Shown here: positions 1 through 64,000 of the stretch, piece by piece | Layout of the letters: every line of letters begins with the position of its first letter | Position numbering within the stretch: position 1 is the stretch's first letter | Assembly (NCBI GenBank): GCA_030529665.1 | Contig: JAUMWL010000002.1 | Location: forward strand, 3,986 to 67,985 | Reading direction: 5' to 3' | Length of the DNA stretch: 64,000 bases | DNA from: Coriobacteriales bacterium | GTDB lineage: Bacteria; Actinomycetota; Coriobacteriia; Coriobacteriales; Atopobiaceae | Made by a program: the position numbers and the translations under genes | The notes under the pieces: generated by a model | What the model was told of the DNA's origin: nothing | The model's input: only the letters and a program-made list of their open reading frames with translations | Databases searched by the model: none

Positions 1-731
1 AGAAGCGTTCCTTCATCGAGCTGGACGACGAGGAGGAGGTAGCATTCCGCACAGCCCTACTGCGAAAGAACATCGACGTGCTCAAGAATCCGTCTGCGGG
101 AGGCACCCTGGAGCATGAGGACATCTCTGAGCATGCCAGAATCTTACGCATCCTCCAGTCGAGTGACCGGAGGTTGAGGGCGGGGGAACTCGTTGCGACC
201 TACAGGAAGAGGAACGGAGCCCTCAGTTCCGAGGCGGCACTTGAGATTGCGCTTATCAGGCAGCTCTGGGTCGATAAGGACCAGGCAACCGCAGCTGTCT
301 TCGGTGATTGGGACTACATCAGCCATCAGGTGGCCGCATCCCCGGCCAAGTCCATCCAGTATATGGACCGCATGGATGTCTTCGGCTACCGGTGGCTCGA
401 CCCAAACGACCGCATCATCGAGAAGTACTTTGTAGTCGAGCTAAAGAAAGACACGGTACGTGGTGATGATTTGCAGCAGCTCATGAAGTACGTCGATTGG
501 GTCAAGGAGGAGTATGCCAACGGCGACTACTCGCTCATTAGCGCGTTCCTGGTCGGGCACGGCATCGATGAGGCGTCGGTCGGGGCGGTGCTTCCAACCG
601 CAGAGCGCTACAGCTTGGCCGGGTATCGCCCTCCTGTGCCGTGCCGCTGGCTCGACGTAACGCTATTGAGATACTCGGCGGATTCGAATGGGTACGTCTC
701 ATTCTCCGAGGCACGGATTACCAATTCTTGA
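1..731 (+). CDS. PD-(D/E)XK restriction-endonuclease-like protein; 5' end probably runs off the window
   Basis: The reading frame is open from nt 3, with no stop before the GTG at 78, so the gene is likely cut by the window edge. The motif MDVFGYRW...FVVELKKD fits a D...(D/E)XK nuclease core. The stop at 729-731 lies about 25 nt upstream of a C5 DNA methyltransferase gene on the same strand. Confidence 0.5.
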   Translation, partial: KRSFIELDDEEEVAFRTALLRKNIDVLKNPSAGGTLEHEDISEHARILRILQSSDRRLRAGELVATYRKRNGALSSEAALEIALIRQLWVDKDQATAAVFGDWDYISHQVAASPAKSIQYMDRMDVFGYRWLDPNDRIIEKYFVVELKKDTVRGDDLQQLMKYVDWVKEEYANGDYSLISAFLVGHGIDEASVGAVLPTAERYSLAGYRPPVPCRWLDVTLLRYSADSNGYVSFSEARITNS

Positions 732-755
732 TCTTGTCCACCCGATTGGCTATGA

Positions 756-2066
756 TTGTCGTTAATCGAATCAGTCCACAGCAGCGATTGGAGAAACGTG
801 GACACGAAAGCGACCATAAGGGTCGCCGAGCTCTTCGCGGGCGTCGGCGGCTTCCGTCTGGCATTGGACGGCTACACCAATGCAGATCACCCCGAGTTTG
901 AGATGCCTCCTGCGGGTCCGTACGAGACCGTGTGGGCGAATCAGTGGGAGCCGCCGGGGACCGCTTCCAAGCAGTTCGCATGGCGATGCTATGAGGAGCG
1001 CTTCGGCAAGGGCTCCTGTGTCAACGAGGACATCGCCGTGGTTCTGGACAAGTACGAGGCAGGCGAGCTCGACATCCCTGACGTTGACATGGTCGTGGGC
1101 GGCTTCCCTTGCCAGGACTACAGCGTGGCCAAGCCGCTCTCCCAGGCTGGCGGCATCGAGGGCGAGAAGGGCGTGCTGTGGTGGTCCATCTACCGTTTCC
1201 TTATGCTCAAGCTCAAGAAGCCAAAGTACTGCATCTTTGAGAACGTCGACCGTCTGCTCAAGAGCCCGGCCAGGCAGAGGGGGCGTGACTTCGCCATCAT
1301 CCTCTCGTGCCTCAGCAGCCTCGGGTACTCCGTCGAGTGGCGCGTGGTGAACAGCGCGGAGTATGGGTTCCCCCAGAGGCGCAAGCGCGTGTTCATCTAC
1401 GCTGAGCGCGACGCCGGCGAGTGGGACCTGCACGGGCGCATGATTGCGGGCGTCATGGCGCGGGCGCTTCCCATCATCCCGCCCGACGAGCTGCACGGCG
1501 TGGACGTCAGCGAGGACCCATACGAGATCACGAGGTCCTTCAACGCGGGGGGCGGCAGAAGCCCGTTCGAGAACGCCGGCGTAATGCAGGGAGGCGTCGC
1601 GCTGACGGGGTCCGTGACGGAGAGCTACGACGGACCGAGGGGGTGCTTGGGTGACGTGCTCGTTCCCGAGGCGGAGGTTCCGGAGGAGTACTACGTCCCC
1701 GACGATCAGCTCGGGCAGTGGAAGTGGCTCAAGGGGTCTAAGCGCATACCGCGCAAAAACAAGCGGACCGGTCATGAGTACATGTACTCGGAGGGGGCAA
1801 TGGCGTTCCCGGACCTCCTGGAGAACCCGTCGAGGACCATCCTCACCGGCGAGGGCGGCAAGGGCGCGTCGCGCTTCAAGCACATCATCCGGTGCGTGGA
1901 CGGGCGCTATCGCCGCCTCGTGCCTGACGAGCTTGACAGCTTGCAAGGGTTTCCCAGGGGATGGACCGACACGGGGATGACCGACGGTAGGAGGGCCTTC
2001 TGCATGGGGAACGCGCTCGTGGTGGGCGTGCCACACCTCATCGGAAAGGTTGTCGCGGACCGTTGA
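756..2066 (+). CDS. DNA (cytosine-5)-methyltransferase
   Basis: Canonical C5-MTase motifs occur in order: AELFAGVGGF (motif I, FxGxG), GGFPCQDYS (IV, PCQ), FENV (VI), QRRKRVFI (VIII) and GNALVVGV (X). The start is uncertain: TTG at 756 or an in-frame GTG near 798. Confidence 0.93.
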   Translation: MSLIESVHSSDWRNVDTKATIRVAELFAGVGGFRLALDGYTNADHPEFEMPPAGPYETVWANQWEPPGTASKQFAWRCYEERFGKGSCVNEDIAVVLDKYEAGELDIPDVDMVVGGFPCQDYSVAKPLSQAGGIEGEKGVLWWSIYRFLMLKLKKPKYCIFENVDRLLKSPARQRGRDFAIILSCLSSLGYSVEWRVVNSAEYGFPQRRKRVFIYAERDAGEWDLHGRMIAGVMARALPIIPPDELHGVDVSEDPYEITRSFNAGGGRSPFENAGVMQGGVALTGSVTESYDGPRGCLGDVLVPEAEVPEEYYVPDDQLGQWKWLKGSKRIPRKNKRTGHEYMYSEGAMAFPDLLENPSRTILTGEGGKGASRFKHIIRCVDGRYRRLVPDELDSLQGFPRGWTDTGMTDGRRAFCMGNALVVGVPHLIGKVVADR

Positions 2067-2225
2067 GACGCTCGACATGTCACCGATGTGCGCGAATCCA
2101 AGATGCGAGGACGACGCGTTCCGGAAGAGCAAGCTCGGGTCGAGGGTACTTCATGATGAATTCCCCGATATCGGCACGGAAAAGCGGGCTTTTCGGACGA
2201 ACGACTGTGGGGAGGATTACAGAGC

Positions 2226-5200
2226 TTGGGCGAGATTGATGAGCTCATGGCCGCATTGGCGGAGTTCAATGAAACGTTAGCCTTTCAGGGGTCGATTGCA
2301 GGTGCGGATTCAGCTTGGCGCGGATACGAGCTGCAGACCCTGTACATCTGCTCTCGAATCGTCGGCGACGCGAGCGGCGATGCGACATACTTTCCCGAAT
2401 CTGCCGAGGACCTCCTGATCCTCGGCGGAAACGATGGGCAAAAGCGCATCGAACTCGTCCAGGTCAAGGCGCAAGACCGCCCCCTCACCCTCTCCGACAT
2501 CGCCCCGAAGCAGAGGAACACATCGTACGGGAAGGATGACGCCCTGCTGGGACACACAAAGTTCTTCCTGGACAGGGGTTTCGACATGGACGTCCGAGTT
2601 GTCGTCTTCGGAGAGCTCGGGGAGGAGCTGGCGGGCTTCTCCTCCGGGGAATCCAGGTCAGAGGCAACGGTCCTGGAGAAGATTCGCTCCATGTATGGGG
2701 GTGGAATCGCGAGGTTCGCGAGGGAGCACATGTCGTTCGAGGCATTGGACGAGGCGGGGATAAGAGACTTGCTGCTTCGATACGTCGGATCCAGGCCGGA
2801 GGTCAGCGCATGTCCCCAAGTGCTTCTCCATCACCTAACGACGCGAGTGCGGGACTGCTCACGGCTAAGACAATACCTATCGATGCAAGGAATCAACGAG
2901 GATATCGTGGCCCTTGGCACCAGTCTCGCAGGGCTTACGGGGCTGTCGCGGCAGTACGGTAACACGGTGCTGCCTCTGTCTCAGATGCTCACGAACGATG
3001 CTAGCGTTGACATCACTGACGAGTATCGCGCGGGCATCAACGCCCGACCGGAGCACATCGTTGCCAACCTTGACGTTAAGAGGCCACGATGGATGAGCGA
3101 ACTGGACGTTGCACTTGAGGGGGAAAAGGTCGTGGTGGTCCGAGGGGCCTCCGGACAAGGCAAGAGTACCCTCTGCTACCGATACCTATACGACCGTGTC
3201 GAGGTCGGCGACTGCCACGTGATAACGGGCATAGACAGCGTGGAGACGGCCAGGGACGTATGCTCGTTCATCGTCGCCCTTTGTAACGCCCGGCACGACT
3301 CCGTGCAATACGCCTACTTGGACGGAGCGAGGGACGACGGATGGGCATGGCTCGCGGAGCAGGTCTACGCCCGTGCCGACGCAAACATCAGGCTTCTCGT
3401 GAGCATTCGGGAGGAGGACTACGGACGCTCGGACCTCTCGCCAAAGCGATTCCGCTGGCGGGAGGTGGCGCTGACCTTAGAAGAGGAAGAGGCGAGGGAA
3501 ATCTACGACGCATACGATTCCCCGCGCTACCCGTCATTCGAGGAATCATGGGCCAGCTTCGGAGAATCCGGGCCGCTGATGGAGTACACGTACTCGCTCG
3601 GCACAGGGTCGACGCTGCGGGGCATGCTGTCCGAGCAGGTCGGTCGACTGATTAGGGAGAAAGACGACGACTGGATCTACGCCCTGTACCTCGCTAGCCT
3701 CGCCGGGGCCGAAGGGTCCGTCTGTTCGATTCCGTCGCTCGGGAGGACGTCGGGATGCCGCTCGATGGCCGGCTTTGTCAGGGCGGTTGACCGAGAGCAC
3801 CTCCTGAGGAGGGACGGAGCGGGATTCGTTGGGCCGCTTCATCCCTACCGCTCGTCAATCATAGCGGACCTCCTCAGGGACTATTGCTTCCGCTCGATGG
3901 ACGAGGTTGCGGCAGGCCTCGTGGAATGCGCCGAGACGGGATGCGGGACGATGCTGGTCAACCTCCACGCGAGGCATGGCTGGAGGCCATCGAACGTCGG
4001 GCGGTTGACCGAATCGGTCGATGGCTCCTGGGGTAAGTTTTCCGAGCTTCTCAAGTTCGCGCTTTGGTCTGACGCGAGAGATACCTACGAGGAATGTGCC
4101 GACCTGCGACGGGATCTCTCGGGCTATAACGTGTCGTCGTGGCTCCTGTTCGCATTGGGCGGCGGTATTACCAAGGCGTTTGACGCAAGGGGGTCGGATA
4201 CCTTGCTCAGCCTGGCTACCGACGAGCATTGGCACGAGGTGCTGGAGTCGCTCATAGAGAGAGCCGGCAGTTACCGAATCGAGTACGCCTCCACAAGAGC
4301 CGTGCTTGCGGCAGTCGACCTGTCCAGATATTCGGTGCCCTCCAATTCGCGTGACCTAACATCCGCCGGCTTCTGTCTCGTGCAGTTTGTGACCTGCGGA
4401 ATTGTCGACAATTCGGTGTCGGCGGCCGCGCAAAGACTCTCGGACGCCTTCTCGCCGGTAGGACTCCCTCTTTCCAGCGCCCTCGACTTCGCTCTGGGCG
4501 TCCAGCTGTGCGGGTCAAGCTTGAGCCAGGACGCGTACGTGTGCCTCGAAAGGGCGATTGACAAGGCGGATTCAGTACTGTGGAGGGATACTTCTGGCTC
4601 GTCCATTGACCTCCTCCAGGCTCCACAGGGAGGCAAAGACAACCTGAATGACGAACTCATGGCTGCAATCCTAGACTACAGAAGGCTGTACCCGTGCAAG
4701 GAGTCGTACTGCGGGAGCCAGATTGGTGTGGACGTGTTCGTGCCGTCCGAAAGGATGCCCCCGGTCCAGAAGCACATTCCTGCGAAAAACCTTCCCATAC
4801 GCTGGCTGAACGTGGCCGACCTCATGTTCTACGCCATGTGCGAGTACGACGACTCCCTTGACGATTGGGCCACAACCATCCAGGTCGTGGAGAATTCCAT
4901 ATCCCTTCTCGAGAGGGTCGTCGTGGGGCTTACGCGCTGGTTGGACAAGGGCTTCGAGAAGGGATTGCTGGCGCAACCTCATAGGACGCTTTCGGCGGAC
5001 ATCCTTAAACTCGCCAAACGTGAGGATAAGAGCTGGACGCTTGTTGACGTCCCCAAGTCCGACCGCGATCCCCATGGCTTCAAGAGGCTCAGCTCTCCCG
5101 TTGACCGTAGGGCGACGAGGGTGGCAGACGAAGAACCGGTCGGCCTCGGCGGACGTAGGACGAACCCACTACACGGCGTCTCGAAGCTCCTCAACACCGC

Positions 5201-6200
5201 CGAGCCGTTCGGACAGAGGTGTTGCGATTTGATCTTATCCCTACGCAAGGGCGACTCGCATGGCGCTGAGCATGCCGCCAGATCTGCCGTCTTCCTGCTG
5301 AAGACGATCGTGGAGACCTTGGATGACTGCGGCAGCGAGCTGCCGTGTCTCCTCGAGAGGCACGTGATCGGAGAGAGAATTGAGCAAGAGATTCTTATAC
5401 TTTGCGGTGTGCTCAGCCGACTCGCCGAGCTAGGCATCAAACCAAGGCATTCGGTTGCGTATGAATCGAAGCTTCGAGCACGTTGCCTCAAGAAGGCTCC
5501 GTCGATGGTGGCCGAGAGGGCAAGTCGACTTCCTGGCATGGATTCCGAAGTCGAGGGGGACGGGGAGTTGACCCTCGCGATAGACTTGGGGTCTCCAGAA
5601 ATCAGTTCTATCGAGTCTGCTATTGCGAGAGTGGTCAGAGGCTTCTGCAAGGAGTTCGATGACACAAACCATCTGACCGAGTTCTTCCTCTTCCCCCACT
5701 ACTGTTCAAGGGTAACGATTGACCTGCTCAATGGCGGGGCATACTTCGCCTCAGTCGGGCTGACGGGCCATCAACTGGTGAGCATCGCAAGCGACGGCGA
5801 CTGCGACCGCGTATTATACGTTCCGGTTGATGCGTCTGACAGGTCCGAACGCTATAGGATGAGCCCTGAGCTTGGAGCGATTCGGTGGGCGATGGGCATA
5901 AGGCAGCTGATGCTATACGCCGCTTCCGTGAACCGCTCATTGACCTGCAAGGGCGGCGACACATCGAACCTCGATGCGGAGACCTACGCAATATGGGCTG
6001 AGGGCCTGGTAAGCTCGCTTGTCGACGTATTTGGCAAGTTGTCTGAGTCGTGCCAGCAGATACCCTCAAAACCCCAGTCTTTGAGCAGCGCAATCGAGTC
6101 GCTTGCGGCTTCCGTCAGGTTGGTGCCGTCGTCATCCGACGTCTCTGCCCACGTGCTCAGTATTGATGTGGTTTTGTCCGAGCTCATGAGCCTCGTCTGA
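2226..6200 (+). CDS. Large nuclease-NTPase defence-type protein (Cap4/DUF4297-like PD-(D/E)XK head, P-loop NTPase, long uncharacterised C-terminal region)
   Basis: The N-terminus has GYELQ...ESAEDL...VQVK, arranged like the DUF4297/Cap4 endonuclease core. Walker A VVVVRGASGQGKST lies at about nt 3131-3169. GGGGAGGA sits 9 nt upstream of the TTG at 2226. The composition looks like real protein, unlike the overlapping antisense ORFs. Confidence 0.7.
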   Translation: MGEIDELMAALAEFNETLAFQGSIAGADSAWRGYELQTLYICSRIVGDASGDATYFPESAEDLLILGGNDGQKRIELVQVKAQDRPLTLSDIAPKQRNTSYGKDDALLGHTKFFLDRGFDMDVRVVVFGELGEELAGFSSGESRSEATVLEKIRSMYGGGIARFAREHMSFEALDEAGIRDLLLRYVGSRPEVSACPQVLLHHLTTRVRDCSRLRQYLSMQGINEDIVALGTSLAGLTGLSRQYGNTVLPLSQMLTNDASVDITDEYRAGINARPEHIVANLDVKRPRWMSELDVALEGEKVVVVRGASGQGKSTLCYRYLYDRVEVGDCHVITGIDSVETARDVCSFIVALCNARHDSVQYAYLDGARDDGWAWLAEQVYARADANIRLLVSIREEDYGRSDLSPKRFRWREVALTLEEEEAREIYDAYDSPRYPSFEESWASFGESGPLMEYTYSLGTGSTLRGMLSEQVGRLIREKDDDWIYALYLASLAGAEGSVCSIPSLGRTSGCRSMAGFVRAVDREHLLRRDGAGFVGPLHPYRSSIIADLLRDYCFRSMDEVAAGLVECAETGCGTMLVNLHARHGWRPSNVGRLTESVDGSWGKFSELLKFALWSDARDTYEECADLRRDLSGYNVSSWLLFALGGGITKAFDARGSDTLLSLATDEHWHEVLESLIERAGSYRIEYASTRAVLAAVDLSRYSVPSNSRDLTSAGFCLVQFVTCGIVDNSVSAAAQRLSDAFSPVGLPLSSALDFALGVQLCGSSLSQDAYVCLERAIDKADSVLWRDTSGSSIDLLQAPQGGKDNLNDELMAAILDYRRLYPCKESYCGSQIGVDVFVPSERMPPVQKHIPAKNLPIRWLNVADLMFYAMCEYDDSLDDWATTIQVVENSISLLERVVVGLTRWLDKGFEKGLLAQPHRTLSADILKLAKREDKSWTLVDVPKSDRDPHGFKRLSSPVDRRATRVADEEPVGLGGRRTNPLHGVSKLLNTAEPFGQRCCDLILSLRKGDSHGAEHAARSAVFLLKTIVETLDDCGSELPCLLERHVIGERIEQEILILCGVLSRLAELGIKPRHSVAYESKLRARCLKKAPSMVAERASRLPGMDSEVEGDGELTLAIDLGSPEISSIESAIARVVRGFCKEFDDTNHLTEFFLFPHYCSRVTIDLLNGGAYFASVGLTGHQLVSIASDGDCDRVLYVPVDASDRSERYRMSPELGAIRWAMGIRQLMLYAASVNRSLTCKGGDTSNLDAETYAIWAEGLVSSLVDVFGKLSESCQQIPSKPQSLSSAIESLAASVRLVPSSSDVSAHVLSIDVVLSELMSLV

Positions 6201-6210
6201 GCTTCGCGTT

Positions 6211-6798
6211 TTAGCGCCTCTCCCTCTTCGGCAGGTCCATCTCGTGGGCGTGGGGCAGCTGCTCGCGTGTCTCGCCCCGCCAGTCGTACGTGCTTGCGTT
6301 CACGCCCTTGTCGAACCAGAGCATGCTGACGCTCTGGCTGAGCCAGTTGCCGTCGGAATCTCGTCCCGTGAAGTTCCGCGCGATGTCTACGGCGCACGCG
6401 ACGTCGGCGTCGGTCGCCTCGTTCGTGGTGAACACGTCGAGGCGCCTCACGACGCAGAGCCACCCCTCCTCGTCGCGGGTGCACTGGACGGCGGCGTCGA
6501 CGACGGCGTCCGGGTGGCGCCTCATCAGCGCGACCGCCTCGCGACCGAATCGGTGCCCGACGCAGAGCAGGCCCTTGTTGCAGAGTGCATCGATCACTTC
6601 GAGCCCTGCCTTCTCGTACCAGAGCGAGGCCATGGTCACGCCGTCCTCCATGAGGCTCATCGTCATGTCGCATCCGTCGCGACCGACGAGCTCCTCGTCG
6701 ATGGCGCGGTCAAGCTTGTCCGCTCCGAGCGTTCCGTCCGGCCCCCAGCGGAGCAGCGACACGTCGAACTCGTTGCCGTCTCTGTCTTGCAGTTGCAT
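6211..6798 (-). CDS. Hypothetical protein
   Basis: The minus-strand ORF has protein-like composition. An internal ATG at 6798 (MQLQDRDGNEF...) is preceded by GGGAGG, so the start is trimmed from 6864. The plus-strand ORFs 6244-6999 and 6290-6973 are Ala/Arg/Val/Pro-rich shadows. Confidence 0.55.
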   Translation of the reverse strand: MQLQDRDGNEFDVSLLRWGPDGTLGADKLDRAIDEELVGRDGCDMTMSLMEDGVTMASLWYEKAGLEVIDALCNKGLLCVGHRFGREAVALMRRHPDAVVDAAVQCTRDEEGWLCVVRRLDVFTTNEATDADVACAVDIARNFTGRDSDGNWLSQSVSMLWFDKGVNASTYDWRGETREQLPHAHEMDLPKRERR

Positions 6799-6982
6799 TA
6801 TGGTCCGCCTCCCGTGGCTCGGTCTTACAATCGGTGCAGGGAACGCCATGGTCAAATGTTGCAACCTTCCCGATCTATGGTTTCAGGTCTTGGGTCTGAC
6901 CGCGCTGATTGGCCTACGCCGAATACTAAGAATAGGGGGTTTCGCAGATTGGTACAATCGTTGGGCATGTTAGGAGGAGAAC

Positions 6983-7606
6983 GTGAGCTACATCCCTGAT
7001 GAGCGATTTGTATTCTCGAGCTGTGGACGGCGATTGAACGGAGGCAAGCCTGATCTTGAGGCATTCCTAAAGACGAGGGTGCGGAAGATAGTAAACTGGG
7101 GCACCCTCCTATACACCTCCAAGCACGTAGGGACCCGCTACGAACGCGGTACGTGGAACTACGACTTGGGGGAGGGGCTTTCCTACACGATGGAAAGTCC
7201 GGGAGGGCTTCTGTATAGGGACTTTGTCCTGACGGCCCGCAGCTTCATCGAAGTTCGTATCCCGGGGAGTAACGTACGCGGATGTCAATCGACTGATTTG
7301 TCGGTTCAGGAGGCCGTTGAAGGCTGGTGTCCAGAGGCGGGAACACTTCGCACCCTCCTCCTGTTTCCAGCCGCCCACGATGCCTACTTCTCCTTCTTGA
7401 ACCCGCTGTCGCTTGACCTTTATTCGAGGGAGAGCATCGGCCTGAGGTGCGACACGACCCCCTACGATAGGGAGCAGGCAAGCGTCGTCGATTACATCAC
7501 GATCGAGGCGAGAATCCATCCCGTGGGAATCAAGATGGCGGCTTTCCGAATTCGTGAGCGCGGGTGGCCATACAGCGCGGTCGAGGAATACGGGAACAGG
7601 TGGTAG
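6983..7606 (+). CDS. Hypothetical protein
   Basis: The GTG start at 6983 is preceded by TAGGAGGAG. The 207-aa ORF has balanced composition, and I recognise no motif in it. Confidence 0.5.
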   Translation: MSYIPDERFVFSSCGRRLNGGKPDLEAFLKTRVRKIVNWGTLLYTSKHVGTRYERGTWNYDLGEGLSYTMESPGGLLYRDFVLTARSFIEVRIPGSNVRGCQSTDLSVQEAVEGWCPEAGTLRTLLLFPAAHDAYFSFLNPLSLDLYSRESIGLRCDTTPYDREQASVVDYITIEARIHPVGIKMAAFRIRERGWPYSAVEEYGNRW

Positions 7607-7834
7607 CATGTCGCTTGGATCAGCCCGCAGGATAAGCCCGCCTTCTCGCGATGCGCTTTTTTAGCCAGGTCGACCGTTTGATAGGAACGCTCATCCGGAT
7701 GTCCCAGGCATTTCGACGAATGCGTTGTGTAGGAGCGACTACCACTCTCGCCACTTCCACTCCGTTTCTACGACACCCTGGAAGCCTGGCTTGAAAATGA
7801 GCTTTGCCAATCTTGGCGCACTGACTTCCCCGGA

Positions 7835-9244
7835 CTAGTCACCATCGTCCACGTAGTCCCTCAGGGGACGCCTCGCCTGCAGGGTTTTTCGAACTATCTT
7901 TCCGTTCTGGTCGACGGTGAAGCCACGAGAGAAGAAGCCTCCCTCCATCTGCCGTACGCGCTCGCGCGTGATTCCGAACTCAGCGGCAGTTTCGTCGAGG
8001 TTGTGTGGCTCTCCGTCTTTGAGGCCAAACCTGAACTCGATGATCTCCCATAGTCTGGGTCGATAATCCCTTATGCGCTTGCGAATCTCTTCAAGGCTCT
8101 CCTCCTCAAGGATTCTCTTCAGCGTTTCGTCCGAATACGAGGTGTCGCTCTCGCTTGCGCTCTCCAGAGGGATGACCTCGACCTGTCCCTCGCCTCCTTC
8201 CTCGCGCCGTTCGAAGTCTCCGGCGCCAGAGACACGGCTCGCGTCGCACAATGCCCGTGCGGCAGCGTTCCGCACCGCCCACCTCACCTCCCGCATTATC
8301 TGGTCGCAGACGGCGCGGCCGTCGCCCACTGCCGTGCTGGAAACCGACTGCCGCTCGACTGCGCGGACGAGCGCCTTGGTACCCGCCCTGATGATTCCAT
8401 CGGTATCAGTTGCCCTTCCGCGCGCACCGATGCGATTGACCATCGACATGACGAGCGCGGGTCTCCCCTCGAGGAGCTCCTCCCTGGCGAGGGTGCCGTC
8501 TCGGGCCATGCGCTCGAGGCGTGGCCAACCACCATGCGGGGAGTCGTCCTCGCTACCTGGGGTATCGAGCGCCCGTCGCGCCATGGCTCCCCGGGCGGCG
8601 AGCAAGAGGAGCTCCTCCTCCATGTCTGTCAACGCGTTCCTCTCGACGAGCAGCCTGACTCCGTCGCGTACGACCTCGGCGACCTCTGGCATTTGCCACG
8701 CTCCTCCTGACATGTGCGGTCTCCCTTCTGGTATGCGTGATTCCCATGCGAGCTGGTAGAGGTTGTCGAATCGCTGGCAGATTCCTGCAAGCGGTACTCC
8801 CGCGGCCGCGTCGCGAAACGCCTCGCCGTATTCGTCCAATGTGCCCGCGAGTCCCATGACGAAGTCCGTCAGGCCGTCTCCGACCGCCTCGAGCGCTGGC
8901 AGGGGACGTGAGTACGATAGGCAGAGCGCAAGGTCGGGCTGCCACGAGACGACCTTGCCGTGCTCCATGGACGTGATGTCGAACGTCGCGGACTTCTCCG
9001 CGTGGAGGTAGTTGGCCAGGGCCACGACGGTGCGGGCGCTGTCGGTGTCCGTCACCTCCTCGATTCCCAGGGGTATGGTCACGTGACAGAGCTCTTCGTC
9101 CATTGTGACGTACATCACCTCCTTCCCCTTGGTGACGAGCATGAAGTACCCTTCGCGCAGCTCCGCGAAGGCCTCGCTCCTCTCCTTGAGGTCTTGGATC
9201 TGGTCGCGGAATCCTCTGGTGAGCGTTGGCCTGCGAACGTCCAT
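7835..9244 (-). CDS. Sigma-70 family-like protein with a long N-terminal extension
   Basis: The C-terminus RLWEIIEFRFGLKDGEPHNLDETAAEFGITRERVRQME is a typical sigma-70 region 4 helix-turn-helix. LVMSMVNRIGARG...GIIRAGTKALVRAVER resembles region 2.1/2.2. The start is set at ATG 9244 (MDVRRPT...), preceded by GGGAGG; the ORF upstream of that point overlaps the neighbouring gene. Confidence 0.6.
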   Translation of the reverse strand: MDVRRPTLTRGFRDQIQDLKERSEAFAELREGYFMLVTKGKEVMYVTMDEELCHVTIPLGIEEVTDTDSARTVVALANYLHAEKSATFDITSMEHGKVVSWQPDLALCLSYSRPLPALEAVGDGLTDFVMGLAGTLDEYGEAFRDAAAGVPLAGICQRFDNLYQLAWESRIPEGRPHMSGGAWQMPEVAEVVRDGVRLLVERNALTDMEEELLLLAARGAMARRALDTPGSEDDSPHGGWPRLERMARDGTLAREELLEGRPALVMSMVNRIGARGRATDTDGIIRAGTKALVRAVERQSVSSTAVGDGRAVCDQIMREVRWAVRNAAARALCDASRVSGAGDFERREEGGEGQVEVIPLESASESDTSYSDETLKRILEEESLEEIRKRIRDYRPRLWEIIEFRFGLKDGEPHNLDETAAEFGITRERVRQMEGGFFSRGFTVDQNGKIVRKTLQARRPLRDYVDDGD

Positions 9245-9467
9245 CTTGCCTCCCGCATCTTGTGGCGCCTTGCGCGGTGCCCGTAAGCCGTCACTTGCAT
9301 AATAAAAGTAGAGCACGACACCTGTGGGGCGTTTGCGCAAATGAACCTGACCGTGAGGGAGGAGCACGCCACGCTTCCGTCGCGCAGCGTGCCCCTCTGT
9401 CGGATTGTGTTGAGGTGCCAGCCTGTCGCAAGCACCATATTTCATCGCGAGGCGTTTGGCCAGCTCG

Positions 9468-10202
9468 CTATTCCCCTGGAATGGGGTACAGTGTGACCTC
9501 GCCACCTCGCACGCGGTATCCGCCGAGGCGGTTCCCGCTGCGGTCCACCACCTCACACGCGGCGTCGATATCCTCGTGGACCGCATCGACGTCCGCCAGC
9601 TCGGACATGAAGAGGAGGGCGTCGTCCACGTCTAGAAACGCGGCGCGCGGGCGCCCGTCGTGGACCACGAGGTAGTGCGCTGTCCTCATGGCCGCGACCG
9701 AGATCGTCTGGATCGCGGCGTCCTCCTCGGTCGCGATTCCCATCTTGGAGGCCATGAGGGAGAAGATTCGCGTCGCAACCTGCATGGCCTCGTCGGCTGC
9801 CTCGCAGACCTCTCTTGCAGCTACCTCTGCCTCGTCCGCCTCCAACCTAGCGCCCTCGGAGTAGCCCTTGGCCTTCTCGAGCATGCGCCTGGGGCGTATA
9901 CCGTTCTCCGCGTAGAGAGCGTACTCTTCGGACCAGTGTTGGCAGCTCTCGGCCCACGTGCTTTGCTGCATCGCGCAGTAACAAGCCTTCCAGGCGTTCT
10001 CGCTCTCCCGCGTAAGCTCCTTGGCGAGGGCGTTGAGCCTCCTCACTTGCCTCCACGCCGCGAGTGCCGCCTCGCTTGCGCGCTTGGCGCGCGTCGCGTC
10101 TTGCTCCGTTTGTCGAGCGACCTCCCGCACCTGTCTCGCCACTGCGCCGTCCGTCAGCGCCTTCTCTACCGTCCGACCCACCCTCGTTGCCTTCTTTGCC
10201 AT
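9468..10202 (-). CDS. Hypothetical protein, Ala/Glu/Arg-rich helical (coiled-coil-like) N-terminal half
   Basis: The ORF is trimmed to ATG 10202 (MAKKATRVG...). It lies directly upstream of the sigma-like gene on the same strand. No catalytic motif was recognised. Confidence 0.5.
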   Translation of the reverse strand: MAKKATRVGRTVEKALTDGAVARQVREVARQTEQDATRAKRASEAALAAWRQVRRLNALAKELTRESENAWKACYCAMQQSTWAESCQHWSEEYALYAENGIRPRRMLEKAKGYSEGARLEADEAEVAAREVCEAADEAMQVATRIFSLMASKMGIATEEDAAIQTISVAAMRTAHYLVVHDGRPRAAFLDVDDALLFMSELADVDAVHEDIDAACEVVDRSGNRLGGYRVRGGEVTLYPIPGE

Positions 10203-10613
10203 GGCATGCTCCCTTCTTCGATCCTGTCGGTCGGCGCGCCAGCCGGGTGCGTGCTTGCCGGGCGGCTCGTCTCCCAGGGGGCAGTGCCTGGGTCTTTCGG
10301 GGTCGGTTCCCACGAGCTATGGTGCCCGACGGCCTTGCGGCCGACGCGTCGAGGCATGGCTGTCCTGTAGGCCATGCCATCCGATGGACCGTGGGAGATG
10401 TCGGTAGCTACAACATGGTTGTGTTCCCTTCGAGAAGCGGTTAATGAAGCTCTTATACCCGATAAAGCCGTCTTTCATGCGCGGCGCGTATGTTGGCGCC
10501 TTGCTTTTCGAGGTCATTATCGTGGAGAAGGCTGGGTGTCTTTGCGCAAAGCCGTTCATGATGACAGGTATCATAGAGGCTCGCGTTCCAGCTTTGTAGG
10601 AGGAGGGGTGACG

Positions 10614-11321
10614 ATGGGTCTGAGAAGGCTGACCGACCGCATCTGGTATCTGCCGTTCGAGAGGGAACTCGATCGACCGAACTTGTGCTACATACGTGGG
10701 AGCCGATTCTCTGTGGCGGTCGATGCGGGCCACTCGGAGGCGCACGTATCGGAATTCTATCGGTTGCTTGAGGGTGAGGGGCTTGCTCTGCCCGCACTGA
10801 CGATCATCACGCATTGGCACTGGGACCACTCCCTCGGGATGCACGCGACCCACGGTCTCTGTGTGGCGAACGCTCGCACGAACGACCACCTCCGGCACGT
10901 TCGGGACAGAGTGGCCCGAGAGGGGGCAGGCTGGCTACTCTCCATGGACGAGAGCATACGGAGGGAGTACGCGGGAGGGCGTCCGATCGTCGTCACGATG
11001 GCGGACGTCGTGTTCGATGGCGAGCTCACGCTGGACTTGGGCGACCGCACCGTACGGGCGTTCCAGGCCGAGTCGCCCCACACGGATGACGCGACCCTCG
11101 TGCACGTCCCCGAGGAGGGGGCGCTGCTCTTCGGGGACGCCAAGAGCGGCACATTTCCCACGTGGGTAAAGCTGGCGGCACCCTGCCGGAGGCTTGCCGA
11201 GGCTGTGGAAGCGACCGAGGCGGACGTCTGCCTCGGTGGACACTGGGAGCCGATGGTGATGTCGGAGCTTCTCGCGGACCTCGAGGGGGTGCGGGAAGAC
11301 GATGAGGCTAGGGACGAGTGA
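10614..11321 (+). CDS. Metallo-beta-lactamase-fold hydrolase
   Basis: HxHxDH metal-binding motif (ITHWHWDHSLG). The start is set at ATG 10614 (MGLRRLTD...), preceded by AGGAGGGG. Confidence 0.75.
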   Translation: MGLRRLTDRIWYLPFERELDRPNLCYIRGSRFSVAVDAGHSEAHVSEFYRLLEGEGLALPALTIITHWHWDHSLGMHATHGLCVANARTNDHLRHVRDRVAREGAGWLLSMDESIRREYAGGRPIVVTMADVVFDGELTLDLGDRTVRAFQAESPHTDDATLVHVPEEGALLFGDAKSGTFPTWVKLAAPCRRLAEAVEATEADVCLGGHWEPMVMSELLADLEGVREDDEARDE

Positions 11322-11584
11322 AGGTGATTATCCGCCGATAGCCGGCTGCTGATCGTTCGCTGCGGCAGTTCATCGGTGCGAGGCGGCCCTTGTCTCTAAT
11401 TCATGCGTAGAACCTGATCGCCGAGTCTTTGTGGCCAACTATGCCGTGTCTGTAAGAGGCGGGGCCATTCTCTCTGAGGAGCACGACCAGTGTGCTGGGG
11501 TGGAATAAGGCAGGTCCGAGCGGCTTTTGACTCAGGAGATTCATCGCTGCTGCTTGCGTTGGGTGCAAGAGGGATGGCCGAGAT

Positions 11585-12103
11585 CTATCCGTCGGGGCTC
11601 TTGCACAGATCAGTTCTTATTGCCCTAGCCTCGATGGAGATTGGATACTGGTAATAAGCTTCGTGGACGTCCCAACGAGACGGTCCGAAGTAGAGCGTGA
11701 TGTTGGATTCTTCCAGCATCTCTGACAGGCGGTCCATGAACAACTCGGAGCTTGCCATGTCATCGAAGCGCAGGAGCCACGGCTCGTTAGCGTTATCGCA
11801 ATTCGATAGCAGGCAGGCAATCACCCTGCTCGACATGTCGCCTGTGCCAGGCCCCTCTCCCACACGTAGCGCCAGAAACCCATCTGCAAACAGGGTCGTC
11901 GTGTTAGCCTGACCTGATAGCGGGTGTCCCAGCTGGTAAGTCCCGCGTTGCGACTCATTTTGCTCCACGTGGGACAAGCTGTCTGCTGATGCCTCCGTAT
12001 CGTGTGGGCGCGCATAGCGCAAACCATCTGCGACGATGCGCCTGACGATTGCTGCGACTTGGTACACGTCGACGGCGGCTATCACTTCCTCTTTGACGAT
12101 CAT
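11585..12103 (-). CDS. Hypothetical protein, translationally coupled to the upstream PP-loop ATPase gene
   Basis: Its ATG (12103-12101) overlaps the TGA (12102-12100) of the upstream gene in an ATGA arrangement. The 172-aa product has no recognisable motif. Confidence 0.55.
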   Translation of the reverse strand: MIVKEEVIAAVDVYQVAAIVRRIVADGLRYARPHDTEASADSLSHVEQNESQRGTYQLGHPLSGQANTTTLFADGFLALRVGEGPGTGDMSSRVIACLLSNCDNANEPWLLRFDDMASSELFMDRLSEMLEESNITLYFGPSRWDVHEAYYQYPISIEARAIRTDLCKSPDG

Positions 12104-12759
12104 TCTCGTTCTCCTCGATTGCGCTTTCGCTTCGTAGGGGTGTTGCTGGGCAGGCTGCTGCTGTCCGCATGGGTGTTAAGGCTCAGTAGGCGGGCGACCA
12201 TCAGTACCTCGTCACTGAATAGCAGTTTCACAGGCTCGACGAGTTCGATGCCGTCGCCGAGGGGTTCGTGGACCATGCTGTGGTGGCTCGGCTGGTTCCT
12301 CCTCGTCTTCAATATGTCAGGATATGTGGTGTCCGTCGCCACGAAGCGTGTGTTGTGTTTGATGGCAAGGTCACGAAAGGCCTCAACGAGGTATGCGCCG
12401 ATGACGCGGCTCTTCTCCTCGGGGGCGGACACCCCGTCGAGCAGGCACCCGATATCCGCTCTCGCGTCTATCACCTCGAGCTCTTGCGCTAACTGCCTTT
12501 TGTAGAGTTCGATCACTTGCGCCCTATCTCTGAGCCCGAGGTCAACGAATGCGCCGTTAAGCCTGTCGCCGATGGCCTCCCTGATGAGCGCGGCACAGAC
12601 GGTCGAACATACGCCTCCCGAGTAGGCGAGGACCACGCTTGCTTCACCGATTTCTGCCGACAGCTCTCGCACCCTCCTCTCGACGAAGCCTCTCGCAAGG
12701 GCTGGTGTCGTTATTCTCGGGAAATCATCGTGCCGTACGTTGCGTCTGTAATCATCCAT
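12100..12759 (-). CDS. Stand-alone GMP-synthase-type ATP pyrophosphatase (PP-loop) domain protein, truncated and divergent
   Basis: The protein is colinear with the GuaA ATP-PPase domain: VLAYSGGVCSTV (PP-loop SGGxDS with D replaced by C), IGDRLNGAFVDLGL, PEEKSRVIGAYLVEAF, TTYPDILKT, SHHS and LVEPVKLLFSDEV. It has no glutamine amidotransferase domain and no GuaA C-terminal dimerisation domain, and it ends in a basic tail (KRKRNRGERE). Confidence 0.7.
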   Translation of the reverse strand: MDDYRRNVRHDDFPRITTPALARGFVERRVRELSAEIGEASVVLAYSGGVCSTVCAALIREAIGDRLNGAFVDLGLRDRAQVIELYKRQLAQELEVIDARADIGCLLDGVSAPEEKSRVIGAYLVEAFRDLAIKHNTRFVATDTTYPDILKTRRNQPSHHSMVHEPLGDGIELVEPVKLLFSDEVLMVARLLSLNTHADSSSLPSNTPTKRKRNRGERE

Positions 12760-12894
12760 GTTCGCTCCTTAGTCTGCCCTCTTTACTCATGCCATTTGTA
12801 CGCGCTGGTCTACAAACGACCGACGGGTTTCCCATCGGTCTGGTAGTGCGGAAAACTACGCGATGATTCATCCAGGTCAGCATGTCCTTGGCGC

Positions 12895-14061
12895 TTAGCC
12901 GATGTACCCAGGTACGTCGCGCGCCGCCCTGAAGTCTCCTATCACAAGGCCGATTCCCGCAGCATCGTAGTATCTGTCGGCGGCACCTTCCGCATAGTCA
13001 CGGGCGCGGATTTCGGTGTCCTGCATCATGTAAGCGAACCAGTCGATGTATGCCTGATCGGGCGAGGAAAGCTCTCTTGCCCATTGTTCGGCAACGTCTG
13101 GTGTCATCGTCCCAAGGGGGCTGTCGTATGAGCCGGGAATCTTCCCAGAGACAACACAATGCTCGTACGCGTGCGCGCATTCGTGCGCGATAAGCTCGAT
13201 AAGCTCCTCCAGCGAACCTTCGTAGCCATCCGCAAACACCAGCGGGTTGACGCAGATTCGGTTTGACGTGGGGATGTAGGAGCCCGATGCCGTGCCGATA
13301 AGGCTGATAACCACCTGAGGTTCGTGCTCCACGATGCCGAGGCGTGCGGATTCGATATGAGCGAAGCGTTGCAGCGTATCCACGATTTCTTGGTATCCTC
13401 GCATTCTTAGGGGTGTTCCCTCGTGGAGATCGCGTAGCGTGTCAGAAACATCCCTTTCGCTAACTTGCTCTTGGGTTCCCAGCGAGACGCGGGATACCGC
13501 TATCGGCACTGTTCCCACGAGGCCAAGGACGAGGGTGAGGTAGGAAAACAGTGCGATGCAGATTGCCGATGTAGCTACCAGCCTCACGTAACTCTTCCTG
13601 AGGACCACATGCCACAGAGCGGTCAGGACGCAGACTGCAACCGTGGCTAGGAGCATGCCGCGATGGAACTGCAGGTATGGGCTTGCGTAGAGACCTATTG
13701 CCACCTCGGAGGTAGCCATCCCGTTCACGAAGCCGACCCCTTTGCCAAGTGTGATTCTGACAATCAGAACGGTTGTGCTGACTACGAGGCATATTGCTAG
13801 GAGCGCCGCGATTGAACTGTCCCTCTCCAAAGTGTGCGATTGGAAAGGCGCGAGGTAGCGGAAGATGTCCGTGAAGTGCGTCGCGATAGCGAAGAAACCT
13901 ATCGAGGCGGAGCCAGTCGCAAATCGAAGCGCATCAAATACGGGAAGCGTGGACCATTTCTCGCCGCGATTTGCCCGAAGGACGGCCGGGGTTAACCCCG
14001 AACTGTCATTGGACACCAAGTGCCATAAATCGTGTGAGGGAGTTCCTTTTCGTGTGACCAT
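12895..14061 (-). CDS. Polytopic membrane protein with a C-terminal HExxH zinc-metallopeptidase-like domain
   Basis: Several hydrophobic segments occupy the N-terminal two thirds. An HExxH motif (LIAHECAHAYEH) lies in the soluble C-terminal domain. GGAGGTGA sits 5 nt upstream of the ATG at 14061. Confidence 0.6.
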   Translation of the reverse strand: MVTRKGTPSHDLWHLVSNDSSGLTPAVLRANRGEKWSTLPVFDALRFATGSASIGFFAIATHFTDIFRYLAPFQSHTLERDSSIAALLAICLVVSTTVLIVRITLGKGVGFVNGMATSEVAIGLYASPYLQFHRGMLLATVAVCVLTALWHVVLRKSYVRLVATSAICIALFSYLTLVLGLVGTVPIAVSRVSLGTQEQVSERDVSDTLRDLHEGTPLRMRGYQEIVDTLQRFAHIESARLGIVEHEPQVVISLIGTASGSYIPTSNRICVNPLVFADGYEGSLEELIELIAHECAHAYEHCVVSGKIPGSYDSPLGTMTPDVAEQWARELSSPDQAYIDWFAYMMQDTEIRARDYAEGAADRYYDAAGIGLVIGDFRAARDVPGYIG

Positions 14062-14201
14062 CTAAATCACCTCCGTATTCATGTGATGGCTTCTCCTTTG
14101 CGTCTTTCGCAGCTCTTTGCCACGTCATCATGAGGTCTCGGATTTGCAGGAGGCGCTGCGACATCTCACTTTGAGGAGCTTCCCTTGGACAGCGTCAAGC
14201 G

Positions 14202-14846
14202 CTATCGAAGTATGGCCTGAAGGTCCTTGAGGTGAGGCGGTAGTAGTGGTGCGACGACGAAGACGAGGAAGATGGAGATGTAGATGGCGATTAGCGCCAT
14301 GAGGACGCGATCCCCCTCTATGAACGCGAGGAAAGAGCCGTTAGGCCCGATGTCGTCCGGAGGACTAGTTTCCTTAGTCCCGGGTGCTGGGAGTCTGGCG
14401 GGACTGGAGACGATTACGTGGCGGATGGACACGAATATCGCCGACGAGAGTGCGAGGAACGTCAAGATGGACGTTGGAAGACTCGCGGATTTGCCCCACG
14501 CCAGCATCGGAAGGGCGAACGCAGTCCCCAACAAGGTCATCTCTCCATGCTGAAGGATGCCGATATAGAGGAATGCGCGCTCGATGATGCCAGCCGTGAG
14601 TAGCGCACATGCGACCGTGGCAATCATGCTTGGCTCCATACCGTAGAAAATCGGAATGTTTGACCACTGCTCCAAATGTTCGAACCTCGACTGGAGTTCA
14701 ATCATGCCGAATACGACCCAAACCGCCCACGCCCAGAAATATGCTCGCCGTCCAGTGCTTAGCTTGCGACGGCCAACCTTTGTGGAGGCGAGGACGAGCA
14801 CAAGCTCGATAAAGAGCGCCCACTTCAGAATGCATTCCCGAACCAT
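14202..14846 (-). CDS. Polytopic membrane protein (unknown function)
   Basis: The 214-aa ORF is made mostly of hydrophobic helices. GGGAGTGA lies upstream of the ATG at 14846. Confidence 0.55.
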   Translation of the reverse strand: MVRECILKWALFIELVLVLASTKVGRRKLSTGRRAYFWAWAVWVVFGMIELQSRFEHLEQWSNIPIFYGMEPSMIATVACALLTAGIIERAFLYIGILQHGEMTLLGTAFALPMLAWGKSASLPTSILTFLALSSAIFVSIRHVIVSSPARLPAPGTKETSPPDDIGPNGSFLAFIEGDRVLMALIAIYISIFLVFVVAPLLPPHLKDLQAILR

Positions 14847-15006
14847 CTTTCACTCCCGTCTCGCATTGCCTCTTATGGGGACGGTTCTATCAAAACAGAG
14901 GGTGGGCTCTAAGTTTGCGCAAATGAGGGGGATGCCATCTGTATGCGGAAATGCGTGCAGGGAGGCGGGGCAAGGCTTGCGGACGTCCGAACCCGACCGC
15001 CCTGCT

Positions 15007-17553
15007 CTACTCGGCTGCGAATTGCCGGGCGAAGGCGGGAGATGCGAACTTCACATACTGGCTTGTGTCCCTGATCTGCGGAAACTCCAACCCGTCTCCG
15101 ACGTTGATGGTCATGTTGTCGTTGGCTCCGTCAAATGCGTAGCTGATTGCAGTGATTGAGGAGGTGTCCCATCCGCTGATGTCGAGATTCATAAGCGATG
15201 TGCAGTCCTTGAACATGTGGCTGAAGGTCCTCAACGACCTTGTGTCCCATCCGCTTAGGTCGAGCTCCCTCAAGCTCCTGCAGCCCGAGAACATCATTCC
15301 GAAGGTGGTGGCGCTGCCCGTTCGCAGCTCCTGGATGCCTGTGATTTCCTCGAGCGACTCGCAGCCTGAGAACATGCCGCCCATGTCCTGTGCCCCGTCC
15401 GTGTCCATGCCTGAGATGGACACCGTCTTGAGACTGCTGCAGTCCGAGAAGAGGTGCCATGTGGATGTGAGGGGGTGGTCGAGCAGCCCTCCGAGACTGA
15501 CCGTCTCCAGGCTCGAGCATCCCGCGAACATACTGGAGGGATGGGCGCGTTGCGGCTGGGAATACAGATTGTCGGCCTTCGGCTCGTCTGGGATGACGAC
15601 CTCCCTGATTGAGACGCAACCGCGGAACATGCTTTCGGTCCAACGGGTTCTCTTCATGCTGAAGTCCTGCCTAATCCATTCAAGGGAGGCGCAGGATTCG
15701 AACATGCTGGAGAAGCCGGTTGCCTTGTCGGTCCTGAAGCATGTCAGATCAAGCCCCGTCAGCGACGAGCAGCCGGAGAACATGGAGTCGAGGTACTGGG
15801 CACCGGACGTGTCGAGCACGCAAGCGAGCCCTTCGCGATTGAGGCCGCCCAGGCGTACGCACCCCTCGAAGAGCTTCCTGAAGCTGGCAACTCTTCCAGT
15901 GCCAAGGACTAGCCCAGCTTCGGAGAGAGGTTCGAGGAACGACATCTGCCGCAGGTGCTTGCAGCCGGAGAACATGCGTTCCATCGTCCTGACGCTCCCG
16001 TAGCTCCAGGTGTTCGGAAGCATCAGCTCGGAAATGGATGCGCAGCCTCTGAACAGGTCCGCCATGTCGCTCACGCGTGACGTGTCGATGCCGGCCAGGT
16101 CGAATTGCCGGACATTCCCCATCCCCTCGAACCAGCCGTGCATCGTGAGGGGGACAAGCCGCTTCACGTCCCCTTCTCTGTCAACCAGCACCGGGGCGAC
16201 AACCCGCCTGACCTCTAAGGCTCGCGACGACCACGGGTGGCTTGCGGCCTCGCTGCCGACGTTGATGTGCCTCCATTCCGCGATGACGGTCCCATGGGTG
16301 TACTCCTCTCGCCTCCGCTCGGCTCGAAACTCTGCGCAAGAAGGGCCGATTACGAGGGTTCCGTCCTCATGGAGCCAGGCGAGCCCGTCCTGTGCCGTCC
16401 GGACGGTCTCTACGCGGTCGCCGTTCGCGTCGTCTGCCATCTTCATGACCAAGCTGCGGAATGACATCGGCGTCGATAGGCGAATGAGCTCAGAGATGAT
16501 TTCGCTGTCGAGTTCGTCTTCGAGGTGCTGGCCCTTCCCGAGGGGCGGACGAATCGAGCTCTCCGCATGCCCCGTCAGGAGCGTCTCCATGCGCCGCGCC
16601 GCGCCCATGTCCCCGAAGTACCTCTTTGTGGGGTGGTAGTTCGTGAGCGTCCGGGCGATGGAGCCCAGCTCCATGTCGGCGACGGTAATCGGACGCCTCT
16701 GTTGCGTACCTGCGTCCGATCCGAGCTTTTTGAGGAGGGGTACCATCTGGTACGCGAAGCCACCGCTTTGCTCCATGGCGTTCGCCGCGACGCTGCAGGA
16801 GTACTCCATGGATAGGCGTGCGTAGACCAGCAGTGCACCGATGCTGAACAGGTCCGTGGCCGGCTTCTTCCGGTACTCGAGCATGGTGCCGGCGATGCCC
16901 TCGCGCATCTCCGGGCTCTCGAACAGCTTGGTGCCGCGCTGGCCACGCGTCTTGAAGTCCTCTGGCGCCTTATTTCTCCACCTTTCGGTCTGCTCCGCGG
17001 TGCCGAAGTCGACTACGACGACCTCGGGATCGTCGAGAAAGCCCCGCCTCACTAGAATGTTGGTGTCGGAAAGATCTCTGTGAACCACGCCCCTCTTGTG
17101 ACACGCCTCGATGGCCTTGGCAATGCCCATCCCGAGCCGCATGACCCATATGCCCGGGACATCGGCGACGCTCTCCGAGCCGTCGGCAATGTCGTTCAGC
17201 AGCTCCCTGAGGGTCGGCCAGTCCGTGGGGTCGAAGTACTCCATAGCGAATGCCGGCCTCTCTCGCAAGCTGTCCGAAACGAGTGTGCCTTGGCCATATG
17301 CCGTCGGCACAGGCGGTCCCGGTTCGGGTCTAGTGTCGCCCGCACCCAGACTCCTGAGGCAGTCATACTCTTTGCGCAGGAGCTCGCCTGCCTCCTCGCT
17401 GATCTCGTGCATCGCCTTGACCGCTATGGTCTGCGGCTCGCCCGCTCCCTGCCTCCGAGCCTTGTAGATTTGCCCGAAGCTTCCGCTGTCTCTTATGGCG
17501 GCGCTCTCGACCTCATATGGGCAGCTTCCGTCAGAAAGCCTGAATACTGTCAT
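15007..17553 (-). CDS. Ser/Thr protein kinase fused to C-terminal BspA/DUF285-type leucine-rich repeats
   Basis: The kinase motifs are intact: IAVKAM (beta3 Lys), HKRGVVHRDLSDTNILV (HRD...N), VVDFGTA (DFG) and FESPEM (APE-like). The C-terminal half holds about 10 repeats of the type MFxGCxSLxxLDLSGWDTSxxxxxxxMF. No TM segment or signal peptide is visible. The start is set at ATG 17553, 7 nt after GAGGAGGA. Confidence 0.85.
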   Translation of the reverse strand: MTVFRLSDGSCPYEVESAAIRDSGSFGQIYKARRQGAGEPQTIAVKAMHEISEEAGELLRKEYDCLRSLGAGDTRPEPGPPVPTAYGQGTLVSDSLRERPAFAMEYFDPTDWPTLRELLNDIADGSESVADVPGIWVMRLGMGIAKAIEACHKRGVVHRDLSDTNILVRRGFLDDPEVVVVDFGTAEQTERWRNKAPEDFKTRGQRGTKLFESPEMREGIAGTMLEYRKKPATDLFSIGALLVYARLSMEYSCSVAANAMEQSGGFAYQMVPLLKKLGSDAGTQQRRPITVADMELGSIARTLTNYHPTKRYFGDMGAARRMETLLTGHAESSIRPPLGKGQHLEDELDSEIISELIRLSTPMSFRSLVMKMADDANGDRVETVRTAQDGLAWLHEDGTLVIGPSCAEFRAERRREEYTHGTVIAEWRHINVGSEAASHPWSSRALEVRRVVAPVLVDREGDVKRLVPLTMHGWFEGMGNVRQFDLAGIDTSRVSDMADLFRGCASISELMLPNTWSYGSVRTMERMFSGCKHLRQMSFLEPLSEAGLVLGTGRVASFRKLFEGCVRLGGLNREGLACVLDTSGAQYLDSMFSGCSSLTGLDLTCFRTDKATGFSSMFESCASLEWIRQDFSMKRTRWTESMFRGCVSIREVVIPDEPKADNLYSQPQRAHPSSMFAGCSSLETVSLGGLLDHPLTSTWHLFSDCSSLKTVSISGMDTDGAQDMGGMFSGCESLEEITGIQELRTGSATTFGMMFSGCRSLRELDLSGWDTRSLRTFSHMFKDCTSLMNLDISGWDTSSITAISYAFDGANDNMTINVGDGLEFPQIRDTSQYVKFASPAFARQFAAE

Positions 17554-17826
17554 CGCCATATCCTCCTCGCGCATTCGGCCGTGCTGCCACCACTGTAGCA
17601 AGGAGCTTGGACGAAGGCCAGAGATGCGGCGCCGCTCGAGGGCGCCCGGACCCTCCGGTGGCGTGACGTCTGTGGGGATGGCCTGTGCCTGAGACGTGGC
17701 GCCTCATGCTGGGGATGCGCAAATCGACACATTCGTCCTTGGTATAAACAGTGAGGAAGCGCGTGGGTCCCTCCTCCGAACCTCAGAAGGAGGAGATTAG
17801 GGCTGGCGTGGGAGACAGGCAAAGAG

Positions 17827-18960
17827 ATGGGAGACAGGGTGAAGAACGAACCGATTGTGGAGGGAAAGGGGTGGCGAGAGGCGTCCAACGTGCGCCTCGT
17901 GCATGAGGGGGACCTGTTGGACACCCTCGAGGCCATCGGTGCACGTACAGTCCGATATGAGGATCAATGGATGTGGCGACGCTTCGAACCCACGGACATC
18001 GCAGGCGACGAACAGCTGCCGAGCGATCTGCTTGATGGGTTGCGCACCTACAGAGACGGGCATCTGGGCCCCATCTATGTCGCGGGCGTAGGAAGGTACC
18101 TCATCAAATGCTATGACTGGGACCGTCCGGTGGCAAGGGTCGGAGAGCCGCGTATCGAATATGAGTTGCTGTGCCTCGGACAGCAACGTGGGGTCCAGAC
18201 GATGCCTAGGGCGTATGCCGCAGGATACCTCTCGGTAGGTAGAAAGGGCGAGGAGCGTGGCGGCCATGTGACCACGGCGGTGGTAGAGGAGCGCATCGAC
18301 GGGACCAGCATCGCGGAGCTGCTGCGGTTTGTCGCCCCTGGCGATTCGGCGCGCCGATGGCTCCCCGCCAAGGATGTCGCGCGGGTATCGCTCGCCCTTG
18401 CCGAGGCCATCGTGGACCTGCGCGTCCTCAACGTCTCCCACTGTAACCTCTCGGTAGACAACGTCATCGTGAGGGGAGGCGTTATCGGCGAGTCTCCCTC
18501 CGTGGCGCTCACGGGGTTCGAGCACGCCATGCCGATACAGCCCAGCCCGTTGGTCGACCCCGTGTACGGCATCGACCCCGTCTACTCGGCGCCCGAGAGT
18601 TTCTTCTCGCGAATCCCTGTCAACAGGGTCACACTCGCCTCGGACGTCTGGTCGCTCGGTGCCATCGTCACCACGATGCTCGTGGGCTCCGAGGCGTGGT
18701 CGTGGGGTGCCTCCACGCGCCTTCGGGGGTCGCTGGCTCTGAGCGACCGGGAAATGGACGAGCTCGACAGGATCAGGCGTGAACCCATCGACGTCGCCGG
18801 GCTCGTTGCCCGTCGCGCTAGAGACACCGATGGTGAGGGGGAGCTTATAGCCGAACTCGCTCGCGTCGTAGAGGCGTGCACCGAGTACCGCGCACGCGAT
18901 CGCATCGGGGCTGAGGAGCTTGTCAATGCCCTGAGAGGAGCGCTTCTGAGAGCTGGCTAG
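17827..18960 (+). CDS. Protein-kinase-fold protein, predicted pseudokinase
   Basis: The kinase landmarks are present but the catalytic residues are altered. VSHCNLSVDNVIV replaces HRDLKxxN (Asp to Asn) and LTGFEHA replaces DFG. YSAPESF (APE) and SDVWSLGAIV are retained. The 747-aa minus-strand ORF covering this region is Arg/Pro/Gly/His-rich and was rejected. Confidence 0.7.
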   Translation: MGDRVKNEPIVEGKGWREASNVRLVHEGDLLDTLEAIGARTVRYEDQWMWRRFEPTDIAGDEQLPSDLLDGLRTYRDGHLGPIYVAGVGRYLIKCYDWDRPVARVGEPRIEYELLCLGQQRGVQTMPRAYAAGYLSVGRKGEERGGHVTTAVVEERIDGTSIAELLRFVAPGDSARRWLPAKDVARVSLALAEAIVDLRVLNVSHCNLSVDNVIVRGGVIGESPSVALTGFEHAMPIQPSPLVDPVYGIDPVYSAPESFFSRIPVNRVTLASDVWSLGAIVTTMLVGSEAWSWGASTRLRGSLALSDREMDELDRIRREPIDVAGLVARRARDTDGEGELIAELARVVEACTEYRARDRIGAEELVNALRGALLRAG

Positions 18961-19044
18961 GGGTGCCGCTTTCTGGCTTGGGGCCAAGATGATGGTAGCA
19001 TTGCAAGTGGGCGTGCCACCATGCGGCAGTGAGGGGGACTTTTC

Positions 19045-21756
19045 ATGAATAACACGCTCACCACTCTGGGAACCCTTCTCGGAGGACTTGGAGGACGGAC
19101 GGGAGATAGCGGAAAAGAGCTGCTTGGGCGCATCGCCCCGGGAAACTCGTTGGACTCGGAGTCGCTCGCCTTGGTGATGGGAGAGCTCGCGATCCGTGGA
19201 GAGGATATACCGCTGGAAGTGTCGGAGAAGCGCGAGGAGGGGTTGGCGTGCGCCAAGAGGGCCTTGGTGTCGGCAGTCGTTGGGCTTGACCCCGGCTCCC
19301 GGCATCTCCCGCCTCGGATAGCGCCCGCCTACGAGGCCCTCCTCGAGCCCAGCGGGGAGCTCAAGAATCGCGTCGGCTTGGATGACCCCGTCGTGATGGA
19401 GGCGCTTCGCGAGGCGCTTGGTCGGCTCGAGCTGCAAGGGGTCGAGGAGCTTGATGGCAAGTGGCTCATCTCCGCGCTGTGCGAGGCCTATGCCAGGGAG
19501 TACCCGAATGACGGAAAAAAGCCGACGGCGGCAGGACGCCTCAGGGAGTGCGTGAAAGCCTGCCTGGCAATCGCTGACGATGACGAGCGCCGGTGCGAGG
19601 CCCTGTGCCTCTTCCTCATGGCCGCCTTGGTCGGTCCTGAAGGGGTCGAGCTGTGCCGACGTAACGGGGACGCCAGGGGCATGGGCCACTACACGACGAT
19701 GGGAACGCTGATCAGGGAAATCAGGTACCACTTCTGGGACGGCAGGGATGATGGTGAGGATACGTCCCAGATGTACCGATACCTCACCGGGCTGTGGAGG
19801 CGCAACAACTCCCAGGTCTCCAGGATGCTGAATCTTGCGCCCAAGGACGGGTGGCGCTGGGATGCCGGGGACCGCCTGGGGCAGAAGTGGAAATTGGAGA
19901 GCAACAAGAAGCATGACGTGGTCGACATAGCACGTGACGCGGTCGACTCGGGGAGGGTCAGCGGTCCCCTCGCCGCGGAATTCCTGGGGATGTTGACCAA
20001 AACGGGGAGGCTGAATTATAAGAAGTACGACTACAGACATCCGACGATTCTGGAAGTCGTGTACCGCGCGCTGGACTACGAGCGGAACGCGGGTAGGGAC
20101 TTCTACCTCATGGAGCTGGTCGATACCGTTAGGGAGGCCATCTCTGCCGTCGGGGCAGACGGCGACGAGGTGGCTGCGGTCCGAGAGCTGCTCGACGAGA
20201 GTGGATTGGCGGACGACGGCTGCTCGGAGCGTGCCCCCGAGGTACTGGACGTCATGCGAGCCCTGCTCGTTCGCTTCGGCGGGAGGCGTACCGACGACAG
20301 GGATTTGGTGAGCATCATAAACGGCTACATAAAGAAGAAGAAGGTCATCGGAAAGGTTGCCAAGGACTTTCGGGCTCTGCTGGAGGAGGACGGCACACTG
20401 AAGGAAGGCAAATCACCCTACGACTCCGCAGTCGCTGAGGCGGCGTACGTGGCGCTTGACTACGAGCTCAACAAGGTCAAGAGGCACGCCCCCTGGATGC
20501 CGACCGGCCTTCTCGTGTGTGGCAGCGAGCCGTTCCTCGAGCCGGTCTACCAGGCGTACGCGCGCGAGTACGCGCAGACGGCTGAGGAGATGGGGGAGCG
20601 CGTCCGCGAGATCAGGAGCGCGGTCGTCGAGTGCTCGACGCAGGACGATGCCTACTCCAGGGCATGTGCCATCATGAGGACGATTGTGATGGCCGCGCTC
20701 TTCGGCCCGGATGGCGTCACGTGCTGCAGGTTCCGTATGAGCACGGCACAGGGCCATGCGCGCGGCGCGAGGAGCGTCACTGTCGGCGTCGCCCTAAGGC
20801 AGCTCTACGAGGTGGGGGGCGCGTTCGCGCTAGGGTTCGAGAGGGAGTACGGTGTCGACGAGGCCGTGCGCATCGGGAGGGGCCTCGAGGGACCACACGC
20901 GTTCTCGCCAATTACCCTGGACGGAGGGTATCCCAGTGCAGTTGGCCGCCACCATGCGGACCTGGTGCCGTCCGCGGAGAGGGACGGCTCCATCTCGTGG
21001 TACCTCTGCCCCCGAGACACGGAATACGGAACGGCGATACGTCGCGTCGGGTCAAGTCCGAGGGCCGTCAGGGACGGCGAGCGAGCGAGGCTCATCCCGG
21101 GTGACGAGATATGGCTTGCTCCTAGAGTGCTGGGCGACGCCATGGTCCAGGACTACCTTCAGGGTGCAGTCTTGCTCTTCGAGGAGCTCCACTCGTATTG
21201 GCGCCGCAGGGGCGATGCCGTGGTGGGGGCAGACGTCGACTCAGGTGACGAGTCCGTGGAGGCGGTCGAGGGGTTGCCGAAAACGCTGCGCAGCGAGACG
21301 GAGCGCCTCGTCGAGGACGACGAGCGTGACCCCTCGGACGCCGTCGGCTTCTCGCTTGTCCTCGAGGGCTCGCCCAAGGCCCGCGTGTTCGTCTATGACG
21401 AGCTTCCTCTGCACCACGAGCTGGGCATGGATTGGGAGGGCGTGTCCATCGGGCGCGACAAGGAGGGTGTGGACGTGCCCGTCGGGCTGTATAACCCCAA
21501 CGCCGCAGTGAGCAGACAGCACGGTAGAATTATGCACGCGGGCGGCGTCGTGCGATACGAGGACCACTCACTGAACGGATCGCGCGTGGTGAGGGAGGAC
21601 GACCCAAGAAATCCCCAAAGCCGCTCGATACGCGGCGGCACCATCGAGCTGCGGAACAAAGACGTCATCTGCCTGCCGGACGCTCACACGCCTGACGTGC
21701 GGATAAGGTTCAACTACCTCTACGACCATCTCGCCGTCTCGGAGTACTACGAGTGA
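19045..21756 (+). CDS. 903-aa FHA-domain protein with an internally duplicated helical region
   Basis: The C-terminal FHA signature is VSIGRDKEG...AVSRQHGRI...DHSLNGSRV. A possible second, degenerate FHA-like segment lies upstream (AVGRHHADL...ISWYLC...YGTAI). An internal duplication is visible: CEAYAREYPNDG...CLFLMAALVGPEGVELCR matches YQAYAREYAQTAE...RTIVMAALFGPDGVTCCR. GAGGGGGA lies upstream of the ATG at 19045. Confidence 0.8.
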   Translation: MNNTLTTLGTLLGGLGGRTGDSGKELLGRIAPGNSLDSESLALVMGELAIRGEDIPLEVSEKREEGLACAKRALVSAVVGLDPGSRHLPPRIAPAYEALLEPSGELKNRVGLDDPVVMEALREALGRLELQGVEELDGKWLISALCEAYAREYPNDGKKPTAAGRLRECVKACLAIADDDERRCEALCLFLMAALVGPEGVELCRRNGDARGMGHYTTMGTLIREIRYHFWDGRDDGEDTSQMYRYLTGLWRRNNSQVSRMLNLAPKDGWRWDAGDRLGQKWKLESNKKHDVVDIARDAVDSGRVSGPLAAEFLGMLTKTGRLNYKKYDYRHPTILEVVYRALDYERNAGRDFYLMELVDTVREAISAVGADGDEVAAVRELLDESGLADDGCSERAPEVLDVMRALLVRFGGRRTDDRDLVSIINGYIKKKKVIGKVAKDFRALLEEDGTLKEGKSPYDSAVAEAAYVALDYELNKVKRHAPWMPTGLLVCGSEPFLEPVYQAYAREYAQTAEEMGERVREIRSAVVECSTQDDAYSRACAIMRTIVMAALFGPDGVTCCRFRMSTAQGHARGARSVTVGVALRQLYEVGGAFALGFEREYGVDEAVRIGRGLEGPHAFSPITLDGGYPSAVGRHHADLVPSAERDGSISWYLCPRDTEYGTAIRRVGSSPRAVRDGERARLIPGDEIWLAPRVLGDAMVQDYLQGAVLLFEELHSYWRRRGDAVVGADVDSGDESVEAVEGLPKTLRSETERLVEDDERDPSDAVGFSLVLEGSPKARVFVYDELPLHHELGMDWEGVSIGRDKEGVDVPVGLYNPNAAVSRQHGRIMHAGGVVRYEDHSLNGSRVVREDDPRNPQSRSIRGGTIELRNKDVICLPDAHTPDVRIRFNYLYDHLAVSEYYE

Positions 21757-21759
21757 GCG

Positions 21760-21789
21760 CCGCCCATCGCAGCACTCTGCGATGGGCGG
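21760..21789. terminator. GC-rich hairpin between convergent genes (candidate bidirectional terminator)
   Basis: CCGCCCATCGCAG-CACT-CTGCGATGGGCGG forms a 13-bp perfect stem. It starts 4 nt after the FHA gene stop and lies 30 nt from the stop of the minus-strand pseudokinase gene. There is no clear U-tract. Confidence 0.55.
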
Positions 21790-21819
21790 GGGGGCGCTAT
21801 CGCTCTCTCGACTGCCCCA

Positions 21820-22872
21820 TCAAGACTGCCCAACACCTGCTCGATCCGCTCGCTTGAGTGCTTGACGACTAAACGGCATGGGCGCGTACGTCGAGGTCCT
21901 GGTGCCTGCGGCCGCCTCTAGGACGGACTTTACGGCGATGATGTCCGGTCGCAGCGACGGCTCCGCGTTGGTGCATGCCATGACCACATCGGCGACGCAC
22001 TCGGCGGTGGGAAACGTGCCGGGCACGGAGAAGTGGCCTGGCGCGAGCGAGCGCAAGTCGAGGGCCGAACGCTTGAGGGAACGTGCCATCGCAAACTCTG
22101 TGCTGCGAAGCGAGTCCGCCTTTCTTCCGTCCATCCATTCGTCCCAGAAGCGGCCAACCGCTGCGTAGCACACCAAAGATCCGTACACCCACATGTCGAT
22201 GGGGTCAGCGGGCGGCCAGTCGAATTCCTCGTCGGGCACCGCGAGCTCTGGCGGCGTGAACGGCAGCGGATCCAACGTGGGCTGGGGCACTCCCGACGAG
22301 GTTGGGGAGCTGAAGCCGACGGTCATGACGTCGCTGAACGTGATGCTTGGCGGCATGCGCGAGGGGCCGTCACCATCCCACTGGATGATGACGGTGTCCG
22401 GGGTGCGCACGCCGCAGTGGATGTAGTGGGCCCTTAGCTCGTGAAGCGTGTTCGCTAGGGCAAGGGCAAATCTGAGCAGCTCATCGGCCGACCGATCCTT
22501 CGGGAACGCATCGCGGGTCAGCCTCCCGTGGCCCATGTCGCACATTGTGGTGCCGCTGGACCTCTCCATGGCGATTGCGGGCAGGAGCGTCGGTCCGATG
22601 TCGAGGTGTCCCTGCGCGTATATGGTTGGAAGAGACTGCACTGGCTTTGCCGAGGTATGCCTGCCGTAGTTGACCGTGTCGAACTCGTATGTGCATTCGC
22701 TCTCGCCGCTTGGGCTAGTGAACACCTTTACGGCGAGCTTGTGGCTCTTGCCGGGACGGGCTATGAATCCCCGGCTCCCCTCGGAGATGACGGCGTAGGA
22801 TGTCGAGCTCAGCACTTCCGGCAATTCGTCGACTCCGCTCGCCAACCTCTCCGCTTTGAATTGGGCGTCCAT
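21820..22872 (-). CDS. Protein-kinase-fold protein, predicted pseudokinase
   Basis: The fold shows KLAVKVF (beta3 Lys), YIHCGVRTPDTVII in place of HRDLKxxN (catalytic Asp lost), no DFG (ITFSDVM), PPELAV (APE-like) and DMWVYGSLV. The start is set at ATG 22872 (MDAQFK...), 6 nt after AAGGAGAG. Confidence 0.65.
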   Translation of the reverse strand: MDAQFKAERLASGVDELPEVLSSTSYAVISEGSRGFIARPGKSHKLAVKVFTSPSGESECTYEFDTVNYGRHTSAKPVQSLPTIYAQGHLDIGPTLLPAIAMERSSGTTMCDMGHGRLTRDAFPKDRSADELLRFALALANTLHELRAHYIHCGVRTPDTVIIQWDGDGPSRMPPSITFSDVMTVGFSSPTSSGVPQPTLDPLPFTPPELAVPDEEFDWPPADPIDMWVYGSLVCYAAVGRFWDEWMDGRKADSLRSTEFAMARSLKRSALDLRSLAPGHFSVPGTFPTAECVADVVMACTNAEPSLRPDIIAVKSVLEAAAGTRTSTYAPMPFSRQALKRADRAGVGQS

Positions 22873-22982
22873 GGTGGCTCTCCTTTCGATAGGTTCCATT
22901 TCCTCAACCTAGTTGTCTCATGACTGGCGCTCAGTCTTGGCGTATTCGCGCTCGTGTCCAGCTGACGCTGGTTGCCGGTTTG

Positions 22983-23963
22983 TCATCCGGCTGGTGCCGG
23001 CTTTGTGGCTTCCCATGGGCGGGATGAGGTGCGGGCGGGAGCGATTTCGATTCCCAATGCCTCGAGCACGTTCGTCCTGTGGCCGTGGTTCGCTCCCTCA
23101 CCGCACGTCCTGCCCAGACGGTACCTGCGTCCGAGGTCGTGGTGGTCCGACCCGCAGCTCACGACCAGCCCGCGGGCCCTGGCGATGGCCTCGAGGGCGA
23201 GGCAGTCCGACTCCGGGAAGGCGCTGTAGAAGCACTCGACCCCGTCGAGCCCCATACCCTGCGTGAGGGCAACCCGCTCCTCTGCCACCGACATGGTTAC
23301 CAGACATCGTCTGGCCTCGTCCCGCAAGGGGTGCGCGAGGACGGCAAGCCCTCCGGCGGAGTGCCCCGCCTCGATGGCGCACTTCGCCGGAACGTATGCG
23401 TCTATGTTCGCGGTGGTGTCGTATCCGTCCCAGAGGGCGTGATACGCCGCGTCGACCGTCTCGAAGCACTCGCTCAGTACGAGCTCCCTCGCGATTTCCT
23501 GCTTGCCCCAGAACGCATGTGCGATTATGCGACCCTCAGCCTCGGGTCCGAGTGCATAGCCAAGCGAGGCGGCGTGGCCAAGACGGCGGCGCAGCTCCTC
23601 AATGCGTCTGACACGTAGCGACTCACACAGCGACGTGAGGCCCGTGTCGAACGGGTCGACTCCGAGGAGGACAATGTGCACGACGTCGGGCTTCCCGTCC
23701 CGTATGACGAAGGAGCTGATCTCGACGCCTGGTATGACGATGATGGAGGGAGCCTCACCTGTTCGTTCAAGGCGTTCTTGGTGGCGACCCCATCCGTATG
23801 CCCAGCGTGCTCCGTCCAAGACGTCATGGTCGGTCACCGCGATTGCGTCCAACCGCTCTGACATGGCAGCCTCTACGAGCTCGTCCATCGTCCCCAGACC
23901 GTCGGAGAACGCCGTGTGCGTGTGGAAGTCCGCACGCAACTTGTCGTTGTCGCTCATGCTCAT
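22983..23963 (-). CDS. PHP-domain metal-dependent phosphoesterase
   Basis: The N-terminal PHP signature is ADFHTHTAFSDG...AIAVTDHD, with a later CGSDHH. The start is set at ATG 23963, preceded by GGGGAGGA. Confidence 0.8.
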   Translation of the reverse strand: MSMSDNDKLRADFHTHTAFSDGLGTMDELVEAAMSERLDAIAVTDHDVLDGARWAYGWGRHQERLERTGEAPSIIVIPGVEISSFVIRDGKPDVVHIVLLGVDPFDTGLTSLCESLRVRRIEELRRRLGHAASLGYALGPEAEGRIIAHAFWGKQEIARELVLSECFETVDAAYHALWDGYDTTANIDAYVPAKCAIEAGHSAGGLAVLAHPLRDEARRCLVTMSVAEERVALTQGMGLDGVECFYSAFPESDCLALEAIARARGLVVSCGSDHHDLGRRYRLGRTCGEGANHGHRTNVLEALGIEIAPARTSSRPWEATKPAPAG

Positions 23964-24083
23964 GCCTGTCCTCCCCAACACCTGTGTGTCGCTTCTGATA
24001 TTGCGCGTGCCGGCGTTACGGACCCATCCGACGGGGCGGTAGTCCCCAAGGCCTTACCCCATCGGATGGGCCATGCGCGCTAT

Positions 24084-24599
24084 CTATCCGCAGAACAGAT
24101 AGCCGATTGACATCTCGCCAGCTTGTTCTCCGCCAAAGAGGTCGAGATCGACGTCTCCGCCAACCTGCTCGATGTCTACGTGCGCCAACGGTTGGTGCGG
24201 CCCGAAGTCCAGCGAAACGTCGCATCCCGTCAAACCTAGGTAGTTATGGATGGTGATGGTCTTCCCATATCCCGATACGGAGTCTTCCGCTGGCTCGAGG
24301 TCGTACGAACTCGTGAATCTAGCGCCACTAAGTGTGGTGATGTTGACGGTGTTCGGGTTTTCGCTGAAGTCGAACTCTGCGGGCGTGTCGCCTCCGCACG
24401 AGGAGAAGCCCGGATCCCACTCTGCGATTTTCCAGCCGAGGAGCATCGTGTTGGATGTCTTTTGGTGATATCTCAATCCCGCGAGCGTTAGCGAGACCCC
24501 TACGATTATCCCGATAACGACGCAGGCCGCGCAAGGAGCGATTGGGCTTTTAATGTCGCGTGCTAGGTCGGTTTCTGCCGCGTTCTTGTTGCCGTGCAT
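24084..24599 (-). CDS. Small membrane-anchored protein (unknown function)
   Basis: There is a single N-terminal hydrophobic helix (APCAACVVIGIIVGVSLTLAGL) followed by a soluble domain of about 120 aa. The start is ATG 24599 or the TTG at 24605. Confidence 0.5.
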   Translation of the reverse strand: MHGNKNAAETDLARDIKSPIAPCAACVVIGIIVGVSLTLAGLRYHQKTSNTMLLGWKIAEWDPGFSSCGGDTPAEFDFSENPNTVNITTLSGARFTSSYDLEPAEDSVSGYGKTITIHNYLGLTGCDVSLDFGPHQPLAHVDIEQVGGDVDLDLFGGEQAGEMSIGYLFCG

Positions 24600-24838
24600 C
24601 CTCAATCTTCCCTTCTCGATTGTCCGTTTGACTTGGCCGCATGGGCTAGCTTTCGCTTGTCCTCAGGGTAACGTAGGTGATATGCCTCTTTTGCGCATTG
24701 CGATGCGCCTTGATGGAGTCGTGATGCGGAGAGTGTGACTCCGGAGATCGGAGGCACAGCGCGTGCCACCATGCCGTCAGGTATTTGGCTACCACCAGGA
24801 CGGCGTGGCGGCACGCAGCTCTGAGCGAGATTCTCATC

Positions 24839-25249
24839 TCAGTTCTTGAGCGATCGCACGTACTCGACGAGCGCGTCGTAGAGGGTGTCGCCGAGGAGGA
24901 GCTCGAGGTTGTCCTCGACCAGGTCCTCGATGTTCTTGTCGATGTTGTCATCGCGGCAGATGTAGGCGAGTTCCCCGTCGTGCGTGTCGAGTCTTATGTT
25001 GACCGCGCGTTCGTCCTCGCACTCCCACACGAAGCGCTTGAACGGCTTCTTGTCACGCGCCCAGGGCGGGAGCTGATAGCCGGGGCTAAAGCGCAGGTAT
25101 GGTTGCGAGACCCCCTTCTCGTAGGTCACGCCGCAGACGCGCCCGTGGCGTACATAGATGGCATGGGCAGAGTCTTCGTCGGCCGGGACGAGTCGCTCCC
25201 CGCATATTACTTGGTTGTCGAAGGGCGTGGCCTTTTTGATAATGCTCAT
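24839..25249 (-). CDS. Hypothetical protein (136 aa)
   Basis: The ORF is trimmed to ATG 25249 (MSIIKKATPF...), preceded by AAGGGGAA. The upstream extension of ORF 24839-25621 is Ser/Thr/Arg-rich, overlaps the next gene, and is judged non-coding. Confidence 0.5.
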   Translation of the reverse strand: MSIIKKATPFDNQVICGERLVPADEDSAHAIYVRHGRVCGVTYEKGVSQPYLRFSPGYQLPPWARDKKPFKRFVWECEDERAVNIRLDTHDGELAYICRDDNIDKNIEDLVEDNLELLLGDTLYDALVEYVRSLKN

Positions 25250-25289
25250 GTCTGTTCCCCTTTGCTTCTCACTGTCATGGATTGCGTAA

Positions 25290-25901
25290 TCATGCGGTGT
25301 GCCTCTGCGGCGTCTTGCGCATGCTTTGCAGCAGGTCGCGCACCTCCTCGAGGCTCGGGACGCTCGTTCCCCCATCGTCGTCATCGTCGCCGCTGTCGTC
25401 GTAGTCTTCCTCGTAGAGATCGAGGAGGTCCCACGGCTCCGTGTCGGCCTCAAGGGCCAGTACCGACGAGGCGTAGTGGTGGACGGTCGAGAGCGCCAAG
25501 CCGCAGGCCTCGTTGGCGTCGAAGCGACCCGACACGGGGTCGAACGGAGCAGACTCGAAGACGAGCTTGCCGTCTTGTACCTTGAGACCCCTGAGTTTGA
25601 AGCGCACGTTCCATGACCCACAAAGCTTGCGCATGGCGTTCCAGTGCTCCTCGGGAACTGCTACAGAGGTGGCGCGCACCGTCGCGAAGCCGTCTGGTTG
25701 CAGCGTGAGGATGCACGACGAGTATCCCGCCCCGTTGCGGATTCCGGAGCGGTAGTAGGAGGTGCCGTCGCCGGAGATGTCGTAGTAGAAGGGCGCGTCG
25801 TCCTTGTCGAGGGCGCGACGGATGGCTTCCTTGCTTGTCTCAAAGTCGCTCTCCACCCTGTCGGACGAGTCGAATAGTTGCATGAATTTGCTGGCGTCCA
25901 T
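25290..25901 (-). CDS. Hypothetical protein with an acidic C-terminal tail
   Basis: ATG 25901 is preceded by AGGAAGGAAG. A globular N-terminal portion of about 150 aa is followed by the tail DLYEEDYDDSGDDDDDGG. No motif was recognised. Confidence 0.55.
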   Translation of the reverse strand: MDASKFMQLFDSSDRVESDFETSKEAIRRALDKDDAPFYYDISGDGTSYYRSGIRNGAGYSSCILTLQPDGFATVRATSVAVPEEHWNAMRKLCGSWNVRFKLRGLKVQDGKLVFESAPFDPVSGRFDANEACGLALSTVHHYASSVLALEADTEPWDLLDLYEEDYDDSGDDDDDGGTSVPSLEEVRDLLQSMRKTPQRHTA

Positions 25902-25936
25902 ATTTCTTCCTTCCTATATAGGGTATGCATGCCTCA

Positions 25937-27151
25937 TTAGAATCCAATCGTGCGCCGTCCCTTGCCATCGAACACTTGGTTGAGGGCTGCCCGCAGGTCC
26001 TTGTCGTAGATGGTCGCTTCATCGTGGGATGACGCAGCCTCGATGATGCTGTGATCGAGGAGCTTGCGCATCGTGCGGGCGTTGCTGAAGCCCTTGGATT
26101 GCCTGAGAATCCTCGCGCATGAGACCAGCTCGTCGTAGTTCTCAGTGGAGAAGCCCCTGCTGCTCGCCATGGCCTCGAAGATGTCGGCGAGCTCCTCGTC
26201 GTCGTACTCGGGGAAGGTGATGCGGAAGGGGAACCTGTCTCGGAGCCCTGGGTTGGAGTCTAGCAGTGCGTCTGTCTCCTTCGTATAGCCTGCGATTATG
26301 CAGACCAAGTCATGGCGGTGGGTCTCGAGTTGGTCTACGAGAGCGTCAATGGCCTCTTGCCCAAAGTGGGGAGCGCTCATGATGGCATACGCCTCATCGA
26401 TGAAGAGCACGCCACCGAGAGCGGACTCTACCACCCGGCGGACCTTGGGAGCTGTGTGGCCGACGTACTTGGCGACGAGATTGGCTTCCCCCACCTTCAC
26501 AAACCTTCCGCTTCCGTCTGTGATACCCAAGAGATCGAGGAGTGCTGGTGTGCGGGAGGCAAGTTCGGTTTTGCCGCTGCCCGGCGGACCGTCGAAGACG
26601 AAGTGAAAGGAGTCTATGGCCGCGTTGCCGTGCTTGGAGCGTGCGACGGCGAGCTTGGAGAACAGCTCCTGCTGTGGGGCCATCCCGACGAGTCCGTCGA
26701 ACGCCTCGTCCACGTTGCTTATCGCCTTGTGCTTCATGGTGGGCATGACGTCGGAGGTGCGTACCTCGCGTGCGGGCTCGGGGACGAGGGCGGCAAGGGA
26801 TGCGAGTGTTTCGAGGTCCGCCTTAGCCACGTCGATCTTTCTGGTGCCCACCAGCTCGTAGGGGGTCACGCGCGCGATTGCCTCGTTGGCTTTCGCGTCA
26901 CGTCCCATCGAGTCCTCCGCCGAGAAGAACGGGACCACCCAATCGCCTTGTTCGTTCTGGAAGGCCGTGAGGAACACCGCGTTGAGGCCGAGCCGTTGGG
27001 CGAATGCCATCCGCCTTGCGAATTCCTGCCAGTTGGGGGTCTCGCCGCTTGGGGCGACTCTTATCAGTCCGCATCTGAATGTGTCATCCACCGGATCTCC
27101 TTTCTGCGAATGGATGGGAATGGGGCGGTACCCCGGCATGGGGTGCCGCAT
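25937..27151 (-). CDS. AAA+ ATPase of the CbbX/SpoVK/EccA type with an unknown ~170-aa N-terminal domain
   Basis: Walker A is FDGPPGSGKTELA and Walker B is GGVLFIDEAYA. The family-typical segment is CIIAGYTKETDALLDSNPGLRDRFPFRITFPEYDDEEL. The start is ambiguous: ATG 27151 has no RBS, whereas GTG 27091 follows AAAGGAGA. Confidence 0.85.
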   Translation of the reverse strand: MRHPMPGYRPIPIHSQKGDPVDDTFRCGLIRVAPSGETPNWQEFARRMAFAQRLGLNAVFLTAFQNEQGDWVVPFFSAEDSMGRDAKANEAIARVTPYELVGTRKIDVAKADLETLASLAALVPEPAREVRTSDVMPTMKHKAISNVDEAFDGLVGMAPQQELFSKLAVARSKHGNAAIDSFHFVFDGPPGSGKTELASRTPALLDLLGITDGSGRFVKVGEANLVAKYVGHTAPKVRRVVESALGGVLFIDEAYAIMSAPHFGQEAIDALVDQLETHRHDLVCIIAGYTKETDALLDSNPGLRDRFPFRITFPEYDDEELADIFEAMASSRGFSTENYDELVSCARILRQSKGFSNARTMRKLLDHSIIEAASSHDEATIYDKDLRAALNQVFDGKGRRTIGF

Positions 27152-27168
27152 GCATGAGTGATGAGGCC

Positions 27169-28824
27169 CTAGTTGTCATCCGCGAAGAGGGCGTCGAGCT
27201 CCTCCTGTAGGCTCTGCAAGTCGAGGTCGTCGTGCGCAAGCGGTCCCTGAGGCTGTTCGTCTCCGTCGGGCCTGGCGCGCACCTCTTCTTCTGGGGTCTC
27301 GAGGGCGTCGTCTGCGGCGTCTTCCTTGGCGAGGATGGTGTCTATCATGTCGTCGAGGAGCCTCTCGGCGCCGATGTCCCACGGGCGTCCAGCGCACTCG
27401 TCCGCGTCGTGGAGGTCGAGCATCCGCTCAACCACGTCATCGCGACTGACCCTCGCCTTTCGTGGAGCGGGTGCGGCATGGAGGTCGAGGTGACGACCAT
27501 ACGCCTCAAGCGGTTCCATATGCGTGCCGACCATTGGCTTGCCGGCGACGCACACGTACGCGTCGCCCGGTCCCAGGCGCAGCATATGGCCTACGTCTAT
27601 TGCCCCTCCGCTCTTGAACTCAGCGTCACTTGCGATCTCATGAGAGATGTTGGACATATAAATGTTAACGGCAGCCTGTTCCAGAACCACGTTTGCCTCG
27701 GCGCGGGTGTAGAGGCCGCGTTCTAGGAATTGTGAGAAGGACTGCAGCGTGAGATACGCCGTGCAGTTTCGGCTGCGACCGGTGGCCATCAGGGCCAGTA
27801 TCTGCTCGCAGCGGGGTAGGCGCGCGAATTCGTCCACGATAAAGCACAGCCCGAACAGGTCCGTTCCTTCGAGATTGCGCCGTTCGAACTCGTCCATGTA
27901 CGATGCTGTCGCGTACTCGATCAGGTGGACGGTGTAGTTGCTGCACAGTTGGTTGTTGTCCGGGGAGATTACGTAGATGCAGGTGGGCCAACCGCTTCTG
28001 AAGAAGTCGGTCCTAAAGTCGATGTTCGAAGAAGCGGCCACGTGGCGTCCCGTGCTGGTGGCGTAGAAACCGAGCATGGCGCTTACCACGCTCTTGACGC
28101 ACGACCACGTGGTCTTTGCGTGTGTGAGGTCGAAGGAATCGAGTATGGCTTTAGGTGTCTCGTCGCCGAGGTGATCCGCGAGCCAACGCAGCTTGTTCTC
28201 GTCGTGAATGGCATCGCAGACGTCGGCGAGGGAGGGCTCCTCGTCCTCTGTCAGGCAGAGTGCCATGGAAACTGCCGAGATGAGATTCCACGAAACGGTT
28301 TCCCAGTAGGAATCCTTCTCGCTGTGGACCGAGGCGATCGTGGCGGCCTTGATCTTCGAGAGGGATGCCTCGGCCAGCGCGACATCACCCGTTTCCTTGA
28401 TGATTCTAAAAGCCTCGGTGAGCGGGCTCCAGCGTCCCTCACTCTTCGAGGACATGAGGTCGACGACCTTGACCTCGTAACCTTGGGACTTGAGGTACGG
28501 TGCGGTCTCGCGCCACATGGTGCGCTTGCTATCCACGATTACCATGGACTTTGGGTGCTCGCCCTTGCCGCGTCGGGTCCCGTTGACGATAACGGTGGGT
28601 TCGAGGCAGGAGCGCGTCTTGCCTGCGCCGGTGCGACCGACGACTACGGCGTGCTTCCCGGGAGGGGTACACCACGTGACGGACGAGGGACCGCCTCCGC
28701 AGACGAGGCCGGACGCCTTGCCGCCTTTGATGTCGTCCAGGGTATAGGGGACGAGGCCGGCGCTGTGTGGGTTGCTGGTCACGGTTTTCTTCGAGACCGC
28801 CTCTGCGTAACTGACAATCTGCAT
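27169..28824 (-). CDS. TraG/TraD/VirD4-family (type IV coupling protein-like) P-loop ATPase without TM segments
   Basis: Walker A is VVVGRTGAGKTRS and Walker B is LCFIVDEFARLP. This is followed by ALMATGRSRNCTAYLTLQSFSQ, as in T4CP/TraG-D_C modules. No N-terminal hydrophobic helices are visible. The ATG at 28824 is separated by 1 nt from the stop of the upstream gene. Confidence 0.75.
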   Translation of the reverse strand: MQIVSYAEAVSKKTVTSNPHSAGLVPYTLDDIKGGKASGLVCGGGPSSVTWCTPPGKHAVVVGRTGAGKTRSCLEPTVIVNGTRRGKGEHPKSMVIVDSKRTMWRETAPYLKSQGYEVKVVDLMSSKSEGRWSPLTEAFRIIKETGDVALAEASLSKIKAATIASVHSEKDSYWETVSWNLISAVSMALCLTEDEEPSLADVCDAIHDENKLRWLADHLGDETPKAILDSFDLTHAKTTWSCVKSVVSAMLGFYATSTGRHVAASSNIDFRTDFFRSGWPTCIYVISPDNNQLCSNYTVHLIEYATASYMDEFERRNLEGTDLFGLCFIVDEFARLPRCEQILALMATGRSRNCTAYLTLQSFSQFLERGLYTRAEANVVLEQAAVNIYMSNISHEIASDAEFKSGGAIDVGHMLRLGPGDAYVCVAGKPMVGTHMEPLEAYGRHLDLHAAPAPRKARVSRDDVVERMLDLHDADECAGRPWDIGAERLLDDMIDTILAKEDAADDALETPEEEVRARPDGDEQPQGPLAHDDLDLQSLQEELDALFADDN

Positions 28825-28825
28825 G

Positions 28826-29236
28826 TTAGTCTCCTTTCCGCTTGGCAGGTGATTGGGCAGGAAGCTCGCTGAACCCCGCTATCGCGAGGGCCTTCGCGAG
28901 CTCGGCCTTGCGCTCGGAAGACGCGGCGACCGCCACGGTGAGCTCGGGGCAGTCGAGGGCATCGCGCAGGTTGAGGCAGGCGAAGAGCGCATCGTCAGTG
29001 CAGGAGACTCCGAGTAGGCTTACCACGACGACGCCGTGGAAGCACTCGAGTGACAGTGCGTTGAGGCGCGTCGTCAGCGTGGCGGGGTTGTCGTTGACCC
29101 GATAGGGGAGGACGAGCAGGTTGTCTATGTCGTACTTGTCGAGTGCCTGGATGGTCTTCATGAGGGCGTCTACCGAGGTCACGCCCTCGTAGGCGAGTCC
29201 ATAGTTCGTTCCGTGGGATAGCTGCTGGTTGTCCAT
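28826..29236 (-). CDS. Hypothetical alpha/beta protein, first gene of the minus-strand operon
   Basis: The ORF is trimmed to ATG 29236 (MDNQQLSHG...), preceded by GGAAAGGAA. Alternating hydrophobic strands (LLVLPY, VVVVSLLG, LTVAVAAS) suggest a Rossmann-like fold. The stop TAA at 28828-28826 abuts the T4CP-like start. Confidence 0.5.
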   Translation of the reverse strand: MDNQQLSHGTNYGLAYEGVTSVDALMKTIQALDKYDIDNLLVLPYRVNDNPATLTTRLNALSLECFHGVVVVSLLGVSCTDDALFACLNLRDALDCPELTVAVAASSERKAELAKALAIAGFSELPAQSPAKRKGD

Positions 29237-29760
29237 TGACCGTTCCTTTCCTTCGCTGGATGCCTGGCTCATGGATGAATAATCATGGGAAAGGTTGTGT
29301 TTGTTGTTCAGTCATCTGTAACACCAGGTGACTGTGCGATGAACTGGTATTCGGTTTTCAAGGTTCTTCGTAGATGCTGTCTTGATTATGGGCTTCGCAC
29401 TTCGTGGCGTTTGCGCATTGAGTGCGTAGGTGGTGGCGTACCGGTCACATGATTAGTGCCCCGTCGCATCAGCTTCGGCTTTTCTAGGTCTTATGTAAGG
29501 CACGGCCATGTTGCATTGGGGTTGATATCCTCCTCTGCCTTACAGATATGTGCGCGGAGGAGGTGTCCATGCGCCATCAAACGCGTTTTCGAAGTGTCGA
29601 GAATCTTGCCTTGCACAGGGGTTCGACTGTAATGCGCAATCCCCGCAGTTTGAGGCGGGTAGCATCTTCAGCAAGATCAGAGCGCCTCGTTTGGGGACAA
29701 ATGATCGGAAATGGCCGCAGCCAATCAGGGTGACTGCGCATGACAGAAAGGGAGAGAGTG
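29237..29760. promoter_or_regulatory. Divergent intergenic control region between the two operons of the kinase/vWA supercluster
   Basis: This is about 520 nt without a convincing gene, noticeably more AT-rich than the flanks, and it separates oppositely oriented operons. It contains a strong SD (GGAGGAGG, 29557-29564) 5 nt upstream of an ATG at 29569. That ATG opens a 54-codon Arg-rich ORF ending at 29733. Confidence 0.45.
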
Positions 29761-30429
29761 ATGGCGATTGAGTTTCCTAGGGGCGGATTTGACAACGAGC
29801 TTCCCACCGGTGCGAAGAAGCTGCCCTGCGCGCTGCTCGTCGATACGTCGGGTTCGATGGGGGCTTACGAGGACGACCTTAAGGTGGGTGTTAAATCTCT
29901 GATCGATGCATTGCAGGGCGACTTTGCGACCGCCGCCGTGGTGGAGGTCATGCTCGTCTTCTTCGACGACAGCGCTCGTATCGTCCACCCCTTCACGAAC
30001 GTGCGCTCCCTCGAGGTCCCCGAAATCGAGACTGGCGGCACCACGCACATCTTCGAGGCCCTCGACCTGGCCTACTCGGAGATTCGAGTGCGCCAGGAGC
30101 AGTATAAGAAGTCTGGCATCAACAGCTATGCGCCGTTCATCGTAGTCCTCACCGACGGGCATCCCGTGGGTGACACCGACATGGGCATTGTGTCCGCGAT
30201 TCGCAAGCGCAACGAGGACAAGAAGCTCGTGCCCTACCCCTTCGCCATGGGCGGCGAGGCGGACGAGGCGCTCCTCAAGAGCCTGCGCAACGACGGGATG
30301 GCGTTCCGTGTCGACATGGAGAACCTCAAGGATATCTTCGAGTTCGTGAGCGTCTCCCTGTCCAGCATTGCAAGCGACGTGACGAGCGTGACGAACGACC
30401 AGCTCCCGGCGACGATTTCGATTATCTAG
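29761..30429 (+). CDS. TerY-type von Willebrand factor A (vWA) domain protein
   Basis: The MIDAS motif is LLVDTSGSM (DxSxS). Downstream are GGTTHIFEAL and FIVVLTDGHP, as in TerY-like vWA proteins. The start is set at ATG 29761 after AAGGGAGAGAG; an alternative ATG lies at 29740. Confidence 0.85.
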   Translation: MAIEFPRGGFDNELPTGAKKLPCALLVDTSGSMGAYEDDLKVGVKSLIDALQGDFATAAVVEVMLVFFDDSARIVHPFTNVRSLEVPEIETGGTTHIFEALDLAYSEIRVRQEQYKKSGINSYAPFIVVLTDGHPVGDTDMGIVSAIRKRNEDKKLVPYPFAMGGEADEALLKSLRNDGMAFRVDMENLKDIFEFVSVSLSSIASDVTSVTNDQLPATISII

Positions 30430-30515
30430 GAAAAGGGATTGGTCCACTCTGGTGCCGGCGTGTCCGATCCGTGTTGGTACCGTTTTGACCACGAAGTGAT
30501 AGGAGGTGGGATAAA

Positions 30516-31748
30516 GTGCTCTGCGAGTTCAGCGTAACCCAAAAGGGCGAGAGCCATATAAAGCATGACCTGCCCTGCCAGGACCACAGCGACTCGTTCG
30601 CCGTACCCGCTACGGGCGAGCCCAAGTACGTCGCCGCGATCGTGGCCGACGGCGTGGGAAGTGAGGAGTACAGCGACAAGGGGTCGAAGAGCGCTGTTGA
30701 CGTCGTGTCGAAGTGCCTGAAAGGGCGGCTTGCCAGTACTGAGTCGCACGACCACATGCTGGATGTCATCGAGGACGCCTTCGAGGAGGCGTTGGATGCC
30801 GCGCTGGATATGGCTGATGACATGCAGGAGCCCTTCACTAAGTTTGCCACGACTCTCACGGTCGCCGTATTCGACGGCCGGACGCTTTGGTACGGGCATG
30901 CGGGGGATGACGGCATCGTAGCCATGCGGCGTGACGGCACGTATGGGATGGTGACCGAGCGGCACGAGGGTGATCTGGCAAACAGCGTCGTCCCGTTCGG
31001 ATCTCGGCGTTGGCAATTCGGCGAGGAGGCAGACGTAGCTTCCTGCGTGCTGATGACCGACGGCATCTTGGATTACTGCGTCAAGGACCAGCTCGAGGGA
31101 AACCGGGTAAAGCTTCCGTTCCTCAAGCCCCTACTCTATGCGGTGCTGGAGACGGTTGATGAGGTGCAGACGGCACGGGCGGATTGGGACGAGTTCCTGA
31201 TGGCATCGAGGGACGAGGGCCAGGCAGACGGAGACACCGTAGTACGGACGGTGTTCCGAGACCTCGTGAGGGACGATCTTTCAATAGCGCTGCTCTCCAA
31301 CCCCGAGGCGGTCGCAAACCTGCCGGCGTACTCTTTCGACCTTGATGCTTGGAATGCGGACTCGGACTATTACGAGGCCGCACGCGAGGAAGGCCTGGCG
31401 GAGTTGGACCGGGTTCGGCTCGAGGAGGATTCCGAGTATCGTGAGCGGGTTCGGCTCGGGAAGGAACGCCATCCTCGTCAGGGCAGGCAACTGCGCTCGT
31501 CCTCGATGGAGGGCGTGGCGCCAGCTACCGATGCGAAGCACGATTCCGCTATGCCAGTTCCGCTAGGAGTTCCTGCAAAACGCGAGGCGCAGGCAAGGGA
31601 AGCGAGTGCGCCTTGCTCCTTGGGTGACCAGGGAGGTGGCGAGTGGCCTCAGGTGTTAGCCGACGGCGCATGCGTCGTCGTCAGAGGAATCGGCATCATC
31701 GGCGACGCGATCGAGGATGCGGTGCAGGAGATGTTCAAGAAGACGTAA
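30516..31748 (+). CDS. PP2C-family Ser/Thr phosphatase with a C-terminal extension
   Basis: PP2C landmarks are PCQDHSD, AAIVADGVGSEEYSDKGS, WYGHAGDDGIV and VLMTDGILDY. The GTG start at 30516 is preceded by AGGAGGTGG. Confidence 0.8.
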   Translation: MLCEFSVTQKGESHIKHDLPCQDHSDSFAVPATGEPKYVAAIVADGVGSEEYSDKGSKSAVDVVSKCLKGRLASTESHDHMLDVIEDAFEEALDAALDMADDMQEPFTKFATTLTVAVFDGRTLWYGHAGDDGIVAMRRDGTYGMVTERHEGDLANSVVPFGSRRWQFGEEADVASCVLMTDGILDYCVKDQLEGNRVKLPFLKPLLYAVLETVDEVQTARADWDEFLMASRDEGQADGDTVVRTVFRDLVRDDLSIALLSNPEAVANLPAYSFDLDAWNADSDYYEAAREEGLAELDRVRLEEDSEYRERVRLGKERHPRQGRQLRSSSMEGVAPATDAKHDSAMPVPLGVPAKREAQAREASAPCSLGDQGGGEWPQVLADGACVVVRGIGIIGDAIEDAVQEMFKKT

Positions 31749-31827
31749 GCCCTTAGAAACGGCCGGCGTCGTGGCGCTTCGACCCGCTCCGCTTCTTTGT
31801 TGGCATGTTGATGACAGGAGGTTTGTT

Positions 31828-33279
31828 GTGGTTACCTATTTTGGCGAGAATGGAGCTTCCGCGAATGGTCGGGGCGTCACGTACGTTCTGGGCGACCAAA
31901 TCAAGCACGGCACCGAGGGAACGGTGTACAGCATCGAGGGAAATCCCGGTATGGTCGCCAAGGTGTATGCGCAGAAGCGCTACGACGAGGTATCGGATCG
32001 ACGACAGGGGCGTCCCGACGGGCGCGCATTCATGCATGCCAAGCTGCGTGAGATGGTTCGTCAAGGAAAGTCCGTGAACTCCCAGCAATGGTCCTCAGTC
32101 CATGGTCACAGCTTCCTCGCTTGGCCTGCCGACACGCTTGTGGACGCGAACGGACGCTTCTGCGGATATGTGATGCCGCGCGTGAAGGGAAAGGGCAACC
32201 TCTACGCCGCAATAGACGAGGGAGCACACGACGGCTTCTTCGGCCCGGGAAACTACACCTGGAGAACCGCAATCAAGATTGCGAAGCAGCTGGCGTATGT
32301 GGTCGGAAAGCTCCACGACGCCGGAATCGTGGTAGGCGACTTCAACCCGCAGAACTTCCTGATTGACAGCAACGGTTTCGTCTCCTTCTGTGACACCGAC
32401 TCGTACACCATCTCGCCGAAATACAAGACCTTTGTGGCCTTTCCCGGCTATGTGGCCCCCGAACTGCAGGGAAAACCCTGGTCGATGACGAGGCCGGACT
32501 GCCAGTTCACGAAAGAGAGCGACGTGTTCAGCCTCTCCTGCCTCATATTTCAGCTGCTTACCGGCAAACACCCGTTCAACGGAATCGTGATGAGGAGCGG
32601 AATGAACTCCGTCTCTCAATCGAGCGAGGAGCGAAACATCACCAACGGGGACTGCCCGTACGTCCATCATGGCATAGCGGTGCGACAGCCAGATGCTCCG
32701 GACGTGTACGGCCTGCTTTTTCCGCCCGAGCTGCGCGACCTATGCAACAGGTGCTTTGACTACACGGTGAAAGACGCTAGGAACCCGAAAACGATAAGCC
32801 GACGTCCGACCGCAGCGGACTGGTACTTCGCGCTCGATGCCCTTAGTGAAACGGGCTACTCCGGAAACAGGCTCACTTGCTGCAAAAGCAATGCGCAGCA
32901 TTACTACCTTCCTGGCGCTGGCATAAGCAGAAGCAGTCGGTGCCCTTGGTGCGAGCGTGACGAGCATTTCGCGAGCGCGAGCGCCGCGTTTCGCTCTGGC
33001 GCGGACGGAGGTGGTATCGCACCAAACACTGCCACCTCAGTGATCTCGTCTCCGAACATGGTAAGCGCGAAGAATGCGGGTGGCCCTGTAGTCCAGAAGC
33101 CCAATGCGAACACGCAGACGACTCAGGGCTACGGACTTACCCCCAATGCAGCCAAGTTCTGCAAGACCGCGCTTAAGTGGGCTGCGTGTGCTGCTGTCGT
33201 TGTTACGTTGATCGCGCTCGTCCTCAACGTGTGGCCGATAATCCCTATCGCTCTCATTTTGGCATGCTTGCGAAAATGA
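31828..33279 (+). CDS. Atypical protein kinase with a C-terminal zinc ribbon and TM anchor (kinase of the TerY-P-type triad)
   Basis: Motifs are GTEGTVY (G-loop-like), MVAKVY (beta3 Lys), LHDAGIVVGDFNPQNFLI (D...N catalytic loop without HRD), FCDTDSY (DFG replaced by DTD) and YVAPEL (APE). These are followed by CCKSN...CPWC and a hydrophobic C-terminus (AACAAVVVTLIALVLNVWPIIPIALILACL). The GTG start at 31828 follows AGGAGG by 7 nt. Confidence 0.8.
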   Translation: MVTYFGENGASANGRGVTYVLGDQIKHGTEGTVYSIEGNPGMVAKVYAQKRYDEVSDRRQGRPDGRAFMHAKLREMVRQGKSVNSQQWSSVHGHSFLAWPADTLVDANGRFCGYVMPRVKGKGNLYAAIDEGAHDGFFGPGNYTWRTAIKIAKQLAYVVGKLHDAGIVVGDFNPQNFLIDSNGFVSFCDTDSYTISPKYKTFVAFPGYVAPELQGKPWSMTRPDCQFTKESDVFSLSCLIFQLLTGKHPFNGIVMRSGMNSVSQSSEERNITNGDCPYVHHGIAVRQPDAPDVYGLLFPPELRDLCNRCFDYTVKDARNPKTISRRPTAADWYFALDALSETGYSGNRLTCCKSNAQHYYLPGAGISRSSRCPWCERDEHFASASAAFRSGADGGGIAPNTATSVISSPNMVSAKNAGGPVVQKPNANTQTTQGYGLTPNAAKFCKTALKWAACAAVVVTLIALVLNVWPIIPIALILACLRK

Positions 33280-33347
33280 CTATCGCGGCGCTTTGACGGT
33301 TCCTACACGGGATGTTCAGGATGTTCGGAGCGCGCGAAGGGAGTAAT

Positions 33348-34004
33348 ATGCGAAGAGTTCAGCTTGCTACCGCAATCGGCGACATCGCGACGGTTCGCGG
33401 GGTCGTCCAGAATTACACCAACACGTCTGTCTCCGGCGGGACGTATCGCAGGTCATCCCCACGGCGTCTCTTTGAGGCCCTGTGCTACGGGCAGCACGTT
33501 GAGGATTGCTTGCACATGTTTGTATTGCGCACAGCCAATCCGGACCCTGCCGTGGGTGGGTATCTAAACGTGCCGATAAACGTTCATGGGACCATTTCGG
33601 GTGGCGTTGCATTGACGAACGGCGTGAATGTGGAAGCAACCGGCAGGTACAGAAACGGCGTGCTGATGGCAAGTCTCATCGAAGTCGAATGCGGATCACG
33701 GCGCACCGAAGTGCAGTTTCAGCACGACGCTGGCGAAGCATTGCGAGTCTTTGGCCCCCCCACCATCGTACTCATTTTGCTGCTAAGCCTCGGGTCTGGG
33801 GATGGGCTTCTTGGTGGTTTACGGCAGTTTACGTCGGCATGGCTGGTGACAACGTTCGTGCTTGCTGTCTTGTGGGCTGCCCTAATCTCCCGCCTGGGAG
33901 TGGTGCCCCTTCTTCTGCTGTGCGGCAACGGAAGAGGTGGAATGAGGACGATGTTACTGCTCATTCTGGTCATCGGCCTCTTTATAACAATGGCGTATTG
34001 GTGA
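33348..34004 (+). CDS. Membrane protein (soluble N-terminal domain plus 3-4 C-terminal TM helices), last gene of the triad operon
   Basis: ATG 33348 follows GAAGGGAG. The hydrophobic C-terminal third includes PPTIVLILLLSLG, AWLVTTFVLAVLWAALI and MLLLILVIGLFITMAYW. Confidence 0.55.
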   Translation: MRRVQLATAIGDIATVRGVVQNYTNTSVSGGTYRRSSPRRLFEALCYGQHVEDCLHMFVLRTANPDPAVGGYLNVPINVHGTISGGVALTNGVNVEATGRYRNGVLMASLIEVECGSRRTEVQFQHDAGEALRVFGPPTIVLILLLSLGSGDGLLGGLRQFTSAWLVTTFVLAVLWAALISRLGVVPLLLLCGNGRGGMRTMLLLILVIGLFITMAYW

Positions 34005-34008
34005 CGTC

Positions 34009-34046
34009 GCGCTTCAGCGTCGTCATCACCGACGACGTTGAAGCGC
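34009..34046 (+). terminator. Hairpin immediately after the triad operon
   Basis: GCGCTTCAGCGTCGTC-ATCACC-GACGACGTTGAAGCGC forms a 16-bp stem with one mismatch. It starts 5 nt after the stop at 34004. Confidence 0.5.
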
Positions 34047-34162
34047 TTGGGACGGTAGCCAAGCGCCAGCAAATTGCGATGCTGCATATGACGGATCCCT
34101 CGGGGTTGGCACGACAGGTCCGCGCCGGCTCCGAGGGATCCGTCCGGTAAATCTCATTGTGG

Positions 34163-34858
34163 CTATGCGTATGCCATTGTGTCTTGGCTTGCAAGGTTAG
34201 CGAAAAGTTCGGCGAGGCCGGACCCACAGCGATCGGCTATGCTGGCAGTGCAGGAGTTCTCGTGTGCATCATGCGTCACGCTACTTTCGAGCACGCGCCG
34301 CTGTTCGGCGCATTCTCCAGTGGCAGCCATATGGAAGATCTGTCCGGTCGCACGTGCGTCGTACACCGCCCGATGGCGCTTGTCGAATTCGATCCCGCAC
34401 CAGTCGGCGGCCTCCCCCAGTGCCACCTGGCGACGCCGCGTTCCCATAATTCTGGGATAAAGCTTCTGCAAGTCGAGCCAACGCTGCTTGGAGAGTCGTG
34501 ACTCTATTCCCTTGGCACTGCATTCGCGCAGTATCTGTGTGCGATCGGTGTTGTCCCAAGTAATCATGCGTGAGCGTCCGCTTCCAACCCACTCCTCCAG
34601 GCTATGCAACACCTCCTCGAAGGAGCGGGCTTCGGTGAGGTCCCTGTTTCTGATTCCCGTGATGCGGCGGACCCTACGCGTGATGCCGTTCGCGAAGTCT
34701 GGCTTGACAAGCTCTGAGAAGGTGTCCAGCTCCCTCCCGTCTGGGCCGAGCTTGGCCGCTCCAATCTCAATGATTTCCTGGCACAGCCCCTCTGGCCTGT
34801 CGGTGCCGAATATGGGCGTCCATTCGAGGTCTATTGCGATGTTGTAGTCGTACTTCAT
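34163..34858 (-). CDS. DEDDh-type 3'-5' exonuclease (DnaQ/ERI-1/KapD-like)
   Basis: Exo I is IAIDLEWT, an Exo II-like segment is MITWDNTDRTQIL, and Exo III is RHRAVYDARAT (H-x4-D). The start is trimmed to ATG 34858 (MKYDYNIAIDLE), 7 nt after AGGAG. The upstream part of ORF 34163-35341 is low-complexity. Confidence 0.75.
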   Translation of the reverse strand: MKYDYNIAIDLEWTPIFGTDRPEGLCQEIIEIGAAKLGPDGRELDTFSELVKPDFANGITRRVRRITGIRNRDLTEARSFEEVLHSLEEWVGSGRSRMITWDNTDRTQILRECSAKGIESRLSKQRWLDLQKLYPRIMGTRRRQVALGEAADWCGIEFDKRHRAVYDARATGQIFHMAATGECAEQRRVLESSVTHDAHENSCTASIADRCGSGLAELFANLASQDTMAYA

Positions 34859-35102
34859 TGTCAGCTCCTGTTCTGTGGTTAGCCGGAGCGTATCAACCGC
34901 CCCTCCTATGTTGCGATTAGAGTAAGGCGCGCCGATTTGCCTCATTGCGTATTGGCGAACTCCAAGAAGCGTGTGCCTCACGAACGCGCTCGGGGGGCAT
35001 TGCGTAAACCGCATTGTTGCGTGGTGTTGGAATGTTCTTGTCCGGCAAGAGTGAGAGCGACGCGGCGCAACCGGACGGCGACCGTGAGCAAGGAGCACGA
35101 AA

Positions 35103-36772
35103 ATGGGCAAGAGAGTCACTGAAACGGGGACTCGCACGGACTTGGCGATTGCGACCTTTGTGTTGTCGGCCTCGCTGATGGGTGCCGCACTACCCTTACC
35201 TGCGCGCATGGCGCTGGCGGAGGAAGGCACCACGGTAATCGAGGAGGAGAGGACAGGCGACGATGAGGCCATTGCTGAGGCGGTTTCTGAAGAGGACGTC
35301 TCAGCTGACGACGCGTTGGAGGCGATTCCCGAAGTGGACACTCCAGCAGACGCGTTGGTAGCAGAGCTTGGTGGGGACGCAAGCCTACCACTCGAGGAAG
35401 ACGAGTCCGATACCGTCGAGGAAGCCCAAGCAGAGGAACCGTCGGTGACGTATCAGGCACACGTGAAAAACGTCGGTTGGATGGACTGGGCAGCAAACGG
35501 CGAGACGGCCGGCACCGAGGATGGTCGCTCCAAGTCGAGGCGATAAACGTGAAGGTGAGCGGGCTGGCAGAAGGCTCCGTCCGCTACCGCACCCACCTGC
35601 AGGACATCGGCTGGCAGGGTTGGAAGGGCGACGGCGAGGTTTCGGGCACGGTCGGTCAGTCCCGCAGGGTCGAGGCCGTACGTATCGAGCTCACAGGCGA
35701 CGCCGCCTTGAAGTATGACGTGATCTACCGCGTGCACGTCCCGAACATGGGATGGCTCGGATGGGCCAAGAACGGCGAGGTCGCGGGCTCGGAGGGCATG
35801 GCCCTTCGCATAGAGGCACTGCAGGTAAGAATAGTACCCGCAGGCACGGGAGAAACCGGGCTCTCCGCGCTCTCCAAGCCGGAGCTGCGCGTCAAGGCCC
35901 ACTCCGCCAACGTGGGCTGGCAGGCTTCGGTTGGCGAAGGTGCTTCGGCGGGGACGACTGGCAGGGCGCTGCGCCTCGAGGCACTTAAGCTTACGATGCC
36001 AGGCTTCGACGGTGTCGGCGGGGCGATTTCCACACGTGCGCACGTCAGCAACGTCGGCTGGATGAACTGGACCGCATCAGGGGAGGTCACCGGCACCACG
36101 GGTCGTGGCCTCGCGATGGAAGCGGTTCAGATAAACATCATCGGCAATGTCGCGAGCTTCTTTGACATCTACTACCGCGCCCACGTCAGCAACTACGGGT
36201 GGCTCGGATGGGCGCGCAACGGCGAGACGGCAGGCAGCACCGGCATGTCCCTTCCCATGGAGGCGGTCGAGGTGCGCGTCGTGCCCAAGGGATCGTCATT
36301 CGACTGCGGTAGGTCCGCGACTGTGCAGCCGGCCCCGCAGCCGCAGCCTTCCGCACCCGCCCAGACATCTTCGTACGTCGCCGAGATAAATGGCTTCCTT
36401 GTCGACTCGCGGTGGGCAAACGGAACCCGCTGGGCGTCGGGCCAGCGTCCCAAGATCTCAGGCTACGGCGCTTCCGGATGCTGTGCGTACGCAGTGGACT
36501 TATGCAAGTACGTCTTCGGCGCGGACAGCTACCGCGAGGGGGAGGAGTTCCACGACCCCAGCGAAATCCGTGCAGGTGACGTCATCAAGGTGACGGGAAG
36601 CCAGCACTGGTTCGTGGTGCTTGGCAGAGATGGCGACTCCCTCTGGACCGCAGAGGGCAACTGGGGCGGCAAGGTCGTGGTGGCCGACGGCACGTACACG
36701 GTGCGCGGGAACACGCTTTGCCGCAACGGATCAAAGTTCCGCACCTTCAGTGCTGGTTATCACATGCAATAG
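35103..36772 (+). pseudogene. Secreted ChW-repeat protein with a C-terminal papain-like (NlpC/P60- or CHAP-type) domain, interrupted by a 1-nt frameshift
   Basis: A signal peptide (LAIATFVLSASLMGAALPLPARMALA) is followed by about 6 ChW-type repeats (Y.AHV.N.GW..WA.NGE.AG[ST].G..L..EA). The first repeat breaks at about nt 35517-35522. Frame 1 reads AGTEDGRSKSRR-stop, while the next frame continues GWSLQVEAINVKV. Restoring one G would give AGTEGWSLQVEA, which matches the repeat consensus. The C-terminus has ASGCCAYAVDLC...SQHWFVVLG (Cys/His). Confidence 0.7.
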
Positions 36773-36813
36773 AACAGCGTCGAGAACTGTGAGCGTGAGG
36801 AGGTGAAAACACA

Positions 36814-36840
36814 GGGTGCTCGCGTGCAACGCGAGCACCC
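36814..36840 (+). terminator. Perfect hairpin downstream of the ChW gene
   Basis: GGGTGCTCGCG-TGCAA-CGCGAGCACCC forms an 11-bp perfect stem 42 nt after the stop. No U-tract follows. Confidence 0.5.
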
Positions 36841-37033
36841 GCCCCACACTTGCTGTATCAGTTCGATACGCATCATGTTCGGTCGCTGTCCTCGAGGAGG
36901 ATTGCCTCATTGGCATACGGCCATCACGTTCTCCTCATTTGATATCGTTCACGGCTAAAGCTATATATGCCGAGGCAATTAACCCATGGGGTATCATTTC
37001 CTCACCCAACCAAGATTCTAGGAAGAGATTGTT

Positions 37034-39730
37034 GTGTGTACCTGCCTGCATTGTGAGTCAAACATCGTCGAGGAAAGCGTCTTCTGTCCGTTCTGCGGGG
37101 AGCCGACCGGCCTTTGCCCAGAGCGGAGCGACTACGAATACGAGGCATTCATAAGCTATCGCCACCTCCCGCTCAGCTCAAAGGTCGCCAGACGCATGCA
37201 GCACGACATCGAGGGATTCCGCATACCCAGGGAGCTGCGCGGCGAGGATGGAAAGGTGCGGCTGGGCAGGCTCTTCCGCGACGAGGACGAGCTGCCCGCG
37301 TCCACGTCCCTGAGCGACCAAATCCGAGAGGCGCTCGCCCGCTCCAGGTTCCTCATAGTCGTCTGCACGCCGGAGACGAGGGAAAGCAGATGGGTGGAGC
37401 GCGAGATCGAGCTGTTCGCCTCCCTGCACGGTCGCGACAACATCCTGGTCGCCCTCGCAGAAGGGGAGCGTTCGAAGTGCCTGCCAGACGTGCTGCTGTA
37501 CCGCAAGGTCGTGACGGCGAATGGCTCGGTTGTCTCTGAGCCTACGGAGCCGCTTGCGGCTGACTTCCGTGTCTCGTCCCGCAAGAGCCGCTGCGACGAG
37601 ACCCTGCGCATTGTCGCGGCGCTCCTTGGCTGTGGATTCGACGACCTGCGGCAGCGCGAGCGTGCGAGGAGAAACGCGTTTGCTGCGAAGGTTGCCATTG
37701 GTGTGACGCTGGCGATTACGGCGTTCCTCGGGACGGCGCTCCACCAGCAGGGACGGATCATCGGGCAGAAGCAGCAGATCATCGACCAGCAGGAGGAGCT
37801 GCTCGGGAAGGAGCGAGAGCTGCAGGTCAACCAGTCGCGTTACCTCGCGAAGGAAGCCGACGAGCTTCTGGCTCAGGGAGACCGGACGCAGGCGGTGCAG
37901 GTCGCCTTGGCCGCCCTCCCTCAGAGCTCTACGAGCGCCGACAGGCCCTACGTCCCAGAGGCGAGGGCCGCGCTCGAGCGGGCGGTTCGGACGTTTCCCA
38001 CGGAGGACGGGTGGTACCCCTCGTTCTCGCGTGGCGAGGGGGCTGTCGTCGACGTGGCGACGTGCGACTCGCTCGGAAGATATGCCGTCCTGGACTCCAT
38101 GGGAAGGCTGAGGGTCTACTCGATAGACGACGGGAAAGTCATGGACGACATAGATCTCGCAGACGTGCTCGGGGACGACATTTCTCCGAGTGGTGCCGAG
38201 GCATGGATGCTTGATAACGGCGCGGTCGTCGTACGCAAGGACAACGAGGTCCTCTGCGTAGGTCAGGGACAAGCCGAGGGTGACAGCGGCATCGCATGGT
38301 CCTTCGACTGCGACGCGGATGGCTTGTACGTCAATTGTGTCGACGTGTCCGAGGACGGCTCGGCAATCGCCCTTTCCGGATCGTCGACGGAATGGGCCGA
38401 CGACCCCGACTTCATAGAAAAGGCATGGATAAAGCTTCTCGATCCCCGCACGGGAGAGGTCACGGGTTCTTTTGATCTGGCAGAAGGGCAGGACGTATCC
38501 AACGCAGAGGCGATCCGCCTCGATCGGACCGGAGGGTGGGCCTTCGTCGCGTTCGGACAGGATGCCTACATCATTGACGTCGAGTCCAAGGCCGTAGCCA
38601 AAGCAAAGCTCGCGAATCCCGGCTGTGAGGGAGTAACCTGGACCGGGAACAGGGTCGTTGTGGCAACGCAGGACTTCTCTCAGCCATCTCCCGTTCCATA
38701 CGCCATACAGTGCTTTGACACCAAGGGCACTGAGGTGTGGCGGACGGAGGGAGGGATTTCGCCTATGTCCTCAAACGGTGTCGCATACGACGGGACAGCA
38801 GGCCTGTGGGCGCGGCTAAAGGGACTCGGCGACCACGGCGAGTGCCTGGTTGCCTCTTTGGGCGGGCGCCTGGTGACGCTGGACCTTCAGGACGGTTCAC
38901 AGCAGGCTGTTGCCACCATTGACTCGCCCATCGTTGCATGCCAAGTGCTCGACGAAGGGGACTGTCAGAGGCTCAACGTATGCTTGGCCTCTGGGACGCT
39001 CATGTATTTGACCTCGGATGAGGATGGAGTGGCCTCGGGTAGCTCAATTGACGCGAGCGTGGGAAACGTAAAGCATGCCTCGTTCCTGCGGACTAACGAT
39101 GTGACATATCTTGTGGCGAAATCCTCACTCGACGAGAGTGGCAACGACAAGGTGTCCGTATGGGAGCTAAGTTCTACGGGACACCTTCGAGAGGGAGCAG
39201 ACGACGGCAGCGCCTGGTCGAGACCAGCTGATGGCCCCGAGATTGAGGAGAGCCTTACAAAGACCGTCGCTCGCCTCAAGGACGTGAGGCTCGCTATGCA
39301 AGTTCCAGAGTCGACTTCGGCAGTTGTGCAATCTGAAGGTCATCTCTTGCTCATCGATACCGAGACTGGCGACACTCTAGCAAGGTCTTTGGGCGTATAC
39401 GAGGAAGCTCATGGTTGCGGCTTCGCGGAAGATGGCAAGACTTTCTATGTTCAGGTTCCCATAGTGGACGACTACAAGGGGCGTTCCTGCCTATACGTGT
39501 TCGACCTCACATGCGGTACCCTCGCTCCTCAAAGCGTCATCCCGTTCGGCGTTATGGTTTCAGAGGACGGAGGAAAGGTCCTTTTGGACGATGGCAGCAC
39601 GTTGCGTGCGCCAACATGGGTTATGGACTACCCCACGCTTGACGAGCTCCTGGAACGAGGACGGGAGCTGTGCCAGGGATTCGAGCTGTCTCCCGACGAG
39701 AGGGAGGCCCTCTTCGTCGAGGCCACCTAG
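37034..39730 (+). CDS. Zn-ribbon - TIR - single TM - coiled coil - beta-propeller protein
   Basis: The N-terminal zinc ribbon is CLHC...CPFC. The TIR signature is YEAFISYRH...LFRDEDELP...SRFLIVVCTPETRESRWVEREIELF, with a candidate catalytic Glu in WVERE. One TM helix (FAAKVAIGVTLAITAFLGTAL) is preceded by RQRERARRN, which by the positive-inside rule places the TIR in the cytoplasm. Then comes a Gln/Glu-rich coiled coil and about 550 aa of blade-like repeats (GRLRVYSIDDGKV, LLDPRTGEV, CFDTKGTEVW, GGRLVTLDLQDGS). The GTG start at 37034 follows AGGAAGAG. Confidence 0.8.
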   Translation: MCTCLHCESNIVEESVFCPFCGEPTGLCPERSDYEYEAFISYRHLPLSSKVARRMQHDIEGFRIPRELRGEDGKVRLGRLFRDEDELPASTSLSDQIREALARSRFLIVVCTPETRESRWVEREIELFASLHGRDNILVALAEGERSKCLPDVLLYRKVVTANGSVVSEPTEPLAADFRVSSRKSRCDETLRIVAALLGCGFDDLRQRERARRNAFAAKVAIGVTLAITAFLGTALHQQGRIIGQKQQIIDQQEELLGKERELQVNQSRYLAKEADELLAQGDRTQAVQVALAALPQSSTSADRPYVPEARAALERAVRTFPTEDGWYPSFSRGEGAVVDVATCDSLGRYAVLDSMGRLRVYSIDDGKVMDDIDLADVLGDDISPSGAEAWMLDNGAVVVRKDNEVLCVGQGQAEGDSGIAWSFDCDADGLYVNCVDVSEDGSAIALSGSSTEWADDPDFIEKAWIKLLDPRTGEVTGSFDLAEGQDVSNAEAIRLDRTGGWAFVAFGQDAYIIDVESKAVAKAKLANPGCEGVTWTGNRVVVATQDFSQPSPVPYAIQCFDTKGTEVWRTEGGISPMSSNGVAYDGTAGLWARLKGLGDHGECLVASLGGRLVTLDLQDGSQQAVATIDSPIVACQVLDEGDCQRLNVCLASGTLMYLTSDEDGVASGSSIDASVGNVKHASFLRTNDVTYLVAKSSLDESGNDKVSVWELSSTGHLREGADDGSAWSRPADGPEIEESLTKTVARLKDVRLAMQVPESTSAVVQSEGHLLLIDTETGDTLARSLGVYEEAHGCGFAEDGKTFYVQVPIVDDYKGRSCLYVFDLTCGTLAPQSVIPFGVMVSEDGGKVLLDDGSTLRAPTWVMDYPTLDELLERGRELCQGFELSPDEREALFVEAT

Positions 39731-39762
39731 ACGACATGAGGAGCTTCATCGTATCCAGGTAG

Positions 39763-39933
39763 ACCACCGCCAAGGCCAAGAGCTTCTTCACCGTAAACAA
39801 GACGAGTGGCAAGGTGACCGTGAAAGGCATGCCAAAGAACATGTACCAGTTCCAGATCAAGAGCACCGCGAGTGCGGGCGCCAACCACAACGCTGGGTCC
39901 AAGACGGTGACGGTCACGATCGTCGTCAAGTAG
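39763..39933 (+). pseudogene. Orphan 3' fragment of a cell-surface Ig-like-repeat protein gene
   Basis: The 56-codon frame has no start codon and an in-frame TAG immediately upstream. It reads ...KSFFTVNKTSGKVTVKGMPKNMYQFQIKSTASAGANHNAGSKTVTVTIVVK-stop. That matches the stereotyped last repeat of Gram-positive surface proteins. Confidence 0.5.
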
Positions 39934-40064
39934 CACCATCGGGAGTCGAGCCACGGCGAGACAAAATAGAGTGTCGCCGTCCAGAGCGTGCTCGGGCGAC
40001 GGCGCTCGCAGGCGGCGTGTTGTGGAGTCCGTACCTCGCGTGGTATAGTCCATCACGTCTTGGA

Positions 40065-40787
40065 ATGATGTCAGGTGGGTGTTCGGCTATGTACGACGGT
40101 ACCCTCGATGGTCTTATGGAGCTTGCGCTCGACAACGACGGGCTGCTCACGACTGCGGAAGACAGTCCTTTCAACGATCCTGTTTTCGGGTTCCTCTTCC
40201 GCATTGCGTGGGCACTGTTCGGGCTTGGCGGCTCGATTGCGAGCAGGCTGGGCCTGCACGGTTTTGACTGGTCACTGTTCTTTGCGGGGCTGGTGGCGGT
40301 AGGTACCCTCTTCATCGTCTACGTCGCCTTCAGGGCGACTCGCATGCTCCTCGGTCGCGATGTCGAGTTCGAGTACTGGAAGTATCTGAGGACGTGCGAA
40401 GCATGCCATGTTGAGCCGAGCACCTCCTCGTTCGCGTTTCGCCCCCAGAAGTCGTTTCTCGTCATCGTGCTGTCGCGATTGCGCCCCTTAGCCTTTGCTT
40501 TCGTGGCGCTACTCCTGTTTCTTGCGCTATCCAAGTTCGCTGTTGCGATGGCCCCCAACACGGTCTTCGGTAGCGATCCTTTGGGTAGCCACGCGCGGTA
40601 TCTTGCCGACTTTGCGTTGACGCTCATTCTCCAGATTGCCATACGATTGTTGGTGGTCGTTCTCGTAATGTGGGTGTCATACGTCGTGTTTCGACGAATC
40701 GTGTCGGCACTGTCGAGGACGGCCCTATACGCCACAATCGAACGCCGTATGTCAAAAGGCCGCGCAAAGGTGGTGCGGAACCGATGA
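40065..40787 (+). CDS. Polytopic (about 4 TM) membrane protein, translationally coupled to the downstream STAND NTPase
   Basis: Four hydrophobic segments are FGFLFRIAWALFGLGG, SLFFAGLVAVGTLFIVYVAF, LAFAFVALLLFLALSKFAV and LILQIAIRLLVVVLVMWVSYVVF. The start is uncertain: ATG 40065/40068, or ATG 40089 preceded by AGGTGGG. Its TGA (40785-40787) overlaps the next gene's ATG (40784-40786). The N-terminal 158 codons of ORF 39591-40787 are judged non-coding. Confidence 0.6.
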   Translation: MMSGGCSAMYDGTLDGLMELALDNDGLLTTAEDSPFNDPVFGFLFRIAWALFGLGGSIASRLGLHGFDWSLFFAGLVAVGTLFIVYVAFRATRMLLGRDVEFEYWKYLRTCEACHVEPSTSSFAFRPQKSFLVIVLSRLRPLAFAFVALLLFLALSKFAVAMAPNTVFGSDPLGSHARYLADFALTLILQIAIRLLVVVLVMWVSYVVFRRIVSALSRTALYATIERRMSKGRAKVVRNR

Positions 40788-43700
40788 GGCGGAAGACCTT
40801 CAGGCTGTTTGTAAGCTCCACATTCCTCGACTTCGTAAATGAGAGGTCCATTATTAACGAGCGACTGTCCACACGGCTGGAGTCATACTGCGAGCGCTAC
40901 GGGTACGGCTTTGAGGTGGTGGACCTTCGTTGGGGAATCGGAGAGATCGCATCGGAGAATCAACTGACGCTCGACATATGCCTGAATGAAATCGCGCGAT
41001 GCAAGCTCTATGCCCCACGACCGCACTTCCTTTTGATGCTTGGTGGAAGGTACGGTTCCATACCGTTGCCCACCGAGCTGGCGCCGAACGCATACGAGAC
41101 GATTGTCTCGACGTTGGAGGCAGAAGAAAGCAGTCTTGTCCGACATTGGTACGAGTTCGACGACAACTGCTTGGGCGGGACGTACAGGCTCAAGCCACGG
41201 AAGGGTAGGTTCAGGGACTATTCCGACTGGTCAGGCGTTAAGCGTGGGCTCCTCACGGCAATCGGTTCGGCAATTGACGCGAATCCGGCAATGGCATCCG
41301 ATGGCCTTACGCTCGCCTCGATGACCGAGCATGAGTTCAATGCGGCGCTACTGAAGCACGACATGTGCGAAGGCTCCGTGGTGGTGCTGCGGGAAGGCGG
41401 GGAGAACGAGGAGAAGGCGCACGAGCTGAGAAAGCGCGCTGCGGAACTCATGAACTCAAAGGGGCTTGCCGATAGAGTGGTCGAACTCCGCCAAGGGGAA
41501 CCCGGATATGAGCAGAGTTTCGAAGACGAGGTGTTCCGCCTGCTGACGCAGCTCGTCGACTCGGAGGTAAGAGCGTCCGCTCGTGATGATGCCGACACGA
41601 TCCTTCCTTCACGCGAGACGAGCCGGGTTTTCGTGGGAAGGGAGCACGAGATTGGGCTCCTGCGCGAATATGCGTCCTCATCGAGCCGGTCCGTCCTATG
41701 GGTTCATGGACCCTCGGGGAGCGGCAAGACCTCGCTGCTCCAACGATTCGTGGACGAGTATCCCCATCGCAAGGCGTTCGTGTCCTACGGCAGGTCTGAA
41801 GACACGTTCACCATGGGTGGCGCGGTTCGCGAGATCCGACGCCAACTCGCGGATGGAAACGGTGCCGAAGTCGTGCCTTACGTCGATGGCTCGAACCTTC
41901 CCGAGGCACTTTTGAGCGAGCTGTCCGCGAAGGCCAACGAGCATGCCCCTCTGCTCGTCGTCATCGACGGTCTCGAGAGCTTGATGAACAATGGGGACGT
42001 GAATGAAAACGTCTTGCCCTCCACACTGCCTGCGGGGGCGAAACTCGTCGTCTCTTGGGCGCATGAGGACGCCCGTCCTTTCGCATTGCCCTTTGCGGGC
42101 CAAGAGCTCGTGCTGGGGGCACTCTCAGACGAAGAGGCGCTTCTTGCCGTCGATGCCCGCCTCGCGTTGGGCGGACGACGCGTTGCGCCCGATAATCAGA
42201 GAGAGGCCATACGCGACTCATTCCGTGTCGCCGCTACCCCCTTGCAGGCCACATTGATATCAAATATCGTGTCGCGCTGGTCGTCGGGATTCCGGGACAC
42301 CGAGCTTCCCCTGACTCCAAGGGAAGCAGCGCTGGCATATATCGATGGCGCGTTCCTGCTTCTGGGGCACGGGCGTGAACTCGTTCTGCATTCAATGGCG
42401 CTGGTTTGCGTCGCCCCTTTCGGGATTTCCGAGCGGGAGATCCTTGACGTCCTCCAATCTATTGGGGGGGTGCGGGAGGAGTTTCTGGGGCAGGATAGAT
42501 ACGGGCACTCCGGTGATAAGCTGCCATTCGTGGTGTGGTCCCGGCTATATTACGATTTGCGGGAGTGCCTTGAGACCGTGCTCTTCAAGGGCGTGCCCGT
42601 GGTGAGGTTTGTCCACAGCATATTCAAAGATGCCGTGCATTCAGCCCATGAACCATACTGCAAGAGGGCGGTAGAGGCCCTGCTGCGATACTACTCCTCG
42701 CGACCGGCGCATGTGGACGCTCCATGGACTGCGCCGGACACGATGCGAGCGGCGAATCTACCGGCGCTCCTGGGAACGGCGGGAAGAGACGACGAGCTTG
42801 CGGAATTGCTCTGCGCAAGCGAAGAGCTCGATGCCGTGCTCCAAATCGGCGATTACGAGCGCGCGCTGGACGCGCTGGCACGACTTGGCGGGCGACCGGA
42901 CGGCCTGCTTCGGGAAGACGTCGTTGCAATGTCTTGGTACCTGAGAGCGCATAGGGGGACTCTCTCCTGCTTTCCAAGGTCTCTACCTGCCGCCATGTCA
43001 CATGAGCTGGGCGTCGACAGAAGGAGCAGGCTCGGCCGCGGAGCGAATGGTTTGGCGGATTCGAGTGGGTCCCTCATTCCCGTGCCGCACCCGCCGAACT
43101 CGGGGATCGCCTTGTCCTTGGACGGCGACGAGATTGCGATTTGGCACGGCCCTTGGGTATACGTGTACGGACCGGGACTGACCGCAAACTGTCGGATTTA
43201 CAACACTGCAGATTCCGGAGCGGGACTCGTGATCACCTCCCTGTGCTGGCTTGCCGGCAGCGAGCTGGCGGTTGGGCTTTCAGACGGGAGGATTGTGACC
43301 TATGACGTACACGTGCCGCCTCCCTCGCTGGTCGTGAGTGTCGCCTTGGAATCCCCCGAGTACCTGAGTTATTCGTCCTGTCTTGATGTGGTGGTTGCCT
43401 CAACAAAGAGCTCGCTGGTTGCAATTGACGCTCATCGGACGGACGTCAGGCTCCTAGCCGAATTGCGGGAAGAGAGCTCGTGGTGCATGTCAGCCGACGG
43501 GCTTGCCGTTCACGTGCGCGACCGCCGCAGCGTGAGGTCGATAGCAATAGTGGATGGCACCACGATTACGGAGCGAAGGGTGCATGCTGATGGACACCTC
43601 GTGGGAGAGCTCCCGGACGGTAGACTTCTGCTCGACGGTTATTCCATCATCGACGCGCACGGGACCGCGGTTTATTTCAAGGTTCCTCGGCAGGCGGAGA

Positions 43701-45010
43701 TTGTGTCCTCGCTTCTGTCGCGTGACGTCCTGGCATGCACGTATCCAGACGGGGTTTTTGTCATCCGGCCTGCCGTGGAGACCGCTGGACACTGGATTTC
43801 GGTACCGCATACGGGAACGTCCTCGTTGTCTGCCACCGGGGATACGCTTGCGGCCTTGTCGGATTACGGCCTCGCAATTCGTTCGACAGCGCACGAGACG
43901 ATGGAGAAGCTGCGAGCAATCCCCGTCTTCGTGAGCCGTCGTCCCATCGACTACGAGCGAGGGATGCTCTCCTTGTTGCCACGGCTGGTGGCATCATTCG
44001 TCAGGATGGACATCGCGCTTCATACGGCTCGTAGCTGGGCAAATCTGCGCCTCAATGCTCTCGGGGAGGCCGTAAAGCGCTGGGGAATCGGTGCGCTACG
44101 CGATGGTGGCGCGGTGCCAGGCATCGGCAGGGCGACTCTTGTCGTACAGTCTGTGGCCGGGTGGACTGCCGTGGCCTACGAGTTCTCCGACACGGTTGCC
44201 CTGTATGACTTAGGGTGGAGCGAGCGCATGCGAGTGGATCGGCTGAGATTTAGCGCGTTTGACCCTCTGTTGGGCATGGACCTGTCTGCGGATGGCGGGC
44301 TTCTCCTGATTTGCCGACCGTCATCGGTCACCGTCTATCGCACGCATGATGCAAGCCGAGCGCTCGAGATCAACCTCACGGGTGGTACGCTCGTGTCGGC
44401 GGCATTGGAGGAGGGTGGAATAGTTGAACTGTATGGACTTAGCGGAACGACTCGGCGATTCCAGGTTGGGAATCGACCAAAGCGTTGCGAGGTGGTCGAT
44501 TGGCCAACATATCCACGAGACGACGTAGCTGCGACCGTGCTCTACCCCACCGCTTCCGGAGCAGAATGCGTGGTCGTCAAGGCCCGCAAGGGCATAACGA
44601 CCACTACCTACGACACGTCTTACTATTGCGGGAAGAATCATAGCTTGCTCTACTGTGACGGAGCCTTTTTCCTCGATGGCGACAAGTCAAAACCCTTCCT
44701 ATCGTCGGAATACGATTTCGGCCAGTGCCTACGGGAGGAGCGTCAAAAAGAGCCCGACGACTTGATTCGGTTCATTAGGGAGAAGAACGATTTGACGAGT
44801 AGCCTTTATGACCTCGACGAACGTTTTCTGCTACTCGTCTGCAAGAGGCTCTCGTCGGTAATCCTGTTCGACATCGACTCTCTGTCGGTTGCCGATGCCT
44901 ACAGGACCCAAGATGAAATAATAGGCTCCCGCTTTGATGCCGACGCAAGCGAGGTACTTTTGTTCAGTAACTCATCACCACACATTTCAAGACTGAGATT
45001 GACGATCTAG
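40784..45010 (+). CDS. DUF4062 (TIR-like) - NACHT/STAND NTPase - beta-propeller-like repeat protein
   Basis: The N-terminus is FRLFVSSTFLDFVNERSIINERL...GYGFEVVDLRWGI (DUF4062 signature). Walker A is LWVHGPSGSGKTSLLQRF and Walker B is PLLVVIDGLESL. The C-terminal ~650 aa has WD40-like blade motifs (e.g. ITSLCWLAGSELAVGLSDGRIVTYDV). The start is ATG 40784 (MRRKTFRLF). Confidence 0.8.
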   Translation: MRRKTFRLFVSSTFLDFVNERSIINERLSTRLESYCERYGYGFEVVDLRWGIGEIASENQLTLDICLNEIARCKLYAPRPHFLLMLGGRYGSIPLPTELAPNAYETIVSTLEAEESSLVRHWYEFDDNCLGGTYRLKPRKGRFRDYSDWSGVKRGLLTAIGSAIDANPAMASDGLTLASMTEHEFNAALLKHDMCEGSVVVLREGGENEEKAHELRKRAAELMNSKGLADRVVELRQGEPGYEQSFEDEVFRLLTQLVDSEVRASARDDADTILPSRETSRVFVGREHEIGLLREYASSSSRSVLWVHGPSGSGKTSLLQRFVDEYPHRKAFVSYGRSEDTFTMGGAVREIRRQLADGNGAEVVPYVDGSNLPEALLSELSAKANEHAPLLVVIDGLESLMNNGDVNENVLPSTLPAGAKLVVSWAHEDARPFALPFAGQELVLGALSDEEALLAVDARLALGGRRVAPDNQREAIRDSFRVAATPLQATLISNIVSRWSSGFRDTELPLTPREAALAYIDGAFLLLGHGRELVLHSMALVCVAPFGISEREILDVLQSIGGVREEFLGQDRYGHSGDKLPFVVWSRLYYDLRECLETVLFKGVPVVRFVHSIFKDAVHSAHEPYCKRAVEALLRYYSSRPAHVDAPWTAPDTMRAANLPALLGTAGRDDELAELLCASEELDAVLQIGDYERALDALARLGGRPDGLLREDVVAMSWYLRAHRGTLSCFPRSLPAAMSHELGVDRRSRLGRGANGLADSSGSLIPVPHPPNSGIALSLDGDEIAIWHGPWVYVYGPGLTANCRIYNTADSGAGLVITSLCWLAGSELAVGLSDGRIVTYDVHVPPPSLVVSVALESPEYLSYSSCLDVVVASTKSSLVAIDAHRTDVRLLAELREESSWCMSADGLAVHVRDRRSVRSIAIVDGTTITERRVHADGHLVGELPDGRLLLDGYSIIDAHGTAVYFKVPRQAEIVSSLLSRDVLACTYPDGVFVIRPAVETAGHWISVPHTGTSSLSATGDTLAALSDYGLAIRSTAHETMEKLRAIPVFVSRRPIDYERGMLSLLPRLVASFVRMDIALHTARSWANLRLNALGEAVKRWGIGALRDGGAVPGIGRATLVVQSVAGWTAVAYEFSDTVALYDLGWSERMRVDRLRFSAFDPLLGMDLSADGGLLLICRPSSVTVYRTHDASRALEINLTGGTLVSAALEEGGIVELYGLSGTTRRFQVGNRPKRCEVVDWPTYPRDDVAATVLYPTASGAECVVVKARKGITTTTYDTSYYCGKNHSLLYCDGAFFLDGDKSKPFLSSEYDFGQCLREERQKEPDDLIRFIREKNDLTSSLYDLDERFLLLVCKRLSSVILFDIDSLSVADAYRTQDEIIGSRFDADASEVLLFSNSSPHISRLRLTI

Positions 45011-45036
45011 GCAAGAACCCTGCGATACAGCGAAAT

Positions 45037-45075
45037 GCGCGGGCTTGCGGCAATGTGTTTGTCGCAAGCCCGCGC
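45037..45075. terminator. Hairpin between convergent genes
   Basis: GCGCGGGCTTGCG-(13 nt)-CGCAAGCCCGCGC forms a 13-bp perfect stem. It lies 27 nt after the STAND gene stop and about 90 nt beyond the stop of the minus-strand repeat-protein gene. Confidence 0.55.
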
Positions 45076-45163
45076 TAGTGACGGTTATAATTGGAATCGT
45101 CTTTGCTGCCATGAGTTGAACTCTGGCTAACCACATTGGAGTCTTCGTGCTTCTCGTACAGGA

Positions 45164-45373
45164 TTAGTAAGACCAGCGTCCTTGGGAGTCCTGGAACCGT
45201 TCCCCGGGACGACGCCAGTTGCCTTGGCCGTCAACGAAGTCCTCACCAGGCTTGCGCCAATTGCCACCTCCGTCCACGTAGTCTTCTCCCGGCCTGCGCC
45301 AGTTGCCGCCCCCATCAATGTAGTCGTCACCATCGTTGCGCCAATAGCCTGCGCCGTCGTAGAATCCGCCCAT
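45164..45373 (-). CDS. Small Gly/Trp/Asp-rich tandem-repeat protein (69 aa)
   Basis: The sequence is MGGFYDGAGYWRNDGDD / YIDGGGNWRRPGED / YVDGGGNWRKPGED / FVDGQGNWRRPGER / FQDSQGRWSY. A purine-rich SD (GAGAGGAGAGGGAAGAAGGA) precedes the ATG at 45373. Confidence 0.6.
   Translation of the reverse strand: MGGFYDGAGYWRNDGDDYIDGGGNWRRPGEDYVDGGGNWRKPGEDFVDGQGNWRRPGERFQDSQGRWSY
45171..45373. repeat. About 4.8 degenerate tandem copies of a 42-bp coding repeat
   Basis: Unit boundaries read directly from the sequence are 45171, 45213, 45255, 45297 and 45339. Each full unit starts CGCCA[GA]TTGCC on the plus strand and encodes the 14-aa unit above. Confidence 0.8.
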
Positions 45374-45434
45374 TCCTTCTTCCCTCTCCTCTCATGGTGC
45401 TAATGCGTAGGTGTTTTTCTGCAGCCTGCTTGGC

Positions 45435-45755
45435 CTATTCCTCTTCAGAGAGGATTGATCGTGCCAGCACGTCGATTGCGGTGTCGAAGTTAGCTTGCTT
45501 GGCCTTTGAATCCTCTCGTTTGAGACGGATGACTTGCAATGTGCCACCGATAATCGCACAAAGGATGCAAACTGGCACTACTCCACCGATTGCCAACCAC
45601 GGGAACAGGTTATCAATGGCGGCTTGCCCGAGGAAGCCGACTAGAAGCCCAAGGAGCCCACCGATAACCATTCCCTTTGCTATGGCTGTGGCGTATTCTC
45701 CCTTCGAATGCATCCAATAGTAGTCAGCGGGCTTGTAGTTCGAAATTTCTGACAT
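45435..45755 (-). CDS. Small membrane protein (2 TM)
   Basis: ATG 45755 follows GAGAGGTGA. The hydrophobic helices are GMVIGGLLGLLVGFLGQAAI and WLAIGGVVPVCILCAIIGG. Confidence 0.55.
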   Translation of the reverse strand: MSEISNYKPADYYWMHSKGEYATAIAKGMVIGGLLGLLVGFLGQAAIDNLFPWLAIGGVVPVCILCAIIGGTLQVIRLKREDSKAKQANFDTAIDVLARSILSEEE

Positions 45756-45794
45756 GGATTATTCACCTCTCAAGTTCCATCTATCGACGATTTC

Positions 45795-46022
45795 CTACAT
45801 CCTGCTCATGATTCCCAGGAACCCGAGAACCAGCTTGAGGACGGCCAATGCCGCAAATAGCCAAGAAAAGAGCAGAGAGCACAAAGCCTTGACTGCGATG
45901 CTCGCGGGCTCCCTTCGATCAAGCCACTCGTTCCTACCGGTCATAAACTGCCACCCTTTGTACGCTCCCCACGCGCAGATTGCGAGGAGGGCTACCTCCA
46001 GTACTCCGCCGTTTCCGCCCAT
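45795..46022 (-). CDS. Small membrane protein (75 aa, 2 TM)
   Basis: The ORF is trimmed to ATG 46022 (MGGNGGVLEVALLAICAWG...), 8 nt after AAGGAGG. The second helix is LCSLLFSWLFAALAVLKLVLGFLG. Confidence 0.5.
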   Translation of the reverse strand: MGGNGGVLEVALLAICAWGAYKGWQFMTGRNEWLDRREPASIAVKALCSLLFSWLFAALAVLKLVLGFLGIMSRM

Positions 46023-46217
46023 GCAAGAACCTCCTTCTCGTCTTGCGCTCCGTCTGCCTGCGGTTGCGCGACCCTTATCATGGCTATCATTATCCGATGG
46101 GTCTGTGTCGCCATTTGCGCAATGCATCACGGCCCAATTTGCGGATTCTCGTATAAGCGCATCGATTGTCTCGGCCCTTTCCCCTACACATGCACACGAT
46201 TCATGACGGGCATTGCC

Positions 46218-46286
46218 TGAGTGGTAACCGCTTCTGGTACCGCTCTAAACGTTTTGAGTTGCGGTACCAGAAGCGGTTACCACTCA
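46218..46286. repeat. 26-bp perfect inverted repeat (69-nt hairpin)
   Basis: TGAGTGGTAACCGCTTCTGGTACCGC-(17 nt: TCTAAACGTTTTGAGTT)-GCGGTACCAGAAGCGGTTACCACTCA. It lies in the intergenic space between two minus-strand small-membrane-protein genes. Confidence 0.85.
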
Positions 46287-46416
46287 CATTGCCGCTGACG
46301 CAATACGACTCTCACACTATTCAATCTGCTGACACACTGTCGCATTGATTTCATCAACATGAAGTGCAAAACGTATATCCCTTTGCTACACGCGTTGGCG
46401 ACACGGATTGTCTCAT

Positions 46417-46728
46417 CTATACCGGCCATAAGAGCCAAAGAAGCCCTCTGAGCAAATCGATACCATGCACTTGCGAATTCGTGAGCAGTAATCTGACGAG
46501 ATGATAAGACATGTGACTCATTAGGATGCCCATGATGATGCCGCCGATCATTTCGGAGGCCGTCGATTCGCTAGCGAAGGCGAATGTACCAATCCAGCAT
46601 AGCAACGTGCTGATGACAACGACCACTGCGATAATCCACGCCACGGTTGTTATTTCCATTCCGAGCAATCCAAGAAATACGAACGCAGCAATTAGCAGCA
46701 AGAATTCAATCGGGTATATGATGTACAT
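46417..46728 (-). CDS. Small polytopic membrane protein (103 aa)
   Basis: ATG 46728 (MYIIYPIEFLLLIAAFVFLGLLG...) follows TAGGAGGAG. The protein is almost entirely hydrophobic. Confidence 0.55.
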   Translation of the reverse strand: MYIIYPIEFLLLIAAFVFLGLLGMEITTVAWIIAVVVVISTLLCWIGTFAFASESTASEMIGGIIMGILMSHMSYHLVRLLLTNSQVHGIDLLRGLLWLLWPV

Positions 46729-46866
46729 GTCTCCTCCTATCAATCTCGATGAAGGGATCTTCCCTTACAAGAAAAATCGTACTAGTACCCGTGGGTTGTG
46801 GTTACGCAATGCCTTCCTCCTAAACGACTGGACGAGGATTGTGGGGACAATGGCTGCCCTTTGCGT

Positions 46867-47043
46867 CTAACAGTCAACCAAACGGGTGATGATTTGGACG
46901 GACATTGGGCTCCTACCTGCAGAAGAGCTCGATGATCTTCTTGATGAGGCGGTCGCCAGCGGAAAAGGCTTTATCTGTAGGGACGGTGCACATCAGCGCG
47001 GGCTAGGGGCATTATTACCATCACCCGTTTGGCTGACTGTTAG
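46867..47043. mobile_element. 177-bp element bounded by ~25-bp imperfect terminal inverted repeats (MITE-like or IS-end relic)
   Basis: The left arm is CTAACAGTCAACCAAACGGGTGATG (46867-46891). The right arm is CATCACCCGTTTGGCTGACTGTTAG (47019-47043). There is one mismatch. The element lies about 90 nt upstream of an ISL3 transposase remnant. Confidence 0.5.
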
Positions 47044-47135
47044 GCTTCAGTTAACTATCCTCTTATCTGGGAATTCGTCATCGGTATTCTGGGTTAACGG
47101 GTAGTGGTGGTAGCTGTACTGTGCATAGCGTTTGA

Positions 47136-47622
47136 TTGTTCCATACCATAATGGCACTCGTTTCAGGACGTCGGTCAGGTGCTCCAGACACCGGCTCCAG
47201 TTTCAGTGGCAACGAGTTTTTCAACAAACCGGAGGTGACGCAGCGTGGAGGGATTCGGAGGAGGTACGAGGAGCTGCTGTCCCAGAACGAGCTGCTGGCC
47301 ACGTGCGACATCGTGAAGGAGATGCTCTTCAGAGTCTACTTCTACAGGCAGGAGAAGGGCATGAGCGACCGTCGCCGAGGTCTGCCGCGGAACCGGGAAC
47401 GGGAACTTCGAGTGGTTTGCGCGCCTCGTGCAGAACCTCATGGACGGAATCGTCGCCCACGCCAGGCACCAGATCTCGTCCGGCAAAGTCGAGGGAACGA
47501 ACAACATGATCAGGTCTCTCAGGAGGGCCGGGTACGGCTACCCCGACGACGAGTACTTCTTCCTCAAGACCTTCGATTCGAGCAGGCGCTACTCACCAGG
47601 CAGGGAGGCGGTGGTGAGGTAG
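47136..47622 (+). pseudogene. ISL3-family transposase remnant (C-terminal ~160 codons, one frameshift, N-terminus missing)
   Basis: Frame A reads ...YEELLSQNELLATCDIVKEMLFRVYFYRQEKG. After a shift near 47360-47375, frame B continues NFEWFARLVQNLMDGIVAHARHQISSGKVEGTNNMIRSLRRAGYGYPDDEYFFLK. The latter is the conserved ISL3 C-terminal block (SNGxxEGxNNxIKxxKRxAYGY). Confidence 0.7.
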
Positions 47623-47654
47623 AGCCTACCCACAGGTTTCTGACTTGAGCCAAA

Positions 47655-48542
47655 TCAAGACCGTGTGTTGCACTTACCAAGGGTGTCCTCGAAGGTGCGA
47701 AAGGTGTGCTTGTCGTGAGTGCGGTCGAGCACCGCGAACACAGCGATTAATGGTGCACTGCTGGTGTTCTGCACCTCCATGAGGGCCTCGCGGAAAGCTC
47801 GGGCAACGAGATGAGGGCTGTTTCCAAAAGCGCCGCAGCCCCAAGCGCCTAGCACTAGAGCACGGTAGCCATTGCTGGTGGCGAACAACAGCATTCCAGC
47901 AATTCGTGCCTTAATCGTCGCAAAAAGCTCCGTTTCCGTTATGGAATCGAGCTCAGGGACGAACGGTGCGGCACATGTGAGAACCGCAATCTCACGAGGT
48001 GTTCCCAGGTATTCGTAGTCTGAGTTGCGAAAGACCTCCACGTACGGTGATATCATCATCGCGTGGGAGAACAAGTAGGTGCCCGACTCCTTGTTCGTTC
48101 TATAAAATGCTTGAGCTTCATCGGATGTGAGCGAGGCGTAAACGGTTGTCCTACGACAAAGATCCTCCTCTTGGACAATGGACCCGTGCATTTTTCCGCC
48201 CCCTGGTTCGTAAGGGTTGGCGAAGTTTAGCACAAGCGGTGGCCTGTGTTCCTTCGTATAACGGTCCGTGATGCTCTTTGCGAGTTCCGCGCCCTCAAGT
48301 GAGTCTACGTTTTTGACAACGACTGCGGTCTCGCCAGTTACCGTTGAGTTTGAATCGGGTACTTGTCCATCAGCCGTTCGGGCGATTTCAGCGGGGGTAG
48401 CCACTATTGCGGACTGATGCATCTCTGGAGACTGACTAAACGTTACTTGATTACACGCATCGACATACATGTTTGCCTCTATGTCTGCCTGCGTCTGGAA
48501 GAAAACACTTCTGAGTCGTTCAACCGTTCTCGAGTCCATCAA
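47655..48542 (-). CDS. Bacterial PARG-type macrodomain protein (TIGR02452/DUF2263-like)
   Basis: The PARG signature GGG-x7-QEE is present (LNFANPYEPGGGKMHGSIVQEEDLCRRT), and GAWGCGAFGN lies near the C-terminus. The start is TTG 48542 or ATG 48539, just downstream of the radical-SAM gene stop at 48549. Confidence 0.75.
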   Translation of the reverse strand: MMDSRTVERLRSVFFQTQADIEANMYVDACNQVTFSQSPEMHQSAIVATPAEIARTADGQVPDSNSTVTGETAVVVKNVDSLEGAELAKSITDRYTKEHRPPLVLNFANPYEPGGGKMHGSIVQEEDLCRRTTVYASLTSDEAQAFYRTNKESGTYLFSHAMMISPYVEVFRNSDYEYLGTPREIAVLTCAAPFVPELDSITETELFATIKARIAGMLLFATSNGYRALVLGAWGCGAFGNSPHLVARAFREALMEVQNTSSAPLIAVFAVLDRTHDKHTFRTFEDTLGKCNTRS

Positions 48543-48548
48543 AGGGGG

Positions 48549-49586
48549 TCATCCTCCCTTCTGGTTATGCCCGCGTATCCCTTCCGGGACACTACGAAAG
48601 ACTAGGCATCCGCCCATGCACTTTCCTTCGGAGCGCTTATCACATTCGTTGCACTCTGGTCGAAGCGGCATCGTATACGCGTCAGCGTCTATCGTTCGAA
48701 CGTAATAGTCGGCCAATGCACCCATGCCATCAAAATCGGCGATGTTTACCTTAGTTGTTGAAGACAGGCCGAAGCATCGTGCTGCGACTAGGTCCTGTCC
48801 AATTACGATAGACGGCTCGCAGCGGTTGAGACCATTGAAGAGGTTGCTTGTGTGAAGTGCTTTCCATCCTTTCGGATTGGCTTTGTATCTGCTGCAGAAT
48901 TCTTTCTCGTCGTCCATCAATAGGCAGAACGGTATTTTATTGCAGTCAAAGAAGGGGACCACCCCTCGGTCGAAAACCTCGCGGCAGAAGTATAGCGTTA
49001 CGGGCTTCATACGCTCGAAGAATGCGAAGGCATCTTGGTTCTCCCGCCTCTTCACGTCGGGAACGGTGACGGACACTCGGATACTGTCGGTTGGATATCT
49101 ATCAATAAGGTCGAGCATAAATCCATAGTCTGCGTTCTCTCCGAAGAGGTTGATGCCAAGGCCGATATGGTTCCAGTCGCAGCGTTCCCGCACCAAGCCA
49201 ATGTTGTTCCGTAAGCGTCTGTAATTCGTTTGTCCGATGGCGTCTGGGCTGTTGACGTTTATGAGCATGTGGAACTTCTTGTTGCTGAGCACATTGATAA
49301 AGCGATCGATTAAGAGGCCATTCGTGAAGAGGTCGACGTCCTCAATGCGTTCGTCCTCGACGAGCTGACGCATGAGGGCGCAGAAATCCGGGTGGGTCGT
49401 CGGCTCACCTCCGATTATGCCGACGTGATGATACGCATTGCCTTTGCCAACGATGAAATCGACCGCCTTCTGAAAGTTCTCCTGAGAGATATCACTCTGC
49501 CTCTCGCAGGAGAACTCATCCGAGAAGCAGTACGGGCAGCTTAGGTTGCATGCGCCCGTGAGCATAATGTTGCCTGCTATCATCAC
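48549..49586 (-). CDS. Radical SAM / SPASM-domain maturase
   Basis: The CxxxCxxC cluster is ACNLSCPYCF. The C-terminal Cys-rich SPASM-like region is CEPS...ARCFG...CNECDKRSEGKCMGGC. Confidence 0.85.
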   Translation of the reverse strand: MMIAGNIMLTGACNLSCPYCFSDEFSCERQSDISQENFQKAVDFIVGKGNAYHHVGIIGGEPTTHPDFCALMRQLVEDERIEDVDLFTNGLLIDRFINVLSNKKFHMLINVNSPDAIGQTNYRRLRNNIGLVRERCDWNHIGLGINLFGENADYGFMLDLIDRYPTDSIRVSVTVPDVKRRENQDAFAFFERMKPVTLYFCREVFDRGVVPFFDCNKIPFCLLMDDEKEFCSRYKANPKGWKALHTSNLFNGLNRCEPSIVIGQDLVAARCFGLSSTTKVNIADFDGMGALADYYVRTIDADAYTMPLRPECNECDKRSEGKCMGGCLVFRSVPEGIRGHNQKGG

Positions 49587-49605
49587 TTCTCCTTATGACA
49601 CGTAG

Positions 49606-50466
49606 CTACAGACTGTTCGCTACTTTGCTCAAGGCAGACTCAAAGAAGTCGTCTTCGGCCTGTTGCTCGGCAGCGGTGCGCGCCCTTCCGTTTGGCGACC
49701 AGTTGCGGGCGAATTCCGCTTGCGCACGAACTCGATCCTCGTAGTCCGCAAGCTCAAGCTCGTTATACCGATTGTCCTCTGACTTGTGGAAGAAACGGAC
49801 CTTGATGAGCTCAGGTTCGCGAAGTGGCCTCAGGCCGTCGTGGTCAAGGCCGAAACTTTTCCGAGTAACGAGTGGATTGTTCTCGATGTCTCGTATAACA
49901 GCACAACCCGGATATTTCCTCTTCAGGCTTCGGTAATTGACGTCATATGGATCCCATGGCCTTACATGGTAACCATGAGCACGTAGGACTCTCATTGCCT
50001 GGACGTCGTCGTTTGCGCAAATGGCATCTGCTAGCCCGGAATGGTAATCTCCAACATTGAAGAAGTCTCTTTGGAAGCCCCGAGACGCTAGCAGCTCCAT
50101 GCATTCGAGTGACCCATAGTACCAAGCAAGCGCGAGTGGCCCAGATGCGCGCCCGTCTGGTCCGTAGGTCTCGTCACCATAGAATCCGTCCGCGCCATGC
50201 CTGAGGTCATAGCTTCCAAATAGACCGTGGTTAACAAGCCAGTGCATAGTCTTGTATTCGCCAGCGACATGGTACAAGGCTCTTTTCAATGTGGTCTCAT
50301 CGCATCGGCTCAACCGGGCACCCGCATGGTACAGCCGGTCTAGACTCGCATAGTCGTTTTCGAGAATGGCCTTAATGAGGGGGTTTACGATTGGGCGGGG
50401 GGTGCAAAAGCTATCGCCGTTCCATCCAAGCGTCCAGTTATAGCGAATCGGATCGTTGACACCCAT
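49606..50466 (-). CDS. Ankyrin-repeat-like protein
   Basis: Three ANK-like units were seen by eye: PLIKAILENDYASLDRLYHAGARL, LALAWYYGSLECMELLASRGF and LADAICANDDVQAMRVLRAHGY. It sits between the two radical-SAM genes on the same strand. Confidence 0.45.
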   Translation of the reverse strand: MGVNDPIRYNWTLGWNGDSFCTPRPIVNPLIKAILENDYASLDRLYHAGARLSRCDETTLKRALYHVAGEYKTMHWLVNHGLFGSYDLRHGADGFYGDETYGPDGRASGPLALAWYYGSLECMELLASRGFQRDFFNVGDYHSGLADAICANDDVQAMRVLRAHGYHVRPWDPYDVNYRSLKRKYPGCAVIRDIENNPLVTRKSFGLDHDGLRPLREPELIKVRFFHKSEDNRYNELELADYEDRVRAQAEFARNWSPNGRARTAAEQQAEDDFFESALSKVANSL

Positions 50467-50527
50467 AACTTACAGACTCCTTTCCTTGCTCTTATCGTCG
50501 AGCCGGATTTGTTGGCATTTCGGGATA

Positions 50528-51646
50528 CTAATTATTGGCGAGTAAAGCCTTGATATGCTCGTCAACAAATTCCTTGCGTAGCTCTGCGACCCTGCAGAAG
50601 AAGGGGTCCACGTGTTCCTCGTCGCCATAGGCAAGCTTGAAGTTTGCCACACAGTGCTCGCAGTATCGAATCTTATTGCAGGTGATGCAGGGGTATCTGT
50701 CAGTTGCCTTCTTGTCCACGAACTCGCGTTGCAGGTGTTGCCAGCCCTCGTCGAAGGAGCCGTGGCGGAGGTCGAACTGACGATACGAGGCTCGAACGCA
50801 ACCCTGCATCTTGTAGTCGGACGTAATGAACACGTGTTGATTTGCAATGGAGCAGGGATAGAGGTAGCCGCCTCCGAAGCGCTCGACCGTCTGACGCGGC
50901 CGGGTGTCTATCTCCCCCTCGAGCAACTGACGGGCTACGTCCTCCCAGAAGGTTCGGCGCCCCATGTCCTTAATGTCGAAGTCGAACGCCTCCTCGGGTG
51001 TAAGGCGGAAGTCCATAGGTTTGGTGGAGCCGTCGCTCATGGGATGCACATCAAGGATGATGACCATGGGCACGCCAATCTGGTTGCCGAACTCGCGTAC
51101 CTTGTAGAGGTCGTCGATGTTTTGCTCCATTGCGACGAACTTGAGCTCGAAGGGTATTCCATTCGCACGTAACAGGTCGAGAGCGTCCATGAACTTTCGG
51201 TAGCTGCCTTTGACTCCAGTGACGGCTTCGTAAGACTCCTCGGAGTAGCCGTACATGCTGGTGCTGATCACCTCGGGTGGCAACTCCTTAAAGAGTTCGA
51301 TGTGATGCTCGTTCAGCAGGGTGATATTGGTGAGCAACGATACGAGCACGCCTTTACCCTTGATATAGCGGTACAGCTCTTCGAAGTCCTTTCTGACAAG
51401 GATTTCTCCTCCTGTAAGGTAGGCATCAAGCAGACCTCGCTCGCACAATATATCAACGATGTCCTTGAACTCCTGCGTGGTCATGTCATCATGGCCACGA
51501 CCTGGTTTCGCGTAGCAGTGTACACAGTTGAGGTTGCACTTTGCCGTGAGTTCGAATCCAGCGGTGAAGGGTGCCCGGATACCCTCGAAGTGCTCGTCAA
51601 TGAAGTCGTTCATCTTTTGCGAATGCATGCAATAGGACTCAGCCAT
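50528..51646 (-). CDS. Radical SAM / SPASM-domain maturase
   Basis: The CxxxCxxC cluster is KCNLNCVHCYA. The C-terminal auxiliary-cluster cysteines are YPCS...QGCVR...YPCITCNKIRYCEHC. The ATG at 51646 lies 2 nt after the PqqD-like gene stop. Confidence 0.88.
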   Translation of the reverse strand: MAESYCMHSQKMNDFIDEHFEGIRAPFTAGFELTAKCNLNCVHCYAKPGRGHDDMTTQEFKDIVDILCERGLLDAYLTGGEILVRKDFEELYRYIKGKGVLVSLLTNITLLNEHHIELFKELPPEVISTSMYGYSEESYEAVTGVKGSYRKFMDALDLLRANGIPFELKFVAMEQNIDDLYKVREFGNQIGVPMVIILDVHPMSDGSTKPMDFRLTPEEAFDFDIKDMGRRTFWEDVARQLLEGEIDTRPRQTVERFGGGYLYPCSIANQHVFITSDYKMQGCVRASYRQFDLRHGSFDEGWQHLQREFVDKKATDRYPCITCNKIRYCEHCVANFKLAYGDEEHVDPFFCRVAELRKEFVDEHIKALLANN

Positions 51647-51648
51647 GA

Positions 51649-51930
51649 TTAGACCCCTTTCCCGTCATCAAGCAAGACGCCCATCTCTGCTAACTGGTCA
51701 ACGAATGAGGACACAGCCATCTTCTCTGGCGAGCCTTCCTCGAGTCCATACTCGGATGCAACGCTGGCAACGAGGTCGGCAGCGGTGGTGCAGTCGTTGG
51801 CGGCCCTCCAGATATCGGCACCAACATCATTGAGCGCAATGGGGTCATCGCTAGCGTCGTTCTTCCTTACTGGCATGAGGATGTGATGCCCGTATAGGTC
51901 ACGCATGACGAACGCGTCGTTCTGTTTCAT
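51649..51930 (-). CDS. PqqD-family RiPP recognition element protein
   Basis: The sequence MKQNDAFVMRDLYGHHILMP...LNDVGADIWRAANDCTTAADLVASVASEYG...FVDQLAEMGVL has the size and pattern of PqqD-like peptide chaperones. The start is set at ATG 51930 after GGGAGAGGAA. Confidence 0.7.
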   Translation of the reverse strand: MKQNDAFVMRDLYGHHILMPVRKNDASDDPIALNDVGADIWRAANDCTTAADLVASVASEYGLEEGSPEKMAVSSFVDQLAEMGVLLDDGKGV

Positions 51931-52147
51931 TTCCTCTCCCTGAAATAGCATCTCAGAGCCGCTACTTAGGATGGCGCTGACGCAGCTTAGCGCAAGCTCA
52001 AACTTGTGGCATCTCCTTGACGTCGACACACGCTCTTTTTGTGGTCCGTCCAGAATACTGGAGCACAGCTAGAGCGGCTGGGTTCTACCAAGGATTCATC
52101 TCACGTCGCGAAGTATTCCAGCTGTAGCGACTGTAATCTTTTGTAAA

Positions 52148-52172
52148 GGGGCACGAAGCGTACTCGTGCCCC
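52148..52172 (-). terminator. Intercistronic hairpin between the precursor gene and the PqqD gene (candidate attenuator)
   Basis: GGGGCACGA-(7 nt)-TCGTGCCCC forms a 9-bp stem. On the transcribed (minus) strand it is followed by TTTACAAAAGATT. It lies 29 nt downstream of the precursor stop. Confidence 0.5.
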
Positions 52173-52200
52173 AGGTTGTGAGCCTCAGAGCTCGCCTGTG

Positions 52201-52320
52201 CTACTTGCCCTGGTAGCAGCACGCCTTGAACGTGCAGTGGTACGGGTTCTCCGGCCCGTAGGCGGCCTCCCTCGTTGATTTGCTGAGGACAGTCATCTGC
52301 GGATACTCAAATTTCTTCAT
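52201..52320 (-). CDS. RiPP precursor peptide (39 aa, Cys-rich C-terminus)
   Basis: The sequence is MKKFEYPQMTVLSKSTREAAYGPENPYHCTFKACCYQGK. ATG 52320 follows GAGGGGGTGA. It is the first gene of an operon encoding PqqD and two rSAM/SPASM enzymes. Three Cys lie in the last 11 residues. Confidence 0.65.
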   Translation of the reverse strand: MKKFEYPQMTVLSKSTREAAYGPENPYHCTFKACCYQGK

Positions 52321-52739
52321 ATTGTCACCCCCTCTCGCGTAACAGAAGTGTATCTGAATAACATCACGCATCGGAACAGCCAACTTTCATTATCAGCACA
52401 AGCATGACAATAATTCGTAGGCGGTTTCGGTGATGAAGCAGACGGGCGTGGCTCTAAGCGCCTGCCTGCTGTTAGGAACGATTATCCCAGAGCTCAGATG
52501 GTCTCATTGCGCAAACAGAGTGCGAGTCAACGTAGCGCTGTGCTAATGTGTGGAAAGTAGTCTTGAACGACGGAGGCCTGTCGCTTGCCAGAACCGTGGA
52601 GCCATCTGACTCTGGTTGTCGTAGGATTTGCGTTAGTGCCTACAGTGATGGTTGTCGGGGCCGCGTGCAGTCATATGAGTCGGTTTCCGAACGATAATCG
52701 TGGCAGCAATGTGCATGGGTTGTGTTTTGGGAGGACGTT

Positions 52740-54206
52740 ATGGACGAATGGTATCACTCTGGTATTGAGGGCTACTGTAAGGCAGCGGCTGACTTGTTGG
52801 GCGATCGGAAAGACGGAGACTCGGTACTCGGCCTCTGTCGGGACATGTTCCCAGACCGTGTTGCCGGCACAAGCCTTTCGCACATCTGGACCGCGTCGAG
52901 CCTTCGCAACGGTGACAGAAAATGTCGCCAAAGGGTCTTCGAGATGCTCTGGCTTAACGAGGTCGGCGTGGAGGTTTATCGTGCCGAGGCGGAATTGTTT
53001 GCCAGAGGAGAGTGTCCGGAAAGTGGGTTCCGGACAATCGACGAAGCATCATCATACGCAGAGTCTCTCAGAAGTTGCAAGGACGAGAAAGAGCGTTCGA
53101 AAGTTGCCACCAAGCAGTTTGAGTCAAAAGCAGTGCGGGCGCGCGTCTACATCGAAGAGGCGGACGGCTTCTCCATGAACGAAGAGCTTGAGGATGAGAA
53201 CCAAGGGTATGTGGGCGAGTATAGTACGATACCTTCTCATTCTGCCTACCGCGACAGACTTAAGGGCTGCCGAAGCAAAAATGAGCTTGAACAAACCGCT
53301 CTAGACCAGTGTGAGGGCGACGCAATTGAACGCTGCGTGCAGAGAGTCGTGGATCTTTACGAGAACGATGAGGCTGCCAACGTTTCGTACCTAGCGTTGT
53401 TGGTTGGCATTGAGGACTTCCCGGTGAGGTTCTTCACCAGTGTGGTTCCCGCCATCGAGAGCGGCCTGCGGTCGGAGCGACATCGTCCATCCGACATCCA
53501 AAGGTATATCCAGACGCTCAACGGTCTCATTTATATGGCGCACAGACGTCTTTCTGATGGCGATTTGAACTCTGTGGATCACCCGTTCCGTGAGTTTGCC
53601 ACGGCCTTGTTTGCTGGCTTGGTCTTCGGACCAAACGACCGCTTGGCGCTTGGACTCAACGAGGATACCACCCAGACGGAAACGGATTCAGGGTTTGGCG
53701 GAGCGGGCTTCGACGGCTACGACGGGCGCGAAAGCGCGATAATTCGACTGACGCAGGTCTTTGACGCCAGAGGTGCCCATACGGGATATTCGGAGCTGTT
53801 CCGTCCTTCGCAGGTTGTTTTCTTTGGCAGGAGTCCGGAAATCGACAAGTACCTTGCACGCTGCCGAGAACTATTCGCTGATGACAGCGAGACGATCGCT
53901 ACGGTGGATGACCGCGAACCGGTTGTGTTTCCCACGGTGCTACATCCGGCAGTTGGCCGCTGGCACGGAATGCTCCTGTGCGAGGATGACACTTGGCGGT
54001 ACTACGACCTCGCCTCAACCAACGGGTCCAGCATCGTGACAGCAGATGGTATCACGCCTGTCCAAACCCTGATCGAGCTACGGCCGGGGGATTACCTGAG
54101 GGTTGGTGCTTCCGCCAACGTGGACGTTCTGGATACGAACGCCTACGAGGATGCTGCGACTCTGTTTGTGTCGTCCCATGTCGATTTAACCGAGGACTAC
54201 GTTTAG
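52740..54206 (+). CDS. Protein with a C-terminal FHA-like domain
   Basis: The C-terminus reads VVFFGRSPE...VGRWHGMLLCEDDTWRYYDLASTNGSSIV...LRPGDYLRVG. This matches the FHA pattern G-R ... [ST]xxH-like ... D.xSxNG. The start is set at ATG 52740, 5 nt after GGGAGG. Confidence 0.6.
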   Translation: MDEWYHSGIEGYCKAAADLLGDRKDGDSVLGLCRDMFPDRVAGTSLSHIWTASSLRNGDRKCRQRVFEMLWLNEVGVEVYRAEAELFARGECPESGFRTIDEASSYAESLRSCKDEKERSKVATKQFESKAVRARVYIEEADGFSMNEELEDENQGYVGEYSTIPSHSAYRDRLKGCRSKNELEQTALDQCEGDAIERCVQRVVDLYENDEAANVSYLALLVGIEDFPVRFFTSVVPAIESGLRSERHRPSDIQRYIQTLNGLIYMAHRRLSDGDLNSVDHPFREFATALFAGLVFGPNDRLALGLNEDTTQTETDSGFGGAGFDGYDGRESAIIRLTQVFDARGAHTGYSELFRPSQVVFFGRSPEIDKYLARCRELFADDSETIATVDDREPVVFPTVLHPAVGRWHGMLLCEDDTWRYYDLASTNGSSIVTADGITPVQTLIELRPGDYLRVGASANVDVLDTNAYEDAATLFVSSHVDLTEDYV

Positions 54207-54299
54207 CGTAGTCGGAGACCTTGTGGCCCGCGCGCTCGTTTGGGCGCACGGGCCTTTCCCGTATCGAAGTACACGGATATCGCGCTGATTCGGAGGGAT

Positions 54300-55835
54300 T
54301 TAGGGCTTGGGTCTTACTACCATCAGCCGTGCACTTCTCACAAGGGGGATGAGTTGGCGGACGGCGTCACGGTCGTACTCCTTGATTCTTTCGCTCAGCC
54401 TGTCATACGGCACGAGGTATGGAGAGGTCTTCTTTTCCGGATCGCCGCCGCTAGAGCTCTTGTCGAGGGTCCAACCCGCCTCAAGCCTCTCCCTCATCCA
54501 CCTGTCGTGTTCTAGGCGTGCGAGTACCTCGATCTGCTCGTCCGTGAACGAGGTGACTTCCTCGTACTCGCTGGCCCGCTCCTCGGGCACAAGCAGGTAG
54601 CCGAGTGCGCGCACCTTGTTGGGAACGTGCTCCGCCTGAGCGTAGTTCGATCGCCGCAGGTCTAATGGCTGGTCCTCGACCCTCTCGTATATCACCTCTA
54701 AGCCCTGCTTGCGCCTCAGCGCCTTGTAGGTCTCGAACTTGGCGGCCACGATGCGGTCTACCATCTCGGTGAGTCGTGCCTCAGCTCCGTTCATGCAAGC
54801 TTTCATGTCTTCTCCGTCCAGATAGGGCCTGTGATAGCTCCGCGCATGCGCGAGGAGTGTTCTTGAGGCAAAGACTGTCTCATTCACTGGCGTGAGGCCG
54901 AGCCTCTTCGCTAGCGGGTCTATGTCAATCGCTTGGTTAAGGTGCCTAGCATACGGCGGTGCGGCGAGGCTTGAGTAGCTGAAGTACCCAACCGACTCTT
55001 CGAGGAAGTTGAGGAAGTCGTCGATTGCGTCGGCGGAATGTCGTATTCCGTTGAGTGGTAGGTCGTTGCGGATTAGGTGGTACTTCAGCGCGCCAAGGTA
55101 CCCCATGTCCAGTTCCAGCGGGTTTGGTTCAAGCATGCAGTGGGCGCCAACCACGTGCGACGGGATCTCGGAAAAGAGTGTGCCGAATAACGGCGCGCGT
55201 GCGACGAGTTCTCCTACCATTAGGGCCGCGCTCAACTCAAAATCAACGACCGTCGCGCGGATGTCTGCTGGTCTTTTGCCGAAGCGCCGTACGCATACGT
55301 TCTCGCATCGCAAGTCACGATGGTACACACCTGCCTGGTGCGCGTTATGCAGCTGTGCGTACACGTCGAACAGTATTTTGAGGTTTTCCAGCTCTCGCTC
55401 TGGGGTTCCGGGCGCGTGGAGGATTGGCCGTTCCCCGTGCTGACCGGCTTTGTTCCGTAGAATCTGGGCGAGGTTCTCGCCCGCGTCTCGCTCGACGATT
55501 ACGGGTGCCGCGACTCCGGTTCCGGTGAAGCGGTGTTGGGAGACTGCCAGCAGCTCCGGCCCGACGCCTAGGCTCGTGAGCAGGCCGAGATTGGCGCACT
55601 CGTCGCCGAAGGCGACCATAGATGTGGGCTCGAACGCCACTGCACACGCCGCCACCACTTCGCTTTGGACCCCGCTTTCGAAGGTTCCGCGATAGATTCG
55701 TTTCCGCTTGGATGAGACCAGTGGTGTCTGTGCGGGGTTGTACGTGAATCTCCAGTTCCCGTATGTGTCCTCGATTATGCCTGACTCTGCCGTCTGCGGC
55801 TTCGTGGATACGTACTTGGCCGTGGCGTTAATCAT
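54300..55835 (-). CDS. Protein-kinase-like domain fused to a C-terminal RyR domain
   Basis: The catalytic loop is GVYHRDLRCENVCV, and VVDFELS replaces DFG with DFE. I could not find a clear beta3 VAIK lysine. The C-terminus LARLEHDRWMRERLEAGWTLDKSSSGGDPEKKTSPYLVPYDRLSERIKEYDRDAV matches the RyR-domain consensus (W...GW.YG....K..P.LVPY..L.E..K..DR). ATG 55835 follows GGGAGGG and overlaps the PP2C gene by 8 nt. Confidence 0.75.
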   Translation of the reverse strand: MINATAKYVSTKPQTAESGIIEDTYGNWRFTYNPAQTPLVSSKRKRIYRGTFESGVQSEVVAACAVAFEPTSMVAFGDECANLGLLTSLGVGPELLAVSQHRFTGTGVAAPVIVERDAGENLAQILRNKAGQHGERPILHAPGTPERELENLKILFDVYAQLHNAHQAGVYHRDLRCENVCVRRFGKRPADIRATVVDFELSAALMVGELVARAPLFGTLFSEIPSHVVGAHCMLEPNPLELDMGYLGALKYHLIRNDLPLNGIRHSADAIDDFLNFLEESVGYFSYSSLAAPPYARHLNQAIDIDPLAKRLGLTPVNETVFASRTLLAHARSYHRPYLDGEDMKACMNGAEARLTEMVDRIVAAKFETYKALRRKQGLEVIYERVEDQPLDLRRSNYAQAEHVPNKVRALGYLLVPEERASEYEEVTSFTDEQIEVLARLEHDRWMRERLEAGWTLDKSSSGGDPEKKTSPYLVPYDRLSERIKEYDRDAVRQLIPLVRSARLMVVRPKP

Positions 55836-56655
55836 GCAACCCTCCCATTGTGGGTCTCCGTGTGCCGCGATGAAATCTAGCAACCAAAGCGGTCGAGTCG
55901 TCACGCGAGGGTCTACCAAGCACTATCTTTGCTGCGGTTTCCCTTGCGGTTATTTCCGTAGCGAGAAGTCTACCGATTTCCTCACGACCAGTAGCTCGCC
56001 ATGCGCCGTCGGTGCAGACTGCGATGCAGTCGACATCGTCGATACTATCACTGACAGTGACCATTCGTCCATCGTTGCTCTTTCCCAGTGGCGGGGTCGT
56101 GCCAAAGAGGTCTGCGTCGAGGCTCGAGACGACTTCGTGCGGCTCTCGTCCCCTCTTCAACACAAACAAGGCAGTATCGCCAGCCCAAGACGCTTCCAGC
56201 TTCTTGCCACGTAGGGCTATGACCACTAGGGACGTACCGCTTCTTAAAGAATCGATGTCCGACACGAACCTCATGACTTGGTCTTGTGCCGCAACGACTG
56301 CCAATTCCGTAGATCCATTCCTTTTGAGGACGCGCATTGCCGCGTGGCAGGCATACCGAGCCACGGCATCACCGAGTGGCGCGCCTCCAATTCCGTCGGC
56401 TACGCATGCGTACATTTTCTCTCCGAGAAGCACGTAGTCTTCGTTCGGTCGTCCATCCTTTCCGACGCTGCAATAGTCGATGTCGATTGCGATCGGATTG
56501 TGTGTCTCGCCCATCACGTCGAGCTTTTCCATAACAACCAAGGTGTCCTCCTCGTTCCACCGAACCTCGTGTTTTATCTGGCTAATCCATACGCCTTTCC
56601 ACCCGCAGACAGCACACGGCATTTGATGGCCTGCCAGTAACGCATGCGATTCCAA
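55828..56655 (-). CDS. PP2C-family phosphatase
   Basis: Motifs are NEDYVLL, YACVADGIGGAPLGD and IAVCTDGAW. The start is uncertain: TTG 56655, ATG 56622, or ATG about 56532 downstream of GAGGAGGA. Confidence 0.7.
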   Translation of the reverse strand: MESHALLAGHQMPCAVCGWKGVWISQIKHEVRWNEEDTLVVMEKLDVMGETHNPIAIDIDYCSVGKDGRPNEDYVLLGEKMYACVADGIGGAPLGDAVARYACHAAMRVLKRNGSTELAVVAAQDQVMRFVSDIDSLRSGTSLVVIALRGKKLEASWAGDTALFVLKRGREPHEVVSSLDADLFGTTPPLGKSNDGRMVTVSDSIDDVDCIAVCTDGAWRATGREEIGRLLATEITARETAAKIVLGRPSRDDSTALVARFHRGTRRPTMGGLHD

Positions 56656-57185
56656 AGCACATGCAAAAGATTTTGTCCGTACATCTCCTTACAAAGTGTT
56701 TCTTCCAGTGATTTGATTGATTCTGATCGTATGCATCGATTCGTCTTCGCATTACGCAATGCGAAGACAGTCCCTCACCTCTTGTGGTGTTTCCTGGTCC
56801 TTACGTAATTGCATGGGCTTGAATAGCTTGTGTAATGCTACAAAACGATTGTGTAGGCCAATCATGTTGGCATCACTTTGGTACTTTTGCGCAAGTCGCT
56901 TAGCCACTTGCGGATAGGTGCTTCGGGTCCTTCCGTCTAACAAGAAGCTAGAGTCAGGTTCTTTTGCGGGGAAACGCCTTCCCTGATCTGAGCCAACGAC
57001 AGGCAAGTTTCGATTACGCAAACGCTGCTGAAAACGTGATTGATACTATCTCTATGCTGTTTGGAGAGTTGTCGGTGGCGGGCGTTTCAGGACTTGCTGG
57101 TTTCTTGGGGCGTGCTTCAAAGGACGAACAATCTTGAAGACAGCTTAGAAGAAAACCGTGGCCAAAGGGAAGGGACGACGGAGAT

Positions 57186-60053
57186 ATGCGGTGCAACCAC
57201 TGTGGTGCCGAGAACAGAGACGATGCCAAGTTTTGTGGGACATGCGGTCTGCCTATTATCGACGACAGGAAGAGGCGTGGGCAAAGCGCTTTTCGAAGGA
57301 ATTTCGCCTTGGCAATCTCGGTGGCGCTGATAGCAGTCGTGGCGGTGGTCGCATTGCCGCACTTGGTACTGCGCGATGGTGAAGGCGACGGGCATTCAGA
57401 TGTTTCGTCGGTGGAGACAGATGGTAGACATGCGCATGAGCTGCGCCATAACTCGGAGGGCCTTCCTAGCTTCATCATGGGTGAGTTTACGACCAGAAAC
57501 GTAAAGGACAAGGATGACGCGCTTGACGCGGTCGTGGATGCTTCGGGGCTTTTGGAGGTCGATGAAGCCAGGGACCGTCTCAAGTTTAGTCGCGAGGACA
57601 CGGTTGGCGAGTTGACCTTCTACCGCTTTGACCAGTGCTATAAGGACATACCAGTATTCGGGCGCGATATCGTGGTCGTGGTCGATGGGACGGATGTCCC
57701 GAAGGCGTTGTCGGGGGCCATTTTTGCCGGATCAAGCATCGGGACAACACCCAAAATACGCGCTGATGAGCTTGACCCAAAATCTGACGTTGCTCCATAT
57801 CTCAGTTCGGCAGAACTCGTCATTTGGCCAAAGACGAACAATGACGGCGAGCTGTGCTGGAGAATCGAGACGCCGGATCACCTCTACCTCTACAGCGCGG
57901 AGACGGGAGAGCTGGTCGCAAGCTTTGGTACCGTGAGCTACGAGGGGGAGATGCGAAGGGGCAGGGCGAAGAACTATGGCCTTGAGCTTGACGCACTGTT
58001 TGAGGATGACCTCTACATTTCCGAGGACACCAGTCGAAACATACACGTCTTCGACGCGATGGTGCAGGAGATTGACCACGACAACAATTCGTCTCCGGGA
58101 AAGCGCAACGAGTCGGACTGCCCTCTCATGACAGACGAAGACAACGTTTGGGATCGTGATGATGTTGCGAAGGCCTTGGCGAACGTCGAGAGAGCGCACG
58201 ATGCGTATTCGAGATTTTATAGGAATGGCTATGACGACGGAAACGGCACCCTCAATGTTTTCATACGAGTGGGCTCCGACGCGGACAACGTCTCAAACGC
58301 ATGTTCTAACACCGCTGGCTGGGAGAGGGCCAGCAGTGATGGGAAAAGGGAGAGCGTGCCGGCCTTCATCGAGTTCAATACCCAGAATGGCATCTCGTAC
58401 GCCTGCACGCTGCACGAGTATACGCACCTCGTGCAGAGAAGCATATGCCCCATCAAGATGGATGTCATGGGGGAGTCAATACTCGAGGCATATGCCGACG
58501 TGATGGCGATCACGATTGACGAGCAGGCGTCATGGTCGTATGACGACAACTGCAGAAACATCGCCAATCCTCTTGACGAGAACACCTCGGAGGGCGGTCC
58601 CCACGCGATAAGCTACTCCGAAGGTGGTGCGTCCGGGTGGGGCAACGAGGCCCATCACAACAGCACTGCTATCAGCCACGCGGCGTATCTCATGTATGAG
58701 TCAGGCATGACATTCCACGAGCTGAGGACTCTTTGGTATTACTCCATGTTCCTTCTCAACCAGGACTCGGATGTATTCACCTGTCGCTCGGCAATCGAGG
58801 CCTCGGCTGTTCTGCTTGGGTATGACGACGAAAAAGTCACGGCGATAGGAAGGGCCTTTGATGAGGTGGGGATTCCGGAAGAGGTCGTGGAGACCACAAC
58901 CATACCGGGGAGGATCGAGCACTACGATGGCGAGGAAGAGGCGGTAGATAACGACCCCAGGGAGGTGGCAGCCGCTTTCGTCGGCATTTGGTACGACGAC
59001 TGGTCGTTCGACGGGTCAGTCGAGGTCGCGAATGATCGCTCCGTGGAAGACAGGTGCATGGCGCTCATAGACGAGTCCTCGGCGCTCTACGCATCGTTCG
59101 GCGTGGGCGACTACCAGAAGTCGGCGTACTCTGGCCTTGGCAGCGTGGAGACATGCGTGCTTGAGGAGCCGGTGGTGACGAGTGAGGACGGCAACACCTA
59201 CCGAGTCTCCCTGTGGTACACGAGCAAGCAGGAATCGAACGTATCTCCAGGTGCAATCGATCAGGAGAAGTACCAGTTCCTCGCCCAGAGCAGGCGCAGG
59301 GAGGCATCTTGGGATGTCACGGTGTCGGGAGACGGCAAGGTCTCGTCACTCTCGCTGGCACCTCGTGGGCCCTACGTTCTCTCGGGCGTGGTGAGGGTGC
59401 ACGAAGAGGATGTGTATGGCGAGAAGATCTCCGTGGTCTCACTGGCACTTGAGCAGCCGGTAACCTACCTCTATGAGTACAAGTGGACTGAAAAGGCGGA
59501 GGCGCGCGACGTGTTGCTCGAGTCGAGCCAGTCCAACTCTTTTGGCGAGTGGGCGGGGTATGACGGAAGTCCTGTGACGCTCGAGTGTGACGGCCTGCAA
59601 GGCGCATATCACGACACCTCTTTCCTCAACGTGGACTCAATCGCAACCGGCGACGTGCGTCTGATAAGCGCCGATGGCACGAAAAGGGGGACTGAGCACT
59701 CCACCGAAGACGTCGATGAGGTACAAGAGAACGGGCACGTTCCCTCCTCAGATTTTGACGGCAAGGACTACTGGGTCGTGTTCAAGGAGGGCTTCCGTGG
59801 GGGAAGAGTCGAGGCGTCGTCGTTCTCCGTAAGCGACGGGACGCCCGTCCTCGTCTGGGACAAGAGCCTCACGGTATCGGGCGCTGACGTCGAGGGCAAT
59901 GTCAGCCAATTCCGCCTCAACGACGAGGGAGAATGGGAAAAGATTGGCGAGTACGGCATCCCGACCGACTGGGCACTGGAGGTCCTCGCCTCCAATGTGC
60001 CCGTCGTCGATGCGAATGGAAGCAAAATTGAAGTACCAGATAGCCATGCCTAA
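57186..60053 (+). CDS. Membrane-anchored M4 (thermolysin-like) zinc metalloprotease with an N-terminal zinc ribbon and a ~400-aa C-terminal extension
   Basis: The zinc ribbon is MRCNHCG...CGTCG. The TM helix is FALAISVALIAVVAVVALPHL. An FTP/PepSY-like propeptide segment is TFYRFDQCYKDIPVFGRDIVVVV. The active site is HEYTH, with a Glu exactly 20 residues after the second His (ILEAYADV), as in thermolysin. HHNSTAISHAAYLM resembles the M4 C-terminal-lobe motif. Confidence 0.75.
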   Translation: MRCNHCGAENRDDAKFCGTCGLPIIDDRKRRGQSAFRRNFALAISVALIAVVAVVALPHLVLRDGEGDGHSDVSSVETDGRHAHELRHNSEGLPSFIMGEFTTRNVKDKDDALDAVVDASGLLEVDEARDRLKFSREDTVGELTFYRFDQCYKDIPVFGRDIVVVVDGTDVPKALSGAIFAGSSIGTTPKIRADELDPKSDVAPYLSSAELVIWPKTNNDGELCWRIETPDHLYLYSAETGELVASFGTVSYEGEMRRGRAKNYGLELDALFEDDLYISEDTSRNIHVFDAMVQEIDHDNNSSPGKRNESDCPLMTDEDNVWDRDDVAKALANVERAHDAYSRFYRNGYDDGNGTLNVFIRVGSDADNVSNACSNTAGWERASSDGKRESVPAFIEFNTQNGISYACTLHEYTHLVQRSICPIKMDVMGESILEAYADVMAITIDEQASWSYDDNCRNIANPLDENTSEGGPHAISYSEGGASGWGNEAHHNSTAISHAAYLMYESGMTFHELRTLWYYSMFLLNQDSDVFTCRSAIEASAVLLGYDDEKVTAIGRAFDEVGIPEEVVETTTIPGRIEHYDGEEEAVDNDPREVAAAFVGIWYDDWSFDGSVEVANDRSVEDRCMALIDESSALYASFGVGDYQKSAYSGLGSVETCVLEEPVVTSEDGNTYRVSLWYTSKQESNVSPGAIDQEKYQFLAQSRRREASWDVTVSGDGKVSSLSLAPRGPYVLSGVVRVHEEDVYGEKISVVSLALEQPVTYLYEYKWTEKAEARDVLLESSQSNSFGEWAGYDGSPVTLECDGLQGAYHDTSFLNVDSIATGDVRLISADGTKRGTEHSTEDVDEVQENGHVPSSDFDGKDYWVVFKEGFRGGRVEASSFSVSDGTPVLVWDKSLTVSGADVEGNVSQFRLNDEGEWEKIGEYGIPTDWALEVLASNVPVVDANGSKIEVPDSHA

Positions 60054-60284
60054 GGAAGGGGCTTCGCTGGCGGAGGCAACTGAATTGTCGGCGGATTGGT
60101 GATCGGGGTCTCGTGCGTGTCTGACCGCTCGGAATGAAAGGTGTTTTGTTGAGAAGGGTTTTAGCCCAGCTAGTGAGTAACACCTTTTATGATGCTACAT
60201 AGAGACGCGGTTCCCTACGATGACACGAGGACAACGTTCCGACTGAGACTGGTCATATAAAGCGCTGAAACGGAAGGCTCGGTA

Positions 60285-63200
60285 ATGAGGATCTTTATTA
60301 GTTACGGCCACGACCAAAATGTCCCAGTGGTCGACTTGATTCGGCGAGACTTGGAAAAGCGTGGCCACAGGGTCTTTATTGACGAGGCCGACATCAAGTC
60401 CGGCGACGACTGGAGATATTCCATCACAAAGGCCCTTCTTGAATGTGAGACGACGTTCTCGTTTGCTAGTGCCTACTCCGTAAGGGTGCCTGGCGTTTGT
60501 CTCGAGGAGCTATCGATTGCAGTTGGGGTAAAGGGTGCGCTAGTACAGTCAATCGTCCTTGAGGCGAATGTTCGGCCCCCCGCCACCGTTCGCTTCAGAA
60601 ACAGTATAGACATGATTGGATGGCAGTCCCATGTTGGTGACCGCGATGGCCTGGCGTGGTATAAAGATTGGGCCAAACGGCTGCACGATGCCGGGAGGAG
60701 CCCGCAGAGGAAAGCGGTCTTCTCGGAATACTGGGGGTCGTTCTTTACCGATTTCCTGTCCTGTGACGGCAGGTTCCAAGAGTGGTATAAGCCCAAGCTC
60801 GACCAAATCATTGCCGTGGTGGAGGATGCCAGGGTTGTCGAGTACGTTAGCCAAATGAACGAGCTGCGAGCGATTCTTTCCCCTGACGAGGACAATGTCA
60901 AGCAGCATACGTTTGAGAGGGAGGTCTACAACGGCCGTGCATGGCTCAAGGAAATGCTCGACGAGTGGATGGGGGATGAGCACGCTCCGAGAACGTTGCT
61001 GGTAACAGGGGCACCTGGTGTCGGCAAGTCTGCATTCGTAGCGCACGAGCTGTTGTTCAACGAAAGGGTGGGCGCTGCCGTCTACTGCGAGTGGAACAAT
61101 CCAGTGTCAAACAACCCAGAATGCGTGGCCAGATCCATTGCGTTCCAATTGGCAAGCAGGTTCCCAGACTACAGGCTGCGTCTTCTGAACTTGGTCAGGG
61201 GGGAACGCGCCCAGAAAGACAATCCCACGTCTAAGTGTGAAGGCACCGCTTTCGAACGTTACGTCATCAAGCCACTGAAGAACCTGATAAGTGTTTCCCG
61301 TCCTACGATGGTCATACTGGTAGACGGAATAGATGAGCTTGAACGCCCGGGAATCACCACGAAGTGGGATGAAACGATTCCGGGTATGATTGCCTTGCAC
61401 GAGCAGAACCTGCCTCCCTGGATTCGCTTCGTTGTAACTTGCCGAAGACATTCCGACGCAATCTCCCACCTTCGCAAATCGACCCGCGTAGACATTGAGG
61501 AGTCTTCGGGTGAGAACGTGCGGGACGTACGAGAGTACATTGCTCTACGGCTTGAGACCGACTTGAGTGACCGAAGGGTTGAACGCGTTCTCACGGCAAG
61601 CTCTGGCATCTTCCTTCACGCCAAGCTCTTATGTGACGAGATTACCTATGGTTGGGTTGACCCAGATGCCTTGCCACGAGTCCCTCAACCACTAGGCATG
61701 GTATACCGAAGGTACTTCGATCGCATGTTTTCTGATGCGGTTTCAGGTTATGTCGGCGAATCTTTCAAGGGGTATGCTGAGGCGTTTAGTGTTCTCTCTG
61801 TCTGCCCCGAACCGGTGCCGGTTCGGATACTGAGGATGTCGGCTGGTTGGAGCGACCCAGACTTTACGTCGTTCCTGATCCGTTGCGGTCATTTCGCTTC
61901 TGTAGCCGGTGGGTGCGTAACGCTGACGCACAAGTCGATTGCAGATTGGCTGCGTTCGCCGCTTGCCGGAGAATACCAAGTAGACACGGGCCTTGGTTTG
62001 CGGGCGCTCGCCACAGTATGCTTTACAGAGTACGAGAACGGTGTCATGAGGATGGGGGACTTCGGGCTGGCAAACCTGATCGGCTTCGTGGAGGACGCAA
62101 GGGCGTCGTGCTTGTCTCGCTCTGACGATCGCGAAACCTTTGCGCTCATGCTTGACCGTCTGATCTCCGACGTTATTTTGGCTAGGCTACTCCTGAAGAA
62201 GGCCAAGGACAGCATTGCGGTATGTCGATATGACACGGCAGAGTCGTTCTCTCGTGATGCGGTGAGGGTGTTTGGCGGACGACTCAGATCCGGTCGTGGG
62301 GACTCGGAAGACGTCGGGAAATTGGCCGAGGCATACCTTTCTCTTGCGGATTCTCTGGACCTTGCTGTGCGCCTTGAAGAGGCTGTCTCATGCTGTGACG
62401 AAGGCATTCTTGACCTCAGGACCGCGCAAGAGGTTCTCTTCGTCGATGGTGAGCCTGCGTCCCGAGGCATTGGGTATCTCGCCATGAAGCGGGCTTATGT
62501 GTTGTACCGCCTTGGATACCACTCTGACGATGTCGAGAAAGGGTATTGGTCTGCGTACCGATGCCTAAGAAAAGCGGACGAGGCGATCGGCGCTGCCGAA
62601 TCTCTCGTGCGACTAAGCGCCTTCTACCGACAAAACGGCAACAACGCTAAGGCAGCGGGTTGCGCAGACGCAGTCGAGGACTGCCTAGACCTTGCACAGT
62701 GCGCAAAGGATAAACCCGAGTTGTTCTGTTTCATCCGAATCTATCAAGGAGACGCCTACCTTAATGCGGAGAGATTCGATGATGCGGAGGCGTGTTTGCG
62801 CCAAGCAGAGCGGACGTCGTTCGAGCCGTGGGTAAACCTATCTGCTGCGATGAGAGCCCAACTACACTTCCAGCTGTCCTCTCTGTACTACCAACGAGGG
62901 GATTACGAAGATGCCGAAGCCCAAGCAGTGGACGCGCTACGCTTCGAACGTTTGGCATATGGAGAGACGTCCGTAGAATCGTGTAACGGGCTTAACCAGC
63001 TGGGCTGGTGTTTGATGGGTCGCGGCAAACCACGCGACGCACTGAAGCAGTTTGAGGAAAGCTATCGGATACGAAGAATCCTGTACGGTGACGACAATCC
63101 TCTCACGATCATCTCGCTGAGGAACTGTGCGTCTGCACGTATGGAACTGGGAGGAGAACACGTCGAGATGGCCGAAAGCGAGTTGAGCCGCATACTCGCA

Positions 63201-63548
63201 ATCAGAAAGACGATGTATACACGCTCTGACGAGCAAGGCAGGATCGCCGAGACGCTGCTCGACCTCTCAAGCCTGTATTTGAAGACCGGGCGTCACGACG
63301 ATGCGTTTGAGCATGCCGTTATCGCTGAGTCGCTGTATTGCGCGCTTCCAGATGCGATGGAAAACAACAGGCGTAGTATTGCGCGATGTTACGAGCTGAT
63401 TGGCGAAGCGATGAACTCAAAGGGAGAGACGGCCGAAGCCCTCGAGATGCTGGCCAAATCCTTAGATTTGTATGTGTCGGCGTATGGAGAGCACTCGGAG
63501 CATCGTAACGTGGTTCGAGTGCGCAAGCGAATTGCGGGTCTTTCGTGA
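60285..63548 (+). CDS. TIR - NACHT/STAND NTPase - TPR repeat protein
   Basis: The TIR N-terminus is MRIFISYGHDQ...VFIDEADIKSGDDW...VCLEELSIA. Walker A is LLVTGAPGVGKSAFV and Walker B is MVILVDGIDEL. The C-terminal ~450 aa consists of TPR-like helical repeats (e.g. LHFQLSSLYYQRGDYEDAEAQAVDAL, LNQLGWCLMGRGKPRDALKQFEES). Confidence 0.85.
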   Translation: MRIFISYGHDQNVPVVDLIRRDLEKRGHRVFIDEADIKSGDDWRYSITKALLECETTFSFASAYSVRVPGVCLEELSIAVGVKGALVQSIVLEANVRPPATVRFRNSIDMIGWQSHVGDRDGLAWYKDWAKRLHDAGRSPQRKAVFSEYWGSFFTDFLSCDGRFQEWYKPKLDQIIAVVEDARVVEYVSQMNELRAILSPDEDNVKQHTFEREVYNGRAWLKEMLDEWMGDEHAPRTLLVTGAPGVGKSAFVAHELLFNERVGAAVYCEWNNPVSNNPECVARSIAFQLASRFPDYRLRLLNLVRGERAQKDNPTSKCEGTAFERYVIKPLKNLISVSRPTMVILVDGIDELERPGITTKWDETIPGMIALHEQNLPPWIRFVVTCRRHSDAISHLRKSTRVDIEESSGENVRDVREYIALRLETDLSDRRVERVLTASSGIFLHAKLLCDEITYGWVDPDALPRVPQPLGMVYRRYFDRMFSDAVSGYVGESFKGYAEAFSVLSVCPEPVPVRILRMSAGWSDPDFTSFLIRCGHFASVAGGCVTLTHKSIADWLRSPLAGEYQVDTGLGLRALATVCFTEYENGVMRMGDFGLANLIGFVEDARASCLSRSDDRETFALMLDRLISDVILARLLLKKAKDSIAVCRYDTAESFSRDAVRVFGGRLRSGRGDSEDVGKLAEAYLSLADSLDLAVRLEEAVSCCDEGILDLRTAQEVLFVDGEPASRGIGYLAMKRAYVLYRLGYHSDDVEKGYWSAYRCLRKADEAIGAAESLVRLSAFYRQNGNNAKAAGCADAVEDCLDLAQCAKDKPELFCFIRIYQGDAYLNAERFDDAEACLRQAERTSFEPWVNLSAAMRAQLHFQLSSLYYQRGDYEDAEAQAVDALRFERLAYGETSVESCNGLNQLGWCLMGRGKPRDALKQFEESYRIRRILYGDDNPLTIISLRNCASARMELGGEHVEMAESELSRILAIRKTMYTRSDEQGRIAETLLDLSSLYLKTGRHDDAFEHAVIAESLYCALPDAMENNRRSIARCYELIGEAMNSKGETAEALEMLAKSLDLYVSAYGEHSEHRNVVRVRKRIAGLS

Positions 63549-63688
63549 TTCGTATGACCTTGCACAGACGTTTCTCGCTGGTACAACGATGCAGTTTCAG
63601 GCTTTGCGCAATGCGGGCAATGGTGCATCTCTATCATGACAATTACTTGGGATTGCCTTCAGTTGGGGCGGAATGGATGTGAGGACAC

Positions 63689-63970
63689 ATGAGTGATTTG
63701 AATAACATCATCGTCTTGCAAGACGATGAAGGCGGGGATGTCGAGTTCGAGTTTCTCGATTTAATTGAGTGGGAGGAATCCGAATACGTTGTGCTTCTTC
63801 CCGTCGAGGACGATGACAGTGGTCTGCCCGAAGTCGTGATTCTTAGAATAGAGGAAACCGACGAGGACGAAATTGAAGTGTACTCCTCTGTGGATGACGA
63901 AGCACTCCTTATGCGCCTATTCGAAGTGTTCAAAAGCAGATTTAAGGACACCTTTGATTTTATCGATTGA
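63689..63970 (+). CDS. DUF1292-family small acidic protein
   Basis: The sequence is IIVLQDDEGGDVEFEFLDLIEWEESEYVVLLPVEDDD...EVVILRIEETDEDE...DDEALLMRLFEVFK. This is the characteristic DUF1292 (UPF0473) pattern. It is probably core genome. Confidence 0.75.
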   Translation: MSDLNNIIVLQDDEGGDVEFEFLDLIEWEESEYVVLLPVEDDDSGLPEVVILRIEETDEDEIEVYSSVDDEALLMRLFEVFKSRFKDTFDFID

Positions 63971-64000
63971 GAAGCCCCGCAGGTCCGGTGTCTCCTAGAT

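Follow-up and report, generated by a model that had tools for sequence, protein, structure and literature searches.

A mobile family of radical SAM peptide operons in gut bacteria and its facultative cassette with a second radical SAM enzyme and a PARG macrodomain

Do six neighboring genes of a Coriobacteriales MAG encode one pathway to a peptide modified by radical SAM enzymes and, if so, to which class does the peptide belong? The window, that is the whole 64,000-nucleotide stretch of contig JAUMWL010000002.1 that was analyzed, carries at 47655-52320 six closely packed ORFs, all on the minus strand, with intergenic gaps of 270, 2, 61, about 20 and about 9 nt in gene order from the precursor, in agreement with the six co-directional, close-set genes described in the first-pass annotation. 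The GC content of the operon is 0.52-0.55 versus 0.58-0.64 across the remaining window. Neither a protease nor a transporter gene, both of which had been described as absent, was found within the six-gene operon, nor was an ADP-ribosyltransferase gene. The locus is a genuine gene cluster for a Cys-containing peptide modified by radical SAM enzymes.

The first gene (52201..52320, minus strand) encodes a 39-residue peptide, MKKFEYPQMTVLSKSTREAAYGPENPYHCTFKACCYQGK, which matches exactly the precursor sequence quoted earlier, with three Cys in its last 11 residues (positions 29, 34 and 35). A ribosome binding site (GGGGGTG) is located 5 nt 5' of the ATG. Precursor ORFs of 38-42 codons with 70-95% identity were identified upstream of the PqqD and rSAM1 genes in 11 independent loci, which was the conservation that the earlier proposal depended upon. 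Against locus L001 dN/dS was 0.023/0.68; among precursor pairs dN ranged from 0.02 to 0.27, with dS saturated in almost every other pair. The short ORF is under strong purifying selection and, based on this, the ribosome binding site and the conservation in 11 loci, is a genuine gene. The leader-like segment reads FE[YF]PQM.[IV]L and the core AYGPE.PYHCTF..CC[YF].GK. Among 1.84 billion proteins the entire precursor family has just 11 short representatives, and across this wider family the core is invariant only in a CC pair with an aromatic residue directly after it. All three Cys of the proposed core are present in the window precursor, but the first (C29) varies across the family, as does Glu24, which counts against naming one crosslink acceptor. 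Just 3' of the precursor stop, inside the 270-nt gap, lies a 10-bp GC-rich hairpin (52148..52172, minus strand) followed by UUUACAAAAG; the MFE was -31.4 kcal/mol over an 86-nt stretch (z = -2.95). This hairpin between precursor and enzyme genes may act as a partial terminator or as an attenuator, and was missed by a strict terminator scan because of its weak T-tract.

The second gene (51649..51930, minus strand) encodes a stand-alone PqqD-family protein of 93 residues, a call upheld by PF05402 (E = 6.7e-9; 36.4 bits, cutoff 23.4); NCBI names the identical protein "PqqD family protein". In all triad loci its gene immediately precedes rSAM1, and the product is presumed to be the leader-binding RRE partner of rSAM1. 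The latter (50528..51646, minus strand; 372 residues) is the core radical SAM maturase (PF04055, E = 6e-23), with the Fe-S motif C37xxxC41xxC44 and a SPASM-type C-terminus of seven invariant Cys (C265, C283, C320xxC323x5C329xxC332 and C351). Homologs fall into 192 clusters (E <= 1e-10), with 52-91% identity among the 120 listed. Of the enzymes with a solved structure, SkfB is nearest in sequence (E = 6.5e-13, or 8e-15 with a family profile), over the N-terminal core only. The CxxxCxxC motif and C-terminal cysteines reported for both maturases were confirmed, rSAM2 having eight invariant C-terminal Cys, and neither enzyme matched the Pfam SPASM model.

Across the triad loci only the precursor, PqqD and rSAM1 are held in common. 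The conserved unit is therefore a triad of precursor, stand-alone PqqD and SPASM-type radical SAM enzyme, and the occurrence of the three together in 11 independent loci bears out the RiPP-type operon that had been claimed. The assertion that such a set of parts defines a sactipeptide or ranthipeptide was too strong: rSAM1 remained below the models for AlbA (76.6/850 bits), PapB (42.8/340) and the SCIFF maturase (28.2/425), and PQQ, mycofactocin and streptide-type systems are built from the same parts. No NCBIfam equivalog was reached for the family, no curated family or paper describing the triad was found, and NCBI annotates the precursors as "hypothetical protein", that of the window itself being uncalled; the earlier placement of the operon outside the known classes is consistent with the absence of the family from the curated libraries.

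Among these classes, the SCIFF/ranthipeptide systems (CteA-CteB, Tte1186; PapA-PapB) share with the triad a short conserved Cys precursor, a single SPASM maturase, anaerobic Firmicutes hosts and the lack of a dedicated protease or exporter, neither of which was found in any of the 11 canonical triad loci. They differ in having the RRE fused to the maturase, where the window operon has a separate PqqD, and in their precursors, which carry six Cys in 45 residues or CxxxD repeats instead of H-C-x4-CC-aromatic; moreover, we know of no macrodomain cassette in these systems. The sactipeptide synthases SkfB, AlbA and ThnB likewise combine a radical SAM domain with auxiliary Fe-S clusters and act on Cys-containing peptides. 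As a rule, sactipeptide clusters include genes for transporters, proteases or immunity, none of which is present at the window operon.

A stand-alone PqqD-family chaperone, a SPASM enzyme and a short peptide without exporter are also the parts list of PQQ (PqqA/D/E) and mycofactocin (MftA/B/C), and the peptide might, instead of being a peptide natural product, serve as scaffold for a small cofactor with a redox or metal-binding function. The very strong conservation of the whole peptide, with its invariant CC-aromatic motif and nearby His, the absence of exporter and protease from every locus, and the ranking of MftC and PqqE among the better NCBIfam matches of rSAM1 would fit such a role. These matches are, however, far under the family cutoffs (MftC 83.8/265 bits, PqqE 72.3/381). 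Equivalents of PqqB/C/F or MftD/E/F, or a releasing peptidase, are absent from all triad loci, the window precursor has neither the E-X3-Y motif of PQQ nor the C-terminal GVY of mycofactocin, the E-to-Y spacing is not conserved, and the triad resides on mobile elements, not beside dehydrogenase genes. We regard the cofactor scaffold as the least probable explanation, with a very low likelihood.

By analogy with the PqqD/RRE-dependent SPASM maturases PqqE, MftC, AlbA, CteB and SuiB, PqqD would bind the precursor by its conserved FE[YF]PQM.[IV]L stretch at the N-terminus and offer the C-terminal core to rSAM1, which would cleave SAM reductively; the resulting 5'-deoxyadenosyl radical would take a hydrogen from the core, and one or two intramolecular crosslinks would then arise at the invariant CC-aromatic motif. 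The most likely products, a guess from class, are sacti- or ranthi-like thioethers that join Cys to a carbon atom of a residue upstream of it, with a Cys/aromatic or C-C link as the alternative. The absence of a dedicated protease or exporter from the 11 loci and the conservation of the whole peptide suggest an intracellular use of the product or its exit via general machinery, as is thought for the SCIFF product.

The remaining three genes form an accessory cassette. Its first gene (49606..50466, minus strand) encodes a 286-residue helical-repeat protein that had been called ankyrin-like, a name that does not hold at family thresholds: Ank_4 (16.1 bits, cutoff 22.7) and Ank_2 (15.2 bits, cutoff 27.3) were both below threshold, none of six homologs matched an Ank model, and the AF2 model was poor (pLDDT 52). 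We retain ANK-like for the gene. The homologs adjoin rSAM genes or Trp/Arg-repeat peptides in loci L134, L110, L177 and L178. The second gene (48549..49583, minus strand) encodes rSAM2, a second SPASM-like radical SAM enzyme of 344 residues, in which the Fe-S motif (C13xxxC17xxC20) begins at residue 13, so that no RRE domain is present. The best full-length structural matches of its AF2 model (pLDDT 82, pTM 0.84) were anSME (TM 0.61), SuiB (0.60) and the ranthipeptide enzyme CteB (0.58), all of them peptide- or protein-modifying SPASM enzymes. The third gene (47655..48539, minus strand) encodes a bacterial-type PARG macrodomain of 294 residues, as had been proposed, with matches to PF10021 (E = 5e-24), TIGR02452 (151.7 bits, cutoff 50) and D. 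radiodurans PARG 5zdb (E = 3e-29). It shares with this enzyme and that of T. curvata (3sig) the fold family, an intact GGG-X8-QEE catalytic motif (GGG-X-QEE) and an intact diphosphate loop (GAWGCGAFGN), and differs from characterized bacterial-type PARGs in being translationally packed behind a SPASM radical SAM enzyme in a RiPP operon. PARG normally takes off ADP-ribose, and no PARP or ART partner was found near the window gene.

Does the cassette belong to the peptide pathway? The six genes had been presented as one operon; they are not a fixed unit, the cassette being facultative and absent from 8 of the 11 canonical triad loci. These include L172, whose rSAM1 shares 85% identity with the L134 enzyme, and the cassette is thus dispensable for the core product. 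Its linkage to the triad is genuine, as the first-pass annotation had supposed for the ankyrin-like gene and the macrodomain. All six genes recur on one strand, in a different order, on the deeply diverged contig L134 (identity to the window 67% for rSAM1, 37% for PARG, 41% for rSAM2 and 39% for the ANK-like protein), where the cassette is packed against rSAM1 with an 18-nt gap. The PARG gene also adjoins rSAM2 in L008 and L134, the L134 protein being without the GGG loop. The triad-linked rSAM2 enzymes of the window, L008 and L134 form a clade of their own (bootstrap 178/200), which implies long co-inheritance. Against a shared pathway, most of the wider rSAM2 family is located in an unrelated ACP/U32/AMP-ligase cluster. 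The clade and the recurrence in L134 indicate that the linkage is not due to chance.

The surroundings have been rearranged. An ISL3 transposase remnant (47428..47622, plus strand; last 47 model residues only, PF01610 E = 1.1e-8) indicates a rearrangement immediately downstream of the six genes. Beyond it lie memA (45795..46022, minus strand), for a membrane protein of about 75 residues, and directly downstream memB (45435..45755, minus strand), for one of 106 residues with a weak FtsX-like match under cutoff (E = 1.8e-4). Homologs of memA (HMM E = 2e-40 to 2e-45 among the window, L001 and L008; 6e-34 for L180) directly follow rSAM1 in L001 and L180 and come first on the L008 contig, and the gene is displaced in the window. 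In L008 the genes run memA-memB-rSAM2-PARG, and the 5' end of this contig can be aligned to the 3' end of the triad locus in L001; the 111-residue membrane protein that L008 has in the memB position showed no tblastn similarity to that of the window. A membrane-anchored M4 (thermolysin-type) peptidase with a Zn-ribbon N-terminus (57186..60053, plus strand; Pfam) is a low-confidence leader peptidase candidate: homologs are located <=5 kb from the L001 cluster and, in L008, immediately behind PARG, this synteny being limited to close relatives.

The same region encodes a 69-residue Trp/Arg/Asp-repeat peptide (45164..45373, minus strand) with G.WR.PGEDY[IV]D repeats and a good ribosome binding site, GGAGAGGGAAGAAGGA. 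The peptide is associated with the family of the helical-repeat protein and is a candidate for a second substrate: its homologs have ANK-like genes as neighbors in L178 (48% identity, E = 1e-12) and in L110/L116. The locus could accordingly hold two modules that share mobile elements, namely a self-sufficient triad and a helical-repeat, rSAM2 and PARG unit with its own substrate, either this peptide or the helical-repeat protein itself. The absence of the cassette from most triads points that way, as do the lack of an RRE in rSAM2, with the sole PqqD adjoining rSAM1, and the shuffling of the region seen in the ISL3 remnant and altered gene order. ANK-like genes also track this different peptide type without a canonical triad (ANK-peptide-ANK in L178, ANK near the peptide in L110), and the many aromatic-X-X motifs of the peptide are of the kind used by cyclophane-forming radical SAM enzymes (PMC12912966). 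The suggestion in the first-pass annotation that the two maturases may install different crosslinks on the precursor is weakened by the missing RRE, by the other cluster type in which most of the wider rSAM2 family occurs and by this second candidate substrate close by. Nevertheless, L134 has the full cassette against rSAM1 and no repeat peptide within 17 kb, the peptide is also missing from L008, and in the window it lies 2.3 kb beyond PARG, past the IS remnant and three other genes; the separate rSAM2 clade likewise speaks for co-inheritance with the triad. Two modules are therefore possible but rather unlikely.

A further explanation is that the cassette serves in conflict or defence, in which case PARG would erase ADP-ribose marks or signals produced by phage or by the TIR/STAND systems nearby, rSAM2 would act viperin-like on a nucleotide and the RiPP triad would be an unrelated neighbor within a defence island. 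Around the operon are encoded two TIR proteins, two STAND NTPases (one fused to one TIR domain), a kinase-RyR protein and a PP2C, and ADP-ribosyl hydrolases of two folds (PARG, ARH) occur near rSAM2-family genes in several loci. The weak PADLOC pVip matches of both radical SAM enzymes (E = 4e-13 and 2.4e-11) are confined to the generic N-terminal core, however, whereas the rSAM2 model resembles peptide-modifying SPASM enzymes along its full length. PADLOC gave no match for PARG or the ANK-like protein, the TIR/STAND neighbors are not kept in L134, L008 and L001, and no viral contig carried rSAM1 or the ANK-like gene. A defence module is thus improbable.

The explanation that we favor, with somewhat better than even confidence, is that the locus is a triad RiPP operon of an uncharacterized mobile family that carries the cassette as a tailoring or control module of the same pathway, based on the co-inheritance of cassette and triad in at least two deeply diverged lineages. 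In such a pathway rSAM2, which the helical-repeat protein possibly recruits, may carry out a second modification by radical chemistry, and PARG may take an ADP-ribose-type group off the peptide or a pathway protein. The triad was found in gut Firmicutes and in the Coriobacteriales MAG of the window, and recombinases, integrases or IS elements flank many of the loci; the peptide family occurs widely among gut bacteria and the triad family is horizontally mobile. A precedent for ADP-ribose chemistry in a radical SAM RiPP pathway is minviopeptin (mic cluster), an ADP-ribosylated triceptide whose cluster likewise encodes an ADP-ribose-handling enzyme (PMC12912966). The mic enzyme is a writer, MicD, an ART of about 23 kDa, and the cluster lacks a hydrolase, while the window encodes an eraser-type PARG and no recognizable ART, and the precursor motifs and the radical SAM lineage (PasB-like) of minviopeptin also differ from those of the window (PMC12912966). 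Minviopeptin, described in 2026 as the first ADP-ribosylated RiPP, shows that ADP-ribose chemistry can belong to RiPP maturation (PMC12912966).

All six genes of the RiPP operon proposed in the first-pass annotation were present, and all lie on the minus strand. The precursor gene (52201-52320, -) encodes exactly MKKFEYPQMTVLSKSTREAAYGPENPYHCTFKACCYQGK, with GGGGGTG located 5 nt upstream of its ATG and a GC-rich hairpin of 10 bp (52148-52172, -) directly after its stop codon. It is followed by genes for PqqD (51649-51930, -; 93 aa; PF05402, E = 6.7e-9, 36.4 bits against a cutoff of 23.4) and the core radical SAM maturase, rSAM1 (50528-51646, -; 372 aa), with which it forms a triad. The remaining three genes, here termed the cassette, encode a helical-repeat protein (49606-50466, -; 286 aa), a second, RRE-less SPASM radical SAM enzyme, rSAM2 (48549-49583, -; 344 aa), and a PARG-type macrodomain (47655-48539, -; 294 aa). 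The gap between the precursor and PqqD genes is 270 nt and contains the hairpin; the subsequent gaps are 2, 61, approximately 20 and approximately 9 nt. The GC content over 44-54 kb is 0.52-0.55 versus 0.58-0.64 across most of the remaining window, and an Rfam scan of the same 10 kb revealed no riboswitch or known RNA. Immediately downstream of PARG is a remnant of an ISL3 transposase (47428-47622, +) that aligns to just the final 47 residues of the Pfam model; it marks a rearrangement parting the operon from the genes of two small membrane proteins, memA (45795-46022, -; no Pfam match) and memB (45435-45755, -). Between memA and the gene for a 108-aa membrane protein is a long hairpin (46217-46288, +), detected solely through sub-threshold matches to microRNA precursor models; it may represent a terminator or the end of an IS element.

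An ORF of 38-42 aa and a PqqD gene precede rSAM1 in 11 of 11 independent loci with a canonical precursor, so that the short ORF is conserved upstream of homologous radical SAM genes as the operon reading demands. These loci are the window and those on the comparison contigs L001, L002-4, L005-7, L012, L013, L014, L134, L172, L173/4 and L180-3. Precursors from different loci share 70-95% identity, whereas the PqqD proteins of these loci share only 34-77%. Its dN is 0.02-0.27 with dS saturated, and the comparison with L001 gave dN/dS = 0.023/0.68. With dN far below dS and the sequence conserved, the short ORF is a real gene under strong constraint, and a spurious ORF was ruled out. Only 11 short relatives were recovered from 1.84 billion representative proteins. 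Two cysteines followed by an aromatic residue are invariant among them, and most carry a His and a Thr-aromatic pair a few residues upstream of this motif. In some relatives Lys, Asp or Arg takes the place of the first cysteine (C29). No NCBIfam or Pfam model matched the precursor, NCBI labels the homologous peptides "hypothetical protein", the gene in the window was never called, and a full-text literature search on the core motifs returned no relevant paper.

Homologues of rSAM1 were grouped into 192 clusters (E <= 1e-10), of which the 120 listed span 52-91% identity; most derive from gut and rumen metagenomes. Those with names belong to Christensenellaceae, Eubacterium, Lachnospiraceae and Clostridia, and individual sequences were seen in dozens to more than 100 assemblies of Christensenellaceae, Eubacterium and Lachnospiraceae. 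All cysteines of the radical SAM motif CxxxCxxC (C37, C41 and C44) and seven C-terminal cysteines (C265, C283, C320, C323, C329, C332 and C351) are invariant.

Based on these features the locus can be assigned to the generic RRE-dependent radical SAM/SPASM class of RiPPs: the conserved short ORF stands beside the maturase, a stand-alone PqqD is present in every triad locus (the class allows fused or stand-alone RREs), and rSAM1 has CxxxCxxC with SPASM auxiliary-cluster cysteines. The last feature is recognized by motif only, since the spacing is Cx2Cx5Cx2C instead of the canonical Cx2Cx5Cx3C and Pfam's SPASM model gave no match. The triad is not claimed in any of its parts by a curated model; even the highest NCBIfam scores of rSAM1 amount to a fraction of the cutoffs. 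The narrower assignment to the sactipeptides or ranthipeptides found no support in curated families: for all those compared (AlbA, StsB, SkfB, PapB, CcpM and the SCIFF maturase, TIGR03974) the scores lay far below the cutoffs, with 76.6 of 850 bits for AlbA, 73.6 of 625 for StsB, 53 of 300 for SkfB, 42.8 of 340 for PapB and 28.2 of 425 for the SCIFF maturase. The PQQ pathway differs in its maturase (PqqE, TIGR02109, 72.3 of 381 bits), in having pqqB/C-like neighbours, which were found in no locus, and in the E-X3-Y feature of PqqA, as the Glu-to-Tyr spacing is not conserved in the precursor family. Mycofactocin was likewise excluded by the MftC model (TIGR03962, 83.8 of 265 bits) and by the lack of mftD/E/F neighbours; its peptide ends in Gly-Val-Tyr and that of the window in CCYQGK. 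Prokaryotic viperin (pVip) was also rejected, as the PADLOC matches were N-terminal only (profile positions 7-179 of 262 for rSAM1 and 3-104 of 257 for rSAM2) and the NCBIfam viperin model gave 34.4 of 180 bits. The locus appears to work like the group of SCIFF, sactipeptides, PQQ and mycofactocin and fails every specific membership test run; judged by sequence, it is a new family within the RRE-plus-SPASM class.

A mechanism can be proposed from what is established for PqqD-dependent SPASM maturases. PqqD would bind the conserved FE[YF]PQM.[IV]L segment, and rSAM1, by way of a 5'-deoxyadenosyl radical, would introduce crosslinks into the core around its invariant CC-aromatic motif. Thioether crosslinks, with no acceptor that could be named, are favoured because cysteine is the invariant nucleophile and the nearest characterized enzymes by sequence are sactisynthase-like. 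The first-pass annotation had remarked on the lack of a protease and transporter, and neither was found in the 11 canonical triad loci; together with conservation of the whole peptide this suggests, as for SCIFF, that the product either acts within the cell or leaves it by generic export. The leader might be removed by a membrane-anchored M4 peptidase (57186-60053, +), a weak candidate that is encoded less than 5 kb from the cluster in close relatives of the window and directly after PARG in the related contig L008.

In an all-against-all comparison, only the triad genes were common to the flanks of eight canonical loci. Genes for serine recombinases, for an integrase of phage type or for IS elements flank several loci. 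Among them are the resolvases of L012, L177 and L178, the three large serine recombinases of L180, an integrase in L002 and the ISL3 remnant of the window. These flanks and the GC dip fit horizontal spread of the triad, possibly across phyla. The triad locus of L012 (contig CAZGEX010000048.1, 14 kb), which was binned to Sangeribacter (Muribaculaceae, Bacteroidota) and carries a resolvase fragment 92% identical to the L177 resolvase, represents either a cross-phylum transfer or a binning error. A scan of viral contigs for rSAM1 found nothing.

More distant systems were also recovered. Most of the genome scan consisted of radical SAM/PqqD loci about 33% identical, in Acidobacteria and other phyla, which were set aside as a different family because no recognizable related precursor was present. 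A sister clade of rSAM1 (58% identical) in L175 lacks the canonical precursor and has a different Cys-rich ORF upstream (7500-7736; ...KCSGCAECEWNSGVIPCGCF...). In L175 and L176 a NUDIX-fold gene (9155-9742 in L175) overlaps the stop codon of the rSAM1 homologue; from its motif, HRAFS...NSCCSH, we take it to be a type-1 IPP isomerase, and it was dropped as a second link to ADP-ribose. Enzymes 31-36% identical to rSAM1 adjoin peptides of similar flavour, for example ...RCSSSCCFYRDGATW in L177 and L031 and ...AYGPEYGSSGWSACCYKD in L015. The related system of L177 (1321-3732) comprises a 392-aa protein with a C-terminal part that is PqqD-like by eye (no Pfam match), a radical SAM enzyme 32% identical to rSAM1 and, placed after the enzyme, a 43-aa peptide, with two helical-repeat genes and a 436-aa radical SAM protein downstream.

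The cassette is absent from eight of the 11 canonical triad loci; in L172 the rSAM1 gene, whose product shares 85% identity with its L134 counterpart, is directly followed by the gene for a small protein, c28. That triad and cassette are two separate modules is a serious alternative to a single pathway. Against it stands L134, a low-GC contig from the metagenome scan, in which all six genes occur on one strand in the order precursor, PqqD, rSAM1, PARG, rSAM2 and helical-repeat protein, with only 18 nt between rSAM1 and PARG. The identities to the window are 67% for rSAM1, 37% for PARG, 41% for rSAM2 and 39% for the helical-repeat protein. A closer relative, L008, has memA, memB, rSAM2 (72% identity) and PARG (52%), and its first 352 nt are 83% identical to the 3' end of the L001 triad locus, including the last bases of rSAM1, from which we infer that a triad almost certainly lies just upstream of the contig start. 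Neighbour joining of 69 rSAM2 homologues placed the three triad-linked enzymes in one clade (bootstrap 178/200). The presence of three rare families beside the triad, deeply diverged and in rearranged order, is not a matter of chance, and the cassette is, on this comparative evidence, facultative yet genuinely linked to the triad. We therefore prefer the reading in which the cassette tailors or controls the same pathway, with rSAM2 as a second, leader-independent radical enzyme and PARG taking off an ADP-ribose-type group. No described counterpart was found for a cassette of PARG, RRE-less SPASM enzyme and helical-repeat protein.

The label "ankyrin-like" could not be retained. Ank models matched the window protein only, below threshold (16.1 of 22.7 and 15.2 of 27.3 bits), and none of six homologues. 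A family profile gave only marginal DARPin matches (E = 0.1-0.2) among PDB sequences, and in an AF2 model based on three sequences (pLDDT 52) confidence was confined to helix pairs within residues 30-80. The protein is here called a helical-repeat protein of unknown function. Two relatives only were found in a word-indexed protein search and none in viral contigs. The family occurs with CC-aromatic peptides and rSAM1-like enzymes in the window, L134 and L177, and with Trp/Arg/Asp-repeat peptides in the window, L110 and L178. The repeat peptide of the window is a 69-aa ORF (45164-45373, -) with a strong RBS, repeats of G.WR.PGEDY[IV]D and no obvious leader; homologues lie between two helical-repeat genes in L178 (3273-3497) and near one in L110 (6685-6795) and L116, and none was found in L134 or L008. 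These peptides may be a second class of radical SAM substrate. The c28 gene (about 95 aa) is located directly after rSAM1 in L172 (9128-9412), after the helical-repeat gene in L134 (9937-10230) and beside the repeat peptide in L110 (6809-7090); Pfam matched neither c28 nor most other small neighbours scanned. Three uncharacterized families, the helical-repeat protein, the repeat peptides and c28, travel with radical SAM enzymes.

In rSAM2 the CxxxCxxC motif begins at residue 13, so that there is no N-terminal extension, and eight C-terminal cysteines are invariant. The AF2 model (pLDDT 82, pTM 0.84) had its best full-length structural matches in anSME (TM 0.61), SuiB (0.60) and CteB (0.58), which are SPASM enzymes modifying peptides or proteins. 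Most rSAM2 relatives (35-46% identity) belong to another conserved and apparently undescribed cluster (L092-L124 and others, e.g. L102 7472-13188), encoding a Gly/Ser/Tyr/Asp-rich small protein, an ACP-like protein, a SPASM radical SAM enzyme, GNAT-like proteins, two U32-family proteins and an AMP-ligase. An ADP-ribosyl hydrolase gene lies close by in several such loci (PARG in L104; ARH in L009/L093 and in L098), and it is suggestive that ADP-ribose hydrolases of two unrelated folds recur around the rSAM2 family.

The assignment of the macrodomain to the PARG type proved solid (TIGR02452, 151.7 bits against a cutoff of 50; PF10021, 85.8 against 23.5). Bacterial-type PARGs are marked by a GGG-X6-8-QEE catalytic signature and a diphosphate-binding loop, and alignment to the Deinococcus radiodurans enzyme (5zdb, E = 3e-29) showed both to be intact, as GGG-X8-QEE (PGGGKMHGSIVQEED) and GAWGCGAFGN. 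The L134 homologue (6928-7887) keeps QEE and the diphosphate loop and has lost the GGG loop (HPVTNVRQEKCTQEEE), and for this reason its activity may differ from that of canonical PARG. PADLOC gave no match for PARG, the helical-repeat protein or PqqD. The surroundings of the operon are conflict-island-like, with genes for a TIR and beta-propeller protein (37034-39730, +), a DUF4062-STAND NTPase of 1446 aa (40670-45010, +), a kinase-like protein with a RyR domain (54300-55919, -), a PP2C phosphatase (55828-56655, -) and a TIR-STAND-TPR protein (60285-63548, +). TIR domains produce ADP-ribose-derived signals, and those of the neighbouring proteins may or may not be connected to PARG.

It is conceivable, if improbable, that the cassette marks a RiPP pathway with a reversible ADP-ribose-type step, in which PARG is the dedicated eraser and the writer is an unrecognized transferase, possibly the helical-repeat protein; no transferase was found. 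The target of the eraser would be either a pathway protein or the crosslinked peptide (e.g. its conserved His, Tyr, Glu or Cys). The first demonstration of ADP-ribose chemistry in a RiPP pathway came in 2026, for a transferase only, with minviopeptin, where ADP-ribosylation can be an intrinsic biosynthetic step with a possible role in self-protection (PMC12912966). The minviopeptin cluster has the writer, whereas the present locus has an eraser. If true, the reversible step would be the first case of ADP-ribosylation under hydrolase control in the biosynthesis of peptide natural products or in self-protection. The PARG cassette, conserved at deep divergence, offers a testable entry to ADP-ribose chemistry in RiPP pathways. 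The triad itself represents a peptide family common in human and animal gut metagenomes, without a name, curated model or known product, and, being like SCIFF without an exporter or protease, it bears on the role of minimal radical-SAM peptides inside anaerobes.
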